A stretch of 64,000 bases of DNA from Candidatus Spongiisociaceae bacterium (lineage in GTDB: Bacteria; Actinomycetota; Acidimicrobiia; Spongiisociales; Spongiisociaceae): assembly GCA_965219685.1 (NCBI GenBank), contig CBDCOH010000002.1, forward strand, positions 928,001 to 992,000. Direction: 5' to 3'. The position numbers and the translations under genes were made by a program. Positions 1-64,000 of this stretch are shown piece by piece. The notes under the pieces are model-generated. The model had not been told where the DNA came from. It made no database searches and saw nothing but the letters and a program-made list of their open reading frames with translations. Each line of letters starts with the position of its first letter. Position 1 is the stretch's first letter.

Positions 1-821
1 CGCGTGTACACCTGTGTTGTTGAGACACTAGCGTGGCCCAGGATTTCTTGGACGGTGCGGAGGTCCGCTCCCCCCTCGACCATGTGGGTGGCGGCCGAGT
101 GGCGCAGCACGTGCGGTGATATACGGGTCTGCGGTATGCCCACCGCCAGGGCGTGCTTGCGGACGATGCCGAAGACCCCTTGGCGGGTCAACCGTCCCCC
201 CCTGGCGTTCAGGAACACCGCCCCCGGGTCCTCCCTCGCGCCGCACAGTTCGAGGCGGACGGGCAGGTATGCCCCGATCGCTTCCACCGCGGGCCGGCCC
301 AGCAGGACCAGGCGCTGCTTGTTCCCCTTGCCGGTAACCATGGCGCTGTGGGTGTCCAGGTCCAGTGCCACCAGATCGAGCCCCACCAGTTCGCTGACAC
401 GGACCGCGGTCCCGTACATGGTCTCCAGCATGGCGCGGTCCCGGATGCCCAGGTTCGTATCCGCAGGAGGCGCCTCCACGAGGCGGATCGTCTCGTGCAC
501 CTCCAGCGCCTTGGGGAAACTCATCGGAGTGCGCGGGGTCTCGGTGAACCGGGTCGGGTCCTCGTCCGTCTCGCCCTCGGCCACCAGGAACCGGTGGAAA
601 CCCCTGACCGCGGCCAGCTTGCGGGCGATGGTCGCCGGACGCATCCCCTGTTCGTACAGCGAGGCCAGGAATCCGTCCACCAACTCCGGCGTGGCCGCCT
701 CCTCCTCCAGATACTCCAGGTAGCCGGCCAGGTCACGCCGGTAGGCCGAGATCGTGTTGACAGCCAGCCCCCGCTCGACCGCCAACGCCGTCAGGTAACC
801 GTCGACTCGGTCGATCAGCAC
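1..821 (-). CDS. xerD: Tyrosine recombinase XerD (3' end runs off the window edge)
   Basis: Not in the ORF track. Manual minus-strand translation from GTG 821 gives [31 protein letters not shown]... and ...[41 protein letters not shown] (HxxR, LGH and catalytic Tyr). Position downstream of pyrG is typical. Confidence 0.93.
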   Translation of the reverse strand, partial: [273 protein letters not shown]

Positions 822-939
822 GTTGGTCGTGTCCTCTGCTGCATTGCTCCGTGCTCGGGAGACCTCGGTCTACGGCTCAATGCTACGAGCCATAGGCTGC
901 TTGTGTCTGTCGATTGACGGTGCCGGTTGAAACGAGGAC

Positions 940-1953
940 TCAGTGGCGACGCACCCTCCGGGCGGGCGCGGGGCCTGTGTCCAAGTAGTCACTTCGGACG
1001 GAGGGGTGGCGGCTTCCCGGTGGCGCGGTCGCACGGGGAGGCTCCACGAAGATGTTCTCGTGGTGCCAGTTCACATAGTTGATATCGGGTGGGTGGTAAG
1101 CGGCTTGCGGCCTCCGCATCAGTCTGCCCGCCAATGAGATAACCGGCATCCGCGTTGTCCCATCGCTTACGATCATGTGCTGGCTGACTTGTATCCGCAG
1201 ATCCTCGTCGAGGCCCATCGCTCCCCGGTCGAACAGTCGATGATGCAGGACACAGAGGGCGATTCCGTTGTCCGGATCGTCGGGCCCGTTGAAAGAACGC
1301 ATCTTCACGTGGGCTGCGTCGATAGCCACTGCGGCACCTCTGAGACTTCCATCAAACCCGCAGAATGCACAAGAGTTCTCGTATGCAAGAAGAACCGTCC
1401 CTCTGAAGCCGGGGGCTCTCTTGGGTGGGACCGGCACCACGACATTTGCGAGTCCAACCTCTTCGAGTACCTCGCTATGTAGCGTTTCGGGAAACGCGGT
1501 CAGTAGCTCATTGACCACTTGAGAACGCAGGTTCGCGTCCTCAAGAGCCTTCTCGAAGGTGGGGGCGAACCGGCCGGACACTCGTCGCCTGCGTAGGAGC
1601 GAGACCTTCAGCTTCTCATCTTGTCTCATCTTGGTGACGTCTTCACCAGACGCCGTTTCCACTCTCCACAGTTCCCGGTCGCTACCTAGGTAAACGAAAG
1701 GATGCTGAGGCTTGGGATCGGAGCTTGCGAACCGGTGCTTGTCCAACAGTGCCCTGAGCGGCTCCTCCGCATCGCGAAAGCTGATCCGCGTCGGTAGACC
1801 ATTGGCCTTGCGGCCGATCACCCAGAGAAGCAACAGTGGCTTGTAGGGGGCACGCCTGTCCTCGGTTCCGTATCGACCGATTGACCCGACCCTGGCCACC
1901 CAGTCCTGAATGTCTGCCGCTCCCGACACGCGACCGGCGACCTCTTTACCCAA
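940..1953 (-). CDS. HNH endonuclease with N-terminal SBD-like domain (putative phosphorothioate/modification-dependent restriction nuclease)
   Basis: N-terminal RAPYKPLLLLW and PQHPFVYL...W motifs. C-terminal CAFCG...DAAHVK...GPDDPDNGIALCVLHHRLFDRG (HNH_2 type). Visibly more AT-rich than the flanks. Confidence 0.8.
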   Translation of the reverse strand: MGKEVAGRVSGAADIQDWVARVGSIGRYGTEDRRAPYKPLLLLWVIGRKANGLPTRISFRDAEEPLRALLDKHRFASSDPKPQHPFVYLGSDRELWRVETASGEDVTKMRQDEKLKVSLLRRRRVSGRFAPTFEKALEDANLRSQVVNELLTAFPETLHSEVLEEVGLANVVVPVPPKRAPGFRGTVLLAYENSCAFCGFDGSLRGAAVAIDAAHVKMRSFNGPDDPDNGIALCVLHHRLFDRGAMGLDEDLRIQVSQHMIVSDGTTRMPVISLAGRLMRRPQAAYHPPDINYVNWHHENIFVEPPRATAPPGSRHPSVRSDYLDTGPAPARRVRRH

Positions 1954-2100
1954 CCTGGTTCCTCAAGAAAGAAAACGATCAGGCCCGACCCTACCAGTAC
2001 GACCGTATCGTCCTTACTTCGGCTCCGATCCACCGCAAAAACGTGTGTTGGTAGCGTCACGGCGCCGTCGGCGCCGTGCATCACGAAGCGGCGGCGGTGC

Positions 2101-2898
2101 TCACCGTCCCTGCCGGCGAGGTGGTCTCGGGATGAAGGCGCTGGTCCTCCGGGCGTATGCAGCGTAGCCCGGACGTCTCTCGCCGATGGTGCGTTCCAGC
2201 AGCGCCACGCCCGAGACCCGCAGCAGGAGGACGGTCATGACCAGCGGTCCGGCAACCGTCCACTCGGCGCCGGCCGTCAGGGCCGGGAGATAGATCCCCC
2301 ACCAGACCAGGCAGTTGCCGAAGTAGTTGGGGTGGCGGCTGTAGCACCAAAGACCCCGGTCCATCACCCGGGCGCGGTTGTCCCGGTCGGCGAGGAATCG
2401 GCGCAGTTGGCCGTCCGAGATGGCCTCGAAGGCGAAGCCGGTTCCCCACACGACCATCCCGGCCCAGTCGATCCAACCGAGCGGGTGCCCACCCACATCG
2501 GTCAGTACTGCTTGTACGGGCAGCGACACGACCGTTACCAGTGCGCCCTGCAGCAGGAACACGATCACCAGGCTCCACCACGCGAACGGCCGCCAGCGCC
2601 GCCGCATCGCCACGTACCGGTAGTCCTCCGGCGCTCCCCACTTGCGCACCGCCAGATGAGCCGCGAGCCGGATCCCCCAGACGGAGACCATCGTGAGCAT
2701 CAGGACGGATCGTCCGGCAGAGCGATCGCCCTCCCCCCAGATCCACATCGCCCACGCCGCGGCGACGAACACCACCGGCCAGATCGGGTCGACGATGGAA
2801 ACGTCCCGCTTGCGGAGGCTCACCAGCCAGGTGGAACCCATCAGCGCCGCAGCCACCATGCCCGTAATGACCGTCCCGTTGAACATGGTGGCCCTCAT
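2101..2898 (-). CDS. DUF1295 family membrane protein (steroid 5-alpha-reductase-like)
   Basis: SIVDPIW, EDYRY, FEAISDGQL and GLWCYSRHPNYFG motifs; multiple TM segments. Confidence 0.9.
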   Translation of the reverse strand: MRATMFNGTVITGMVAAALMGSTWLVSLRKRDVSIVDPIWPVVFVAAAWAMWIWGEGDRSAGRSVLMLTMVSVWGIRLAAHLAVRKWGAPEDYRYVAMRRRWRPFAWWSLVIVFLLQGALVTVVSLPVQAVLTDVGGHPLGWIDWAGMVVWGTGFAFEAISDGQLRRFLADRDNRARVMDRGLWCYSRHPNYFGNCLVWWGIYLPALTAGAEWTVAGPLVMTVLLLRVSGVALLERTIGERRPGYAAYARRTSAFIPRPPRRQGR

Positions 2899-3136
2899 GG
2901 GTCGGCGATCCTACCCATCGTCACCCGATGCAGGGTGATGCGTCGTCGACAAGGGCAACCTTAGAGCCAGCGTCTCTGCTCACCGGCCCCCTCCGCGAGG
3001 TCCGCGATCCATTGCGCTGGGAGCGTAAGCGTCAAGAGCATCCGCAGTACTCTCTTCTATGTCGCGGGGGTCACCGCCCTATTGGGTCCGGCCAACTGGC
3101 TGTTGGCTGTCCCAACGAGCCGTGACCCCGGCTTGC

Positions 3137-3166
3137 AGTATACACAAAGCTTAAAGTTACAGTCAA
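3137..3166 (-). promoter_or_regulatory. Near-consensus sigma70-type promoter TTGACT-N18-TATACT
   Basis: Reverse complement of AGTCAA (3161-3166) and AGTATA (3137-3142) in an AT-rich patch; predicted TSS about 3130. Confidence 0.6.
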
Positions 3167-3295
3167 AGGTTGAGGTTCGACTTCCGACCTGCCGCCGACG
3201 CCGGTGTCTTCCTGAGTGTTCCCCGGCCGATAGTCGTCCGGCCGCCACCCGCATAGGCCTGCAGCCCGATAACGTTGCAACCCATCGTGGGACAG

Positions 3296-4702
3296 ATGGC
3301 TTCTAGGGCGTTGGCCTGGTTCAGGCGTGACCTGCGCCTTGATGACAACCCGGCCTGGGCCGCGGCGACCAGGTACGACCAGGCCGTGGCGCTGGTGGTG
3401 ATCGAGCCGGCGCTCCTAGCCGCGGCCGGCCCTTTCCGCAGGCAGGCCTACCTGTCGGCGGTGGCCGGGCTGGACCGATCGCTGCGATCCCTGGGCGGGC
3501 GTCTGAGGGTGGAGGCCGGTGACCCGGCCGAGGCCGTTCCCCGGGTTGCGGCCGATGTTGGAGCGGACACCGTGACCCTCAACTCCGATGTGACCCGGTG
3601 GTCCGCGCGTCGGGACCGGCGGGTGGCCGGCCGGCTAGCACGTCCACCCCGTTGCTTCTGGGGGACGCTGGTGCATCCGCCCGGTAGCGTGCTCACCGCG
3701 AAGGGCACCCTCTCCCGGGTCTTCACCCCCTTCCACCGTCGATGGGTGCAGATGCCGTTGCGGGAGCGAGCTCGGCCCGACCCGGTGGAGATCCTGAGCG
3801 TTCCGGAGGGTTCCAGGCTCGACGACATGCACGGCATGTTCGACAGCCCGCCGCCTCCGCCCTGGGGTGAGGAGCAGGCCCTGGAGCGGTTGGAGACCTG
3901 GTTGGGCCAGGTGGACCGTTACAACGAAGACCGTGACTACCCCGACCGGGAGGGGACCTCCGGCCTGTCCGCCGCACTCCGTTTCGGTCTCCTCTCCCCC
4001 TCCATCCTCGTTGGCGCGGTCGGCAGCCACACGCCGGGCCGGGCCGCCTATGTCCGCCAGGTGGCATGGCGCGACTGGTACGCGCATCTGACCGCTGAGA
4101 ATCCCGACATCGACCGGGCGGCGCTGCGTCCCGAATACGAGCGGATCTCCTGGACCTCCGGTCCCCGCGCCGACGCCGCCTTCGAGGCCTGGCGGACCGG
4201 CCGGACCGGCTATCCGATCGTCGACGCCGCCATGCGGGAGTTGGCCGCCACCGGGCGCATGCACAACCGGCTCCGCATGATCGCTGCGTCCTTCCTCGTC
4301 AAGGACCTGCTCATCGACTGGCGGAGGGGTGAGCGATGGTTCCGCCACCTGCTCGCCGACGGGGACATCCCCCAGAACGCCGGGAACTGGCAGTGGGTGG
4401 CGGGCACCGGGCCCGACGCCGTTCCCTACTTCCGGATTTTCAACCCGGTCACCCAGAGCCGCCGGTTCGATCCCCGGGGTGACTACCTACGCCGCTGGTT
4501 GCCGGAACTGGCCGGGCTCGACAGCAAGGCCATCCACGCACCCTGGCTGGCCGGGCCTCTCGAACTGGCAGCGGCCGGAGTGACGTTGGGGGTCAGCTAC
4601 CCGGAGCCGTTGGTCGATCACGCGGAGGCCCGCCGGCGCACCCTGGCCGCCTACCGGACGGCGCTGAGCGAATCCCGGACTCCGGCGGAGGACATGCCGT
4701 GA
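3296..4702 (+). CDS. phrB: Deoxyribodipyrimidine (CPD class I) photolyase
   Basis: WFRRDLRLDDNPA, GTSGLSAALRFG, TGYPIVDAAMREL, MHNRLRM and NAGNWQWVAGTG motifs. Start placed at ATG 3296. Confidence 0.92.
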   Translation: MASRALAWFRRDLRLDDNPAWAAATRYDQAVALVVIEPALLAAAGPFRRQAYLSAVAGLDRSLRSLGGRLRVEAGDPAEAVPRVAADVGADTVTLNSDVTRWSARRDRRVAGRLARPPRCFWGTLVHPPGSVLTAKGTLSRVFTPFHRRWVQMPLRERARPDPVEILSVPEGSRLDDMHGMFDSPPPPPWGEEQALERLETWLGQVDRYNEDRDYPDREGTSGLSAALRFGLLSPSILVGAVGSHTPGRAAYVRQVAWRDWYAHLTAENPDIDRAALRPEYERISWTSGPRADAAFEAWRTGRTGYPIVDAAMRELAATGRMHNRLRMIAASFLVKDLLIDWRRGERWFRHLLADGDIPQNAGNWQWVAGTGPDAVPYFRIFNPVTQSRRFDPRGDYLRRWLPELAGLDSKAIHAPWLAGPLELAAAGVTLGVSYPEPLVDHAEARRRTLAAYRTALSESRTPAEDMP

Positions 4703-4767
4703 GAGATGGCCGCCCGGCTGTCAGAAGCCGATCATGCCACCCGTACGGGAATCGGGGCGGATCCCCG

Positions 4768-7428
<2,661 letters not shown>

Positions 7429-8223
7429 TCACCGGCCCGGACCTTCCCTGGACTGCGGCTGCGGGAGTCCGGAGGTCCGGGCGCCGGTGATGAAAGCCAC
7501 CAGGTCGTTGTGGGTGACCTCGCTGACGTCGACCTCGGCGGTCTTGCGGCCCCGGCGTAGCACGACGGCGGTGTCGCACACTGCCGTGACCCGGTCCATG
7601 TTGTGGGTGATTAGCAGCACCGCCACGTCCGACTCCCGAAGCCCTCTGATGAGGTCCAGGACCCGTCGGGCCTGCTCGACGCCGAGCGCGGCGGCCGGCT
7701 CGTCCAGTAGAACGATCCGCTGGCCCCAGGCGACCGCCCGCCCGATGGCGATGGCCTGCCGCTGACCCCCGGAGAGCTGGCCGACCGGGCGCCGGAGCGA
7801 CGGGATGGTTATGTCGAGGCGGGCCAGGGTTCGCCGGCACTCGTCGTGCATGCGCTTCTTGTTCAGAAGCCCCATCCGCGACCCGAGCCACCCGCCCCGC
7901 GTGTACTCCCGGTTCAGGAACAGGTTCTCCGCCACGTTGAGCGTGTCGATGAGCGACAGGTTCTGGTGGACGGATTCGACGCCCAGGGAGCGGGCCACGT
8001 CCGGAGACGGGATCCGGTGTTCCGCGCCGTCGATGCTTATCGTTCCCGAGTCCGGCTGGTAGATGCCGGCGATGCACTTGACGAGGGTCGACTTCCCGGC
8101 TCCGTTGTCGCCCAGCAGCGCCGTCACCCGCCCCCGGTGGAGCTCGAGCGAGACCCGGTCGAGAGCCTGGACCGCCCGGAACGCCTTGGACAGGTTCCGG
8201 ACCTCCAGCGCGGGAGGGGTCAT
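7429..8223 (-). CDS. Sugar ABC transporter ATP-binding protein (single NBD)
   Basis: Walker A GDNGAGKST, signature LSGGQRQ, Walker B LLDEP. ATG 8223 overlaps the upstream stop (ATGA). Confidence 0.92.
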   Translation of the reverse strand: MTPPALEVRNLSKAFRAVQALDRVSLELHRGRVTALLGDNGAGKSTLVKCIAGIYQPDSGTISIDGAEHRIPSPDVARSLGVESVHQNLSLIDTLNVAENLFLNREYTRGGWLGSRMGLLNKKRMHDECRRTLARLDITIPSLRRPVGQLSGGQRQAIAIGRAVAWGQRIVLLDEPAAALGVEQARRVLDLIRGLRESDVAVLLITHNMDRVTAVCDTAVVLRRGRKTAEVDVSEVTHNDLVAFITGARTSGLPQPQSREGPGR

Positions 8224-9425
8224 CCTTCCCTCTCCGGCATCGGGTCGCCCAGGGTGTTCCAGATCCCGGCCACCGCCGGGCGGGCGGATCCGGCACCGGT
8301 CACGCCCACCACCAAGGCGCGGGTCACGAAGGCCTGAACCCGGAAGCCGCAGATCACCGTGTCGCCCTCCTCGACGGTGCGGGAGGCAGGTGGGTGGAGC
8401 CTCGCGTAGTAGTCGATGCCGGCCGGGTCGGGCATGTCGAGCGGCACCGGTTCGGTGCCCGCATCCTCGGGTGCGGTCGCCACCAGCGCCCTCGTGTCGT
8501 AGGGATCGAAGACCGGATCGACGTAGAAACCCCCGCCGAAGCAGAGCGGGACGCCCTGGTGCAGGTGGGCTATCTCCGTTAGGTACAGGGCGGCGGGCTG
8601 CTCGGGAAGCTCCTCGACCGCGTGCAGCGGGGTGGAACCTGTGAGGCCGTGGCCGGGCTCCACCTGGGTGGCGCCGATGTCCGCCAGCAGGTCGAGGACC
8701 CCGGTGGAGGTCGTGCCGGGTGCGTTCACCTCGATGCGGGTGCCGTCTCCGATCATGGCGGCTGCCACCTCGACTCCCCTGGCGAGGGTTCCGACGTTGG
8801 CGGTGGGGGCAACCTTCCCGGATTCCTTGTCGTAGAGCAGGGCCGGGAATGTGGTGAGGCCGGCGAAGCGCATCCCCTCGAGTCCGTTGACGAAGTCGAT
8901 GGCGGCGGCCAGCTCGTCGATGTGGAACCCCCCTTCGTGGCCGGGGTAGAAGATGTCGCCGTCGTTCCATATCCTGAGCAGGACGTTCTGGGTGCGCCCC
9001 AGCTTCGCAACCGCCCGCGAGGCCTCCGAAGCCTTGTTACGGGAGAAGATGGTCCAGTAGTCGGGCGCCAGGCCGGCGGCTTCCCGGGTCTCCGCCCTCG
9101 CGATCTGGACGAGGTGCCCGAGGTTGCCCAGCCGGTGCCCGCCGGCCACGATCGGGCGGGCGCAGGCCATGTCGACGGCCACGTACCCGTCGGCGCCCCC
9201 GCGGGTGATCGCCTCCAGCGCACCGGCGGCACGGCCCAGTTGCTTGCTCATCGCGTACACGGTGAGACCCCGGCGATGGGCCTCCGCGGAGAAGTGGCGC
9301 GTGTTGGACTCGATCGCGTCGAGGTCCAGCACATAGCTGTTGGGAGGGATGCTCCCCTCCTGGTGGAGGCTGATGGCGGCCTCCACGAAGGGCCGGTTGC
9401 GCGTCAGCAGCTTCTTCAGGAACAT
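8220..9425 (-). CDS. yhfX: YhfX-family PLP-dependent enzyme (alanine racemase fold)
   Basis: N-terminus MFLKKLLTRNRPFVEAAISLHQEGSIPPNSYVLDLD..YAMSKQLGR, plus FYPGHEGGF and QVEPGHGLTGSTPLH, match my recollection of E. coli YhfX. Confidence 0.82.
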   Translation of the reverse strand: MFLKKLLTRNRPFVEAAISLHQEGSIPPNSYVLDLDAIESNTRHFSAEAHRRGLTVYAMSKQLGRAAGALEAITRGGADGYVAVDMACARPIVAGGHRLGNLGHLVQIARAETREAAGLAPDYWTIFSRNKASEASRAVAKLGRTQNVLLRIWNDGDIFYPGHEGGFHIDELAAAIDFVNGLEGMRFAGLTTFPALLYDKESGKVAPTANVGTLARGVEVAAAMIGDGTRIEVNAPGTTSTGVLDLLADIGATQVEPGHGLTGSTPLHAVEELPEQPAALYLTEIAHLHQGVPLCFGGGFYVDPVFDPYDTRALVATAPEDAGTEPVPLDMPDPAGIDYYARLHPPASRTVEEGDTVICGFRVQAFVTRALVVGVTGAGSARPAVAGIWNTLGDPMPEREG

Positions 9426-9431
9426 GGTCGC

Positions 9432-10430
9432 TCAACTTTCGCTCGGTGCTCGCATGCTGAGGGCCACCGCGAGAATGATGATCACCCCGCGGGCGATCAG
9501 CTGGTCCGCCACCTCCAGGCCCATCAGGATCAGCCCGTTGTTGAGCATCGCCATGATGACCGCTCCGGTCACCGCCCCTGCGATCGAGGCGCGCCCTCCG
9601 AACAGGCTGGTGCCGCCGATGACGACCGCCGCGATCACGGTCAGCAGATCGTTCTCGCCGAGGTCGTGGCGGCCGATGGCCAGCCTGCCGGCCAGCAACA
9701 CCCCGGCGAAGGCGGCGCCGGTGGCGCTCGCCACCAGCGCGCTCACGCGGATGCGGTCCGTGTTGAGACCCGACGCCTTGGCCGACTCCCGGTCGGATCC
9801 CGTGGCGAGCACGTGGCGTCCCCACCGCAGGTGGTGGAGGGCGAAGTGGCCCAGCGCGAACACGATGATCGTCCAGACGACCAGGGACGAGACCGGGCCG
9901 AGCGAACCGGCTCCGAAGAGAGCCGAGAAGGTGTCGTCCCGGATCGGCATCGACTGGAGGTTGTTCATGTTCCTGGCAACCCCGCTGATGATGCCCAGCG
10001 TTCCCAGGGTGACCAGGAAGGAGGGGATCCGGATCTTGACGGTGATGAGACCGTTGAACAGGCCCACCACCACTCCGGTGGCCACCGCGGCGAGGGCGCC
10101 GGCCAGGAACCCGTGATCCCCTACCACCGCCGCGGCCACAAGGGACGAGAGCGCAACGGTGGACCCGACGGACAGGTCGATCTCCGCCGACGCCAGGGCG
10201 AAGGCCATCCCCACCGCCATCACCGCTATGGGCGCAGCCTGGCGGCCGATATTCAACAGGTTGGAGCCGCTGAGGAAACCGTCGTCCCACAGGACCAGGG
10301 CGAAGACGGCGAGGATCGATACGAAGGCGAGATACACGACGTACTGCCGAAACCCGCCGTCGTCGCCCTGGCGCGTCCGTAGCCGTATCGAGTTGGTCAC
10401 GGCTCGTAGCGGTTTAGGGACCGCCTTCAC
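9432..10430 (-). CDS. Sugar ABC transporter permease (RbsC type)
   Basis: EIDLSVGS, IPSFLVTLG and IAAVVIGGTSLFGG motifs. Confidence 0.93.
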   Translation of the reverse strand: MKAVPKPLRAVTNSIRLRTRQGDDGGFRQYVVYLAFVSILAVFALVLWDDGFLSGSNLLNIGRQAAPIAVMAVGMAFALASAEIDLSVGSTVALSSLVAAAVVGDHGFLAGALAAVATGVVVGLFNGLITVKIRIPSFLVTLGTLGIISGVARNMNNLQSMPIRDDTFSALFGAGSLGPVSSLVVWTIIVFALGHFALHHLRWGRHVLATGSDRESAKASGLNTDRIRVSALVASATGAAFAGVLLAGRLAIGRHDLGENDLLTVIAAVVIGGTSLFGGRASIAGAVTGAVIMAMLNNGLILMGLEVADQLIARGVIIILAVALSMRAPSES

Positions 10431-10466
10431 TTCCGTCAGTTCCTCGGGACACTCGGGACCCTCAGC

Positions 10467-12665
10467 TTATCCGCCTAGGGCTTGCATGACTTCGGTTGGT
10501 GGGTCGGTTGCTAGGGATTGGCGGTAGGCGTCGACGATGTTGTCGGCGGTGACTTTGATGGCGGGGACGACGACGAAGGGTGGTGCGGGTTTGCCGATGA
10601 GTCCGTAGGCGCCTTCGAGGGCCATGGTGCGGCCGAGGGCGTAGGCCTCGTCGGCGGCGATCCCGACGATGTTGCCGCCTTCGACCAGGTCGAGGGAGAC
10701 GTTGGTGTCGAGGTCGAGGGTTACCACCGCTACGTCGGAGGCGCCGGCTGCTCGCAGAGCGGCGAGGACCCCGTCGGCGGGGCCGGCCGACCAGGGGGCG
10801 TATATGCCGTTGAGGTCGGGGTTGCGGGTCAGCAGCGACCCGGCGATCTCCTCGGCGGCGGCCGGGTCGGCCAGGCCTTGGGAGTCGACGATCTCGATGC
10901 CGGGATAGGCGGCTTCGATCCACGCTTTGAACGCCTGGTCTCTCTGGTTGGTGACGTAGTAGGCGGCGTCGTGGAATATGAAACCTACCTTGCCCTGTCC
11001 TCCCAGCGCGTCGGCCAGCAGGTCGGCGGCTGCCATTCCCATGGCGGCGAGGTCGTCGGTGACCACCCCGACGTAGTCGGTTCCGTGGACGTATCCCTCG
11101 GGCACGTTGCTCAGGAACACCAACTGGACGCCTGCTTCGACGGCGGGACGGAACGCTTCGGCGCCCGATACGGGGTCGAGGACCAGGCTGATGATGATGT
11201 CGGGGTTCTGGGCCATGACGGTTTCGACGTCGTTGGCCTGCTGGGCCGCGTCGAACTGGGCGTTGGTCTCGGCGATGACCTCGATCCCCAACTCGGCGAA
11301 CGCGTCTCTGGCGCCCTGGCTGACCGCGTCGGTGAACGCTCCCGCCGTGTGCCACAGCAGCGCCGCTGTGTAACCACCCGCCTGCACCTGGCCGATCTCG
11401 TCAGCGCTCAGCGCTATCTCAGCCGAGGGCGTAGCCGCCTCACCCCCCGGCCCCTGAGTCACCGGCGCCACCGGCGCTTCGCCGAGGGCTTGCATGACTT
11501 CGGTTGGTGGGTCGGTTGCTAGGGATTGGCGGTAGGCGTCGACGATGTTGTCGGCGGTGACTTTGATGGCGGGGACGACGACGAAGGGTGGTGCGGGTTT
11601 GCCGATGAGTCCGTAGGCGCCTTCGAGGGCCATGGTGCGGCCGAGGGCGTAGGCCTCGTCGGCGGCGATCCCGACGATGTTGCCGCCTTCGACCAGGTCG
11701 AGGGAGACGTTGGTGTCGAGGTCGAGGGTTACCACCGCTACGTCGGAGGCGCCGGCTGCTCGCAGAGCGGCGAGGACCCCGTCGGCGGGGCCGGCCGACC
11801 AGGGGGCGTATATGCCGTTGAGGTCGGGGTTGCGGGTCAGCAGCGACCCGGCGATCTCCTCGGCGGCGGCCGGGTCGGCCAGGCCTTGGGAGTCGACGAT
11901 CTCGATGCCGGGATAGGCGGCTTCGATCCACGCTTTGAACGCCTGGTCTCTCTGGTTGGTGACGTAGTAGGCGGCGTCGTGGAATATGAAACCTACCTTG
12001 CCCTGTCCTCCCAGCGCGTCGGCCAGCAGGTCGGCGGCTGCCATTCCCATGGCGGCGAGGTCGTCGGTGACCACCCCGACGTAGTCGGTTCCGTGGACGT
12101 ATCCCTCGGGCACGTTGCTCAGGAACACCAACTGGACGCCTGCTTCGACGGCGGGACGGAACGCTTCGGCGCCCGATACGGGGTCGAGGACCAGGCTGAT
12201 GATGATGTCGGGGTTCTGGGCCATGACGGTTTCGACGTCGTTGGCCTGCTGGGCCGCGTCGAACTGGGCGTTGGTCTCGGCGATGACCTCGATCCCCAAC
12301 TCGGCGAACGCGTCTCTGGCGCCCTGGCTGACCGCGTCGGTGAACGCTCCCGCCGTGTGCCACAGCAGCGCCGCTGTGTAACCACCCGCCTGCACCTGGC
12401 CGATCTCGTCAGCGCTCAGCGCTATCTCAGCCGAGGGCGTAGCCGCCTCACCCCCCGGCCCCTGAGTCACCGGCGCCACCGGCGCAGCCGGCTCCGCAGG
12501 CGCCTCCGCCATGGTCGACGGGGCCTCGGTGGTGGTGGTGGCCGCCCGGGTGGTGGTGGTCTCCTCGGCGACCTCGTCACCGCCACAGGCCGCGGCCAGC
12601 AGGCCGAGCACCACCATAAGGGCCATGAACGTCCGCCGCTTGGGTGTCCTTGTTCTTGTCTTCAT
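10467..12665 (-). CDS. Sugar ABC substrate-binding lipoprotein with two identical tandem binding domains
   Basis: RBS GGAGGAGG before ATG 12665, lipobox LAAAC, Thr/Pro linker, then a periplasmic-binding (RbsB-like) domain repeated with a 336-aa period. Confidence 0.88.
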   Translation of the reverse strand: MKTRTRTPKRRTFMALMVVLGLLAAACGGDEVAEETTTTRAATTTTEAPSTMAEAPAEPAAPVAPVTQGPGGEAATPSAEIALSADEIGQVQAGGYTAALLWHTAGAFTDAVSQGARDAFAELGIEVIAETNAQFDAAQQANDVETVMAQNPDIIISLVLDPVSGAEAFRPAVEAGVQLVFLSNVPEGYVHGTDYVGVVTDDLAAMGMAAADLLADALGGQGKVGFIFHDAAYYVTNQRDQAFKAWIEAAYPGIEIVDSQGLADPAAAEEIAGSLLTRNPDLNGIYAPWSAGPADGVLAALRAAGASDVAVVTLDLDTNVSLDLVEGGNIVGIAADEAYALGRTMALEGAYGLIGKPAPPFVVVPAIKVTADNIVDAYRQSLATDPPTEVMQALGEAPVAPVTQGPGGEAATPSAEIALSADEIGQVQAGGYTAALLWHTAGAFTDAVSQGARDAFAELGIEVIAETNAQFDAAQQANDVETVMAQNPDIIISLVLDPVSGAEAFRPAVEAGVQLVFLSNVPEGYVHGTDYVGVVTDDLAAMGMAAADLLADALGGQGKVGFIFHDAAYYVTNQRDQAFKAWIEAAYPGIEIVDSQGLADPAAAEEIAGSLLTRNPDLNGIYAPWSAGPADGVLAALRAAGASDVAVVTLDLDTNVSLDLVEGGNIVGIAADEAYALGRTMALEGAYGLIGKPAPPFVVVPAIKVTADNIVDAYRQSLATDPPTEVMQALGG
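10477..12485. repeat. Intragenic tandem duplication, period 1008 bp (10477-11477 = 11485-12485)
   Basis: Direct comparison of the ends. Alternative-frame ORFs offset by 1008 have identical translations in several frames (e.g. 10669/11677, 11107/12115, 11111/12119). Confidence 0.95.
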
Positions 12666-12685
12666 TGTTCCTCCTCCGGCTGCCC

Positions 12686-13948
12686 TCACGCTGCTTGCTC
12701 CACCCCGCACCAGGACGCCACGAAATGCGCCAGGGTGCGGGTCGCGGAGATCAACTCCTGGATCGGGAGCCGTTCGAATGGGGTGTGACAGGTCGATATG
12801 TCTCCGGGAGCGAAATAGACGCCGGGGATCCCGGCCGCCCGGAGCAGTGGCTTTTCGGACCAGTACGGAGCGCCTTCGAGACGGGCGCCTCCACCGGTTG
12901 TGCGTTCGATGGAGTCCACCAACGCGCGGACCCCCGGATGGTCGGGCGGGACCTCGTCCGGGGTTCCCCCCACTCGGTGATCCCGGGGGGCTGAGAAGAC
13001 CACCTCGGCTGAGACTCCGTGGTCGTCCGAGACCGCCGCGGCGACTTGCCGCAACGCGTCGGCCTCCAGGTCGAGGTCGTCGCCGGGCAGCAGCTTCTGG
13101 ATGAGCGACAGCCGGAACCGGCCTGGAACCGCTATGTTCCCCCCCGACTCGACCGAGGTGACGAGGAGGAAACGCTCACCGAGAAGCTCGTGGGGCGGGC
13201 CCTTGCGCAGCGTCTCGTCGCGATCCCACAGCGCGCTGAGCAGGGAGTGGCCCGCACGGAGCGCGTCCACGCCTAAGTCCGGGGTCCCGAAGTAGGCCGA
13301 CCTGCCAGCGAGCGTGATGTCGGCGATCAGGAATCCCATCTGGGCGGTGTAGACCGCCCCGGTGGTCGGCTCGGTGTAGACGGCGAAGTCCGGCGGGTTG
13401 CCGGGGCCGCCGAACAGGTGGTCGACACCCGCGCGCATCCCGAGCGAGAGCCCGCTACCGGGCTGTCCCGACTCCTCGTCGCATACGAGCAGTCCCGTGA
13501 CCGGGCCGGCTACGCGGTAGCCCGCCCGACCAATTGCTCGCATGGCCTCGATGATGGAGCATATTCCCGCCTTCTGGTCGGTCACGCCGCGGGCCCATAT
13601 CTCGCCGTCGACGATGGTCCCGGCGAAGGGATCGGCTCGTTCGGTCCCGCTCCACTCGCGCACCCAGTCGTCTGCGTGAACGGTGTCGAGATGGCCGGCC
13701 AGTACCAGCGAGCGTCCTCCCGCCGGTCCGGCCTCCGCGTAGACGTTGGGCCGTCCCGGTTCTGCCTCGACCAGGCGCACCCGGCTCCAGGGGCCTTCCT
13801 CCATCCGTCCCCTGACCCATTCGGCGAAGTCGGTCTCGTCGGGCGTGACGCTGGGGATCCGCACCGCCTCCAGCACCAGTTCGACCAGAGCCTCCCCATC
13901 GACGGCCGCGGCGACTTCGTCGGCCGGCGATCGCGGGTTCGGGGTCAT
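12686..13948 (-). CDS. M20/ArgE-DapE family metallo-amidohydrolase
   Basis: AGHLDTV, RGVTDQKAG, CDEESG, TEPT and CHTPFE metal-binding motifs. Confidence 0.88.
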   Translation of the reverse strand: MTPNPRSPADEVAAAVDGEALVELVLEAVRIPSVTPDETDFAEWVRGRMEEGPWSRVRLVEAEPGRPNVYAEAGPAGGRSLVLAGHLDTVHADDWVREWSGTERADPFAGTIVDGEIWARGVTDQKAGICSIIEAMRAIGRAGYRVAGPVTGLLVCDEESGQPGSGLSLGMRAGVDHLFGGPGNPPDFAVYTEPTTGAVYTAQMGFLIADITLAGRSAYFGTPDLGVDALRAGHSLLSALWDRDETLRKGPPHELLGERFLLVTSVESGGNIAVPGRFRLSLIQKLLPGDDLDLEADALRQVAAAVSDDHGVSAEVVFSAPRDHRVGGTPDEVPPDHPGVRALVDSIERTTGGGARLEGAPYWSEKPLLRAAGIPGVYFAPGDISTCHTPFERLPIQELISATRTLAHFVASWCGVEQAA

Positions 13949-15138
13949 CGACCCAACCGCCCCTTCACGAAGGTGGACCTCACCGAGGCACGGGCCGTGG
14001 AGATCGCTCCGATGAAGGCGGCCCGGTTCCCGAGTGCCGAAGCGACCAGTTCCGGTGTGTCGTCGAGTTGGCCCTCCAGCTTCGAGCGCACCTCTTCCAC
14101 GAAGATGGGGTTGGAACCGACTCCTCCCCCGAAGACGATCCGGGCCGGATCGTTGAACCAGCAGAGCCAGGCCACCGCGGACGCCATCGCCTCGGCGGCG
14201 ATGCCGAGGGCCCCGGACGCGGCCTCGTCACCGAGAGACGCCGCGAGGAGGAGTTCCGAAACCTCGGCATCGCGTTCGAGGCGGGAGGGACGGCCGGAGT
14301 CCACGGCTTGGCGGAACTGTCTCCGGATGGCCGGGGCGGAGGCGACATCCTCCAGCGTGAGCCGGGCCGGGCCCCTGCGGCCGGGTCCGAGGATGTCTAT
14401 CGACCCGAGTTCTCCTGCGGCTCCGTGTCCGCCCCGGTATAGCCTCCCGTCCATCACCAGCCCGGCGCCGATCCCGGTGCCGATCGAGATGGCGACGAAG
14501 TCGAGTCCGGCCTGATCATCCATGGCTTCGGCTTCCGCCACCGCGGCCAGATTCACGTCGTTCTCGATGGTGACCGGCACTCCGAGCCGCCTGGAGAGTT
14601 CGTCGCGGATGGGTAGATCGGCGAACCCTGGGAGGTTGGGGGACATCTCCACCCGGTCCAGCCGCGGGCGGTACACGCCGGGAACGCCCACGCAGCCGGA
14701 CTCCAGGAGGTGACCCCTGTGACCGAGGTCCCCGAGCAGGCGGGTGGTGGTCCTCACTACGGCTTCCACCGCGGCCCGGGCATGGGAGGCCGTCTCGATG
14801 CGATCCTCCGCCAGTACCCGTCCGAGGAGGTCGGCGACACCCACGATGATCTTGGTGGCGCCCATGTCCACCCCCACCACCAGCGCGGCGTCCGGAACCA
14901 GGGCATAGGGTGCGGCCGGACGTCCGATCCGGCCCTGGGAGGGCTCGGGAGGGATGAGGCTCACCACGCCGGCGTCCTCGAGGTCGGACACCAGGGCTGA
15001 CACGGTGGGCTTCGACAGCCCGGTCCGGCGGGCGAGGGTGGCGCGGGATACCGGGAACGGGGCAGCCTGCATGAACTCGTCGAAGACCGCCTGGCCGTTG
15101 CGCAGGCGGAGTGCCCAGGAGCCGGATCCGTCGATCAT
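13945..15138 (-). CDS. ROK family transcriptional repressor (NagC/XylR-like)
   Basis: N-terminal wHTH (SRATLARRTGLSKPTVS), then GVDMG, ENDVNLAA, GTGIGAG and AGELG. Confidence 0.9.
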   Translation of the reverse strand: MIDGSGSWALRLRNGQAVFDEFMQAAPFPVSRATLARRTGLSKPTVSALVSDLEDAGVVSLIPPEPSQGRIGRPAAPYALVPDAALVVGVDMGATKIIVGVADLLGRVLAEDRIETASHARAAVEAVVRTTTRLLGDLGHRGHLLESGCVGVPGVYRPRLDRVEMSPNLPGFADLPIRDELSRRLGVPVTIENDVNLAAVAEAEAMDDQAGLDFVAISIGTGIGAGLVMDGRLYRGGHGAAGELGSIDILGPGRRGPARLTLEDVASAPAIRRQFRQAVDSGRPSRLERDAEVSELLLAASLGDEAASGALGIAAEAMASAVAWLCWFNDPARIVFGGGVGSNPIFVEEVRSKLEGQLDDTPELVASALGNRAAFIGAISTARASVRSTFVKGRLGR

Positions 15139-15316
15139 CCGCCGACCGGCTCACGGTACGACCGGCAGACGCCGCATCGCGAAGCAGATCTCCTGTTCCG
15201 GCCGTTCGGTCCGTACCTCAAGGTTCGGGTTCCGGACATCATTCGCATCTCCGTGATCCATCTGACGCACGCCCGGGTCTCAGAACCGGGCCCGGTCTTG
15301 CCGACTCCCGGGGCAC

Positions 15317-15359
15317 ATTCTCACCCTGTGCGAGTTAGTTTGTCAAACTATCTTACTAA
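15317..15359 (-). promoter_or_regulatory. Promoter TTGACA-N18-GAGAAT overlapped by a 25-bp XylR-type ROK operator (TTAGT-N15-ACTAA, 15335-15359)
   Basis: TTAGTTTGTCAAACTATCTTACTAA is an AT-rich inverted repeat upstream of the ROK gene; the -35 (15341-15346) lies inside it. Confidence 0.7.
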
Positions 15360-15795
15360 TTTGTTTCTCGGTTTCGGACATCCATCTCCTGGATCGGGAG
15401 GGGGCATCGGACGGAGCGGGGATCCACCGAGGATCCACCTCTCACCTGGTGCGGGCAGGGAGAACGCGAAAAACGCTCGACGCTCCGCCTCGGCCGAGGG
15501 GCCCTCCCCCGCCGCCACCTCCTTGGGTCAGGGCGCGTCCCCTTATCCCCTGTCGGGGTCGGCCTCGACTATGTGATCCCAGCCACGGTCCGGTCGGCAC
15601 CGGAACCGGACCGCTGGTGGTTTGCAGCTACCCACCAGTGTGCGGCAGGGGTGTGACACGGCTGGTCCCGCTGTGGTGGCGGTCGCACTCTCAAGCGAAG
15701 GGTCGTGGACGACGGTCCGGCCATCCGGGGTGGGGCTCACGGGGGAAGCGGACGCTCGGATCGTTCCCGGCCGGGTCGCGTTCCGGTCCCCGGGG

Positions 15796-17400
15796 TCAGT
15801 CCGGGGCCGGGTGGCGGTCCGCTCGAGCCAGGGCGCGGAGTTCGCGCGCGTGGCGGCGGCCGCGGTCGGAGTCCGGCAGGCCCGACAGCATCCGGGACAG
15901 TTCCCGGATTCGCTCGTCCGAGTCCAGGGTCCGGGCCGTGGCGGTAGGGCCGTCCCTCTCCACGACGATGTGCGTGTCGGCATAGGCGGCTACCTGCGGC
16001 AGGTGGCTGACGCACAGCGCCTGGCGGTCCCGGGCCAGGCGGGCCAGCTTCGCTCCCATCGCGAGAGCGGTGGTCCCTCCGACGCCCGCGTCGATCTCGT
16101 CGAATGCAACCAGGCGGGCATCCCCGGAACCGGACGCGAGGCGGAGCGATAGGACCAGCCGGCTCAATTCTCCCCCGGACGCGACCCGCGCGACCGGGCC
16201 GGGCGCCAACCTGGAGTCGGAGGAAAACCGCAGATCCACCGTGTCCGCGCCGGCGCGGCGAGGAGGCGCCGCCCCGATGTCCAGGTGGATCAGCGGATCG
16301 CCGAAACCGAGATCGCGGAGATGGCCCACCGCGCCGTCGACGATCCGGGCTGCCGCGGCCTTGCGCTCCTGGCGGAGGGCGCCGCCCGCCTCGTCCAGCC
16401 GGCGGGTCGCCTCGGCTAGTTCGTTGTCGATGGTGGCGGCCCTCCCGAGCAACTCCCCGACTTCGGCATGGCGGGCGCGTGCCGAGTCTCTGAAGGCCAG
16501 GATCTCCTCGATCCCTGCTCCGTATTTGCGGCGCAGGTCGCCGAGAAGGGCGAGCCGCTCGTTGACCGAGGCGAGGGTCCGGGGGTCGGAGTCGATGTCC
16601 TCCCAGGCCTCCCTGGCGGTGGTCAGGGTCTCGGTGAGGATGGCGTCGACGCTCTCGATCATCTCCAGGAGGCCGTCCTGACCGGGATCGAGGTCACAGG
16701 CGCGCCGGATGGCTCCGACCGCGGGCCCGAGCCGGTCCCGCGCCGCTGACAGGTCCCGGCGTGCTCCGGCCAGCAACTCGCCGATCTCCTCCGCGTTGCC
16801 GAGCCGGTTGGCCAGACCATCGAGTTCCTCGTCCTCCCCGATGCTGAATCCGGCCTCCTCGATCTCACCTATCTGGTAGATCAGGAGGTCCTGCTCGCGT
16901 TCCAGGGCCCGCAGGTCGCCGCCCAGCCGGGCCGCCGCCGACTCCAGTTTCCTGACCTCTTCCCAGGCCGCCCGGTAGGTTGCCACCCGGTCGGGCGACC
17001 CAAGCCGCAGGTCGATGAGAGCACGGAGTGCGTTGGCGCGGATCAGCGAGAGCGGATCGTGCTGGCCGACGATCTCGACGGAGCCTTCCAGGCGTTCGGT
17101 GAGGACCCTGGCCGGCACCATCGCACCGTTGATGTACGAGCGGCTCCCCCGGGCGTGGACCCGGCGCGACACGATGAGTTCCTCGCCGTCCAGTAGGAAC
17201 CGCCCCTCGACGGTGGTCTCCGAGGCGTGCGGTCCGATAAGGGTCGCACGGGCGGGCGCCCCCGTCAGGAGTCTCAGAGCGCCCAGGAGGAGGGTCTTGC
17301 CGGTGCCTGTCTCTCCGCTCACGACCACCATCCCGGGGCCCGGCTCGACCCGCGCCGCGGCGATGATTCCCAGATTGGTCACGGACAGTTCGTCGAGCAC
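15796..17400 (-). CDS. recN: DNA repair protein RecN
   Basis: GETGTGKT, ASGGELSR, FDEIDAGVGG and SHLPQVAA; nadK-recN synteny. Confidence 0.95.
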   Translation of the reverse strand: MLDELSVTNLGIIAAARVEPGPGMVVVSGETGTGKTLLLGALRLLTGAPARATLIGPHASETTVEGRFLLDGEELIVSRRVHARGSRSYINGAMVPARVLTERLEGSVEIVGQHDPLSLIRANALRALIDLRLGSPDRVATYRAAWEEVRKLESAAARLGGDLRALEREQDLLIYQIGEIEEAGFSIGEDEELDGLANRLGNAEEIGELLAGARRDLSAARDRLGPAVGAIRRACDLDPGQDGLLEMIESVDAILTETLTTAREAWEDIDSDPRTLASVNERLALLGDLRRKYGAGIEEILAFRDSARARHAEVGELLGRAATIDNELAEATRRLDEAGGALRQERKAAAARIVDGAVGHLRDLGFGDPLIHLDIGAAPPRRAGADTVDLRFSSDSRLAPGPVARVASGGELSRLVLSLRLASGSGDARLVAFDEIDAGVGGTTALAMGAKLARLARDRQALCVSHLPQVAAYADTHIVVERDGPTATARTLDSDERIRELSRMLSGLPDSDRGRRHARELRALARADRHPAPD

Positions 17401-17403
17401 CGG

Positions 17404-18225
17404 TCAGGCCAGCGAGAACTTCTGCTTGACCGTGGTGGGGAAGGATCGTTCGACGAGGCTTACGAACGAGACCCGACCCGCCCCCTCGACCTCCACCACC
17501 CCGCCGGGTTGGACAGTGGCGATCTCGATGCCGTCGACGCCGACACCCACCGATCGGTCCTCCACCACCTCGAAGCTGAGCCGGCGTCCGGGTGGGAAGA
17601 CCATCGCCCGCGAGAACAGAGAGTGCTGGGCGACCGGTGTCATGACCAGCGCATCGAGAGCCGGATCGATCAAGGGCCCGCCCGCTGACAGGTTGTAGGC
17701 CGTCGAACCCGTCGGTGTGGCTATCACCACGCCGTCCGCCCGGTAGGTGACGAACGGTTCCCCGTCGATCGCCACCGCCAACTGCACGGTGCGTTGGTTC
17801 TGGACCTTCTCGATCACCACGTCGTTGAGGCCGAGCACCGGTGAGGACCCTTCCACCGACGCGGCCAGCAGCATCCGCTCGGTCGTGAACCACCTTCCCA
17901 ACGTCAGGCGCTCGAGCAGGAAGGGAAGGTCGTGGGGGGCGCCCTCCGCGAGGAACCCGAGACGGCCGTCGTTGATCCCGAAGATGGGGGCCCCGCTCCC
18001 CCGGCCTATCCGGACCGCCTTCAGGACTGTTCCGTCTCCGCCGATCGCCACCACCAGGTCGAGTTCGGAGCGGGGTTCGAATCGCGTGGCCGGCAGGTCG
18101 AGGGCGTCGGCCGCGTCCGGGGAGGCCACCACATCAACACCGTGGCCGCGGGCCTCCGCCGCCAGTTCGCCGGCCAGGCCCATCGAGTGCTCCCGGCCGA
18201 CATGCGGAACGAGTGCGATCCTCAC
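17404..18225 (-). CDS. nadK: NAD(+)/NADH kinase
   Basis: GGDGTVL, GRLGFL, LND and TPTGSTAYNLSAGGP. Start GTG 18225 overlaps the tlyA stop. Confidence 0.94.
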   Translation of the reverse strand: MRIALVPHVGREHSMGLAGELAAEARGHGVDVVASPDAADALDLPATRFEPRSELDLVVAIGGDGTVLKAVRIGRGSGAPIFGINDGRLGFLAEGAPHDLPFLLERLTLGRWFTTERMLLAASVEGSSPVLGLNDVVIEKVQNQRTVQLAVAIDGEPFVTYRADGVVIATPTGSTAYNLSAGGPLIDPALDALVMTPVAQHSLFSRAMVFPPGRRLSFEVVEDRSVGVGVDGIEIATVQPGGVVEVEGAGRVSFVSLVERSFPTTVKQKFSLA

Positions 18226-18995
18226 CGGGCGGCCTCCCTCACGGTGTGGGCGGTCACCCGGTTGGCGCCGTGGCGGAACAGGCCGATGACCTCCCGGTTG
18301 CCGTTGGCGCCCTCGATGGGGGAAGGGGTCACCGCCACCGCTCCCAAACCCGCCCCGGCCAGGCCCGTGATGGTGTCGAGCACGGCGCCGGCGCGGGTCC
18401 GCCGGTCTCTGACCACGCCGCGCCGGTCCACCGCCCCCCGGCCGGCCTCGAACTGGGGCTTGATGAGCAGCAGGTAATCGCTGCGACCATTCCCCAATTC
18501 CACCAGAACGTGGCAGATGGTCCGTAGCGAGATGAACGAGACGTCCGCGACCACCAGGTCGAACGGCGCTCCGAGAGCTTCCGGGTCCGCGTATCGGATG
18601 TTGGTGCGTTCCACCACGGTCACCCGGGGGTCGTCGCGCATCCGCAGATGGAGTTGGCCGTAACCCACGTCCACGGCCACGACGTGGCACGCTCCGTGCT
18701 CCAGCAGGCAGTGGGTGAAGCCACCCGTGGAGGCGCCCACGTCGATCGCGCGGCGGCCCTCCACGTCGACATGGAACTCCCGGATGGCCGCTTCCAGCTT
18801 GAGACCGCCCCGGCTGACGTAGCGGGGTCCGTCCTCGACCATGCGCACCGCCGTTGCTCCATCGACCATGGTGGCCGGCTTCGGCAGCGGGGTTCCCGTC
18901 ACCACCACCCTCCGCTCGCGGATGGCGCGGGCCGCTGCCGCCCGCGAGTCGACCAGGTGCCGGCGGACCATCTCGACGTCGAGCCTCCTCCTCAT
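18222..18995 (-). CDS. tlyA: TlyA family rRNA methyltransferase
   Basis: RRRLD, YVSRGGLKL, DVGASTGGFT, DVSFISL and KPQFE. Confidence 0.95.
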   Translation of the reverse strand: MRRRLDVEMVRRHLVDSRAAAARAIRERRVVVTGTPLPKPATMVDGATAVRMVEDGPRYVSRGGLKLEAAIREFHVDVEGRRAIDVGASTGGFTHCLLEHGACHVVAVDVGYGQLHLRMRDDPRVTVVERTNIRYADPEALGAPFDLVVADVSFISLRTICHVLVELGNGRSDYLLLIKPQFEAGRGAVDRRGVVRDRRTRAGAVLDTITGLAGAGLGAVAVTPSPIEGANGNREVIGLFRHGANRVTAHTVREAAR

Positions 18996-19234
18996 GGGTC
19001 CTCGCCGGGGGGAGAAGCTGCGGTCGGTGCGAACGATTCCAGGATCCGGCGCGCCCGGGGAGCGTCGGTGCCTTCCAGCCGGGCGGCCAGCAACTCGGCG
19101 AGCGCGGCTGCCGGCTCCGGGGTCTCCGCCGGATCGGCCCTCTCGATTGCTTCCAGGTAGCGGGCCACCGACTCGTCGGTCACGACCGCTGGTTCCCCGC
19201 CGGGTTGTGGCATGGCGTCGCCGTGTTGCTCCAT
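18992..19234 (-). CDS. Small hypothetical protein translationally coupled to tlyA
   Basis: ATG 19234; stop overlaps the tlyA start (ATGA); helical stretch ARYLEAIERADPAE..LAELLAARLE. Confidence 0.5.
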   Translation of the reverse strand: MEQHGDAMPQPGGEPAVVTDESVARYLEAIERADPAETPEPAAALAELLAARLEGTDAPRARRILESFAPTAASPPGEDP

Positions 19235-19403
19235 GACCGCATTATTGCGCTTCGGGCCGCCATGTACAGCCCCTCGGGGCCGCTGGATGTCCCGTTTGCC
19301 ACCGGTGACGGTCAATAGCCGGTCGGCTCCCGTATGATCGTTGTGCGCAGCGGAGTCCGCGCCCCTGACCCGAAGGGGAAACCCGACCCCCCGGAACACC
19401 GAA

Positions 19404-20156
19404 ATGATCCCAATCAGAGACATCAACCCCTCCCTCAGAACCCCGGTACTCACCTTTCTGCTGGTGGCGGGTTCGGTGGCGGTCTACTTCTTCGTCCAGC
19501 CCGGCGAGCCGGGAGCGGAGATCGAGTTCCTGTACCGCCAGGCGGCCGTGGCCTGCGAGTTGACCACCGGCGAGCCGCTGTCCCTCGACGAGATCGTCGA
19601 CGGGCGCTGTGTCGACGGAACCGAGGCGCCCCTGTATCCCGACAAGTCCCCGCTCGTCAGCGTCGTGGTGTCCATGTTCCTCCACGGCGGGCTGGCGCAC
19701 CTGGTCGCCAACATGTGGAGCCTCCTGCTGTTCGGCAACAACGTCGAGGACGCCTACGGTCGCTTCGGCTACCTGCTCCTGTATCTGGTGTCCGGCGTCG
19801 TGGCAACCGTCGGCTTCGTCGTCCTGAACCCCGACACGACGGTACCCCTCGTCGGCGCCTCCGGCGCCATCGCCGGGATCATGGGCGCGTACCTGGTCCT
19901 GTTCCCCCGCGCCAGGGTGGTGAGCGTATTCCCTCTGCTGTTCTTCATCCCGTTCACCATCTCGGCCGGGTGGTACCTGATGGTGTGGCTCGCCGGCCAG
20001 TTCGCCTTCACCGCCGCCGACTCGGCGATCGCCTGGGAGGCCCATGTAGCGGGTTTCCTGTTCGGCGTGCTGGTGACCCTGGTCGGCCGAGGTCCGCTGC
20101 TGCGCCGCTTGGCCCGGCTGGAACGCAAACGCCTGGCCCGGCTCGGGTACGGCTGA
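19404..20156 (+). CDS. Rhomboid family intramembrane serine protease
   Basis: MIPIRD start, SMFLHGGLAHLVANM, FGNNVED, VGASGAIAG (catalytic Ser) and AHVAGF (catalytic His). Confidence 0.93.
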   Translation: MIPIRDINPSLRTPVLTFLLVAGSVAVYFFVQPGEPGAEIEFLYRQAAVACELTTGEPLSLDEIVDGRCVDGTEAPLYPDKSPLVSVVVSMFLHGGLAHLVANMWSLLLFGNNVEDAYGRFGYLLLYLVSGVVATVGFVVLNPDTTVPLVGASGAIAGIMGAYLVLFPRARVVSVFPLLFFIPFTISAGWYLMVWLAGQFAFTAADSAIAWEAHVAGFLFGVLVTLVGRGPLLRRLARLERKRLARLGYG

Positions 20157-20232
20157 GCAACTTCCACCCCGCCACGAGGCGCCCGGCGTCTGTCTCGTGA
20201 AGGCCCCCTTGGCGAGAAGTGAACCTCAGACA

Positions 20233-20274
20233 ACCATTCACCATTCACCATTCACCATTCACCATTCACCATCC
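20233..20274. repeat. Heptamer tandem repeat (ACCATTC)x5 plus one imperfect unit
   Basis: Read directly; lies between two convergent gene ends. Confidence 0.92.
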
Positions 20275-20276
20275 AC

Positions 20277-23200
20277 CTAGAGCATTTCGTCGCTTCGGCC
20301 GTTGTCCACGGTCGTAACGGGAGGGGCGGGATCGGAGGGGGCCTCCGACGCTTCCCTGTGGAAGAGGTCTTCAGGAGTGTAGGGACCGGCCAGGTCGTGC
20401 CGGACCGACATGATCGCCAGGTCGCCGCCCGTCAGATTGCAGACATGCGACGCCTTGACGGGGACGTCGCCCGGGGGCGCGATCAGGGCTGAAGGCCACC
20501 ATAAGCTGGGCGTAAGAGAGCGGTCCGCGTCCTTGAGCGCCTCGGGTCGGAAGTAGGAGTGCGATACCTCGGACGTGGTCCGCGGCGCAACGGCGCCGAG
20601 GAAGTCCTCCAATGGTTCACCGCCCACCTCCGAGGCTTGGAGCGTCCCGCGCTGGCGATATACCCACTCGGCGGCCGCTGCCTGATCCGACTCGACCAGG
20701 GCGCGGCCCAACTCCGAGTCGTAGGTGCCAAGGCTCATATCCCGTAGGAAGCGCCAGCGCCCGCTTACGTGGGCGCGCCCGTCGGCTTCGACACTCGAGA
20801 CCTCCCGAGGATCCTGGTCGGGCCGGAGGATTCCCGTCGGATCCGAACCTACTTCGATCGCCCGTAGATGGCGGTAGGCGTCTATCGCCACGTCGTGACG
20901 CTTCCGCAGCCAGCCCGGTCGGGCGAGGCCGCTCATCATGCGAGCCCGCATGGCGGTGGCTCCCAGGCTCGTGACCCGGAAGGAGCGGTTCTCGGCCTTA
21001 CCCACTCCCAGGAGCATGTCGTAGCCGGATCGTTCGTCATCCGGCGTCCGCGAACCGAATGGCTTCCACAGCACCGTGGCCCAAGCTCCGGCCGAGGCGA
21101 CGAACTGCTCGAAAGCCTCGGCCGCGCGCCACGCCGCGTCAAGGGCTGCGACTATCCCACGTTCGAGGTCGGCGACTTTGGCCCTCTCCCGGTTATCGCG
21201 GCGGAATCCGTCGATCCCCATGGCTAGTAGCAGCAGCAGGATGACGAACAAGATTCCCGCCTCGTACCACCACAGTTCTCCGAACCCCTCTCGACGGCGG
21301 AGCCCGTACCAGCCGTTGTCACGGGCGATCAGGCCGATCAGTCCGAATACGCCGTAGACCATCGTGAAGAAGATCAGCATCCTCACCTGACGGAACGTCT
21401 CCATCGACCTGAGGGCGGGCCGGTCGAGCCGGATGGCCAGGACGACGGCGTAGTTGACCAGCGCCACCGACAACCCGAACGCGGACGCATCGTCTATGTT
21501 CGCGTCACCGGATACGAGCAGCCCGGCGAGCACTCCGGTTAGAGCAGACCAGCCGGCGATCCTGTTTAGCGCCGGTACCTCCCGCGAACGGGCTGAGGAG
21601 GGTGGGCTTGACGATGGCCCTGGATGGTCGGATCTCTCCGATGTCGGGTCGCCCTGCGCCGCTCCGGTAGCGATCGTCTCCCGATCCTCGTCGACCGTGT
21701 CGTCTTCAACCGGACCGTGCCGAGATCCGGCCGTGTCGGCAGCGGGCGTGAGTGGCCCGAACCGCAACACCACCGCCCGGGAGATCGCGGCGATCGCCAA
21801 TGCGTAGACGGCCGTGACCAGCCCCCAGGCCCAGGCGCGAGGCGTAGAGGACAGTGAGGTTATCCCCAGGACCTCCACGCCGCCGGATAGGACCAGCAGC
21901 CCCGTGATCGCCAGCACGATGAGCCCGGAGGTTACGATCGCGGTGGCGGAGAGCGCGGGAACCGGGTCGACTTCGAACACGTCGCGTGCGCGCCCGACGA
22001 GGCGTTGGAACTCCGCCCGGTTGCGGCGCTCCACTTCGCGCAGGTGAGCGCCGACGCGGCCGAGCAGCGAGGCGGGTACGCGTTTTGTCGCATCCGAGCG
22101 GATCTCCGCGGCGTGGGCGTCGATGTCGGCGGGAGCGATCAGGCCTATCTCGGTGATGACAACGTTGCGTCCCTTCAGCTGCGGCGAGGCCATGTCGCCG
22201 GGTGCCTGATCCCCGTCGACCAGCGAGAACACGGCCTTTCCGAGATCGGTCCAGATCTGTTGGTCGATTTCCACCCCGCCCTCTACCGCACGGCGTTGTC
22301 TCACCGCGGCTACCACGGTCTCGGGGTCCACGGGGTCAGCCGTGGTCCGGTCGTCACCGGACGGCATGTCCCGCCAGATGACCCGTAGGATCGAGTCCTG
22401 GCCGGCCGCGTCCTGCAGTATGCGGCCGGTGGCGTCGCGGAGCGCGGCCGTCACGTCGCTGAATACGGCGAACGTGTACCGGAGACCGCCCAGGATCCCG
22501 GCGCCCAACAGGCGGAGGGTGTCCGCCAGCCCCAGTCTGCGACGGTAACGCTCGGGTTTGTACTCGAACAGCAGGCTGTCCAGGTGGGAGACCATCCGCC
22601 GGCGGGCGTCGGTGAGGGTCTCGCCCGGGTACGGCGCCTCGGCGCAGTCCCTGGGTACCGGCGCCCGGCCTCCGTGGTTGGCGGCGGCGGCAAGCGTGAC
22701 GGCGGGGATCTCCGCTATCCGTGCGAACGAACGGGCCAGATAGACTTTGGCCTGGCCGTAGCCGATCGGGCCCCTGTCCAGGGACTCCACGGGCGCCTCT
22801 TCCATACCCGACCACATTCCGAGCGCGGTGGCCACCTCGGCCGCGATATGGGATGCGAACGTATCGGATTGCGGATCGGCGAGGGGAACACCCAACATCG
22901 CTTCGGTCCTGCGGTCCTCCGGGATGATGACCAGGTTGGCGTCCACTTCCGGCGAGAAAAACCCTTCGGGCGCCGCTAGCACTCCCCCGGCCCCGGGATC
23001 GCGTCGTGGCGACCAGATCCGTACCTCGACCACGCGCATTCCCTTGGGCTTGAGCGCCTCGATCTCGCCCGCTATGCGCTCGGCGGTCGACGACACGTAG
23101 GTAGTGCTCTCGATGTCCGGGCCGACCAGAGCCACCACGTGGACCAGTTCGAACTCCTCGCGGGCCAGTGTCTCAAACCACCGGCGGTGTTCCACTCCGT

Positions 23201-23348
23201 CCCGGCCGATGTCCATGTCGGGCCCGTCGTCGATGCAGGCGACGAAGGGTTGCACGAGACCGGCCCGCACCCACTCGGTGAGCCGTTGGACAGCGGCGGT
23301 CGTCGACTTGTCGTTGGCCGCCACGAGGAGGCTGCGGCGCGCGCTCAT
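20277..23348 (-). CDS. Large (1023 aa) uncharacterised multi-pass membrane protein, partner of the tubulin-like gene
   Basis: Long ORF with ATGA overlap to the upstream gene; about 6 central hydrophobic segments flanked by large soluble domains. Confidence 0.8.
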   Translation of the reverse strand: MSARRSLLVAANDKSTTAAVQRLTEWVRAGLVQPFVACIDDGPDMDIGRDGVEHRRWFETLAREEFELVHVVALVGPDIESTTYVSSTAERIAGEIEALKPKGMRVVEVRIWSPRRDPGAGGVLAAPEGFFSPEVDANLVIIPEDRRTEAMLGVPLADPQSDTFASHIAAEVATALGMWSGMEEAPVESLDRGPIGYGQAKVYLARSFARIAEIPAVTLAAAANHGGRAPVPRDCAEAPYPGETLTDARRRMVSHLDSLLFEYKPERYRRRLGLADTLRLLGAGILGGLRYTFAVFSDVTAALRDATGRILQDAAGQDSILRVIWRDMPSGDDRTTADPVDPETVVAAVRQRRAVEGGVEIDQQIWTDLGKAVFSLVDGDQAPGDMASPQLKGRNVVITEIGLIAPADIDAHAAEIRSDATKRVPASLLGRVGAHLREVERRNRAEFQRLVGRARDVFEVDPVPALSATAIVTSGLIVLAITGLLVLSGGVEVLGITSLSSTPRAWAWGLVTAVYALAIAAISRAVVLRFGPLTPAADTAGSRHGPVEDDTVDEDRETIATGAAQGDPTSERSDHPGPSSSPPSSARSREVPALNRIAGWSALTGVLAGLLVSGDANIDDASAFGLSVALVNYAVVLAIRLDRPALRSMETFRQVRMLIFFTMVYGVFGLIGLIARDNGWYGLRRREGFGELWWYEAGILFVILLLLLAMGIDGFRRDNRERAKVADLERGIVAALDAAWRAAEAFEQFVASAGAWATVLWKPFGSRTPDDERSGYDMLLGVGKAENRSFRVTSLGATAMRARMMSGLARPGWLRKRHDVAIDAYRHLRAIEVGSDPTGILRPDQDPREVSSVEADGRAHVSGRWRFLRDMSLGTYDSELGRALVESDQAAAAEWVYRQRGTLQASEVGGEPLEDFLGAVAPRTTSEVSHSYFRPEALKDADRSLTPSLWWPSALIAPPGDVPVKASHVCNLTGGDLAIMSVRHDLAGPYTPEDLFHREASEAPSDPAPPVTTVDNGRSDEML

Positions 23349-26300
23349 AACAGTTCCGGCCTTCCCGAGTCGTCACGCTCCAGGCAGAACTTGATATTGG
23401 TGAGTTCCTGAGTGACGAGGTCGGCGATCCCCAGCCACGCGATGCGGGTGCGCTGGTCACTCCCGCGATCCTCTGCGATCTGCTCGTCGTACAAGTCGAC
23501 CTGTCTTCCCAGCAACTCGATGGCGTCCCGTCTGCGAGAGCGTTCGTCCCCGCCCCTGATCACGGGACTCCTCACCCCCGCGGTGTTTCCTGTCGCCAAC
23601 CAATTGGATAAGACCCGGCTGGGCCGCGTGAAGGCCTTCAGGTCCGGTCCTCTCGCACCCGGTGATCGGCCCCACTCGACCAGGCGCGCGTAGGGCCCCA
23701 GGAACTTACCCGCGTCCTTCCGGTCGGCGGCGACCGGGAACGCGAGGCACAACCCTTCCAGCAGCGAGGCGAGGACGTTCCACGGCTGGCCCCCCACCGG
23801 CAGCGTCGGCTCGAACCGGAGAACACCGTGTTCGGTGGTGATGGCCACGGTCCGGTCCTCGATCTCGACCAGGCCCAGCATCCTGCCGATGAACCACCCC
23901 CTGATCAGGGCGCTCAACATCGGCCGAGGGATCGGAGTGGCCCTGGACAGGGCCCGCGATCGCCGGGCGTTCCAGAAGCTGACCAGATTGGACGTGTCGT
24001 GTTCCTTCCGCCAGGCGTCGGCGATGGGCTTCGTCAACGAGTCGAAGCACACGGGATGGAGGGCGCCTCCGAGCGATGTGTAGACCGCCACTCTGGTCTC
24101 CCGTTCGGACTGGTTGATCGTCTGCTCGACGGCCTCTGCGTCCCTATCGAGTTGCGGGAGGAGGTATTCACGAACGAGTGGCTCGACCGGGAGGCCGGCG
24201 ACCGGGATCGGGCTGGTCACCGGACGGATGCGCAGATCGGAGCCGGGATGTACCTGCTGGACCATCTCACGGTCGACCGAGACCAATGGCTCGGCCGCCT
24301 CGAAGGCCTTCTCCAGGCACTTCCGGAACCGTTGGTCTCGGGGAGCCCGCACCGCAGGCGGTAACGAGTCCGAGAGATAGCCCCGCAGGCCCAGCGCCAG
24401 GGTCTCTTTCCACGTCGAGCCGTCGGTGCGCAACCAGGCGCGGGCCCGGCTGAGAATGTCGTCCCGGCTGATACGCACGGTGAACGAGGCCCTCCGCGGC
24501 GCGGCGTCGCCCGCCGCGAGCCATTCCGGTGCGGACCATGCCGAATCGGGCAGCATCCAGGGCTCCATGACGCTCTGCTCGGCCTCACCGGTGATCACGG
24601 TCCGGCGGACCTTGGCCCAGGCCTCCTCGAGTCCGGTCGTTCCGGCCGAATCCATGGTGTGTTCTTCGAACAGCCGGGGGAAGTCTTCCGGATCTATGAC
24701 CAGCATGGTGCTCGCGCCGGGCTGCAGCGCGTCGGGAACGAGCCGGTCGGACGCGGGATTGTGGCGGGGCCAGTCATCGATCGGCGTTGAACCCGCTTCG
24801 CTCCTATCGGCTTCCACCGCCTGACGCAGAGCGTCGTAGGCGTGTTCGATCGCCTCGCGGAGCGGCTGGAGCACCCCGTCGCGCAGGTCCGCGAGCAGCC
24901 GGGAGGCGATGAGACGATGGTCGGCGTTGTAGGGATGCACCAGGCCGGTCTGGATCGCCTTGCCGATGGCGTTGCGGACTCCTTCGTGGTCGGCCGGGAG
25001 GGTGCCGGGACCCATTCCGATCGCGTCCAGGACGTCGGATCGCAGGTGTCCCGCCCATGCCAGTTCCTCCTGGCGCTCCGATTCGAGTTCTTCGGCCACG
25101 TGCTCCATCTCCGCGTCGGCCTTTGCCAGGAGTCGCAGCGCAACCTGCGCTCCATAGTCCGCGACGTTCGCACCCACAACCTTCACGATGCGGTCGGTGA
25201 TGTGTTCCACCCACTTCAAGGCCTCGTCCCGCAGCCGGTCGTCCAGTTTCTTCAACACGCCCGCTCGCCGGACCTCCACACCCTCCACGATGCAGTCCAC
25301 CCAGCGAAGCGCCCGGGCTTTGGAACCGACCTCCTCCGATGCTTCGTACCGGACCTGGTCCGCTACATCCCTGAAGACCGCGTCGAGTTCCGCATCCTGA
25401 AGCCCGATGGAGTCCAGAACCTGGTTGTTGTCGCGTCCCCGCTCGTTGATGCCGCATCTCCTGAGAAACCGCGTGAAGGCATCCTCTGCGAGATCCTCCA
25501 CGATCTCAGCGGTGGTGTGGTTCTCGTAGCGTCGCTGCTTCTTCGCCGCCCGTACGTAGTCACCGAGCAGGAACTCGATCGCGTCGCGGGTGATCCGCTG
25601 TTCGGCATACGTTCCGAGACGGCCCACGCCGAGGTCCACCTCGGCGAATCCGAGCGCCTGGATGGCCCCGTAGTACTTCGGCGGATCGGGCAGCATCAGT
25701 GTGTCGCCGCCAGAGGTGGGGAAACTGCCGGCGGAAGCCTGCCAGTTGGCCTTCATGTACACCGTGAAGTCGTCCTGCATGCGCCGGTCGGTCATCACTG
25801 CGGCCAGGCAGCGCGCCATGAAGCGATATGCGGCGAGTTGGTCGCCGAAGCCCACCCCTTTGGTATTCGTGTGCCCCACCAGGTAGGGGAAGGCCGGCCC
25901 GGAGCGCTGCTGGACCGCGCCGCCACCGGGTGGCGTGAACTCTCCGTCGCCGTAGTAACCGTGCAGCATCTCGGCCAGCGCCGCCGCGGTGTTCGGATAC
26001 ACGCCCCGGCTCGCCGCCTCAGACAGATCGACGAACACGTCAGCCGAATACAGGATGCCGATCGACTCGTCCATCCACGAATCTCCGTCGACCCTCAGGA
26101 TGTCGCACACATCCATCAGGATGCCTGCGCCGGTCCCGCCTGCCAGGGAGGACACGACGATCACCGCGGGCGTCGCAGCAGACTCTCCGGCCAGAGATAC
26201 GCCGTATGCCCGCTCGGCGAGTTGGCGGAGCTGTGCCATGGCGCCCGCGCTCAGCAAAGCCTGGTTCTTCATCCTGATGCGCTTCTGGATCTCGTCGGCG

Positions 26301-26677
26301 CGGAACAGGCCAAGCACGCGGCCCACCGCCCGGTACTGGCCGGCTCCGGCTTCGATGGGAATGCGCATGTAGTCGGAATCGAACAGCCAACCGCCGAAGT
26401 CGTGATCCTTGCGCTCGAGGCTGTCCACCATCGTTCTCAGGTCTATGCCCGGCCGCGCCAGTCCCAGGTACTCGTCGGCGTCCAGCAAATCAGGCCCGCC
26501 CGGAAGGACCGGTGTGTCTTGGTGGACGGGAGTGTCGATGTGGAGTAGCTGCCAACCGTCGGGCATTCCCTGGTCCCAGCCGATCTCACGGAACCGTTCT
26601 TCGAGGGTCTGCTTCAGGTAGCGCAGGGTCTTGCCACCTGAGCCGCCGAGGCCGATGATCAGGAACTGTTGCAGCAC
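23345..26677 (-). CDS. Tubulin/FtsZ-like GTPase domain protein (Tubulin_2 / FtsZl1-type), 1110 aa
   Basis: IIGLGGSGGKTL, HIDT, GAGQYRAVG, SSLAGGTGAG (tubulin signature variant) and YPNTAAAL; long helical C-terminal extension; RBS AAGGAG before GTG 26677. Confidence 0.88.
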   Translation of the reverse strand: MLQQFLIIGLGGSGGKTLRYLKQTLEERFREIGWDQGMPDGWQLLHIDTPVHQDTPVLPGGPDLLDADEYLGLARPGIDLRTMVDSLERKDHDFGGWLFDSDYMRIPIEAGAGQYRAVGRVLGLFRADEIQKRIRMKNQALLSAGAMAQLRQLAERAYGVSLAGESAATPAVIVVSSLAGGTGAGILMDVCDILRVDGDSWMDESIGILYSADVFVDLSEAASRGVYPNTAAALAEMLHGYYGDGEFTPPGGGAVQQRSGPAFPYLVGHTNTKGVGFGDQLAAYRFMARCLAAVMTDRRMQDDFTVYMKANWQASAGSFPTSGGDTLMLPDPPKYYGAIQALGFAEVDLGVGRLGTYAEQRITRDAIEFLLGDYVRAAKKQRRYENHTTAEIVEDLAEDAFTRFLRRCGINERGRDNNQVLDSIGLQDAELDAVFRDVADQVRYEASEEVGSKARALRWVDCIVEGVEVRRAGVLKKLDDRLRDEALKWVEHITDRIVKVVGANVADYGAQVALRLLAKADAEMEHVAEELESERQEELAWAGHLRSDVLDAIGMGPGTLPADHEGVRNAIGKAIQTGLVHPYNADHRLIASRLLADLRDGVLQPLREAIEHAYDALRQAVEADRSEAGSTPIDDWPRHNPASDRLVPDALQPGASTMLVIDPEDFPRLFEEHTMDSAGTTGLEEAWAKVRRTVITGEAEQSVMEPWMLPDSAWSAPEWLAAGDAAPRRASFTVRISRDDILSRARAWLRTDGSTWKETLALGLRGYLSDSLPPAVRAPRDQRFRKCLEKAFEAAEPLVSVDREMVQQVHPGSDLRIRPVTSPIPVAGLPVEPLVREYLLPQLDRDAEAVEQTINQSERETRVAVYTSLGGALHPVCFDSLTKPIADAWRKEHDTSNLVSFWNARRSRALSRATPIPRPMLSALIRGWFIGRMLGLVEIEDRTVAITTEHGVLRFEPTLPVGGQPWNVLASLLEGLCLAFPVAADRKDAGKFLGPYARLVEWGRSPGARGPDLKAFTRPSRVLSNWLATGNTAGVRSPVIRGGDERSRRRDAIELLGRQVDLYDEQIAEDRGSDQRTRIAWLGIADLVTQELTNIKFCLERDDSGRPELL

Positions 26678-26737
26678 GGTTGCTCTCCTTGGTTGGATCC
26701 GGATTTCCCGGGCGCGGGCTGCCGGACGCGGGTTGGT

Positions 26738-29134
26738 TCACTCATCGGGCGCCGTCTCTTCCGGCGCCGGGATACTCGCGAGCGCATCCCTGACATAGCC
26801 GGCGAACTGATCCTCGGTGGGGGTGGAAGGGTCGACCGGCGCTATCACGACCCCGTGATGCGGCGCGGGTCCCGACACGTCTATCAGGACGATGGGTTCG
26901 TGGAGCCGACGTTCCGATCGCAGGTCGGGCGACCGGTCCGAGACGTTGGTGGCATCGCGGCCCGAGCCGACCACGCCGACGAAGCGGCGCCCTGCAAGTG
27001 ACAGCCGGACGTAGGGAGGGCGCCAGGGTCGCCATGGCGTCTTACGTACAGCGCGCAGGTCACCCGCCTGGAGAGTGCTAGGCGAGTGGCGCGCTCTCCG
27101 GAGCTGGGCCTCCGACAAGTCGGACACGAGCGTCCATCCGTCCGCCACACGGAAGGTTGTGTATCGCGTGCGCCGGGGTCGCCGGATCCGACCTGCGACG
27201 CGGTTGATCCCGTAGAGCCACCCCCATATGAGCGCCAGGAGGAGGGCGAGCATCGCCGCGATGAGGATCGTCTCGACGGCCACGTTGCGTGGATGGTCGA
27301 AGCTGACGGATACCGCTAGCGGTACCTGTCGTGTCAGCCCTGCCGGGTCCGCGGGGTCGGTGACGTACGCGAACAGGAGTATGTGGTCGTCCGGTGTCTG
27401 GACCGAGCGGTCGAGACGCACGTGCAGTTCGACGGGCTCGGGGTCGCCGGAGGACCAGGCAGTTGCTCCGTCCGGGAAAGACAGTTCGATTCCGACCGGG
27501 ATCCCGTCGGTGCCCAAGATGGGATCGACCGGCAGCAGCCGTATCTCTCCTTCCCGGCCGTCGGCCTCGATGACGATGGGGATGGCGAACTCGGTGGCTT
27601 CGATGGATCCCAACGCCGGCTCGGTGACCCGGAGTATCGGTCCGTCGGGAAGATCGACCACCGTGAAGGTGACCGATGCCGTGGCGGGATCGGAGTGTTC
27701 GGATACGAGGCGGACTTCGAAGGTGTGGTCTCCCACGGCGAGTGGCGGCGACCGGAACCGTCCCGAGCCGATGCGTGGGGGCGTGATCAGCACACCGTCG
27801 AGAACGAAATCGAGAAACGGTTCGTCGACCTCGGCAAGCTGCGCCGCCCCGGTCAGGAGCGAGAAGTCGATGGGTGTGTCAGGAAATATCGGGCTGGTCT
27901 CGATCCGGATGGAGAGGGTCGGAACTTCGAGGACGACGGAGCCACAGACCTCCTCGACTCCTTCACCATGGACCTCGGTCGAGGTGTAAGGAACCTCGGA
28001 ATAGTCGAGAACGATCCGGCGGGCTCGGTCGCCGTCCTCGAGACGGTGAGCGGGATGGTTGGTGGACAGTTCCGGGGAGTCGCCCTCCGCTACCACCACC
28101 GCGGATCGGACGAACGCCGGAGCGATCCCGTCCGGCAGTCTCCCGTCCCACAGGATGCCGTCGTGGGAGGCGACGGTGAGCCAGGGCCCGGAGAGGTCTT
28201 CGCAGGCCCGCGATGGGGGCATGGTGGTGGTCGTGGCCACGGTCGTAGTAGTGGTCGGGAGGGTCGTGGTGGTTGGCGTAGTCGTTGTGGGAGGTGGCGG
28301 CGGCTCTACGAACTTGAACTCCGGCTGTGTGGTCGTCTGCAGGGCGATGTGATCCCCGCAACGGCCCTGCTCCATCATTTCGAGAAGGGTCTTGGTATCG
28401 CCGGATGGAGGGTCCCCCACGTAGAAGAGACGGATGTCGATGCGGGCCCCGAGTTGCGCGAGACGACCCGAGAGGTTCTCGTAGCCAGGTGCGACTGTGC
28501 TTTCCCGGGACTCGTCGCCGCAAACCGCGGGGATCAGGAGATCTGCGACATCGTTGCCGATCCGCCGGCTGGTGAGCGGGCGTTCCAGGCCGTCGTAGGG
28601 TCGAGGTGTCCGGTCACCCCTATGAGCATCGCTGAGATCGTGAAGTCCGTCGGTCAACCACACGACCCGATGGCAGTCGGCTGACCAATCGAGATCGAGC
28701 AGTCCGTATAGGGCGGACACGTAGTCGGTGTTCAGGTCGTGGTCACCGAACCGTTCGATCGTGGACACCACGTCGTCGTTGCCGCTCGCCTTGAGGTCGG
28801 TGAACTCGCGACGCAGTTCGAAATCGGTGCCGAAGGTGGCCAATCCGAGGCGGACCCGCAGTCCCGCCTCCACGGACCTCTCGAGGGAGGCCACGTAACG
28901 CTTGGCGGCGGCGATCCGCTGGCCGTCCGGGTCGTTGGTACGCAGGGACTGGGACTCGTCCATCAGTATCAAAACGTCCCACGACCGCGCCTCGGGAGGG
29001 CAGAACGCGTCCGCTCTCACAGGATCCTGATCCTGACCTCCGGAGGGAACGGCGACCATGGTGCTAGTCGTCACGGCGATGAGAACGGAGATGGTGAAGA
29101 CAATCGGGCGACCGGGACGGGCCGCCTGGTTCAC
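26738..29134 (-). CDS. Membrane-anchored vWA domain protein
   Basis: N-terminal signal-like segment, MIDAS DESQS...TDY...LTDG, Pro/Thr linker, beta-rich region, TM ILIAAMLALLLALIWGWLY followed by a basic stretch. Start GTG 29134 overlaps the upstream stop. Confidence 0.85.
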   Translation of the reverse strand: MNQAARPGRPIVFTISVLIAVTTSTMVAVPSGGQDQDPVRADAFCPPEARSWDVLILMDESQSLRTNDPDGQRIAAAKRYVASLERSVEAGLRVRLGLATFGTDFELRREFTDLKASGNDDVVSTIERFGDHDLNTDYVSALYGLLDLDWSADCHRVVWLTDGLHDLSDAHRGDRTPRPYDGLERPLTSRRIGNDVADLLIPAVCGDESRESTVAPGYENLSGRLAQLGARIDIRLFYVGDPPSGDTKTLLEMMEQGRCGDHIALQTTTQPEFKFVEPPPPPTTTTPTTTTLPTTTTTVATTTTMPPSRACEDLSGPWLTVASHDGILWDGRLPDGIAPAFVRSAVVVAEGDSPELSTNHPAHRLEDGDRARRIVLDYSEVPYTSTEVHGEGVEEVCGSVVLEVPTLSIRIETSPIFPDTPIDFSLLTGAAQLAEVDEPFLDFVLDGVLITPPRIGSGRFRSPPLAVGDHTFEVRLVSEHSDPATASVTFTVVDLPDGPILRVTEPALGSIEATEFAIPIVIEADGREGEIRLLPVDPILGTDGIPVGIELSFPDGATAWSSGDPEPVELHVRLDRSVQTPDDHILLFAYVTDPADPAGLTRQVPLAVSVSFDHPRNVAVETILIAAMLALLLALIWGWLYGINRVAGRIRRPRRTRYTTFRVADGWTLVSDLSEAQLRRARHSPSTLQAGDLRAVRKTPWRPWRPPYVRLSLAGRRFVGVVGSGRDATNVSDRSPDLRSERRLHEPIVLIDVSGPAPHHGVVIAPVDPSTPTEDQFAGYVRDALASIPAPEETAPDE

Positions 29135-29547
29135 AACGGCCACTCTCTGGCGATCCGGACGGCGATGAGGTAGCCGCAGAGAAGGGCTCCCACGACTGAT
29201 GCGAGGAGGGACAGCCTGGCCAGGATGGTGGGTCTCCACCACCGTTCCTGCCACCTCGTCCGCTCGCGGAACCTTCCCAACTGGAACAGGGCGAAGCCCG
29301 GGAGCGAGAAGACGAGGACCGCCAAGATCCCGCCGGTTGCTCGCTGGAACGCCTGGTCACCGACTCTTCCGACCTCGTCGGCGGTCAGGGCTGCGGCTAC
29401 AGCCATAGAGGTACCGAGCAACGACACCAGGAGCCACAAGACCCATCGCGCGCCTCGCGGTGGCCGACGGTGAAGGTTCCTTCGCGGGTTTCTGGATCCG
29501 GCCTCCCGCTGCCTGGATCGCGGGTCGGACTCGAACCTATAGCTCAT
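29131..29547 (-). CDS. Small membrane protein (about 3 TM), first gene of the vWA/tubulin operon
   Basis: Three hydrophobic segments; GTGA overlap with the vWA gene. Confidence 0.65.
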   Translation of the reverse strand: MSYRFESDPRSRQREAGSRNPRRNLHRRPPRGARWVLWLLVSLLGTSMAVAAALTADEVGRVGDQAFQRATGGILAVLVFSLPGFALFQLGRFRERTRWQERWWRPTILARLSLLASVVGALLCGYLIAVRIAREWPL

Positions 29548-29805
29548 GGCAGGTGGAGTTCCTGCGGTTGCTTCGCTGATGTAGTCACCGGAGTCGGCAC
29601 TGATATGTAGGTCTGTTCACCCTAGCCAGATTTGTAATTCGCGACACTCTACTCCCGGTGGGGGGTGACCACAACCGCGTTCCGGCTGGCTCGGTGGCCG
29701 GTGATTCTGGTTGGTCTGTGGCTGGTGGCCCGGGGTCACTCTGGGAAAGACCTGACCGCCGACAACTTTGCCGAGCCGTTGCCTGGTACCTGGCGCCTCG
29801 TAAGG

Positions 29806-31167
29806 TCAGCTGTCGGCGCGCGCGGGGAGGCGTTGGATGATCACGTCCAGCAGCTCTGCGGTCAGTCCGAGCGAACGAACCCCGATGCGTTCGTCGTTGC
29901 CGTGGAACATGCCCAGGAAGTCGCTGAACGGCACCCGGTCGTCGAAGAGGCCTACGCCGTAGGCCTTGACTCCCTTGGCCCGGAAGAAGCGGGCGTCGGT
30001 CGTGGCCGGTGTCATCGCCGGCACGACCCTCCGGCTCCCGGTCAGCGACTCGTAGGCGTCTCCGATCGCCTCCCAGAGTGGTCCCTCGGCGGCCGATGAG
30101 TTGGCCGGGTAATGGATCACCTTCTCTACGTCGACCTCGTCGTAGAGGGGTCCGAGCACCTTGCGGAGGTGGTCCTCCACGACCTGCTCCGTCTGGCCGG
30201 GCAGGACTCTCATGTCGAGCGTCGTGTCGGCCCGGTCGGCGACGGTGTTGGCCTTGGCTCCCCCGCTGACCAGGTTAGGACTGAGGGTCAGGTGGGTGCA
30301 GGCATGAACCCAGCGCGCCAGCAACGGATCCTCCACCGCCATCCGATCGATCTCGAAGTCGATCCGGTCGGGATCGAGGAGGGCGGCTACGCGTTCGGCG
30401 TCCCATCCGATCCCCTCCACGAACATGCGCCACTCGGGTGTCAACTCGACGGGGCTACCGGAGCCGGCGAGGGCGACGATGGCTTCGGCCACCTTGACCA
30501 CCGCGTTGTCCGTCCCGTAGGGCTGGCTGCCATGCGACGGGACCCCCGCACCGTGTAGGATCCTCCAGCAGGGTCCCTTCTCGGCGACCTTCACCGGATG
30601 GACGGGGGGTCGGCCGGGCTCGCGGACGGACGGGTAGGCGATCTCGGTCAGGACGTAGTCGCACTCGAGCATCTCCGGCCGGTTGTCCATGATCCAGCCC
30701 GCCCCGAGCCCGCCTCCCTGCTCCTCGTCCGCCACCCCCAGATACAGCAGATCACCCGCTGGCCGGCGGTTCCCCAGCAGGTAGGGCTTGAACACCACCG
30801 CCATGGCGGCGGTCACGTTAAGCATGTCGACTGCTCCGCGGCCCCACACCATTCCGTCCACGACCTCCGCCCCGAACGGGTCGACCGACCATCCCTCCTC
30901 GGTTACCGGCACCACATCGAGGTGTCCCATCAGCAGGAGGGCCGGCGCACCGGGGTCGGTACCCGGGACCCGGTAGACGATGCTCTGGCGCCCCGGCGCA
31001 GGCTCCATCACCTCGCCGGAGACGCCGAAGTACTCCTCGAGGGTCGCCACCGACCTTGCCTCGTGGCCGGACTGGGGCGTCCCGTCGTTCACGCAGCGGT
31101 TCCGGATGAGGGCTTGAAGGAGTTCGAGCACCTCGCCCTGCCTGCTCGTGATCGCGGCGTCGCTCAT
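29806..31167 (-). CDS. M20/M25/M40 family metallopeptidase
   Basis: MGHLDVVP, WGRGAVDM, ADEEQGG, TDARFF and FHGNDERI. Confidence 0.9.
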   Translation of the reverse strand: MSDAAITSRQGEVLELLQALIRNRCVNDGTPQSGHEARSVATLEEYFGVSGEVMEPAPGRQSIVYRVPGTDPGAPALLLMGHLDVVPVTEEGWSVDPFGAEVVDGMVWGRGAVDMLNVTAAMAVVFKPYLLGNRRPAGDLLYLGVADEEQGGGLGAGWIMDNRPEMLECDYVLTEIAYPSVREPGRPPVHPVKVAEKGPCWRILHGAGVPSHGSQPYGTDNAVVKVAEAIVALAGSGSPVELTPEWRMFVEGIGWDAERVAALLDPDRIDFEIDRMAVEDPLLARWVHACTHLTLSPNLVSGGAKANTVADRADTTLDMRVLPGQTEQVVEDHLRKVLGPLYDEVDVEKVIHYPANSSAAEGPLWEAIGDAYESLTGSRRVVPAMTPATTDARFFRAKGVKAYGVGLFDDRVPFSDFLGMFHGNDERIGVRSLGLTAELLDVIIQRLPARADS

Positions 31168-31577
31168 ATCCCGAGCTTCTCCAACAGGTCGTACATCGTG
31201 GGGGTCAGGGTCAGCGACCGCAGTTCCTCGAGCGGCACGAAAGCCGCCGCTGCTGCGTCGTCCCCCGCGGCCAGATCGCCGCCCACCACCTTGCCCGCAT
31301 AGTCGACGATCACCACATGATGCTCAGGGGGATCACCCTCCCCGAGCGCCTCGCCGAGCCACACCACCCGTCCGAGTTCGACCTCGAGACCGGTCTCCTC
31401 CCTGATCTCGCGCACCGCGGCCTCGGTGAGGGGTTCCCCGTACCGGACCTTCCCTCCTGGTACGGCCCACGATCCCACCAGAGGCCCGCTGCCCCGCTCG
31501 ACCACCAACATCCGGCCGCGGTCGATGACGACCACCCCCACCCCGACCACGGGAGCCCGCTCGTCGGCGGCTGTCAT
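31164..31577 (-). CDS. NUDIX hydrolase
   Basis: Nudix box PGGKVRYGEPLTEAAVREIREETGL. Confidence 0.92.
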   Translation of the reverse strand: MTAADERAPVVGVGVVVIDRGRMLVVERGSGPLVGSWAVPGGKVRYGEPLTEAAVREIREETGLEVELGRVVWLGEALGEGDPPEHHVVIVDYAGKVVGGDLAAGDDAAAAAFVPLEELRSLTLTPTMYDLLEKLGI

Positions 31578-32098
31578 CGGTTCGCCCTGAAGGTCGCTCC
31601 GATCCGGCGCCCGCCGTCGGGCCGGTCGCTGTGGTGCATCACGATCGAGCGCGCCGAGAAGCCTCCCGCCTCGAAGAAGTTCTTGGCGAGGCGGTGTCCG
31701 GGCAGCACGTGGGCGTCGAACAGTTCGTGGCCCAGGCTGCGAAAGTCGTCCATCAGGGTGTCACGCATGATCTCCCCGACCCCTACGCCGCGGGCCTGCT
31801 CCTCCACGAACACCAGCCTGATCGCCGCGATCATCGTGTTGCCCTCGTGGGCGAGCATGGACTCGGAGCGCCCGTAGATGAAGCCCAGCGGGTAGCCGTC
31901 GACCTCACCCAGGTAGAGCCTGGAAACGCGGTCGTCGATCCGGGCGAGCAGGGACTCCTCGACCGGTTCCTCGAGGCCGTCGGCGCGGGGCCACATGGGA
32001 TGGATGGCCACCATCTCGGCTTCCAACCTACGATATAGATGGACAAGAACGTCCAAGTCCTCGGCTCGGGCGAGCCGGGCGGTAACCGAGATACCCAT
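31574..32098 (-). CDS. GNAT family acetyltransferase
   Basis: VFVEEQARGVGVG motif A and AKNFFEAGGF. Start uncertain (32098 or 32122). Confidence 0.85.
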   Translation of the reverse strand: MGISVTARLARAEDLDVLVHLYRRLEAEMVAIHPMWPRADGLEEPVEESLLARIDDRVSRLYLGEVDGYPLGFIYGRSESMLAHEGNTMIAAIRLVFVEEQARGVGVGEIMRDTLMDDFRSLGHELFDAHVLPGHRLAKNFFEAGGFSARSIVMHHSDRPDGGRRIGATFRANR

Positions 32099-32162
32099 CT
32101 TGGTGGATGAGGCTAGCCGCAAGTGGACGACCGGTCGTTCACTCGAGGATCCGGCGCCGTGC

Positions 32163-32519
32163 TCAGACGCAGTCGACGCAGAGCACGTTCTGGCGGTCCG
32201 CCAACTGCACGTTCTTGAGGAGCAGGAAGCAGGATCGGCAGACGAACTCGTCGCCCCGCCGGGACTGGGCGCTCATGTCGAAGGCCACTTCCTCCCGGCG
32301 GATCGCCATGATCTCCGACGCTTCGTCGACCAGGATCGTGGCCGACTCGTTGGTTTCCACCGTCTCCAGTTCCTCGGCCTCGAGAGCGTCGAGGGTCACC
32401 GTGCCGTTGTCCGCCTCATCGTTTTCATCGTCCAAGTCGGAGTCCTCTGCGTACGTCTTTCCCGTGTCCCGATCGTCCCCGTCCTCGAACGGATCCCTGG
32501 TGGCGTCATTCTCTTGCAC
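32163..32519 (-). CDS. DUF4193 family protein
   Basis: Acidic N-terminus and EFVCRSCFLL...QLA....CVDC. TATACT lies 9 nt before GTG 32519. Confidence 0.8.
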   Translation of the reverse strand: MQENDATRDPFEDGDDRDTGKTYAEDSDLDDENDEADNGTVTLDALEAEELETVETNESATILVDEASEIMAIRREEVAFDMSAQSRRGDEFVCRSCFLLLKNVQLADRQNVLCVDCV

Positions 32520-32644
32520 GGCGGCGAGAGTATAGACGCGGGGCGCGTCCGGCGCGGAAACTACCTGCGTGCGGACGGGTGGTGGAGACACTACTCCGGA
32601 ACTGTCCATCCTGTGAAAGCGGGTCCCGCTCCGGGAGGTCGGGG

Positions 32645-33529
32645 TCAGATCTTCAGCCAGATCCGGCCCGCCTGGAGGCGTACCAGCAGAGGCGTGGTGC
32701 CGAGCGGTTCGCCATCGGCCTCGACGGGCCACGGTTCCGCGGTCTCGACCCGGACCTCCCCCGCTACGAACCGCCTCACCGACGGTTCCGTGAGGTGATG
32801 CCCTCCGCGAGCCTTGGGCATCAACCTGGCCACCTCCCGTTTGGCGGCCGTGATCACCTGCACGTCCAGCAGTTGGTCCACCATGGAGGCACGGGGGGCG
32901 ATGTTGAAACCGCCTCCGAAGAACTGTCCGTTGGCGAACACCGCGGTGAGTGCCCTACCCCGGAAGCTGCGGCCCTCGGCGTCGAGCGAGATCTCGGTCA
33001 TCCGGAAGCGTGGAAGTGACGCAGCCACCCCTCCCACGTAGCGGAACGTCCCCAACCAGCCCGGCAGCCGGTACGAGGCGGCGGCCGCGGCGGCCGTGGC
33101 GCCGATGCTGGCCACGTTCAGGAAGTACCTCCTGCCCCACTCCCCGATCGCCAGTCCGACATCGACCGGGTAGGTGGAATCCCCGGCTAGGCGGTCGGCG
33201 GCGGGCCCGATCCGGTTCCCGAGGCCGAAGGTCCGGAGCAGGTCGCAGCCGGTTCCGGTGGGCAGGATCCCGAGGACGGGCCGGGACTCCCATTCGTGGG
33301 TCATCAACGCGTTCAGTACGGCGTTGACCGTTCCGTCGCCTCCCACCGCCACGAAGCGGGTCCGCCGCTCCGCGGCCGCCCCGGCCACTGCTCGGCGCAG
33401 GGCGTCCAGGCCGTCCACCTCCGTCACCTCGGCCGGTATGTCCCGGCTGCCCAGTGCTACCTCGACGCGGGACTTGGCGAGGCGGCCGCGAGCGGCGTGG
33501 GGGTTGACCAGTACCAGCCAGGGTGTCAT
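32645..33529 (-). CDS. Diacylglycerol/lipid kinase family protein (YegS/DAGK)
   Basis: VNPHA, GGDGTVN, PTGTGCD, NGQFFGGG and ADGE. Confidence 0.9.
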   Translation of the reverse strand: MTPWLVLVNPHAARGRLAKSRVEVALGSRDIPAEVTEVDGLDALRRAVAGAAAERRTRFVAVGGDGTVNAVLNALMTHEWESRPVLGILPTGTGCDLLRTFGLGNRIGPAADRLAGDSTYPVDVGLAIGEWGRRYFLNVASIGATAAAAAASYRLPGWLGTFRYVGGVAASLPRFRMTEISLDAEGRSFRGRALTAVFANGQFFGGGFNIAPRASMVDQLLDVQVITAAKREVARLMPKARGGHHLTEPSVRRFVAGEVRVETAEPWPVEADGEPLGTTPLLVRLQAGRIWLKI

Positions 33530-35571
33530 ACCACTCCTCCGGCGGCGACCACCCCCCGGTCCATCCCGGCGTGCAGCGGACCGATCACACGACCGAGTCG
33601 TCCTATTCCCAGGATCTCGGCGGCATCCCTTATCTGGCGTAACACGTCGAGCAGTTGGCGCGCGTTCCTCACGAAGTCGCCAGGGTCCAAAGTTTCCTCT
33701 TCGAGTAGAACCTCAAGGTCAAGGTCCCTCGCCCATGCGTAGGCGAGGTATCCGAATCCGGCTTCCGGGGGTCGGGTGGCGGGAAGGCGGTGGGCTCTCT
33801 CGGCGGATGTGTGCGCGTCCCAGAGGGCCATCAGGCTCCCCCAGCGCCGCTCCAGCCGGTCGGTCGGCCAGGGCTCGGGCGAATCCGACTCCCGGCGCGG
33901 TTCGTAGACGAAGGCCGATACCGAGGCGGCCAGTTCCGGAGCGGTGAGGTCCGTCAGTAGGCCGGTCCGGATGGCCTCGACGAGCAGGAAGTCCATCTCG
34001 TTGTAGACCTTGCGTAGGGCCTCGCCCGGTGGGCGAAGCGTCCACCCGTCGACGTACCCTCGGTCCTCGAGCAGGCGCCGGGCGCGGTGGAATCTACTCA
34101 CCAGGCCGCCCGCTGCACCCGGGCCGTGGCTCGGGGCACCCTGGCGGTTCGGGGGTCGCCCACGGCCGCCGCGGCGCCGCTGGAACTCAGCGAACGAGGC
34201 TTCCAGGAGCCGCTCGGCCTGGCGCCGGGGGTAGTTGGCGATCAGGTTCACGACCATGTTGTACGTGGGCCGGAAGCTGGACCGCAGCGGATGGCTTCCC
34301 AGATCCGCGATCGACACCATCCTCTCGAATGGGACGTAAGGGGAGTGCAGCACCACGCTGTGACCCACGCTGTCGATTCCGCGGCGTCCCGCCCGCCCGC
34401 TCAGCTGGGTGAACTCGCCGGGGAGCATCAGTTCGTGTCCCTCCCCGGTGAACTTGGAGAGCCGGTCCAGCACCACGGTCCGGGCCGGCATGTTGATTCC
34501 GAGGGCCAGGGTCTCGGTGGCGAACACCAGCTTCACGAAGCCGTCGCAGAAGAGCTGTTCGGTCACCTCCTTGAAGGCTGGCACCAGTCCCGCGTGATGG
34601 GCCGCCACTCCCTTCTCGAGGGCCGCCAGCCACTGCCCGTAACCGAGAGCCCTCAGGTCGGACGCGTCGATGTGCGCGGTTCCCTCCTCGGCCTGGCGCC
34701 GGATCTCCTCCCGTTCCGAGTCGTCGGTCAGCCGGATCCCGGTTCCGGCGACGCGCGAGGCTGCTTCGTCGCAGCCGATCCGCGAGAAGACGAAGTAGAT
34801 GGCCGGAAGCATGTTCAGGAACTCCAGGTGCTCCACCAGTTCCAGGCGTTTCGGGGTGCCGAACCTACGGCGGCGCCCGCCCCGACGGGACAGCAGGCGG
34901 GTAATCGACCGGTTCGGCCTCAGCCCCCCTGCCGTGTCCACGAACAGGGGCAGCACGTGGACCTCCTTGCTGTAGCGGTCCCAGACCGCCCACCACCTCT
35001 CGAGCCGGACCGGCCGGTGGTCCTCGATCACCAACTCCGTGCGGCCGCGCCGGGCCCGAAGCCATTCGGTGAACTCGTCGGCGTTGGCCACGGTGGCCGA
35101 CAGGCAGACCAGGCCGATGTGGCGGGGGGCATGGATGATCACCTCCTCCCACACCGCCCCGCGAAACCGGTCCTGCAGGTAGTGGACCTCGTCGAGCACC
35201 ACGGTGTCGACCGCGGCCAGATCGGAGCCGGCGTAGATCATGTTCCGGAGCACTTCGGTGGTCATCACCACGACCGGTGCTCCGTTGTTGATGGTGTTGT
35301 CCCCGGTCAGCAGCCCCACCCGGTCGGGTCCGTAGGCGTCGACGAAGTCCCGGTACTTCTGATTGGACAGCGCCTTCAGGGGGGTGGTGTAGAACACGCG
35401 CCTCCCTCTCTCAAGGCTCAGATGGACGGCCGCCTCCGCCACGAGCGTTTTTCCCGCTCCGGTGGGCGCGGTCACCACCACCGACCCTCCCCGCTCGACC
35501 GCCTCGGCCGCGAGCGCCTGGAAGGGATCGGGGGTGAACGGGAGGGACTCGAAGAACCGGTGGACTCTCAC
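33526..35571 (-). CDS. helY: Ski2-like DEAD/DEAH RNA helicase HelY (short form)
   Basis: APTGAGKT, TPLKALSNQKY, DEVH, LSAT, ATETLALGINMPA, QLSGRAGRRG, DSHCT-like C-terminus; tatC-helY synteny. Confidence 0.9.
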   Translation of the reverse strand: MRVHRFFESLPFTPDPFQALAAEAVERGGSVVVTAPTGAGKTLVAEAAVHLSLERGRRVFYTTPLKALSNQKYRDFVDAYGPDRVGLLTGDNTINNGAPVVVMTTEVLRNMIYAGSDLAAVDTVVLDEVHYLQDRFRGAVWEEVIIHAPRHIGLVCLSATVANADEFTEWLRARRGRTELVIEDHRPVRLERWWAVWDRYSKEVHVLPLFVDTAGGLRPNRSITRLLSRRGGRRRRFGTPKRLELVEHLEFLNMLPAIYFVFSRIGCDEAASRVAGTGIRLTDDSEREEIRRQAEEGTAHIDASDLRALGYGQWLAALEKGVAAHHAGLVPAFKEVTEQLFCDGFVKLVFATETLALGINMPARTVVLDRLSKFTGEGHELMLPGEFTQLSGRAGRRGIDSVGHSVVLHSPYVPFERMVSIADLGSHPLRSSFRPTYNMVVNLIANYPRRQAERLLEASFAEFQRRRGGRGRPPNRQGAPSHGPGAAGGLVSRFHRARRLLEDRGYVDGWTLRPPGEALRKVYNEMDFLLVEAIRTGLLTDLTAPELAASVSAFVYEPRRESDSPEPWPTDRLERRWGSLMALWDAHTSAERAHRLPATRPPEAGFGYLAYAWARDLDLEVLLEEETLDPGDFVRNARQLLDVLRQIRDAAEILGIGRLGRVIGPLHAGMDRGVVAAGGVV

Positions 35572-36287
35572 TTCTTGAGGGTCCACCTGATTATCCAGAT
35601 GGTGGCCTCGTAGAACACGTACAGGGGCGTGGCGAGCAGGATGAGGGTGACCGGGTCACCCGTCGGGCTCACCACCGCCCCGACCGTCACGATGATCAGC
35701 ACCGCCCAGCGCCGCCCGGAGGCGAGCTTGTCCGAGGTCAACGCGCCGGCGGCGGCGGCGCCGAATAGGAACACGGGGAACTGGAACGAGATCCCGAACA
35801 GCAGCAGGAAGCGGATCACGAACCGCGTGTAGAGCTCTACCGTCCACAGGTTGGTCAACTCGTCGAAGATCGAGACGAGGAAACCGACCGCCCGTGGCAG
35901 GCTCCAGTAGGCGAATCCTACGCCCAGGGAGAAGAGTGTGACCAGGGCTCCCACGACCGGGAAGGCCCACTTGCGTTCCTTGCGGGTGAGGCCCGGGTTT
36001 ATGAACGCCCATGCCTGGAAGAAGATCACGGGGCTGGCCAGGAAGGCACCTCCGAACAGGGACATGCGCATAGCGATGGAGAACTGGTCGGTCGGCCCGG
36101 TGACCACCAGCGTGTCGCCGGTGATGTCGGTGTACGAACGCTGCAGGAGGTCGAGCATGGCATGCCGGAAGAAGAAGGCCACCACCGTCCCCACCGCGAT
36201 GGCGGCCGCTGTCTTGATGATCCTCGTCCGGAGCTCGGTTAGGTGCCCCATGAGGGGCTGGCTCGACGGGTCGGAAGCGTCTGTCAT
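35568..36287 (-). CDS. tatC: Twin-arginine translocase subunit TatC
   Basis: LMGHLTELRTR, PGLTRKE, FGISFQFP and SPTGDP. Confidence 0.95.
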   Translation of the reverse strand: MTDASDPSSQPLMGHLTELRTRIIKTAAAIAVGTVVAFFFRHAMLDLLQRSYTDITGDTLVVTGPTDQFSIAMRMSLFGGAFLASPVIFFQAWAFINPGLTRKERKWAFPVVGALVTLFSLGVGFAYWSLPRAVGFLVSIFDELTNLWTVELYTRFVIRFLLLFGISFQFPVFLFGAAAAGALTSDKLASGRRWAVLIIVTVGAVVSPTGDPVTLILLATPLYVFYEATIWIIRWTLKK

Positions 36288-36925
36288 GCAGCGCCCTGCT
36301 CGGGAACCTCGTCCTCAGGCGCGGTGTCGTCCCTTTCAGTGTCGGTGGCGTCCTCGGTTTCCTGGCGGTCCGCTTCGGCGCCCTCGCCGGGAGGGGGGTG
36401 GACGGTTGCCGGCATCGGGTCGCCCATCCCTTCCCAGACCTTGCTCGGCGAGACCCCCGTGGGCGGGTCCGGGGCGATCCAGCGTGCTTGAGCCTTCTCC
36501 GGAGGGGTGGTTTCGGCAGGGGGCTTCGCCGCGGGGGTCTGTTCGGTCTTGGAGGTCTCCGGTGGGGTGGTTCCGCCGGGGGCTGCGGCGGATGGGCGGG
36601 GCGGTCCGGGCCTGGGCGTCGGTGGCGCCTTGGTCGACTGCCTTATCTCCCGTTCTACGGACTTGGCGGTGTCCGCCGTCTCGGCCAGCGTCCGGCGGAC
36701 ATCGGATACCGGCTTGCGGATATCCTCCTTGATCTCCTTGATCGGTTCACGGAGGGGACCGATCTCATCCTCGATCCCGCGCCGAAGGTCGGTCACCGCC
36801 GCCTTGAGTTCGCGCAGGTATCCCCCGATCGTGCGGGCGATCTCCGGAAGCCGTCCCGGCCCGAAGACGACCAGCGCGATCACCGCGATGGTTAGTATCT
36901 CGGCGCCGCTGAACGAGTCGAACAT
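36284..36925 (-). CDS. tatB: Twin-arginine translocase subunit TatB (TatA/B family)
   Basis: MFD..GAEILTIAVIALVVFGPGRLPEIARTIG, followed by a long low-complexity tail. Confidence 0.85.
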   Translation of the reverse strand: MFDSFSGAEILTIAVIALVVFGPGRLPEIARTIGGYLRELKAAVTDLRRGIEDEIGPLREPIKEIKEDIRKPVSDVRRTLAETADTAKSVEREIRQSTKAPPTPRPGPPRPSAAAPGGTTPPETSKTEQTPAAKPPAETTPPEKAQARWIAPDPPTGVSPSKVWEGMGDPMPATVHPPPGEGAEADRQETEDATDTERDDTAPEDEVPEQGAA

Positions 36926-37037
36926 GGGCTAATGGTACAGGCGTCCCGGTGTCCCGAGTCTCGGGATCGTCACGTCCGGTAGTCGGCCTCGTGGACCTCG
37001 GGCAACGCCTGTGCGTCCATGACCGCCGGCAGGTCCT

Positions 37038-37976
37038 TCAGGCTTCCCCGTAGCGGGCCAGGATCGCCCGACGGAGCCGGTTCACCTCCCGTGCGACCTC
37101 TTCGCCCTCGACCAGACGGGCGTTCTTACCGAGGCGGACCAGCAGGCGAGCCGCCACCCTGGGGTCCGACATGGCGAAACGGACCAGCATCTCTTTCTTC
37201 GTGTCGCGGATGACATCGACCGGGTAGTACTCGGCCACCCAGCGCGACCCGGGGCCGAGGGCGAGTATTGCGTACACGGCGTCCGCGGAGGCGGTGAAAC
37301 CGATGTCCGGATGCTCGACCTCTTTCGGCCGGTCGAAGGTCTGCGGTCGCTCCTCGAGCGATCTGATCCGGTCGACACGGAACGTCCGTAGGTCCTCGGC
37401 GAGCCGGCAGCGGGCCGACAGGTACCACCGGCCCATGGATGCGTACACCAGCAACGGCTCTACATCCCTGGTAGTGGTTCGGTTGGTACCGACCGCCAGG
37501 TAGGTGATTCCCACCACCTTCCCTTCGTCGGCCGCACGGCGCAGGGTTTCCAGGTGTTCGGGTTCGGCCGGAAGTTCCGCTCCTATGGCTCCGGAAGCCT
37601 CGGGGAGCACGGTCGACGCCAGTTTGTCCACCGCTCTGGTCAGGGCGGGGTTCGCCTGGCTGGTACCGGCTACCGCCATACCGGCGCTCAGCAGGCCGAG
37701 CGCCTCGGGCGGGGTGAGCCGGAGCGGTCGGGCGAAGTAATCGGCCATGTCGAGGATCACCCGGTCATCGTCGATGAAGGCCACCATCAGATCGCCGGGT
37801 CCGTACCCGGGGACACCGCACACGAAGAGGAGGGCTAGGTCGGCGGCCAGTTGGGACTCGGACTTGTACCCGAACCGCTCCATGACCTCCGCCACACGCG
37901 GGTACGGATGGGCGATGACCCACGGGACCATGGACAGGATCCGGGTGAGCCGACGCTGTGTGGCAGCCGCGGTCAC
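37038..37976 (-). CDS. pafC: WYL-domain regulator PafC
   Basis: RLTRILSMVPW, CGVPGYGPGDL, RPLRLTPPEA and WYL...RTFRVDRI. Confidence 0.92.
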   Translation of the reverse strand: MTAAATQRRLTRILSMVPWVIAHPYPRVAEVMERFGYKSESQLAADLALLFVCGVPGYGPGDLMVAFIDDDRVILDMADYFARPLRLTPPEALGLLSAGMAVAGTSQANPALTRAVDKLASTVLPEASGAIGAELPAEPEHLETLRRAADEGKVVGITYLAVGTNRTTTRDVEPLLVYASMGRWYLSARCRLAEDLRTFRVDRIRSLEERPQTFDRPKEVEHPDIGFTASADAVYAILALGPGSRWVAEYYPVDVIRDTKKEMLVRFAMSDPRVAARLLVRLGKNARLVEGEEVAREVNRLRRAILARYGEA

Positions 37977-38902
37977 GGGTGTTCCCTCACCCGGCGGATA
38001 AGTTCGGTTCTCAGGTCAGGCGGGTCGAGGATGACCGCAGCGTCGTCCATGTCCAGTATCAGATCGACGAACGAGTCCGTCACCGAGTACGGGATGTCCA
38101 TGACTATGGAGCCCTCCGGAGCGCGGTCGACCACCCGGGCATCCGGGAAACGGTTCTCGGCCCACCAGGCTACGTCGGGGTCCCAGCGGACTCGGGCCAC
38201 CGACCGTTCCGAGCCCTGCTCCCAAGGGAGCGACGAGAGTATGTCCCGGGCCGAGAAGTCCTGAGGGCGTTCGAAGGCCCCTGGCGGACCCACCACCTCC
38301 ATCTCGGTCGCCCGGTCCAACCGGTAGGTGCGTACAGCGCCCGGGCGTCCCGGCTCTGCCCCTGCGAAGTACCAGTGGCCTCTCTGATGCCGCATCCCGT
38401 ACGGTGCGAGGGTCCGGGACCGGCCCCGGTACGCGAACCGCAACATGGCGCGGTCGAGCACCGACTCGAAGACGAGACCCAGCATGCTGCTTCCCAGGCC
38501 AAGGTCGGCGCCCACCGGTGTCCCGGACTCGACGAACCGGGCGCCTCCCAGCTTCAGGAGAGCGTCGGATCCGGCCGGCCACCCCCCGCTGCGCACCATG
38601 TGAACCGCCAGCGCAAGGGCGGTTCTCTCCTCCTCTGTCAGGCCCGGATCGATCGTGCGGTAGTTCTCGTCGGGTATCACATATCCCCACTCCACCTCCC
38701 ACGCGTCCGTGGGCTGGAGTTCCATCGAGATTCCCAGCCGGCGCAGGCTGTCCTTGTCCCGCTCGAACATCCGGTGGAAGGCCTGATCGGAACGGTTCCC
38801 GTAACCGGCCACCTTCTGCCTGATCCGGGGGGCGGTGACCGGTCGGTCGGAGTCGAGCAGGAAGGCCAGGAGGTTTATGAGACGTTCGACGACTGTGCTC
38901 AT
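37973..38902 (-). CDS. pafB: WYL-domain regulator PafB
   Basis: ERLINLL, AFHRMFERDKDSLRRLG and GHWY...RTYRLDR. Confidence 0.92.
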   Translation of the reverse strand: MSTVVERLINLLAFLLDSDRPVTAPRIRQKVAGYGNRSDQAFHRMFERDKDSLRRLGISMELQPTDAWEVEWGYVIPDENYRTIDPGLTEEERTALALAVHMVRSGGWPAGSDALLKLGGARFVESGTPVGADLGLGSSMLGLVFESVLDRAMLRFAYRGRSRTLAPYGMRHQRGHWYFAGAEPGRPGAVRTYRLDRATEMEVVGPPGAFERPQDFSARDILSSLPWEQGSERSVARVRWDPDVAWWAENRFPDARVVDRAPEGSIVMDIPYSVTDSFVDLILDMDDAAVILDPPDLRTELIRRVREHP

Positions 38903-38924
38903 TGATCACCGATTCTAGGTGATT

Positions 38925-38996
38925 AGTTCCTAGCCAGTAGTCTATGGGTGTTAGTCAGTGATTGTGGTTAACGTTAGATCGGATCAGTTGCCATCC
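38925..38996. repeat. Dispersed ~72-bp intergenic element, copy 1
   Basis: Aligns by eye with 47504-47576 (AGTTCCTAGYCAGTAGTCT...GATCAGTTRCCATCC). Confidence 0.7.
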
Positions 38997-39073
38997 GCCA
39001 TTGACGGTGCGTGAACCGCCGCAGATACCCGACTCGTGGCCGCCGCCTCGGCCGAGCACCGGCCCGGCGGCGT

Positions 39074-40429
39074 CTATAGGCTGGCGATGAGTCGGGCCAC
39101 CCGCTCGTCCGTCGCCTTGAACGGGTCCTTGCAGAGGACGGTCCTCTGCGCCTGGTCGTTCAGCTTCAGATGTACCCAGTCGACGGTGAAGTCCCGCTTC
39201 CGTGCCTTGGCCGCCGAGATGAACTCGCCCCTGAGGCGCGCTCTGGTCGTCTGGGGAGGCTTCTTGACCGCACCGGCGATGGCGGCGTCTGTCACCAGAC
39301 GGTCGACCAGCCCTCGCTGCGCGAGCAGGTAATACAGGCCCCGAGCTTCGGTCACGTCGTGATAGCTCAGGTCGAGCAGCATTATGCGGGAGTCCGAGAG
39401 GCCGAGCCCGTGCTTGAGACGGTACCGGTCGATCAGGTGGTACTTGGTGACCCAGTCGACCTCCCGGTGGAGCGAGAGGGGGTCCTTCTCCAGGCCGGTC
39501 AGGAGGTGCTCCCACATCTCGACCGCCTTCTGGACCGCCGGTGCGAAGCCCGGGCTCCGCCCGAAACGGATGATCCGCTCCAGGTACTCCCACTGGATGT
39601 CGAGCGCGGAGAGCTCCCGCCCGTTGGCGAGCCGTACGGTCCGGCGGCAGGTCGGGTCCTGGCTGATCTGGCGTATGGCCCGGATCGGATTGGCGAGGGT
39701 CATGTCCCTGAAGACGGCGTTGGCCTCGATCATCTCGAGCAGTGCCACGGTTGCGCCCACCTTTATGAAAGTGGCGTACTCGCTCATGTTCGAGTCGCCC
39801 GCGATGACGTGCAGGCGACGGTAGCGCTCGGCATCCGAGTGCGGCTCGTCCCTCGTGTTGATGATCGGCCGGGATCGAGTGGTCGCGGAGGACACCCCTT
39901 CCCAGATGTGGTCCGCCCGCTGGGAGATGGAGAAGACCGGCCCCCGCGCCGTCTGGAGGAGCTTGCCGGCGCCGGAGTAGATCTGGCGGGTCACGAGGTA
40001 GGGGATGAGGATGTCCAGCATCTTCTGGAAGTCGCCCTTCCTTCGCACCAGGTAGTTCTCGTGGCAGCCGTAGGAGTTGCCGGCCGAGTCCGTGTTGTTC
40101 TTGTACAGGAAGATGTCGCCGCGGATTCCCTCCTCCCGCAGCCGCTGCTCGGCGGAGCGCTGCAGGTTCTCCAGGACGCGTTCCCCCGCCTTGTCGTGTG
40201 CGACCAGATCGTGAAGGTCGTCGCACTCGGGAGTGGCGTACTCGGGGTGGCTGCCCACATCGAGGTAGAGGCGGGCCCCGTTCTCGAGGAACACGTTCGA
40301 GGACCGGCCCCATGACACGACGCTGCGGAACAGGTAGCGGGCCACCTCGTCCGGGCTGAGGCGGCGCTGACCCCTCAGTGTGCAAGTTATGCCGAACTCG
40401 TTCTCGAGCCCGAAGATACGCCGCTTCAT
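39074..40429 (-). CDS. pafA: Pup--protein ligase
   Basis: [39 protein letters not shown] and DWVHLKLND. Confidence 0.97.
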
Positions 40430-40493
40430 GACTTCAGGCTAGCCCCGATCGTCGCGCCGGAAGCACTAACCGCCGGCCACCAGCTACCAGCCA

Positions 40494-41162
40494 CTAAATC
40501 CCGGCCAGTTGTTCCTTCGGTAGGCGGCGGAAACGCCGGTTCTCGCGGTCGCGTTCCAGCAGGGCTCCCTCCCAACCGCCGACATTCCGTTCCTCGACGT
40601 GCCGGTAGGCATCGGCCGCCATCCTGAGGGCCACGTCGACCGTGGGGGTGTCGTCGTAGCGCTCGCCCAACTTGTCGGACAGGGCATCCGACTTGCCGCC
40701 GATGGCCGTGTAACCCCGTTTGTCGTACAGGGTGCCGTCGTAGGTGACTTTGAAGAGCCGATCCTCGGATACCGTGTGCCCGACCTCGGCGAGGAGTATC
40801 TCGACTTCGAAGGGTTTGGGCCCCTGGACGAAGATGTTGCCGAGGGTCTGGGAGAAGGCCGACGCCAGGCTCTTGGCGGTGACGTCGTCCCGGCCGTACT
40901 GGTAACCCTTGACGTCCGCGTACCGGATGCCCGCAACCCGCAACGACTCGAACTCATTGTACTTGCCAACCCCCGCGAAGGCGATGCGATCGTAGATCTC
41001 GGAGATCTTCGTGAGGGTTCGGCTCGGGTTCTCGGCCAGGATCAGCACGCCTTCCTGGGTTTCGAGCGCCACGATGGAACGTCCCCGGGCGATGCCCTTG
41101 CGGGCGTACTCGGCCCGGTCCTTCACCAGTTGCTCGGGAGGCACGTAGAACGGAAGCGTCAA
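40494..41162 (-). CDS. prcA: Proteasome alpha subunit
   Basis: PFYVPPEQLVKDRAEYARKGIARGRS and KISEIYDRIAF. Confidence 0.97.
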   Translation of the reverse strand: MTLPFYVPPEQLVKDRAEYARKGIARGRSIVALETQEGVLILAENPSRTLTKISEIYDRIAFAGVGKYNEFESLRVAGIRYADVKGYQYGRDDVTAKSLASAFSQTLGNIFVQGPKPFEVEILLAEVGHTVSEDRLFKVTYDGTLYDKRGYTAIGGKSDALSDKLGERYDDTPTVDVALRMAADAYRHVEERNVGGWEGALLERDRENRRFRRLPKEQLAGI

Positions 41163-41950
41163 CTGACCACCTCCAATGCTCGTTCCGCGGCTGCGGCCAC
41201 GACGGCCTCGTCGACGTCGTTGAACCCGTCGGCGGTGACGGTCACGACGTTCGGGTAGATGCCCCGCCGGATGTCGGGGCCGCCCGTGGCCAGATCCTGT
41301 CCGGCTGCGGCGACCAGGGCCTGCACGGCATGGTCGATGGCAGCTGCCTGGTCGGAGTCGGGTCGGTAGACGGTCCGCAGGTACGCTCTCGCCTCCCGGC
41401 TTCCCGACCCGGCCGTGCCGTACTCACGCTCCTCGTAGCGACCCCCCACCGCATCGAAGGTGAATACGTGGCCTCCCGCCGTGCGAGGCTCGACGCCGCA
41501 GAAGAGCGGCACCACCACGAAACCCTGCAGGGCCAGAGGAAGCTGGGTGCGCACCATGCGCGCCAGGTAGTTCGCTTTCCCGTCGAGGCTGAGACGGACT
41601 CCCTCCAGCTTCTCGTAGTGTTCCAGTTCGGTCTGGAAGAGCCTGACCATCTCGGAGGCCAGGCCGGCCGTGCCCGAAATCGCCACGGCCGAGTACTCGT
41701 CCGCGGCGAAGACCTTCTGCACGTGGCGGTGCGCCACGTCGTAGCCGGCGGTGGCCTGGCGGTCGCCGACCATCACCACTCCCCCGTCGAAACGCAGGGC
41801 CAGCACCGTGGTCGCTTCGGGAGCCGCGAGCCCGGGCCGGGAGATTCCCGGGGGTACTGACCAGTCCGGGGCCATGTCGAGGGACCGGATCAGTTCGGTG
41901 AAGCTGTGACCCGGCAGCGCGGCGTCGAGAGGGACCATCGACGGGGTCAC
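41159..41950 (-). CDS. prcB: Proteasome beta subunit
   Basis: Propeptide then ATTVLAL (catalytic Thr), GDRQAT, ELEHYEKLEG and GSGS. Confidence 0.96.
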   Translation of the reverse strand: MTPSMVPLDAALPGHSFTELIRSLDMAPDWSVPPGISRPGLAAPEATTVLALRFDGGVVMVGDRQATAGYDVAHRHVQKVFAADEYSAVAISGTAGLASEMVRLFQTELEHYEKLEGVRLSLDGKANYLARMVRTQLPLALQGFVVVPLFCGVEPRTAGGHVFTFDAVGGRYEEREYGTAGSGSREARAYLRTVYRPDSDQAAAIDHAVQALVAAAGQDLATGGPDIRRGIYPNVVTVTADGFNDVDEAVVAAAAERALEVVS

Positions 41951-42138
41951 TCGCCGCCCTTCTGGACGTAGTTCTTCACGAACTCCTCGGCGTTCTCCTC
42001 AAGAACGGAATCGATCTCGTCCAGCAGGTCGTCGATCTTGCTGACGGCCGCACTCTCCGCGACCCTGGGTACCGGCGCCGGGCCGCCCGACGGGTCTCGA
42101 GGTCTGCGTTCCCTCTGCTGACGTTCCTGAGCCATCAT
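41947..42138 (-). CDS. pup: Prokaryotic ubiquitin-like protein Pup (ends GGE)
   Basis: DDLLDEIDSVLEENAEEFVKNYVQKGGE; RBS AGGAGG before ATG 42138/42135. Confidence 0.96.
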   Translation of the reverse strand: MMAQERQQRERRPRDPSGGPAPVPRVAESAAVSKIDDLLDEIDSVLEENAEEFVKNYVQKGGE

Positions 42139-42228
42139 CTTCCTCCTACGACGAGCCCGGCATCCCATGTGCCTGTCGCTCCGGCCAGACGGGTACTCCC
42201 ATACGACGTTCTCGAGCCCTGCAACATC

Positions 42229-43707
42229 TCAACTGCCTCCCAGAGCGCCGAGCAGGTCGGTGGCCTCCGAGGACGCGTCGAGTAGTTCCCCTACCAAGTC
42301 CTTGCTACCGCGGAGCGGCTCCATCATAGGCACCCTCTTGAGCGGTTCCTCCCCCACGTCGAACACCAGCGAGTCCCAGTTAGCCGCTACCAGCGACTCC
42401 GAGAACCGCTCCACGCACCTCCCCCTGAAATAGGCCCTGGTCTCCGGAGGCGGAACCGCGGTGGCACGGTCCAGTTCCGCATCGGTGAACAGGCGCCTGA
42501 GCAGCCCGCGCTCCTCGAGACGGTAGGCCAAGCCTCGCCGCCGGTCGGTGTCGTGGTACTGGAGAGCAGCCATGGCCAGCTTCGGGTCGGTCCAGTCGAG
42601 GTCGTCCCGGCGGCGGAAGCCCTCCAGCATGCGTAGCTTGGCCGACCAGTCGAGCCGGTCCGACGTGCGCGTGAAGTCCGACTCGAGGTCCTCGAGGATC
42701 CGGCCCCACTCCCGGACGACGTCTCCCCACACCGGTTCGGGGAGTTGCTGCTCCGCATACTTCGAGAGCCACTCGTAGTAGCGGAACTGCAGGTCGAGAG
42801 CCGTCGCCGATGAGCCGTCGGCCAGCGGCAGGGGCCGGTGGAGAGACAGGTCGTGGCTCGATCGCCAGGTCGCCTCGACAGGGTCGGCCAGTTGCAAGGG
42901 GTCCGGGATGGCCCGGTCCTCGATCGCGGCCAGCAACAGGGCGGTGGTACCGAGCTTCACGAAGGTCTGGACCTCAGACATGTTGGCGTCACCGATGATC
43001 ACATGGAAGCGCCGGTACTTGGTCGGTTCGCCGTGGGGCTCGTCCCTCGTGTTGATGATGGGCCGCTTCAGGGTCGTCTCGAGCCCGACCTCCTCCTCGA
43101 AGAAGTCTGCTCTCTGGCTGATCTGGTAACGCACGCCGGGCCGGCCGTTCTCGGACCCGAGCTTGCCCGAGCCGGTGAAGATCTGGCGCGTGACCAGCCA
43201 GGTCGTGGCGTAGTGGATGAGGTCGGCGAAGGGGAGTGCCCGGGACAGCAGGTAGTTCTCGTGGTAGCCGTAGGAGTTGCCCTTCCCATCGCTGTTGTTC
43301 TTGTGGATGTAGAGGCGCTCCGAGGGGCGGAGAATCCGGTACACCGCGGCCGAGGCCGCCTCCAGCACCCGCTCCCCCGCCTTGTCGTAGAGGGTCGCCT
43401 GCAGCGGGTCGGCGCACTCGGGACTGGAATACTCGGGATGGGCATGGTCGACGTAGAAGCGAGCCCCGTTGGAGAGTACGACGTTCACCAGACCCGTGTC
43501 GGCCTCGGCGAGCCCGAAGGTCTCGTGCCCGAAACCGCGGGCGTCCCGCCCTGGGGTCTCCTCGTCGAACGACCACTGGACCCGAACCCGGCCTCCCTGG
43601 TAGGAGTTCACCACCAGCGAGGAGGCGATCGTCGGGTTGAAGTCCGGCTGGTTCCGAACCGTGATCCCGTACTCGGTCTCCGTGCCTATGACGGTCGGGA
43701 TGGCCAT
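42229..43707 (-). CDS. dop: Pup deamidase/depupylase Dop
   Basis: [39 protein letters not shown] and AANWDS. Confidence 0.96.
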   Translation of the reverse strand: MAIPTVIGTETEYGITVRNQPDFNPTIASSLVVNSYQGGRVRVQWSFDEETPGRDARGFGHETFGLAEADTGLVNVVLSNGARFYVDHAHPEYSSPECADPLQATLYDKAGERVLEAASAAVYRILRPSERLYIHKNNSDGKGNSYGYHENYLLSRALPFADLIHYATTWLVTRQIFTGSGKLGSENGRPGVRYQISQRADFFEEEVGLETTLKRPIINTRDEPHGEPTKYRRFHVIIGDANMSEVQTFVKLGTTALLLAAIEDRAIPDPLQLADPVEATWRSSHDLSLHRPLPLADGSSATALDLQFRYYEWLSKYAEQQLPEPVWGDVVREWGRILEDLESDFTRTSDRLDWSAKLRMLEGFRRRDDLDWTDPKLAMAALQYHDTDRRRGLAYRLEERGLLRRLFTDAELDRATAVPPPETRAYFRGRCVERFSESLVAANWDSLVFDVGEEPLKRVPMMEPLRGSKDLVGELLDASSEATDLLGALGGS

Positions 43708-43813
43708 GCCTAAGGGACTGCCGGGCGTTTCACCGGCGCGACGCCGGTCTGCGACCCGCGTCGATCGGGGTCGGTGACTGGTCGGTGGGTATCGTCATCC
43801 GCTCAGCGCATCC

Positions 43814-45553
43814 CTACAGGTACTGGCCGGTGCCGACCGCCTCGATGGTCCTCGACTCGTCCTCGCCCTCGATCAGGGTGCGCACGTAGACGATCCGTTC
43901 CCCCTTCTTGCCCGATATCTTCGCCCAGTCGTCGGGGTTCGTGGTGTTGGGCAGGTCCTCGTGCTCGCGGAACTCCTGCTTGATACCCACGAGGAGATCG
44001 GCCAGCTTTATCCCGCCGGACGATCCGGCGATCCGGCGCTTGATGGCGGCCTTCTTGGCCCTGCGCACGATGTTCTCGATCATGGCGCCGGACGAGAAGT
44101 CCCGGAAGTAGAGGACCTCCCGGTCCCCGTTCTGGTAGGTGACCTCGAGGAAGCGGTTCTCGTCGCTGCCGGCGTACATGATGGCCACCACCTCCCGGAC
44201 CATCCGGTCCACGAGGACGCGCGGATCACCGTCCACCGCCGCGAGCGCTTCCTCGTCGAAGGGCAGGTCGGGGTCCAGGTAGATGCGGAAGATCTGCCGG
44301 GCCGCCACGGCGTCCGGGCGGGCGATCTTGATCTTGACATCGAGACGCCCCGGTCGCAGGATGGCCGGGTCGATCAGGTCCTCCCGGTTGGAGGCGCCGA
44401 TGACGATCACGTTCCTGAGCAGCTCCACCCCGTCCAGTTCGGAAAGGAGCTGGGGAACGATGGTGGACTCCACATCGGAGGAGATTCCGCTGCCCCTCGT
44501 TCGGAACAGCGAGTCCATCTCGTCGAAGAAGACGATCACCGGCACGCCCTCGTCGGCCTTCTCCTTGGCGCGCTGGAAGATCAACCGGATCTGGCGCTCG
44601 GTCTCCCCCACGTACTTGTTCAGCAGTTCGGGGCCCTTGATGTTCAGGAAGTAGGAGCGGGCGTCGTCGTGGCCGGACCGGCGCGCCACCGCCTCCGCCA
44701 AGCTGTTGGCCACGGCCTTCGCGATCAGGGTCTTGCCGCATCCCGGCGGTCCGTACAGCAGCACTCCCTTCGGGGCCACCAGGCCGTACTCCTCGAACAG
44801 GTCCCGGTAGACGTACGGGAGCTCCACGGCGTCCCTGATCGCCTCGATCTGGTCGCGGAGGCCTCCTACCTGGTCGTAGGTGACGTCGGGCACCTCCTCG
44901 AGTACCAGTTCCTCGACCTCGGGCCGGATGAGCTTCTCGTAGGCGAGACCGTTGCGGGAATCGATGCGGATGTGGTCACCGGCCCGCAGGTGCACGCCGC
45001 GGAGGGGACCTGCCAGTTCCACCACCCGCTCCTCGTCGGCGTGCGCCAGCACTAGGAGGCGTTCGTCGCCCAGAACCTCCTTGATGGAAACGACCTGGCC
45101 GAGACGGTCGAAGTCCCGCACCTCCACGATGTTCATGGAGTCGTTCACCAGCACCTGCTGGCCTCTCTGCAGTTGCTTGATCTCGATGGAGGGCTGAGCG
45201 TTGACCCGCATCTTGCGCCCTCCGCTCATCACGTCCACGGTGCTGTCGCTGTTGACGGCCATCACGGTGGCGAACGGGTTGGGGGCGGTCGTGAGCTTCT
45301 CCACCTCCTCGCGGAGCATGGCCAGCTGCTCCCGCGCCTCCTCGAGAACCGCGCTGAGCTTCTCGTTCTTCTGAGCGGCCTGGACCAGCTGCCCCTTGGT
45401 CTCGGCGAGGCGCGCCTCGAGCATCCGAACCCTGCGGGGGGCGTCCTGGAGACGCCGGCGGAGGACCGACACCTCCTCTTCGAGGGCGTGAACGGTCCCG
45501 CGCAGCGCGCCCAACTGGCGTTCGTAGTCGTATCGTTCCCGTCTGTCAGGCAT
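43814..45553 (-). CDS. arc: Proteasome AAA ATPase ARC/Mpa
   Basis: N-terminal coiled coil, [20 protein letters not shown] and C-terminal GQYL. Confidence 0.97.
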
Positions 45554-45656
45554 GCCACCGCCCGGTTGCGACTGACCGCAGTATACGGGTGTCGCGGAGT
45601 TGGAAGTGGCGTTCCGAATCGTGGCGGACCGGACGGCCGGATCGGGTTGCTTACGG

Positions 45657-46448
45657 TCAGGCCGGCTGTATGAGGCGACCCACGGTCACGAACCCGGTGT
45701 GGCCCACCATCCCGTGGTCCGGCCGGACCGAGCGGCCTGTCACGTTCCAGGTTCGGAGGAGCACTTCGAACGTCTCCACATCCAGGAACCGTCCGGTGGC
45801 GCGGAGAGCCTCCCGGAGCTGCTGGACCTGGGGAACCGTGGGAACGTAACTGCACACGATGCCGCCCGTGCGGAGGGTTCCGGTGGCGGCCGGGATCACC
45901 TCCCACGGCTCTGGGATGTCGAGCAGTAGCCGGTCGTGTTCCTCTTCGGCGACCGCCTCGAGGACGTTGCCGACCCTCAGCTCGAGCCGGTCCGGCACCC
46001 GGCCGAACTGCCGGACGATGGCGCCTTTCCCGTGGGCGGCGTGGTCCTGCCTCACCTCGCACGAGATGACCCGCCCGGTGGGTCCAACTGCTCTGGTGAC
46101 GGCCATGGTCATTGCACCCGATCCGGTGCCGGCCTCGATCACGGTCAGCCCCGGGTGGATGTCGGCGTACATGAGGATGGCGCCCAGGTCCTTCGGATAG
46201 ACGACCTGGGGTCCCCTGCGCATCTTCAGGATGTAGTCCCCCAGCCGGGGCCGCAGGGCGACGAGGGGCGCCCCCTTGGAGGAGACGAACCGGGACCCGT
46301 CCGGGCTTCCGATGATGTCGGAATGGGGGAGGTTCCCGAGGTGGAACTGGAACACGCCGGTGCTCCGCAGATGCAGCAGGTACTTGCGTCGCCGACCGTC
46401 GATGAGCATGGCCGGTTCGCCCTCCTGGAACGGTCGCCCCGCTACCAC
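45657..46448 (-). CDS. trmI: tRNA (adenine(58)-N1)-methyltransferase
   Basis: [26 protein letters not shown] and [12 protein letters not shown]. Confidence 0.93.
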
Positions 46449-46597
46449 GGGCTCAGGTCAACCCGATCGACAGCACTCCTGCCAGCAACGTGAGGATCAT
46501 GCCGGCCACGGTCACCCAGACCACCACCTGCACCCATCTCGGCGTCCTTCTCATAGGCATCCACTCTAGGAGGAAGCCGAGCGCTAGCCTACGCGGC

Positions 46598-46792
46598 ATG
46601 GGTTACGGGTTCGGTCGGATCGGGAAGGGGGCGGGCTACCTGCTGCGCGGGCTCCGTGACGGCAGGATGTCGCTGGTCGCCCTCGGATGCCTCATGATCG
46701 TGCGCTCCCTGGTGTCACGCCGGGGTCGGAGCGGGAAGGTGACCGAGTTCCGTCTCGACCGAGGCAGCCGCGTGGAGCTTCGCGTCAAGTAG
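46598..46792 (+). CDS. Small hypothetical protein (64 aa)
   Basis: TAGCCT 7 nt upstream of the ATG; short hydrophobic segment then a basic beta-like tail. Confidence 0.5.
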   Translation: MGYGFGRIGKGAGYLLRGLRDGRMSLVALGCLMIVRSLVSRRGRSGKVTEFRLDRGSRVELRVK

Positions 46793-46885
46793 GTGGGTCC
46801 CCCAGCTCCTGCTTTGTGAGCTCCCCCCGGAGCGACGGAAACTCGGACAGTGTCTCCGGAGAACGGCAACCGATCGAACTAAGGC

Positions 46886-46942
46886 CAGCTAGCGAATCGC
46901 TAACTATCGACTACCAACTAGCAACTAGCAACTAGCAACTAG
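46886..46942. repeat. Heptamer array (minus strand TAGTTGC x3 plus degenerate TAGTTGG/TAGTCGA/TAGTTAG)
   Basis: Read directly; the first unit supplies the stop codon of 46939-47130. Confidence 0.8.
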
Positions 46943-47130
46943 AGCCGGTGGATCTCGATCCGGGCGCCCTTGCTCCTTCCCCGTCTCCGACCCCTCAAGT
47001 AGGCGAGGACCAGCGCCGCTGCCACGCCGGCGGTGCCCATCGCGGCCTTCGAGCGGAGCGACTCGGCCGCTCCCAGGAGAGCCTCCTCGAGTTCGCTTGC
47101 CTTGGCCTCGATGTCGTCGCGGTCGATCAT
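46939..47130 (-). CDS. Small hypothetical membrane-anchored protein
   Basis: IDRDDIEAK helix, one TM and a GRRRGR tail; ATGA overlap with the upstream gene. Confidence 0.6.
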   Translation of the reverse strand: MIDRDDIEAKASELEEALLGAAESLRSKAAMGTAGVAAALVLAYLRGRRRGRSKGARIEIHRL

Positions 47131-47432
47131 GGCAACACCCGTGAGCGCCCGGCGCCCCAGATGATCAGAGCGGCCAGTCCCAGTGCCGTAATGGCCGTCA
47201 AGGCGTAGGCCAGCACGCTCCAGAGGGGTGTGTCAGGAAGCAGGTCCATAAGCCACCGTAGCTCGGCCACCACCAGCAGTAGCCAGCCCACCGCGAACAG
47301 GACACCGGCCAGCAGGCTGAGACCGGCGTACCGGGCGGTGCGCCGGAGGGGCGCGACGGTTTCCTGTTCGAGGTACTGCTTCGACATCTCGAACAGTTCG
47401 GTGACCAGCTGGGATATCTCGGCTGTCTTCAT
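47127..47432 (-). CDS. Two-TM membrane protein (actinobacterial holin-X/YqjE-like)
   Basis: ELFEMSKQYLEQETVAPL amphipathic helix followed by two TM segments. Confidence 0.6.
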   Translation of the reverse strand: MKTAEISQLVTELFEMSKQYLEQETVAPLRRTARYAGLSLLAGVLFAVGWLLLVVAELRWLMDLLPDTPLWSVLAYALTAITALGLAALIIWGAGRSRVLP

Positions 47433-47503
47433 GGATCACCGTCGGGCCTTGCTTCCGGAGTCCGGATTCTAGGAGAGATCGGTAGGTGTGCAGCTAGATG
47501 ACA

Positions 47504-47576
47504 AGTTCCTAGTCAGTAGTCTGTAGTTTATAGTCGGTATTCGGCGTGTACCGCTAGACTAGATCAGTTACCATCC
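47504..47576. repeat. Dispersed ~72-bp intergenic element, copy 2
   Basis: Aligns by eye with 38925-38996. Confidence 0.7.
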
Positions 47577-47764
47577 TCAATAGCCCTGTTTGGGGCTCGC
47601 GGTTACGCCCGGGGGGCGATTCGTGAGAGTGGCTCGCCCGGGTCCGAGTCCAGGAACGGACGTGGCGGGTCGATAGCAAAACCGGACTGATCTGGCAGAT
47701 GCCGATCCCAACGGCGATCTGTGATCGTCGCCCGCCTGGCCGCTGGACCGCGGTAGCGGTTCGC

Positions 47765-49042
47765 TCACAGGTTGGGAACCGCGAATATCGCTCCGCCGAA
47801 CAGAACGGTTGCCACGAGCAGCGTCCAGAGGATGTTGACACACTGACCCGCCAGGAAGGCGATGGCGGGGCGGCCCTGGTCCATCGACACGAGGTCCCGG
47901 AAGCGGGTCTCGAGTCCGATGCAAAGGAAGGCGAGCGCGAACCACCATGTGCGCAGGCCTCTCAGGAGTGCGCCGGTGGAGGCGACGACCTCCTCACCGA
48001 GCACGAAGGAGAACAGCAGGGAGGCGACGATGAACCCGAGCACGAACTTGGGGAACCTCTCCCAGATCACCCGGGCAGTGGGTCTGGCGCCGGTCCCCGC
48101 CCCGGCGCGGAACGCCCACCAGAGCGAGATTGCGAACGCGGCCAGGCCCAGCAGGGCGTTCTGGGAGAACTTGACGATCACGGCTGCGTTCAGGGCCGAG
48201 TCGCCAAGGATCTCGCCGGCCGCCACGACCGCCCCCGAGGTGTCGATCGTGCCCCCGATCCAGGCTCCGCCCACGATCGGGGACATGCCGAGCCGTTCGA
48301 CCGCCCAGGGCATGAGAATCGTCATCGGGACCGCGACGATCAGCACCAGGGAGGTGACGTAGGAGAGCTTCTTGCGGTCGCCGGCGATGGCGCCGCAGGT
48401 GGCTATGGCCGCCGACACGCCGCAGATAGAAACCGCCGAGGCCAGCATGGTGGCGAACTCGTCGTCCACCCGCAGGCGTCTCGATATCCAGTAGCAGAAA
48501 TACCAGACGGCCAGGATCACCGCCAGCGCCTGGCCCACACCCAGCAGGCCGGCCTGGAGGATCTCGCCGAAGACGATGTTGGTGCCGAGGATCACCAGTC
48601 CGGCCTTGATGTAGTACTCGGTGCGGACCGCCTCCTGCAGCCAGGATGCGACGCCCGCCACGTTGGAGATGAGCAGCCCGATCACCAGGGCGACGATCAC
48701 GTAGCTGATCCCCCACTGCTTGAGGACCGCGTTGCCCGCGACGAGGCGGCTCGCCCAGGCGAGCGCGAACACCGCCGGGAAGCCGAGGAGATAGGCGTTC
48801 GCGTCGCTGCCCATCAGCCGGACACCGGCCGCTGACAACCCGAGCAGCAGGATCCCGGTGAGCAGGACGGCCGTCACGTTGCCCCAGGCGAGGGTCTGCC
48901 CGAATCCGGCGGTGCTCCAGGAGAACACCGGAATCGCCGGTCGCACGCCGACCAGTACCAGCAGGATGAGGGCCGCCCCCAGCCAGACGGCGGTCCAGTC
49001 CTCGGAACGCAGGCTGGTCGGCTTGGCCGGGTAGCTGTCCAT
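47765..49042 (-). CDS. YeiH / putative sulfate exporter family transporter
   Basis: SEDWTAVWLG, EYYIKAGLVILG, SICGVSAAIA, GGTIDTSGAV and FPKFVLGF. Start ATG 49042. Confidence 0.88.
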   Translation of the reverse strand: MDSYPAKPTSLRSEDWTAVWLGAALILLVLVGVRPAIPVFSWSTAGFGQTLAWGNVTAVLLTGILLLGLSAAGVRLMGSDANAYLLGFPAVFALAWASRLVAGNAVLKQWGISYVIVALVIGLLISNVAGVASWLQEAVRTEYYIKAGLVILGTNIVFGEILQAGLLGVGQALAVILAVWYFCYWISRRLRVDDEFATMLASAVSICGVSAAIATCGAIAGDRKKLSYVTSLVLIVAVPMTILMPWAVERLGMSPIVGGAWIGGTIDTSGAVVAAGEILGDSALNAAVIVKFSQNALLGLAAFAISLWWAFRAGAGTGARPTARVIWERFPKFVLGFIVASLLFSFVLGEEVVASTGALLRGLRTWWFALAFLCIGLETRFRDLVSMDQGRPAIAFLAGQCVNILWTLLVATVLFGGAIFAVPNL

Positions 49043-49580
49043 CGGGGTAAGTGTCCCACACCGGCGCCCGCGACTCCCGGCGCGGGCAGCTGAGGCTGGG
49101 ACTCGGGGCACAACCGGCCGGGGACGGGTCGTCTCCTCGTCTCCCCATGCGTCGGGTGCCGCAGGATCTCGACCGACATGGCCCGAGTGCCCGAGCGCTA
49201 CCGACCGGCGAGCATGAACGGCAGGACGGAAGCGCTGGGCGTCACCGCCGCCGGAACGCGAAAAGCGCCCGATCCTCTCCCCCGCGGCGGGCCCTCCCCC
49301 GACCACCACCTCCGAGGTTCGAAGCGCGCTCCCGTATCCCCGCCCGGGTCGGCTCGGACAACATGATCCCTGTCACGGTCCGGTCGGCGCCGGGAACGGA
49401 CCGGAGGTGCTTGCGGTCATCCACAGTGTGCGACACGGCTGTGACAGCGTCAACCCCTTCCTCCTACCGGATGTCGAGTTAGCAGGTGATGGCGACGCGC
49501 CGTAGCTGGATCGTCCATGCTGATCGTTCGGTCCCGGACTGACGAGCCCGGAGCGTCTCGAAGCTAGCCTTCTTCAGTCG

Positions 49581-50504
49581 ATGTCCTACCCTTCCGGCCG
49601 AACGGGCCGGTCCCCCAAATTCGCCACGGCTGCGGGAACGCGGAGAGGGCCGTTCGGTTGGGTCGAGTGGCTGTTACTCGCCGCGGTGGCTCTCATCTGG
49701 GGCTCTTCGTACCTCTTCATCGCGATCGGTCTCGAGTCGCTGGAGCCGTCGGTGATCACTTGGGGGCGGGTCGTGTTGGGGTCCGCGGTCCTGATGGGGC
49801 TCCCGGCCGCCCGCCGGCCTGTCGAGCGGGCCGATTGGGGAAGGATCGCGGCCCTCGGAATCGTGTGGAGCACCATCCCGTTCCTCTTGGGGCCCGTTTC
49901 CCAGCAGCACATCACCTCCGCGATGGCGGGGATGATCAACTCGCTGGTCCCCATCTGCAGCGCGGTCATCGCGGCCTTGCTGCTCCGGTCCCGCCCCCGC
50001 TTCCCTCTCGTGGTGGGGATCCTCCTCGGGTTCGTGGGAGCGATCGGACTGACGGTCCCGGCCCGAGGGGACTCGCCGGCGGTCAACTGGGGCGTACTGC
50101 TCGCCGTGGTCGCGGTGGTCTTCTACGCGCTGGCGCTCAACCTGGCCGTTCCCCTGCAACAGAAGTACGGGTCGCCGGCGGTGATCATGAGGGCGCTCGC
50201 CCTCGCCGCGGTCATGACCGCGCCGTTCGGGATCGCAGGTCTGGGAGACTCCGAGTGGAGCACCGGTCCGGTGCTGGCTGTGGTCGTGCTCGGAGTTCTC
50301 AACACGGGCGTCGCTTTCGCGTTGGTCACCCTGCTGGTCGGGAGGGTGGGGACCACGCGCGGGAGCGTGGCCGTCTACTTCCTGCCCGTCGTGGCCATGG
50401 TGCTGGGGGTGTTGCTGCGCGAAGAGACGGTTCTCCCCATCCAGGTGCTGGGTACGGGTGTGGTGCTGTTCGGAGCATTCCTGGCGAGCCGCTCGGAGTC
50501 GTGA
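49581..50504 (+). CDS. DMT/EamA family transporter, paralog 1
   Basis: IWGSSY, ten-TM pattern, RVGTTRGSVAVYFLP; 924 nt. Confidence 0.9.
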   Translation: MSYPSGRTGRSPKFATAAGTRRGPFGWVEWLLLAAVALIWGSSYLFIAIGLESLEPSVITWGRVVLGSAVLMGLPAARRPVERADWGRIAALGIVWSTIPFLLGPVSQQHITSAMAGMINSLVPICSAVIAALLLRSRPRFPLVVGILLGFVGAIGLTVPARGDSPAVNWGVLLAVVAVVFYALALNLAVPLQQKYGSPAVIMRALALAAVMTAPFGIAGLGDSEWSTGPVLAVVVLGVLNTGVAFALVTLLVGRVGTTRGSVAVYFLPVVAMVLGVLLREETVLPIQVLGTGVVLFGAFLASRSES

Positions 50505-50611
50505 CCGGGTCGACCGGAAGCGCCGGTTCGGCCTCGCCGGCGCGCGGACGAGGGGACGGGACGCTCCGGACGCGACGGGCATCGAGTACTGCGGCTACGC
50601 TCGTGCCTCTC

Positions 50612-51535
50612 ATGTCCCAGGCTTCTCGCCGCTCCGGTCGCAGAACCATCTTCTCCACTGCTCCAGGAACACAACTCGGGCCGTTCGGGCTGGTCGAGTG
50701 GGCGCTCTTCGCCGGCGTGGCCCTCATCTGGGGATCCTCGTACCTGCTCATAGACATCAGCCTGGAAGGTCTGTCCCCGCTGGCCATCACCTGGGTGAGA
50801 GTGGTGTTCGGCCTCGCGGTCCTGGCGGCGTTTCCGGTCGCGCGCCGCCCGGTGGACGGGGCGGACTGGCGACGTATCCTCGTGCTGGCGATGACCTGGA
50901 ACACGATCCCGTTCATCCTCTTCCCGGTCGCCCAGCAGCACATCGACTCGGCCCTCGCCGGCATGTTGAACGCTCCGATACCGATCTACAGCTCGGTGAT
51001 CGCGGTGGTGCTGCTGCGCAGGCTCCCGCGTCTTGGCCAGACGGTGGGCATCTCGCTCGGTCTGGCGGGAGCGATCGGTATCGGCCTTCCCGCCGTCCGG
51101 GACTCGGCCGCCAGCTCGTTGGGCGTGCTGCTCGTGGTCACGGCGACCCTGCTCTACGGTCTGTCGATCAACCTGGCCGTGCCCCTCCAGCAACGCTACG
51201 GGGCTCCGGCGGTGATCATGCGTGCCCTGGCGGTGACGGCGGTCGTAACCATGCCGCTCGGGGTTGTCGGTCTGGCCGGGTCGGAGTGGAGGACGGGCTC
51301 GGTGGTTGCGGTGGCCGTGCTCGGCATCGTCAACACCGGCATGGCATACGTCATCATGGCCTCGTTGGTGGGGAGGGTTGGTCCGACTCGGGGCAGCGTG
51401 GCCGTGTACTGCCTGCCGATCGTGGCCATGGTCCTCGGAGTCATATTCCGCGACGAGATGATCCTGCCCATACAGGTAGCCGGAACGGGTCTGGTGCTCC
51501 TCGGCGCATGGCTAACCAGCCGGCGCGAGTTCTGA
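50612..51535 (+). CDS. DMT/EamA family transporter, paralog 2
   Basis: Paralogous to its neighbours; ATG 50612; 924 nt. Confidence 0.9.
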   Translation: MSQASRRSGRRTIFSTAPGTQLGPFGLVEWALFAGVALIWGSSYLLIDISLEGLSPLAITWVRVVFGLAVLAAFPVARRPVDGADWRRILVLAMTWNTIPFILFPVAQQHIDSALAGMLNAPIPIYSSVIAVVLLRRLPRLGQTVGISLGLAGAIGIGLPAVRDSAASSLGVLLVVTATLLYGLSINLAVPLQQRYGAPAVIMRALAVTAVVTMPLGVVGLAGSEWRTGSVVAVAVLGIVNTGMAYVIMASLVGRVGPTRGSVAVYCLPIVAMVLGVIFRDEMILPIQVAGTGLVLLGAWLTSRREF

Positions 51536-51536
51536 A

Positions 51537-51558
51537 CCGTCCGGCCGGGACGGGTTTT
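51537..51558 (+). terminator. Possible intrinsic terminator after EamA paralog 2
   Basis: CCGTCC-GGCCG-GGACGG followed by GTTTT. Confidence 0.4.
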
Positions 51559-51645
51559 CGGGTCGAGCACAGACCGACCCCGCCGGATCGGTCCGTTCCT
51601 TGTCGGAGTCGGGTGTGGGCTGTCCACCGCTACTCTCGTCCCCCG

Positions 51646-52569
51646 ATGTCCCGCGCCCCCCGCACGTCCGGCCGTACGCCGGTGCTCGCCGCCGCCCAAG
51701 GATCACGGCGCGGCGCCTTCGGGCCGGCCGAGTGGGCTCTGCTCACAGGCGTGGCGCTCATCTGGGGGTCGTCGTTCCTCCTCATCGAGATCAGTCTGGA
51801 GTCGGTGGCTCCGCCGACGATCACCTGGGGCAGGATCACGCTCGGCTTCCTGGTACTGGCGGCGTTTCCGGCAGCCCGGCGGCCCGTGGAGCGGTCGGAT
51901 TTCTGGCGCATCGGCCTGCTTGGGATCACATGGGTGTTCATTCCGTTCCTGGTGTTTCCCATCGCCCAGCAGCACATCGACTCGGCTCTGGCGGGGATGC
52001 TGAACGCCACCGTTCCGATCTTCAGCACATCCGTCGCCATCGTCCTGGCCCGCTCCCTCCCCCGCCTGCGCCAAGCGGTCGGCATAGCTCTCGGCTTCGT
52101 CGGGGCGGTCAGCGTCGGTATCCCCGCCGCCCATGACTCGTCGGCTGCTGCCTTGGGCATAGTCATGGTGGTTGCGGCCACATTCTTCTACGGCCTCTCC
52201 TTAAACGTGGCCGTCCCGCTGCAACAGCGCTACGGGGCGCCCGCCGTGATGATGCGGGCTATCGGTGTGGCTGCCGTTGCCACCGCGCCCCTGGGCCTCG
52301 CCGGCATCGCAGACTCGCAATGGAGCACCGGCCCCGTTCTGGCGGTGATGGTGCTGGGGGTGATCAACACCGGCGCCGCGTTCGTGATAATGACGGCCTT
52401 CGTGGGAAGGGTCGGTCCCACCCGGGGAAGCGTGGCCATCTATTTCACTCCCATCGTCGCCATGGTGCTGGGGATGGTGTTCCGGTCGGAGGTCATCCTT
52501 CCCCTGCAGTGGGTCGGAACCGGGGTCGTGCTGTTCGGTGCATGGCTCGCCAGCCGGCGCGAGTCGTGA
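51646..52569 (+). CDS. DMT/EamA family transporter, paralog 3
   Basis: Paralogous; ATG 51646; 924 nt. Confidence 0.9.
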   Translation: MSRAPRTSGRTPVLAAAQGSRRGAFGPAEWALLTGVALIWGSSFLLIEISLESVAPPTITWGRITLGFLVLAAFPAARRPVERSDFWRIGLLGITWVFIPFLVFPIAQQHIDSALAGMLNATVPIFSTSVAIVLARSLPRLRQAVGIALGFVGAVSVGIPAAHDSSAAALGIVMVVAATFFYGLSLNVAVPLQQRYGAPAVMMRAIGVAAVATAPLGLAGIADSQWSTGPVLAVMVLGVINTGAAFVIMTAFVGRVGPTRGSVAIYFTPIVAMVLGMVFRSEVILPLQWVGTGVVLFGAWLASRRES

Positions 52570-52602
52570 GTCGCGGCGTCGATGAGGCGCTATGTTCCGT
52601 CC

Positions 52603-53526
52603 ATGCCCGATCCCTCCCGAAGCGCACGCCACAGACCGCTGCTGTCCACGGCTCGGGGATCGAGGGTCGGGAGCTTCGGGCCCGCCGAGTGGGCTCTGCT
52701 CGTCGGTTCGGTGCTCACCTGGGGGTCGTCGTTCCTCCTGATCGAGATCAGCCTGGAGTCGGTGGCGCCGCCGACGATCACCTGGGTGAGGATCACGCTG
52801 GGTTTCCTCGTCTTGACCCTTATCCCGGTAGCCCGCAGACCGGTGGAGCGGTCCGACTACCGGCGCGTCGCCCTGCTGGGGATCACATGGCTGGCCGTGC
52901 CTTTCCTCATCTTCCCGATAGCCCAGCAGCACATCGACTCGGCTCTGGCCGGGATGCTGATCGCCATGGTTCCGATCTTCAGCACCTCCATCGCCACCGT
53001 GCTCATGCGGTCGCTCCCCCGGCTCCGCCAGGCGGTCGGCATTGGGCTCGGCTTCGTCGGGGCGATCAGCATCGGCCTCCCGGCCGCCCGTGGTTCGTCG
53101 GCCGCTGCCTGGGGCGTGCTGCTGGTGGTTCTTGCGACCTTCTTCCACGGCATCTCCCTCAACCTGGCGGTCCCCCTCCAGCAGCGGTACGGGGCGCCCG
53201 CCGTGATGATGCGGGCGATCGGCGTGGCGGCCGTCGCCACCGCGCCCTTCGGCCTAGCGGGACTCGCCGCCTCACAGTGGGCCACCGGTCCGGTCCTCGC
53301 AGTGATCGTGCTCGGAGTGACCAATACCGGTGGCGCGTTCGTGCTCATGACTGCCTTCTTGGGCAGGGTGGGTTCCACCCGTGGCGGTGTTGCCGTCTAC
53401 CTCGTCCCGATCCTCGCCATGGTGCTGGGGATGGTGTTCCGGTCTGAGGTCATCGTCCCCGTCCAGTGGGTCGGGACCGCGATCGTGCTGTTCGGTGCAT
53501 GGCTCGCCAGCCGCCGCGAGTCCTGA
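52603..53526 (+). CDS. DMT/EamA family transporter, paralog 4
   Basis: Paralogous; ATG 52603; 924 nt. Confidence 0.9.
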   Translation: MPDPSRSARHRPLLSTARGSRVGSFGPAEWALLVGSVLTWGSSFLLIEISLESVAPPTITWVRITLGFLVLTLIPVARRPVERSDYRRVALLGITWLAVPFLIFPIAQQHIDSALAGMLIAMVPIFSTSIATVLMRSLPRLRQAVGIGLGFVGAISIGLPAARGSSAAAWGVLLVVLATFFHGISLNLAVPLQQRYGAPAVMMRAIGVAAVATAPFGLAGLAASQWATGPVLAVIVLGVTNTGGAFVLMTAFLGRVGSTRGGVAVYLVPILAMVLGMVFRSEVIVPVQWVGTAIVLFGAWLASRRES

Positions 53527-53635
53527 GCCGCCGGGCCGGGGCGAGCTGTCCGGCCGGACGCGGTGACAAGTCGCACAGGCACGACTGTTCGACCTCGGTG
53601 TGGGCATGGAGCGGCCCGGCTACTCTCGTCTCTCC

Positions 53636-54559
53636 ATGTCTCAGGGTTCCCGCCGCTCCGACCACCGTCGTGTACTCTCCACCGCTCGGGGATCGAAGCT
53701 CGGACCCTTCGGGCTGGTCGAGTGGGCGTTGCTCTCCGGTGTCGCTCTCCTCTGGGGTTCGGCGTTCCTCCTCATCGAGATAGGCCTGGAATCGCTGGCG
53801 CCGGCGACTATCACCTGGGGAAGGATCACGCTCGGGTTCCTGGTCCTGGCGGCCTTTCCGGTAGCTCGCAGGCCGATCGAACGGAGCGACTATCCGCGTG
53901 TGGTGTTGCTGGGGATCACCTGGGTTGGAGTACCGTTCCTGCTGTTCCCGATAGCGCAGCAGCACATCGACTCGGCTCTGGCCGGGATGTTGAACGGCAT
54001 GGTCCCGATCTTCAGCGCTTCGATAGCGATGGTCCTGATGCGCTCGATCCCCCGGATGCCGCAGACGGTCGGTATCGCGCTCGGCGTCGCCGGGGCGATC
54101 AGCATCAGCCTCCCGGTCGTCCGTGAGTCGGCCGCCGGCACTTGGGGGGTGCTCCTCATAGTGATGGCGAACCTCCTCTACGGCGTCTCCCACAACCTGG
54201 TGGTCCCACTCCAGCAACGCTACGGCGCCCCCGCCGTGATGATGCGGGCGATCGGCGTAGCGGCCGTCGCCACCGCACCGTTCGGCCTAGCCGGCCTGAC
54301 CGACTCGCAATGGAGCATCGTCCCGGTCATGGCGGTGGTCATGATGGGAGTCATCCACACCGGCGCCGCCTTCGTGCTCATGACAGCCCTCGTCGGAAGG
54401 GTTGGAGCGACGCGAGGCGGCGTGGCGATCTACTTCATTCCGATCGTCGCCATGGTCCTCGGCGTCGTGTTCCGTTCGGAGGTCGTTCTCCCCTTGCAGT
54501 GGGCAGGAACCGCGGTGGTGCTTCTCGGCGCATGGCTCACGAGCCGCCGCGAGGCCTGA
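53636..54559 (+). CDS. DMT/EamA family transporter, paralog 5
   Basis: Paralogous; ATG 53636; 924 nt. Confidence 0.9.
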   Translation: MSQGSRRSDHRRVLSTARGSKLGPFGLVEWALLSGVALLWGSAFLLIEIGLESLAPATITWGRITLGFLVLAAFPVARRPIERSDYPRVVLLGITWVGVPFLLFPIAQQHIDSALAGMLNGMVPIFSASIAMVLMRSIPRMPQTVGIALGVAGAISISLPVVRESAAGTWGVLLIVMANLLYGVSHNLVVPLQQRYGAPAVMMRAIGVAAVATAPFGLAGLTDSQWSIVPVMAVVMMGVIHTGAAFVLMTALVGRVGATRGGVAIYFIPIVAMVLGVVFRSEVVLPLQWAGTAVVLLGAWLTSRREA

Positions 54560-54707
54560 GGGGCTGCAACCGGGAGCACCCGGGTTGGTAGCCTCGTAGT
54601 GGTGCGCACTGCCAACCGCGACGAGGTCTGACCTCGGGGTGGGCACGCCCCGCTGATCAAGAGGGTTTTCGGTGGTGGACGGCCGGCTCTCACTACAGTG
54701 AGTTCGC

Positions 54708-55502
54708 GTGGCGCTAGAGAGAACGGCGGATCCTTCCCCTTCGGCCGAGGACGAATTCGGGATGACCATCGACGAACTTGCCGCCGAGGCGGGAGTCCCC
54801 ACCTCAACGGTGCAGTTCTACGAGAAAAGGGGACTGCTCCCGCCCCCGCGCCGCGAGGACGGGACTGGTTACTACAGCACCGAGCACCGCGAGCGCCTCC
54901 GGCTAATCGCCCACCTGGATGAGCGCGGGTTCTCCCCGGTCGCCATCAAGCAGACGCTGGACCGCTGGACGGAAGACCGCTCCATTGCCCACCTGCTGGG
55001 CGTCGGCCAGACCGCTCCGGGCTTCGCGCGTACGCCCGTGCGGATGTCGCCCGAGGAGTTCGCCGAACGATTCGCGGGAGTGGACATCACCCAGGAAGAC
55101 ATCCAGAGGGCCGTGCGGGTCGGTTTGGTCGACTTCGACGGGACCGAGATATCGATGTCGAACGAGGCCTTCCTCGACCTCGGCGGGGCGGTGGCGCGGA
55201 TGGGGATTCCCGTGTCGGAGATCCTCGACGAGCACGAGGCTCTGATCGTTGCCGTCGACGGCATAGCCGAGCGATTCCGCGACGTCTTCCACCGGCACTT
55301 CTGGGAACCGTACGTCAGCAGGGGGATGCCCGCCGATGAGATGCCCTCCCTGACGGCCGCCGTCAACCAACTCACCGAGCTCGCCGTCAGCGTCGTGGTC
55401 GCCGAACTCCATGAACGTTTCAAAGCCTTCGTTGAGAAATACCTGGCCGGGGCTGCGGAGTCGGTCGTTACAGGACGTCTGGATCACAGCGATGGACGAT
55501 GA
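54708..55502 (+). CDS. MerR family transcriptional regulator
   Basis: MTIDELAAEAGVPTSTVQFYEKRGLLPPPRR...Y...HRERLRLI. Start 54708 or 54762. Confidence 0.9.
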   Translation: MALERTADPSPSAEDEFGMTIDELAAEAGVPTSTVQFYEKRGLLPPPRREDGTGYYSTEHRERLRLIAHLDERGFSPVAIKQTLDRWTEDRSIAHLLGVGQTAPGFARTPVRMSPEEFAERFAGVDITQEDIQRAVRVGLVDFDGTEISMSNEAFLDLGGAVARMGIPVSEILDEHEALIVAVDGIAERFRDVFHRHFWEPYVSRGMPADEMPSLTAAVNQLTELAVSVVVAELHERFKAFVEKYLAGAAESVVTGRLDHSDGR

Positions 55503-55655
55503 AGGCTCTCAGGAGACCGCGACCTCGGCTCTACACGGCGAGGTCCGCATCGAACACGACAGCAGCACGCAGTGACGGACCCAGCAGCACGTTGGCGGGC
55601 TTGGTCATACGATGACTCGAGCCTCCTGCGCGGCTCGGCCGATCCGGGCTGGTTG

Positions 55656-55982
55656 CTAACGCTCCGCCTTTCGGTCTTCTCCGACTCTCTTTGACACGAC
55701 CGTATAGTCCGACTCGATCAGTTCTCGGAAGCTCTCGGGAGTGCTGTGCCAGTCGAGCACGTCAACGGTGATCGGTAGGTCGGACTCCTCGAACGCGTCT
55801 TGGAGCTTGCCGAGCACTCGCCAGTCCAGCGGTTCGTCACCGACGATGGCGAGGTCGAGGTCGGAGTACTCACGAGCCGTCCACTTCGCTCGCGAGCCGA
55901 ACGCGCGGACCTCGCAGCCCGGTACGTGCACGGCCAGTATCTGCTGCACCTCTTCCAGGTGATGCGGCTTCAGGTCAATCAT
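55656..55982 (-). CDS. Minimal nucleotidyltransferase (MNT, HI0073-like)
   Basis: AFGSRA...YSDLDLAI...VDVLD motif; ATG 55982 overlaps the upstream gene. Confidence 0.88.
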   Translation of the reverse strand: MIDLKPHHLEEVQQILAVHVPGCEVRAFGSRAKWTAREYSDLDLAIVGDEPLDWRVLGKLQDAFEESDLPITVDVLDWHSTPESFRELIESDYTVVSKRVGEDRKAER

Positions 55983-56427
55983 TCGACCCTTCGAGAGTTG
56001 CCAGTAGCTGCCGGGATGCTCGGAGGAATGCCGGAACCTCACCGTAAACCCTATCGGCTATCTCCTTCTTGTATGTGTGAGAGGTCAGGTTCCTCGCGTA
56101 CGTGTACTCCATCCAGCCTTGGGGATCGTGGATCAAACCCTCCCGTGCGGCGATCCGGAAGACCTGACGTCGAGTCGCGCCGACCATGACGGACGGGTCG
56201 CGATTCTCCTGGAGCCACCGCTTGATGGAGTTCCAGCTCAGCTCGTAGGTGAACTCGAAGTACTGGATCACGCCGGCTCGAAGGCCATTCCGTTCGACTT
56301 TGGTGAATTGCTCCATGCGTCGGTGATCTTCACCTACCGCCAGGAGATCGCCGAGCGCCTCGATAGCTTTGCGAAGGCCGTCCAGTTCCAATGTCACGGT
56401 CCTTACCTCCACCTTCAAGTTCGACAT
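55975..56427 (-). CDS. HEPN / nucleotidyltransferase substrate-binding protein (HI0074-like)
   Basis: GVIQYFEFTYELSW and RNLTSHTY (RxxxxH). Confidence 0.88.
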   Translation of the reverse strand: MSNLKVEVRTVTLELDGLRKAIEALGDLLAVGEDHRRMEQFTKVERNGLRAGVIQYFEFTYELSWNSIKRWLQENRDPSVMVGATRRQVFRIAAREGLIHDPQGWMEYTYARNLTSHTYKKEIADRVYGEVPAFLRASRQLLATLEGSND

Positions 56428-56574
56428 TGCGACCTCCCAATCGTGCCATACGACTGAGGCATGGACGAACGCCTGGTCTTCCGCCGAGGCCCGGCGAGGC
56501 GTCTATGGGTCGCAGGTTCCGTTGTTGCCCGGTTCTGGGTTGTATGTTGGGCGGTGTTAGCGTACAACACATGA

Positions 56575-56776
56575 GTGACTATTCACTCGTGTCATCGTGG
56601 CTTGCGGAGGATGATCGATGACGACGATCCCCGGCCGCTCTCTCACCGCAGATGGCGTTCCGTATCGAGAATGCCTTCGGCATCAGCATGGACATGCTGC
56701 TGCGGAGCAAGCCTGGTATGACACAGCGTGGGCAGCGGCACATGACGTCGGGGTCGATCGCCACCAACCTGTCTGA
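56575..56776 (+). pseudogene. higBA: Collapsed higB-higA toxin-antitoxin remnant
   Basis: HRGLRRMIDDDDP (HigB-like N-terminus) is joined to AALSPQMAFRIENAFGISMDMLLR, then a 1-nt frameshift, then QAWYDT...VDRHQPV* (HigA-like C-terminus). Inverted repeat GTGTT-N7-AACAC at 56554-56570. Confidence 0.65.
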
Positions 56777-56927
56777 GGGTTTCTCCGCAGTTGCCTTGTC
56801 CCGTGGCGCTCAGCCACCCCGCCCACCCTTGCGCTAGCGTACGGACCTCTGGGGTTTCCGATGAGTTTCCCGCCGGTGGACGGGGAAGAAGGTGGTTGAG
56901 ATGGTCGTTCTCGAAGAGAAGCGAAGT

Positions 56928-58325
56928 GTGGACAGCCGGACCGGGGAGGCTCCCCCCGCCACGCTCGCCGAGCAGGCGGGCGTCTGGGTCGCCGGGCTGA
57001 GGTACGAGGACATCCCGTCGCCGGTGATCGAGCGGGCCAAGGCGCTGGCGCTGGACTGCTTCGGGCTGGCGCTGGTCGCGGCCGACACGCCGGTGCCGGT
57101 GACCGGGAGGCGGGCCTTGGAGGCTATGGGAGGGGCAAGTGGTGGTCCGAGCACCGTCCTGGCGACGGGTGAGCGGCTCACGGCTCGGGACGCGGCCTTC
57201 CTGAACGGCCTCGCGGTCGGCGGGCTCGACTGGGACGACACCCATCTTGAAGGGGCCTTCCACGTGAGTGCCGGGGCGTTCCCAGCGGTGCTGGCAGTGG
57301 CCGAGGCGCGGGGTTGCAGCGGGCGGGAGTTCCTGGCGGCCTACGTCGTGGCTCTCGAGGTGGCGTGCCGGGCGGCGGCCGCGGCCCGGGACGGGATCCA
57401 CCAGGCGGGGTTCGCGCCCACCGGGGTGGCGCCTCCGTTCGGATGTGCGGCTGCAACGGCCTTGCTGCTGGGGGGCGGCGCGTTGGAGATCGCGTACGCG
57501 CAGGGGATCGCCGGGAGCACGGCGGCGGGGCTGCTGGAGTTCCTGGCGGACGGTGCCTGGACGAAGAACATCCACGGAGCCTGGTCGGCGCACGGCGGCG
57601 TGTCGGCCGGATACCTGGCCATGGCCGGGTTCAGCGGTCCCTTGACCGTCTACGAGGGCGAGTTCGGCCTCTACCAGACCCACCTGCGGGATCCGGAGGG
57701 CGAGTTGGACTCCCAGTACTTCGGGACCCTCGGGTCTAAGTGGGAGACCTTGGAGACGGCGGCCAAGCAGTACCCGGTGTGCCACTTCAGCCAGGCGTTC
57801 CTCAAGGGCTGGTTCAAGCTGTCCGAACGGCACGGGATCGGGCCGGGGAACATCCGGGTGATCACCTGCCGGGCGCCGGACGGGGTCATTCCCACCATCT
57901 GCGAACCGCGGGGACGGCGAGACGCGCCGCTGAATCCTCACGACGCTCAGGAGAGCCTGCCCTATGTCCTCGCCGCCGCCATCCTGAGCGGGGAGATCAC
58001 CGAACGTCAGCTGACCGATGAGATGGTGCGGGACGCCGACGTCCTGTCGCTGGCGCGCTCGATCCGCTACGAGCGGTACCCGGAGAGCCTCTTCCCCGAC
58101 TCCTACGACGGGGAGATCGTCATCGAGACGACGGACGGCCGGGTCGTCAGCAGCCGGGACGAAGCGGGTCGGATGGAAGTGGAGGAAATAGAGGCCAAGT
58201 TCCTGGTCAATGCCGAGCGAGCGGTGGGCCGCAGTCGGGGCAACGCCATCCACGAGGCGGTCATGTCCCTCGACGACGCCGGGTCGCTCCGCGGGCTCAT
58301 CGACCTGGTAACCGGCGCCGCATGA
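56928..58325 (+). CDS. MmgE/PrpD family protein
   Basis: LDCFG, NG.A...LDWDDTH, GAWTKNIHG and KQYPVCH. Start uncertain (56892-56928). Confidence 0.9.
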   Translation: MDSRTGEAPPATLAEQAGVWVAGLRYEDIPSPVIERAKALALDCFGLALVAADTPVPVTGRRALEAMGGASGGPSTVLATGERLTARDAAFLNGLAVGGLDWDDTHLEGAFHVSAGAFPAVLAVAEARGCSGREFLAAYVVALEVACRAAAAARDGIHQAGFAPTGVAPPFGCAAATALLLGGGALEIAYAQGIAGSTAAGLLEFLADGAWTKNIHGAWSAHGGVSAGYLAMAGFSGPLTVYEGEFGLYQTHLRDPEGELDSQYFGTLGSKWETLETAAKQYPVCHFSQAFLKGWFKLSERHGIGPGNIRVITCRAPDGVIPTICEPRGRRDAPLNPHDAQESLPYVLAAAILSGEITERQLTDEMVRDADVLSLARSIRYERYPESLFPDSYDGEIVIETTDGRVVSSRDEAGRMEVEEIEAKFLVNAERAVGRSRGNAIHEAVMSLDDAGSLRGLIDLVTGAA

Positions 58326-60025
58326 GCGGCGCCGCAATCGATCCGATCACCCTGGCGGTCCTCGAAGGAAGCCTCCAGTCGGCGATCCGCGAGATGCGCC
58401 ACGTGCTGGTGCGGTCGGGCCGGTCGCCGATCATCGCCATCTCCACCGACTTCTCCAACTCGATCCTCGACGCATCAGGCGAGCAGGTGGTGCAGGGCGA
58501 CGACCAGCCGGTTCATCTCGGCTCCATGCAGGTGGCCCTCAAGGAGACCATCCGCTTCTTCGCCGACGACCTCGCCGAGGGGGATGTCATCTACGTGAAC
58601 GACCCCACCTACGGCGGGGGCCATCAGGCCGACATGACCATGTTCAAACCGGTGTTCATCGACGGTGAGCTGTTCGCCTGGGTGGGCAACCGGGCCCACG
58701 TGTCCGACTCGGGTGGCCCGGTCGCGGGGGGTTACAACCCGCTGGCCAGGGAGATCTACGCCGAGGGCATCCGGATGTGCCCCATCAAGATCTACGAGAG
58801 GGGCAAGATCCGGCGGGACCTGGTGACCATGCTTCTCCTCAACCTGCGGACGCCCGACGCCCACCGGGGTGACATGGGCGCCCAGATGGGAGCTCTAGGC
58901 GTGGCGGAGCGGCGCATCCGCGAGCTCCACCGGTCGATGGGCGCCGAGCGCCTCCGGGCCGGGTTCGCCGCCCTCCTCGACCGCGGCGAGGAACTGGCCC
59001 GCCAGGCCATCGCCGAGATCGACGACGGTACGTACCGGGGGCACTCCGCCATGGAGGACCCAAGGGGCGGCCCTCCCCTGGACATCAACTGCGCCATCGC
59101 CGTGGAAGGTGACCGGATACGGGTTGACCTGAGAGGGTCTCCCCAGATCAACCGCTACTTCAACAGCTACTTCGGCAACTCCATCTCGGCCATTTACGCC
59201 GGGATGCTGACCGTGTTCCCCACCAACATCCCCCACAACGGGGGCGTGTACCGCTGTATCGACATCGACCTCGGCGAGAGGGGCACGATCGTCAACGCGG
59301 TGGAGCCGTCCCCCTCCTCGATGGCCACGTCCACCCCCTTCGACAACATCATGGAGGCAGTGGAGGCGTGCCTGGCCGCGGCGGTCCCGGAACGGGCGGT
59401 GGCCGGTTGGTCTCACTTCTGCGGGTCCACCTTCGCCGGGCTGGACACCCGTACCGGAGAGCGCTTCTCGCACCTGTCCACCATGTCGGGTATAGGCGGG
59501 GCGGGGGCGATGTGGGAGACCGACGGCTGGTCGTGCTGCAGCCCGCAGTGCACGTTCGGCGGGATGCGCACCGGCAACGTGGAGGAGATCGAGTTCCGCA
59601 TCCCGATGCGCATCAACCGCTTCGAGTTGGCCCCAGACACCGAAGGTCCCGGGGAATGGCGCGGCGGATTCGGGATGGCCCTGGAGATGGAACCCCTCGA
59701 GCCGGGCACGGTGGTGAGCTTCATCGGCGAAGGTTTGGAGATACCGCCTCCAGGGCGGTTCGTGCCCGACGCCTACGACGATTCCCGGGCGGTGTTCTCC
59801 CGCTCGATCAGGGGCCAGGACGGGGTGGTGCGACCGATTGTCCCCCACAGCGTCGTGGACCTCGACCCGGGGACCGCGCTGGTGAGCACCAGCCCCGGCG
59901 GCGGCGGGATCGGCGATCCCCGGCTGCGGGACCGCGCGGCGGTGGCCCGCGACGTGGACAACGAGTTGATCAGCCCCGAGCGGGCCTCCCGCGTCTACGG
60001 CTACGAGGGCGGCGAGGATGGCTGA
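58322..60025 (+). CDS. Hydantoinase B/oxoprolinase family protein
   Basis: DPITLAVL, PVHLGSM, NDPTYGGGHQAD, EIYAEG, GPGEWRGG and PGGGGIGDP. Confidence 0.92.
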   Translation: MSGAAIDPITLAVLEGSLQSAIREMRHVLVRSGRSPIIAISTDFSNSILDASGEQVVQGDDQPVHLGSMQVALKETIRFFADDLAEGDVIYVNDPTYGGGHQADMTMFKPVFIDGELFAWVGNRAHVSDSGGPVAGGYNPLAREIYAEGIRMCPIKIYERGKIRRDLVTMLLLNLRTPDAHRGDMGAQMGALGVAERRIRELHRSMGAERLRAGFAALLDRGEELARQAIAEIDDGTYRGHSAMEDPRGGPPLDINCAIAVEGDRIRVDLRGSPQINRYFNSYFGNSISAIYAGMLTVFPTNIPHNGGVYRCIDIDLGERGTIVNAVEPSPSSMATSTPFDNIMEAVEACLAAAVPERAVAGWSHFCGSTFAGLDTRTGERFSHLSTMSGIGGAGAMWETDGWSCCSPQCTFGGMRTGNVEEIEFRIPMRINRFELAPDTEGPGEWRGGFGMALEMEPLEPGTVVSFIGEGLEIPPPGRFVPDAYDDSRAVFSRSIRGQDGVVRPIVPHSVVDLDPGTALVSTSPGGGGIGDPRLRDRAAVARDVDNELISPERASRVYGYEGGEDG

Positions 60026-62114
60026 GCGTTTCGTCCTCGGGATCGACGTGGGCGGGACCTTCACCGACGTGGTGGGTCTCGACCGGGGGGGACGGCCCCT
60101 CATGTTCAAGGTGCCCTCGAGGCCCGACGACCCGGCCGCGGCGGTGCTGCAGGGGGTCGAGGCCTTCGCCGCCGGGGTCGGGGTTCCGGTGGAGTCGATA
60201 CTGGCCGATGCTCATCTCGTCCACGGGACGACGATGGGCATCAATACCCTGCTCACCCGGACCGGCGCCCGGACCGCGCTGCTGACCACCTCCGGCTTCC
60301 GGGACATGCTCGAGATTCGGGTGGGCTACAAGGAGGAACGCTACGAACTGGACCTCGAGCCGCCCGACCCGCTGGTTCCGCGCCGCCTGCGGCTTCCGAT
60401 CACCGAGCGGGTCGGCTCTGACGGCTCGGTGGTCACCCCGCTCGACGAGGACGGGGTGCTCGCCGCCTGCGAACTCATGGCGAGCGAAGGGATCGAGGCG
60501 GTCGCCATCTGCTTCATCTGGTCCTTTCTCGATCCCTCGCACGAACTGCGGGCGGCCGAGCTATGCCGGCAGGGGTTGCCGGGCGCCTTCGTCACCACGT
60601 CGTGGGACGTGCTCCCGGAGATCCGCGAGTACAACCGGGTCAGCACCACCGTGCTCAACGCCTACGTCGGACCCAGGGTTACCCGTTACGTGGGGGAACT
60701 CACCGGACGCCTCGAGGGACGGGGGTTCGGCGGCACCCTGCACTTCCTCCAGAGCCACGGGGGTGTGGCCCACGCCGATGAGGTGATCAGGGTGCCGGTC
60801 CGTACCCTCATGTCCGGTCCGGCGGCCGGTCCCGCAGTGGCCGGGTTCTTCGCCGGGAAGGCTTGCATCGAGAACGCCATCTGCATCGATATGGGCGGGA
60901 CCAGCTTCGACGCCAGCGTGGTCACCGGAGGGACCGTCCGCCAGTCACGGCCGGTGGAGATCGACGGGGTCCGGATAGGCCTTCCCATGGTGGATGTCCA
61001 CTCAGTGGGCGGGGGCGGCGGTTCGATCGCCTGGGTCGACACCGGGATCCTGCGGGTCGGCCCGTCGAGCGCCGGGTCGGTTCCCGGCCCGGCCTCCTAC
61101 TCCCTCGGAGGGACGCTGCCCACCGTCACCGACGCCAACCTGGTCCTCGGTGTCTACAGCCCGGGCCCCATCGCGGGCGGTCTGTCCCTGGACGGCGGGC
61201 CTGCCGAGGCGGTGATCGACGGTTTGGCCGGCGAGATCGGGGTGGGCCGTATCGAGGCCGCCGACGGGGTGTGGCGGGTGCTGACCATCGACCTCGCCCA
61301 GGCCATCCGCGATATCACCGTGGACGAGGGCCGGGACCCCCGCGACTACGTGCTGGTGGTGGGAGGCGGCTCCGGACCGGTGCACTGCTGCGCCATCGCC
61401 GACGAGTTGAACATCGACCGGATCCTGGTCCCGAAGGCCGCGTCCACGCTGTGCGCGTTGGGGGCGATCGTGATGGACGTCGTGTACGAGCTACGCCGTT
61501 CCTACCCCATGCAACTGTCGGGAAGGTTCGACGTCGAGGCGATCGACACCGCGTTCGGCCGGTTGGAGCGTGACCTCATCGGGATGCTTCAGGGTGAGGG
61601 AATGGCGGGAGAACCGACCGCGATCGACCGCCGGGTCGGCCTCCGCTACCGGGAGGAGGAGATCCATGTGGACCGCGGCTTGGAGCTCCGTTACCGCGAG
61701 CAACTCTGGGAGATCATGGTGCCGATGGAGTCCGCCTCCATCGACCTGGGCACGATCGACGATGCCATCGACACCTTCCACGAGCGCCACCACGAGATCT
61801 ACACGTACTCAGAACCCGACAACGTCTGCGAGCTGGTCAGCCTGGCGGTGCGCGCCACCGTGTCTAGGCAGCTCCCCGACCTCGACTGGGACCTGGGTGA
61901 CCACGACGCCTGGGTGCAGATCGGTGAGCGAAGTGTCCGCCACCGCAACAGCTTCCTGGCCGCCCCCGTCTACGACGGCCGCAAGGCCCCCGTGTCCGTA
62001 GCGGTGGAGGGGCCGGCACTTATCCGCGAGTCGCTCTGCTCAGTCTTCGTGGAACCGGGCTGGACATGCAGGCTGGAGCCGCACGGCGCGTACTTGTTGA
62101 CTCGAGGCGGGTAG
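60018..62114 (+). CDS. Hydantoinase A/oxoprolinase family protein (ATP-dependent)
   Basis: GIDVGGTFTD, HGTT, SGPAAG, DMGGTSFD, GGGGGSIA and PTVTDAN. Confidence 0.92.
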   Translation: MAERFVLGIDVGGTFTDVVGLDRGGRPLMFKVPSRPDDPAAAVLQGVEAFAAGVGVPVESILADAHLVHGTTMGINTLLTRTGARTALLTTSGFRDMLEIRVGYKEERYELDLEPPDPLVPRRLRLPITERVGSDGSVVTPLDEDGVLAACELMASEGIEAVAICFIWSFLDPSHELRAAELCRQGLPGAFVTTSWDVLPEIREYNRVSTTVLNAYVGPRVTRYVGELTGRLEGRGFGGTLHFLQSHGGVAHADEVIRVPVRTLMSGPAAGPAVAGFFAGKACIENAICIDMGGTSFDASVVTGGTVRQSRPVEIDGVRIGLPMVDVHSVGGGGGSIAWVDTGILRVGPSSAGSVPGPASYSLGGTLPTVTDANLVLGVYSPGPIAGGLSLDGGPAEAVIDGLAGEIGVGRIEAADGVWRVLTIDLAQAIRDITVDEGRDPRDYVLVVGGGSGPVHCCAIADELNIDRILVPKAASTLCALGAIVMDVVYELRRSYPMQLSGRFDVEAIDTAFGRLERDLIGMLQGEGMAGEPTAIDRRVGLRYREEEIHVDRGLELRYREQLWEIMVPMESASIDLGTIDDAIDTFHERHHEIYTYSEPDNVCELVSLAVRATVSRQLPDLDWDLGDHDAWVQIGERSVRHRNSFLAAPVYDGRKAPVSVAVEGPALIRESLCSVFVEPGWTCRLEPHGAYLLTRGG

Positions 62115-62299
62115 CCGGTGGCCGGTGGGTGGGCGCAACAAACGCGTGCCCGGAGCCCTCGACCGATTCCCCCGGATGCACGCCGGGCAACTCGGGACGT
62201 CCGGAAGGGCACGGGCACCATGCGCCGCTATCCGCGTTGACGTCGAGCAGCCCATCGACATCGACCGGGGCCTCCTCCGGACAACCGAAGCAAACCGTC

Positions 62300-63325
62300 A
62301 TGACCGTGATGGGTCCGGTCGCCACCGACGAGCTTGGAGTCACCCTGGTTCACGAGCATGTCTTCCTCGATATGCGTCAGTCGTACGACGAGCCCCATCC
62401 CCATGCGCAATACGGCCCGCCGGAGATTCACATGCTGGGCGAGTGGCGCCGTGACTACTCCAAGTTCCCGGACTTCATGGTCCTCGACGACGTGGAGACG
62501 GCTGTCTCCGAGATATCCAGGTTCGCGGAACACGGTGGGAAGACCATTGTGGACGCTACCCCGATCGGTGCCCGCCCCCGGTCCCGTCGCCTCTACCCGA
62601 CCGGGCTCAGGCGAGTCGCAGCGAGGGCCGGCGTCAATGTGATCGCAGGTTGTGGCTATTACATCCAAGCCTCCCATCCGGAGTACGTCAGGACGTCCAG
62701 CATCCGGTCCCTCGCAGAGAGGATCGTTTCGGAGGTGGAGGACGGCATCGAGGGGACCGGTATCAGGCCCGGTGTGATCGGCGAGATCGGGCTCAGCCAG
62801 CCGGTGGCAGATGACGAGTGGAAGGTTCTCCAAGCAGCTTGCGAGGCCCAGAGGCGAACGGGACTCCCGCTCTACATCCATCCCTATTTCGGGGCGAGGA
62901 GCAGGATCGCTCCTGACGTTGCCAGGTTCGTGCTGCGCAACGGTGTGGATCCGGAGAAGATCAACATGTGCCACATGGACGGATACATGAACCTGGACTA
63001 CCAGAGACGGGTGGCGGACCTCGGTGTGTTCATCTCGTTCGACAACTTCGGCTTGGAGAACTACTACGACTCCATCGACTTCAGCTACAACAGCCACGAC
63101 TCACGGCGTCACGAACACTTGCTGAAGCTTCTGGCGCTCGGCTATCGCGACCAGATCCTGGTGTCCCAGGACACCTGCTACAAGACCCAGCTGACGCGGT
63201 ACGGAGGGTACGGGTACGCACACGTCATACGCAATATCGTGCCTGCCCTGCGCCACGCCGGGGTTGACGATGCCACGGTGGAACGCATCCTGGTCGAGAA
63301 TCCGGGTCGCCTGCTTCGCCGGTAG
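62300..63325 (+). CDS. Phosphotriesterase-homology (PHP/PTE) family metallohydrolase
   Basis: LGVTLVHEH, VDATP, GVIGEIG, IHP, CHMD, SQD and NPGRLL. Start may be upstream (TTG 62237). Confidence 0.9.
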   Translation: MTVMGPVATDELGVTLVHEHVFLDMRQSYDEPHPHAQYGPPEIHMLGEWRRDYSKFPDFMVLDDVETAVSEISRFAEHGGKTIVDATPIGARPRSRRLYPTGLRRVAARAGVNVIAGCGYYIQASHPEYVRTSSIRSLAERIVSEVEDGIEGTGIRPGVIGEIGLSQPVADDEWKVLQAACEAQRRTGLPLYIHPYFGARSRIAPDVARFVLRNGVDPEKINMCHMDGYMNLDYQRRVADLGVFISFDNFGLENYYDSIDFSYNSHDSRRHEHLLKLLALGYRDQILVSQDTCYKTQLTRYGGYGYAHVIRNIVPALRHAGVDDATVERILVENPGRLLRR

Positions 63326-63570
63326 CCGCCAAGCGCAACCGGATAGAACGCCGGAACCATGAACGGCGGCCTCACCTTCGGAAGCGGATACCTCCGGCAA
63401 CTTCGATTCCAGCTTTTGCCGTGCGACGTCCGCAAGCCCTGCTGGACCAACCGGTGTCCAGGCCGATGAGCCCACTGCCGGAGTACGCGCGAAGCGATGA
63501 GGATCCGGTCGCACGGTGGGATGTCCACCGGGTGTGTATTGTCGGTCCGATACTCAGTTGGGGGTGACCG

Positions 63571-64000
63571 ATGGCCGAGTCGGCGTTTCTTCCCGCCGGG
63601 ATCGATGTCCGCAACAACGTGCGGGTGCCGATGCGCGACGGGGTCGAGACCTCCGTCGACATCTACTTCCCGGCCGGGGGTGGCGGACCGTTCCCGGTGA
63701 TCCTGGCGCGGACGCCCTATGACAACATGGCGGAGTTCCTGGTCGATTCGGCTGTGTTCTTCGCCCAGAACGGCTACGTCTTCGCCGCTCAGGACTGCCG
63801 GGGGCGCAACGATTCGGACGGCCGTTTCAACCCGTGGATCCAGGAGTACGAGGACGGGCACGACACCATCGAGTGGATCGGCTCCCAGCCCTGGTGCGAC
63901 GGCAACATCGGCATGCACGGCGCCTCGTACCCGGGCGGTGTGCAGTGGATGGCGGCTGTGATGGGCAGCCCGTATCTGAAGGCGATCGTGCCACGGGTGA
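63571..64000 (+). CDS. CocE/NonD family hydrolase (runs off the window edge)
   Basis: Manual translation gives VRVPMRDGVETSVDIYFP...PVILARTPYD...QDCRGRNDSDG...DGHDTIEWI...GASYPG. Confidence 0.9.
   Translation, partial: MAESAFLPAGIDVRNNVRVPMRDGVETSVDIYFPAGGGGPFPVILARTPYDNMAEFLVDSAVFFAQNGYVFAAQDCRGRNDSDGRFNPWIQEYEDGHDTIEWIGSQPWCDGNIGMHGASYPGGVQWMAAVMGSPYLKAIVPRV

Follow-up and report, generated by a model that had tools for sequence, protein, structure and literature searches.

Operons in which an FtsZ-like gene, FtsZl1, accompanies a vWA gene were catalogued in actinobacteria in 2010, by computation only, with the layout B2-vWA-FtsZl1-B3 and, in longer forms, B4-B5-B6-GTPase after it (Makarova and Koonin 2010; PMC2875224). 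As far as the available part of that source goes, B3 was described only as a 'large membrane-associated protein' and the T6-H7 elements and C-terminal domain of FtsZl1 could not be identified, and it has been in doubt since then whether FtsZl1 keeps the tubulin polymerisation parts. A later study (Kaur et al. 2020; PMC7159879) describes, in the part available, the tubulin theme of the GAP1-N2 DO-GTPase systems, with a single tubulin gene in actinobacteria and two in the Firmicutes version. These two computational papers were the only relevant ones on FtsZl1 systems in the literature searched (the source data of Kaur et al. and files 1-4 of Makarova and Koonin lay outside its scope), and neither a functional test nor an experiment on GTP binding, hydrolysis or filaments of FtsZl1 was found there. 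A further candidate, PMC13271388, was set aside; its available part concerns another system.

We analysed a 64,000-nt stretch of DNA (the window) that carries four co-oriented genes of this kind on its minus strand:

29131-29547, minus strand: g1, a 138-aa protein with three hydrophobic (TM) segments, family B2 of Makarova and Koonin
26738-29134, minus strand: g2, a 798-aa type-I membrane vWA protein
23345-26677, minus strand: g3, the 1110-aa FtsZl1 (Tubulin_2) GTPase, with a predicted complete split tubulin fold
23981-24295, minus strand: g3 residues ~795-899, where the tubulin C-terminal subdomain is predicted to resume, with its second half, past the helical insert
20277-23348, minus strand: g4, a 1023-aa B3-family protein with a predicted split tubulin fold and six TM helices in the insert
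22707-23348, minus strand: g4 residues 1-214, a putative degenerate tubulin N-terminal domain with P143-E-D145-R, H167, G177-x-W179 and an acid at 188
21204-21947, minus strand: g4 residues 468-715, six TM helices paired as three hairpins; residues 534-583 form a disordered loop
20328-20546, minus strand: g4 residues ~935-1007, strands predicted to close the tubulin C-terminal subdomain

The first four genes of the 2010 operons, their order and their sizes are the same here, as far as the available part of PMC2875224 shows: g3 belongs to Tubulin_2, both g4 and g1 have homologues, in the B3 and B2 positions respectively, in a Rhodococcus opacus locus, and the vWA gene with its intact MIDAS lies directly 5' of FtsZl1. 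A four-gene block of similar sizes, likened by the sizes listed there, is Xcel_1380-1377 of Xylanimonas. What the initial annotation missed is that the B2-vWA-FtsZl1-B3 core and a four-gene layout were already tabulated in the 2010 supplement (PMC2875224, available part). Relative to Rhodococcus, the present g4 has six TMs instead of two, and B4-B6 and the extra GTPase are absent. No B4, B5, B6 or GTPase of the long form, which the laboratory host Corynebacterium glutamicum carries, lies downstream of g4, and the B5 and GTPase families were not found in the genome. The initial annotation was right that the operon holds no kinase, FHA or extra GTPase gene.

The overlaps reported by the initial annotation were confirmed: g1 and g2 share a GTGA at stop and start (the best start of g2 is the GTG at 29134, which gives 798 aa), g3 and g4 share an ATGA, and g2 and g3 are 60 nt apart. 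The order of the four genes recurs in 8 of the 10 relative loci fetched, so the cluster is not a matter of chance and the co-conservation that the initial annotation called for is found. Among loci with at least 3.2 kb of downstream sequence, g4 followed g3 in 63/63; the 4-nt overlap between them was kept in 28 of 55 intact pairs, and 40 of 44 usable loci had a small multi-TM gene 5' of the vWA gene. Scans of the operon for promoters and terminators gave no signal exceeding shuffles, and NCBIfam gave no match over cut-off for the four proteins. GC3 of the four genes was 0.78-0.82 versus 0.85-0.88 in four neighbouring housekeeping genes. The neighbours are housekeeping genes as first described, but the site itself is a variable slot, from which the module is missing in two same-genus genomes and one same-family genome. 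A rhomboid gene follows g4 in convergent orientation; a functional tie to it was rejected, as it stays at the site where the module is absent.

g3 matched Tubulin_2 (PF13809) in Pfam with E 2e-42 and 146 bits against a cut-off of 27. It carries the GTP-binding loops GLGGSGG, GAG and AGGTGAG (the last at residues 179-185), and G11, G12, S13, G111, G113, Q114, R116, G180, G181, G183 and G185 were invariant (56/56). A PDB sequence search found no relative at E<0.1. The AlphaFold2 model (pLDDT 89.4, pTM 0.81) matched CetZ with Z 23.4 and rmsd 3.6 over 297 aligned residues, spanning model residues 2..899, and gave 17 Foldseek matches at E<=0.001, those listed being all tubulin-family. Model helices at 351-794 and 918-1103 make up a long central region and a mostly helical C-terminal region. 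Alignments stop at residues 873-899, opposite the C-terminal ends of FtsZ, CetZ and TubZ, with strands E817-821 and E862-869 (the start boundary at ~795 was inferred from secondary structure). These results predict that g3 binds GTP and has a complete tubulin fold, interrupted by a helical insert of ~430 residues. The initial annotation had placed the tubulin/FtsZ features in the N-terminal third; loops, family and fold stand, but the fold is predicted to run on to ~899. The helices flanking the activating (T7) loop are only one residue apart in the model. A conventional FtsZ is also encoded in the same genome (PF00091 match at C2:707924, E 6.3e-46).

Modelling also pointed to a tubulin fold in g4. 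With its AlphaFold2 model (pLDDT 84.5, pTM 0.70), the top 12 of 48,161 chains were all tubulin/FtsZ (Z 8.2-11.8, 216-271 residues aligned, model ~3..1007); the best unrelated chain reached Z 7.7, and the tubulin alignments reached both chain ends. In a second fold comparison the top 8 rows were CetZ/FtsZ (Z 9.1-11.7), followed by a row at 6.6. The matches had rmsd 4.4-7.7 and identity of 6-13%, and a Foldseek search with the model gave zero at E<=0.001. FtsZ alignments end at model residues 989-990 versus chain residues 312-316, with strands E946-951, E964-967 and E977-990. In the fold lists of the whole g3 and g4 models, nothing dynamin-like and no other long-stalk fold came up. We looked upon g4 as a predicted second tubulin fold, split and membrane-spanning, that would be a degenerate, nucleotide-free fold relative and not a GTP binder: across 109 homologues no conserved glycine runs follow the first or fourth strand, and the GTP loops of g3 have no counterpart. 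Other positions are well kept, namely D145 (108/109), H167 (103/109), W179 (108/109) and D or E at 188 (92/109). By loop equivalences and names set from secondary-structure order and not from coordinates, g4 would keep a 10-residue loop where the T7 of g3 has one residue, followed by the conserved acid D/E188. Among 104 full-length homologues, 56 have six TMs and 19 have one or two. The initial annotation had g4 as a large polytopic partner; it is indeed a membrane protein with six TMs, but its own predicted tubulin fold had been missed.

Sequence comparison did not detect this relationship. g4 had no match in Pfam, its pairwise score with g3 lay inside the shuffle range, and its hhalign probability was 0.2% with g3 and 3.5% with FtsZ; the positive control, g3 against FtsZ, was equally missed (0.5%). 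Comparison with an intermediate family gave no link except in the TM region, and a PDB sequence search returned hydrophobic-helix noise only. In the ESM Atlas, g4 1-260 led to Tubulin_2 clusters as a sub-threshold lead (0.78-0.79). A visible parallel may be seen in another Actinomycetota lineage, in which the product of the gene after FtsZl1 retains part of a glycine loop and contains a hydrophobic hairpin inside the chain; 2 of 5 scanned members of that family match Tubulin_2 (E 3.4e-7, over cut-off, and 1e-4). The g4 profile matched the Rhodococcus B3-position gene with E 5.7e-55, B2 and B3 identities being assigned by position in a Rhodococcus opacus locus of the published layout and not from cgR_2625/cgR_2628 directly. 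No g4 relative was found in viral contigs, nor in plasmids by single-sequence tblastn, an insensitive query, since the Rhodococcus homologue found with the profile escaped it. A complex prediction of g3 1-375 and g4 1-230 with GTP and Mg, chains that lack the closing subdomain pieces, scored 0.26 against a mark of 0.32 and counts neither for nor against the pairing.

g2 begins with a signal-like hydrophobic segment at residues 11-29 and matches VWA_2 in Pfam (E 9.2e-8, 33.1 bits, cut-off 27), with the MIDAS intact as D59-x-S61-x-S63, T136 and D162, a motif present in 44 of 55 related loci. Conserved cysteines lie at 45/154/205/259, and a Pro/Thr stalk and beta-rich ectodomain lead to a TM at 618-636 and a conserved cytoplasmic tail of ~160 aa. 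Cut-off, motif and hydropathy bear out the type-I membrane vWA protein with intact MIDAS that had been proposed at the outset. Pfam gave no FNIII match in any of the four proteins. Across four same-family orthologues, identity was 46-55% in the g2 ectodomain versus 41-60% in g4, and the idea of a hypervariable sensor was unsupported at family level. For g1, hhalign linked near and far sets with 90.6% probability (E 1.3e-6); with the far profile, the Rhodococcus B2-position gene was matched at E 2e-8, so that the g1-B2 link is transitive; the positive-inside rule suggests an N-in topology.

We consider the chances evenly balanced that the four genes build one membrane complex, in which g3, predicted to bind GTP, would pair with g4, a predicted six-TM, nucleotide-free tubulin, under the control of g2 and g1. 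Gene order, overlaps, co-conservation and motifs are the starting point of this reading, to which modelling adds two predicted whole tubulin folds, each split by a long insert, helical in one and membrane-spanning in the other. Through a tubulin-type contact, g4 would anchor g3 and nucleate or cap a short assembly. In the model the T7 flank of g3 is one residue, and g4 would have the 10-residue loop followed by D/E188; therefore g4 may supply the activating face and serve as a membrane-bound activator of g3. When the outer vWA domain binds a ligand in a metal-dependent way, the conserved g2 tail would pass this on to the g3/g4 pair, and the output might be an envelope response confined to the place where something touches the cell. 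Exchangeable add-on genes would deliver it, namely GAP1/DO-GTPase in operons of the Rhodococcus type and, in many Acidimicrobiia, an exported trypsin-like protease. The present copy has no add-on and therefore would act by the core alone or by unlinked partners. A stricter version falls somewhat short of even in our estimate: B3 might be an integral-membrane tubulin that forms an obligate live/dead heterodimer with FtsZl1, with the activating loop supplied in trans, in a receptor-gated, self-anchoring machine that drives interchangeable envelope effectors and has no GAP1/DO-GTPase arm. Polymer formation, ligand sensing and a role in remodelling, contact or defence, as put forward in the initial annotation, are candidate functions at this stage.

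The module might instead be an anti-phage or anti-invader conflict system, in which the vWA protein detects an attacker, the GTPase gates g4, and the TM bundle depolarises or kills the cell. The module is patchily distributed and looks mobile (present in 9 of 24 same-family genomes, 15 strong carriers among 401 class genomes, different sites in close relatives, the empty same-genus slot, copies on 5 large plasmids), the longer operons were placed among predicted conflict systems by Kaur et al. 2020 (PMC7159879, available part), and in one distantly related locus (L115) the vWA gene is preceded by a gene for a TM effector of the Pycsar type (PycTM, E 1.7e-14). However, none of the four proteins matched a PADLOC 2.0 family at E<=0.1, variability in the g2 ectodomain does not clearly exceed that in g4, and the flanks held ~5 specific defence-type matches among 148 ORFs of 27 loci, a raw count with no baseline (JetD, part of DrmD, PDC-S01, PDC-S09 and a pAgo-associated domain; the others were generic ABC ATPase, methyltransferase, UvrD and trypsin matches). 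The DO-GTPase and GAP1 that define the systems of Kaur et al. are also missing. GAP1-N2 and GAP1-M had 0 matches in the genome (96.7% complete; the Corynebacterium glutamicum control was positive), and GAP1-N2 was found in 0/50 carrier genomes, many of them incomplete. For DO-GTPase, the genome gave only a 25-position P-loop match under the cut-off (DO-GTPase2), and the carriers gave 0/50 over cut-off and 4/50 short weak matches, with at most 45 candidates scored per genome. Support for anti-phage defence is weak, and we regard this reading as unlikely.

In 23 of 60 loci the gene after g4 encodes a membrane-anchored or exported trypsin-like protease that has His and Ser motifs, and 6 of 8 close orthologous loci have it as a fifth gene. 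Together with the intact MIDAS, stalk and beta-rich ectodomain, the adjoining rhomboid gene and the many carriers named as sponge-associated taxa, the protease could speak for a machine that places, displays or sheds a surface adhesin in host or surface attachment, with the tubulin pair locating the vWA protein and the protease clipping that protein or others on the surface. We find this improbable: the protease is missing in 37/60 loci, the present copy included, the rhomboid is convergent and kept in genomes without the module, and carriers include Actinoplanes, Occultella, Georgenia and records named as soil isolates. No orthologue of the operon protease was found elsewhere in the genome (best 28-31% identity versus 53-65% among operon proteases). 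The same six close loci with a protease, a break in g3 in one same-genus genome and the absence of the module from two same-genus genomes would fit a reduced remnant of a longer system, its effector arm lost and little activity left. This is the most improbable of the three readings, as all four reading frames are unbroken, GC3 is high, no conserved motif is missing, protease-less loci are spread across several clades, and the four-gene layout was listed for Xylanimonas in the 2010 table (PMC2875224, available part).

Returning to the paired-tubulin complex, the present models place the T6-H7 elements and C-terminal domain of FtsZl1 and depict B3 as a second tubulin fold, both beyond what the available part of PMC2875224 gives; the complete split fold of g3 and the tubulin fold of the membrane partner g4 are the predictions new to this work. 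If they are correct, the polymerisation parts in doubt since 2010 would be kept, split around a giant insert. With the systems of Kaur et al. (PMC7159879, available part) the locus shares an actinobacterial tubulin with a helical C-terminal part and a membrane-bound vWA protein with beta-rich domains; it differs in having no detected DO-GTPase or GAP1, in the genome or the 50 carriers, and in the two tubulins that the g4 model would imply. The Esr threat-sensing pathways of oral Actinomycetota (PMC13622651) likewise tie a surface sensor and vWA to an envelope defence response, by analogy only; they are MoxR/kinase/FHA-based, and the available part of that text contains none of the terms 'tubulin', 'FtsZ' and 'GAP1'. 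With CetZ, FtsZ, TubZ/PhuZ, BtubA/B, Asgard AtubA/B and alpha/beta-tubulin, the predicted folds are shared in both subdomains, whereas the C-terminal subdomain holds inserts of ~430 (g3) and ~700 (g4) residues and g4 is an integral membrane protein without GTP loops. Such a pair of paralogues, unequal in their roles towards the nucleotide, would resemble alpha/beta-tubulin and BtubA/B, and we know of no solved tubulin with such inserts, membrane spans and missing GTP loops. If the reading is true, a membrane-spanning member would be added to the tubulin superfamily, and the actinobacterial and Firmicutes versions would be unified as two-tubulin systems.

The module consists of four co-oriented genes, named g1 to g4 in transcription order.

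Features of the four-gene module (ORF calls)
20277-29547, minus strand: four-gene module
g1, minus strand: 138 aa, three TMs; nothing over cut-off in Pfam
g2, minus strand, from GTG at 29134: 798 aa; signal, vWA, Pro/Thr stalk, one TM (618-636), tail of ~160 aa
g3, minus strand: 1110 aa; Pfam Tubulin_2, E 2e-42
g4, minus strand: 1023 aa; blank in Pfam

As the initial annotation described, two of the three junctions overlap (GTGA at g1/g2, ATGA at g3/g4), with 60 nt between g2 and g3. Its reading of g2 as signal, MIDAS-bearing vWA, Pro/Thr stalk, TM and tail was likewise borne out (Pfam VWA_2, E 9.2e-8; D59-x-S61-x-S63, T136 and D162). NCBIfam and PADLOC gave zero matches over cut-off for the module proteins. 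One flank holds a convergent rhomboid gene (Pfam) and tlyA-, NAD-kinase- and recN-like genes, the latter three read from the sequence; the other holds an M20 peptidase (Pfam) and Nudix- and GNAT-like genes, both read from the sequence. The nearest named relatives carry the titles Candidatus Spongiisociaceae or Acidimicrobiia. Elsewhere, window 50001-54000 shows strong AT skew (-0.27 to -0.29) across 4 kb, unlike the remaining window.

Of 41 related genomes, counting the window's own (G000), 10 contain a g3 match, as do 9 of 24 other genomes of the same family. At 8 of the 10 fetched loci g1-g4 stand in order, two at the same site and six at other sites; the remaining two are distant versions with vWA, tubulin and a g4-like gene. 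The same-genus genomes G004 and G005 and the same-family G008 lack the module; they still have the rhomboid, close to Nudix or M20. In even samples, the g3 profile matched 18 of 401 class genomes (15 strongly) and PF13809 matched 9 of 401 phylum genomes. A species-genome scan confirmed 185 matches and contributed the top 79 loci, a set that favours the g3 subfamily, overlaps with the related genomes and is not independent. Wherever g3 is complete and 3.2 kb or more of sequence follows it (63 loci), a g4 homologue comes after it in every case, and 28 of 55 intact pairs share a g3/g4-type overlap of 4 nt. Upstream of g3 lies a long ORF with a MIDAS (44/55 intact-pair loci), preceded by a small multi-TM gene (40 of 44 usable loci). 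These counts show co-conservation of the module.

The slot beside the rhomboid holds varied cargo, including an ankyrin-repeat gene after g4 in the relative G007 (L024:3986-5197) and what looks, by eye only, like a small toxin-antitoxin pair in G005 (L124, about 2600-3200). A second, distant module type (g3 identity 25-31%, B3-like large membrane protein gene with two TMs) was found in G017 and G006 (L022, L023); G006 has one of each, and in its distant copy g3 is broken into two pieces. Locus L100:10001-19672 contains a tandem FtsZl1 pair, of which the first gene is broken and has a B3 fragment after it, then a CHAT-TPR gene. At L123:7515-11141, divergent tubulin-like genes of 498 and 573 aa stand in tandem beside genes that resemble, by eye, those for nitrile hydratase subunits and a CobW-type protein.

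The tubulin/FtsZ loops noticed at the g3 N-terminus proved invariant in 56/56 sequences. The AlphaFold2 model of g3 (70 sequences, pLDDT 89.4, pTM 0.81) aligned best with CetZ (Z 23.4; 297 residues aligned at rmsd 3.6, model 2..899 against chain 1..346); every one of the top 17 rows was tubulin-family (Z 12.6-23.4; next row 8.5), and Foldseek agreed. Because the FtsZ alignment stops at model 873 against chain 316, i.e. at strand 862-869, the g3 tubulin fold is predicted to be complete and divided by a helical insert spanning about residues 365-795. Such a split can explain why the part of the 2010 analysis dealing with FtsZl1 did not find a C-terminal domain (PMC2875224).

Before modelling, residues 1-215 of g4 were read as resembling a tubulin domain minus the glycine loops. 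Sequence tests of g4 against tubulin gave no support, and hhalign also missed the positive control, g3 against FtsZ. Foldseek on the g4 AlphaFold2 model (74 sequences, pLDDT 84.5, pTM 0.70) returned zero matches at E<=0.001. VIA-align against 48,161 chains placed tubulin-family members in all top 12 rows, led by Asgard AtubA/B (Z 11.8; 255 residues aligned at rmsd 4.7, model 3..1007 against chain 2..389), then CetZ (11.3), OdinTubulin (11.2), gamma-tubulin (11.0) and BtubA (10.9), with FtsZ (9.4), TubZ (8.9) and PhuZ (8.2) lower; the best unrelated row scored 7.7. On re-examination of the Foldseek top 1000, eight CetZ/FtsZ chains led (Z 9.1-11.7; next 6.6). The alignments extend to both tubulin chain ends, and FtsZ stops at model 989-990, the last strand. 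Therefore, g4 is very probably a whole tubulin fold, split by ~700 residues including six TM helices (468-715), as judged from a predicted model with rmsd 4.4-7.7, identity 6-13% and alignment ranges rather than residue-level correspondence. Full-length homologues have six TMs in 56/104 cases and one or two (Rhodococcus type) in 19/104. The family lacks the glycine loops and conserves D145 (108/109), H167 (103/109), W179 (108/109) and an acid at 188 (92/109). Another Actinomycetota lineage has a post-FtsZl1 gene with a partial glycine loop and an internal hydrophobic hairpin (L118:1157-3484); two of five members scanned matched Tubulin_2. No link between that family and g4 was obtained by sequence, and by analogy this parallel supports the predicted g4 fold.

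The models thus predict a pair of split tubulins, of which g3 has the GTP loops and g4 is loop-less and membrane-embedded. Linkage, motifs and topology signals are observed; beyond these, g4 would anchor g3 through a tubulin-type contact, and a g3-g4 complex is likely. By order of elements, g3 has one residue at the FtsZ activating-loop position, between helices 280-296 and 298-316, and g4 has helix 162-175, a 10-residue loop (176-185) and the conserved acid at 188, so that g4 may be a trans-acting activator of g3. Gating of the pair from outside, via the conserved g2 tail, would fall to the vWA receptor g2 and to g1, and add-on genes would furnish lineage-specific outputs. We regard this whole scheme as evenly balanced. 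A dedicated anti-phage role would fit the patchy distribution and variable site; however, specific defence-type matches appeared in only ~5 of 148 flanking ORFs (148 of 169 picked ORFs scanned; a raw count without baseline) and the g2 ectodomain is not hypervariable, and we consider this role unlikely. That the module serves adhesin display or shedding appears quite improbable, and that this copy is a remnant very doubtful.

A candidate add-on to the proposed receptor-gated tubulin pair is a single-pass, outward-facing trypsin-like protease (Trypsin_2). Of the 60 loci with enough sequence downstream, 23 encode it directly after g4 and 37 lack it; four more loci were too short for a call. Among the 23 proteases, 22 have the His and Ser motifs and one is split. 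In a quick g3 tree, protease loci fall in two clades, interspersed with loci lacking it; the window copy groups as sister (support 0.95) to six loci that carry the protease, and a clade free of it branches outside them. A genome search found no orthologue in G000. One B3 homologue, P0147, is fused to a trypsin domain with no TM ahead of that domain, weak evidence from a single sequence.

Other proteases showed further features. The operon protease at L073:16807-18636 is a fusion with a GmrSD C-terminal domain of HNH type (E 5.8e-8). L020:16487-17848 encodes an additional operon protease that starts with a zinc ribbon; its N-terminus is 62% identical to that of a small stand-alone double zinc-ribbon protein in G000 (C2 1293077, minus strand). 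The start of g1 (window 29530-29547, minus strand) shares a short aromatic/acidic motif of FEF[ED]Y type, ahead of an Arg-rich stretch, with the start of the proteases of the window's family (6/6; plus strand, L016:16406, L017:15661, L018:16148, L019:16163, L020:17876, L021:16481) and with none of the other listed proteases; judging from sequence, it is possibly a shared docking motif.

The operon is real, conserved and of an already catalogued kind. For Corynebacterium, Rhodococcus and Mycobacterium kansasii, the tables of Makarova and Koonin (2010; PMC2875224) give the order B2-vWA-FtsZl1-B3-B4-B5-B6-GTPase; their entry for Xylanimonas is a block of four genes with sizes matching g1-g4. In a fetched Rhodococcus opacus locus of the former layout, the g4 profile matched the post-tubulin gene (E 5.7e-55) and the pre-vWA gene connects to g1 via two profile steps; g1 is therefore B2 (small membrane protein) and g4 is B3. 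The system is thus less new than the initial annotation held; what is new is g4 as a previously unrecognised predicted membrane-spanning tubulin, which renders the FtsZl1 family mechanism testable. A literature search found no experiment on FtsZl1-type operons. In a distantly related FtsZl1 operon, the gene immediately upstream of the vWA gene encodes a Pycsar-type TM effector (PycTM, E 1.7e-14; L115:17517-18077).

Since the R. opacus downstream genes are GAP1-N2/GAP1-M and DO-GTPase2, the long form corresponds to the tubulin theme of GAP1-N2 systems, as set out in the relevant part of Kaur et al. (2020; PMC7159879). Profile searches found no GAP1-N2, GAP1-M or DO-GTPase2 over cut-off in G000, and neither GAP1-N2 nor DO-GTPase2 over cut-off in 50 carrier genomes (50 of 79 loci, many from incomplete genomes), with the C. 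glutamicum control positive for both. The core is therefore widespread in genomes that gave no match over cut-off to the arm defining the systems described there.
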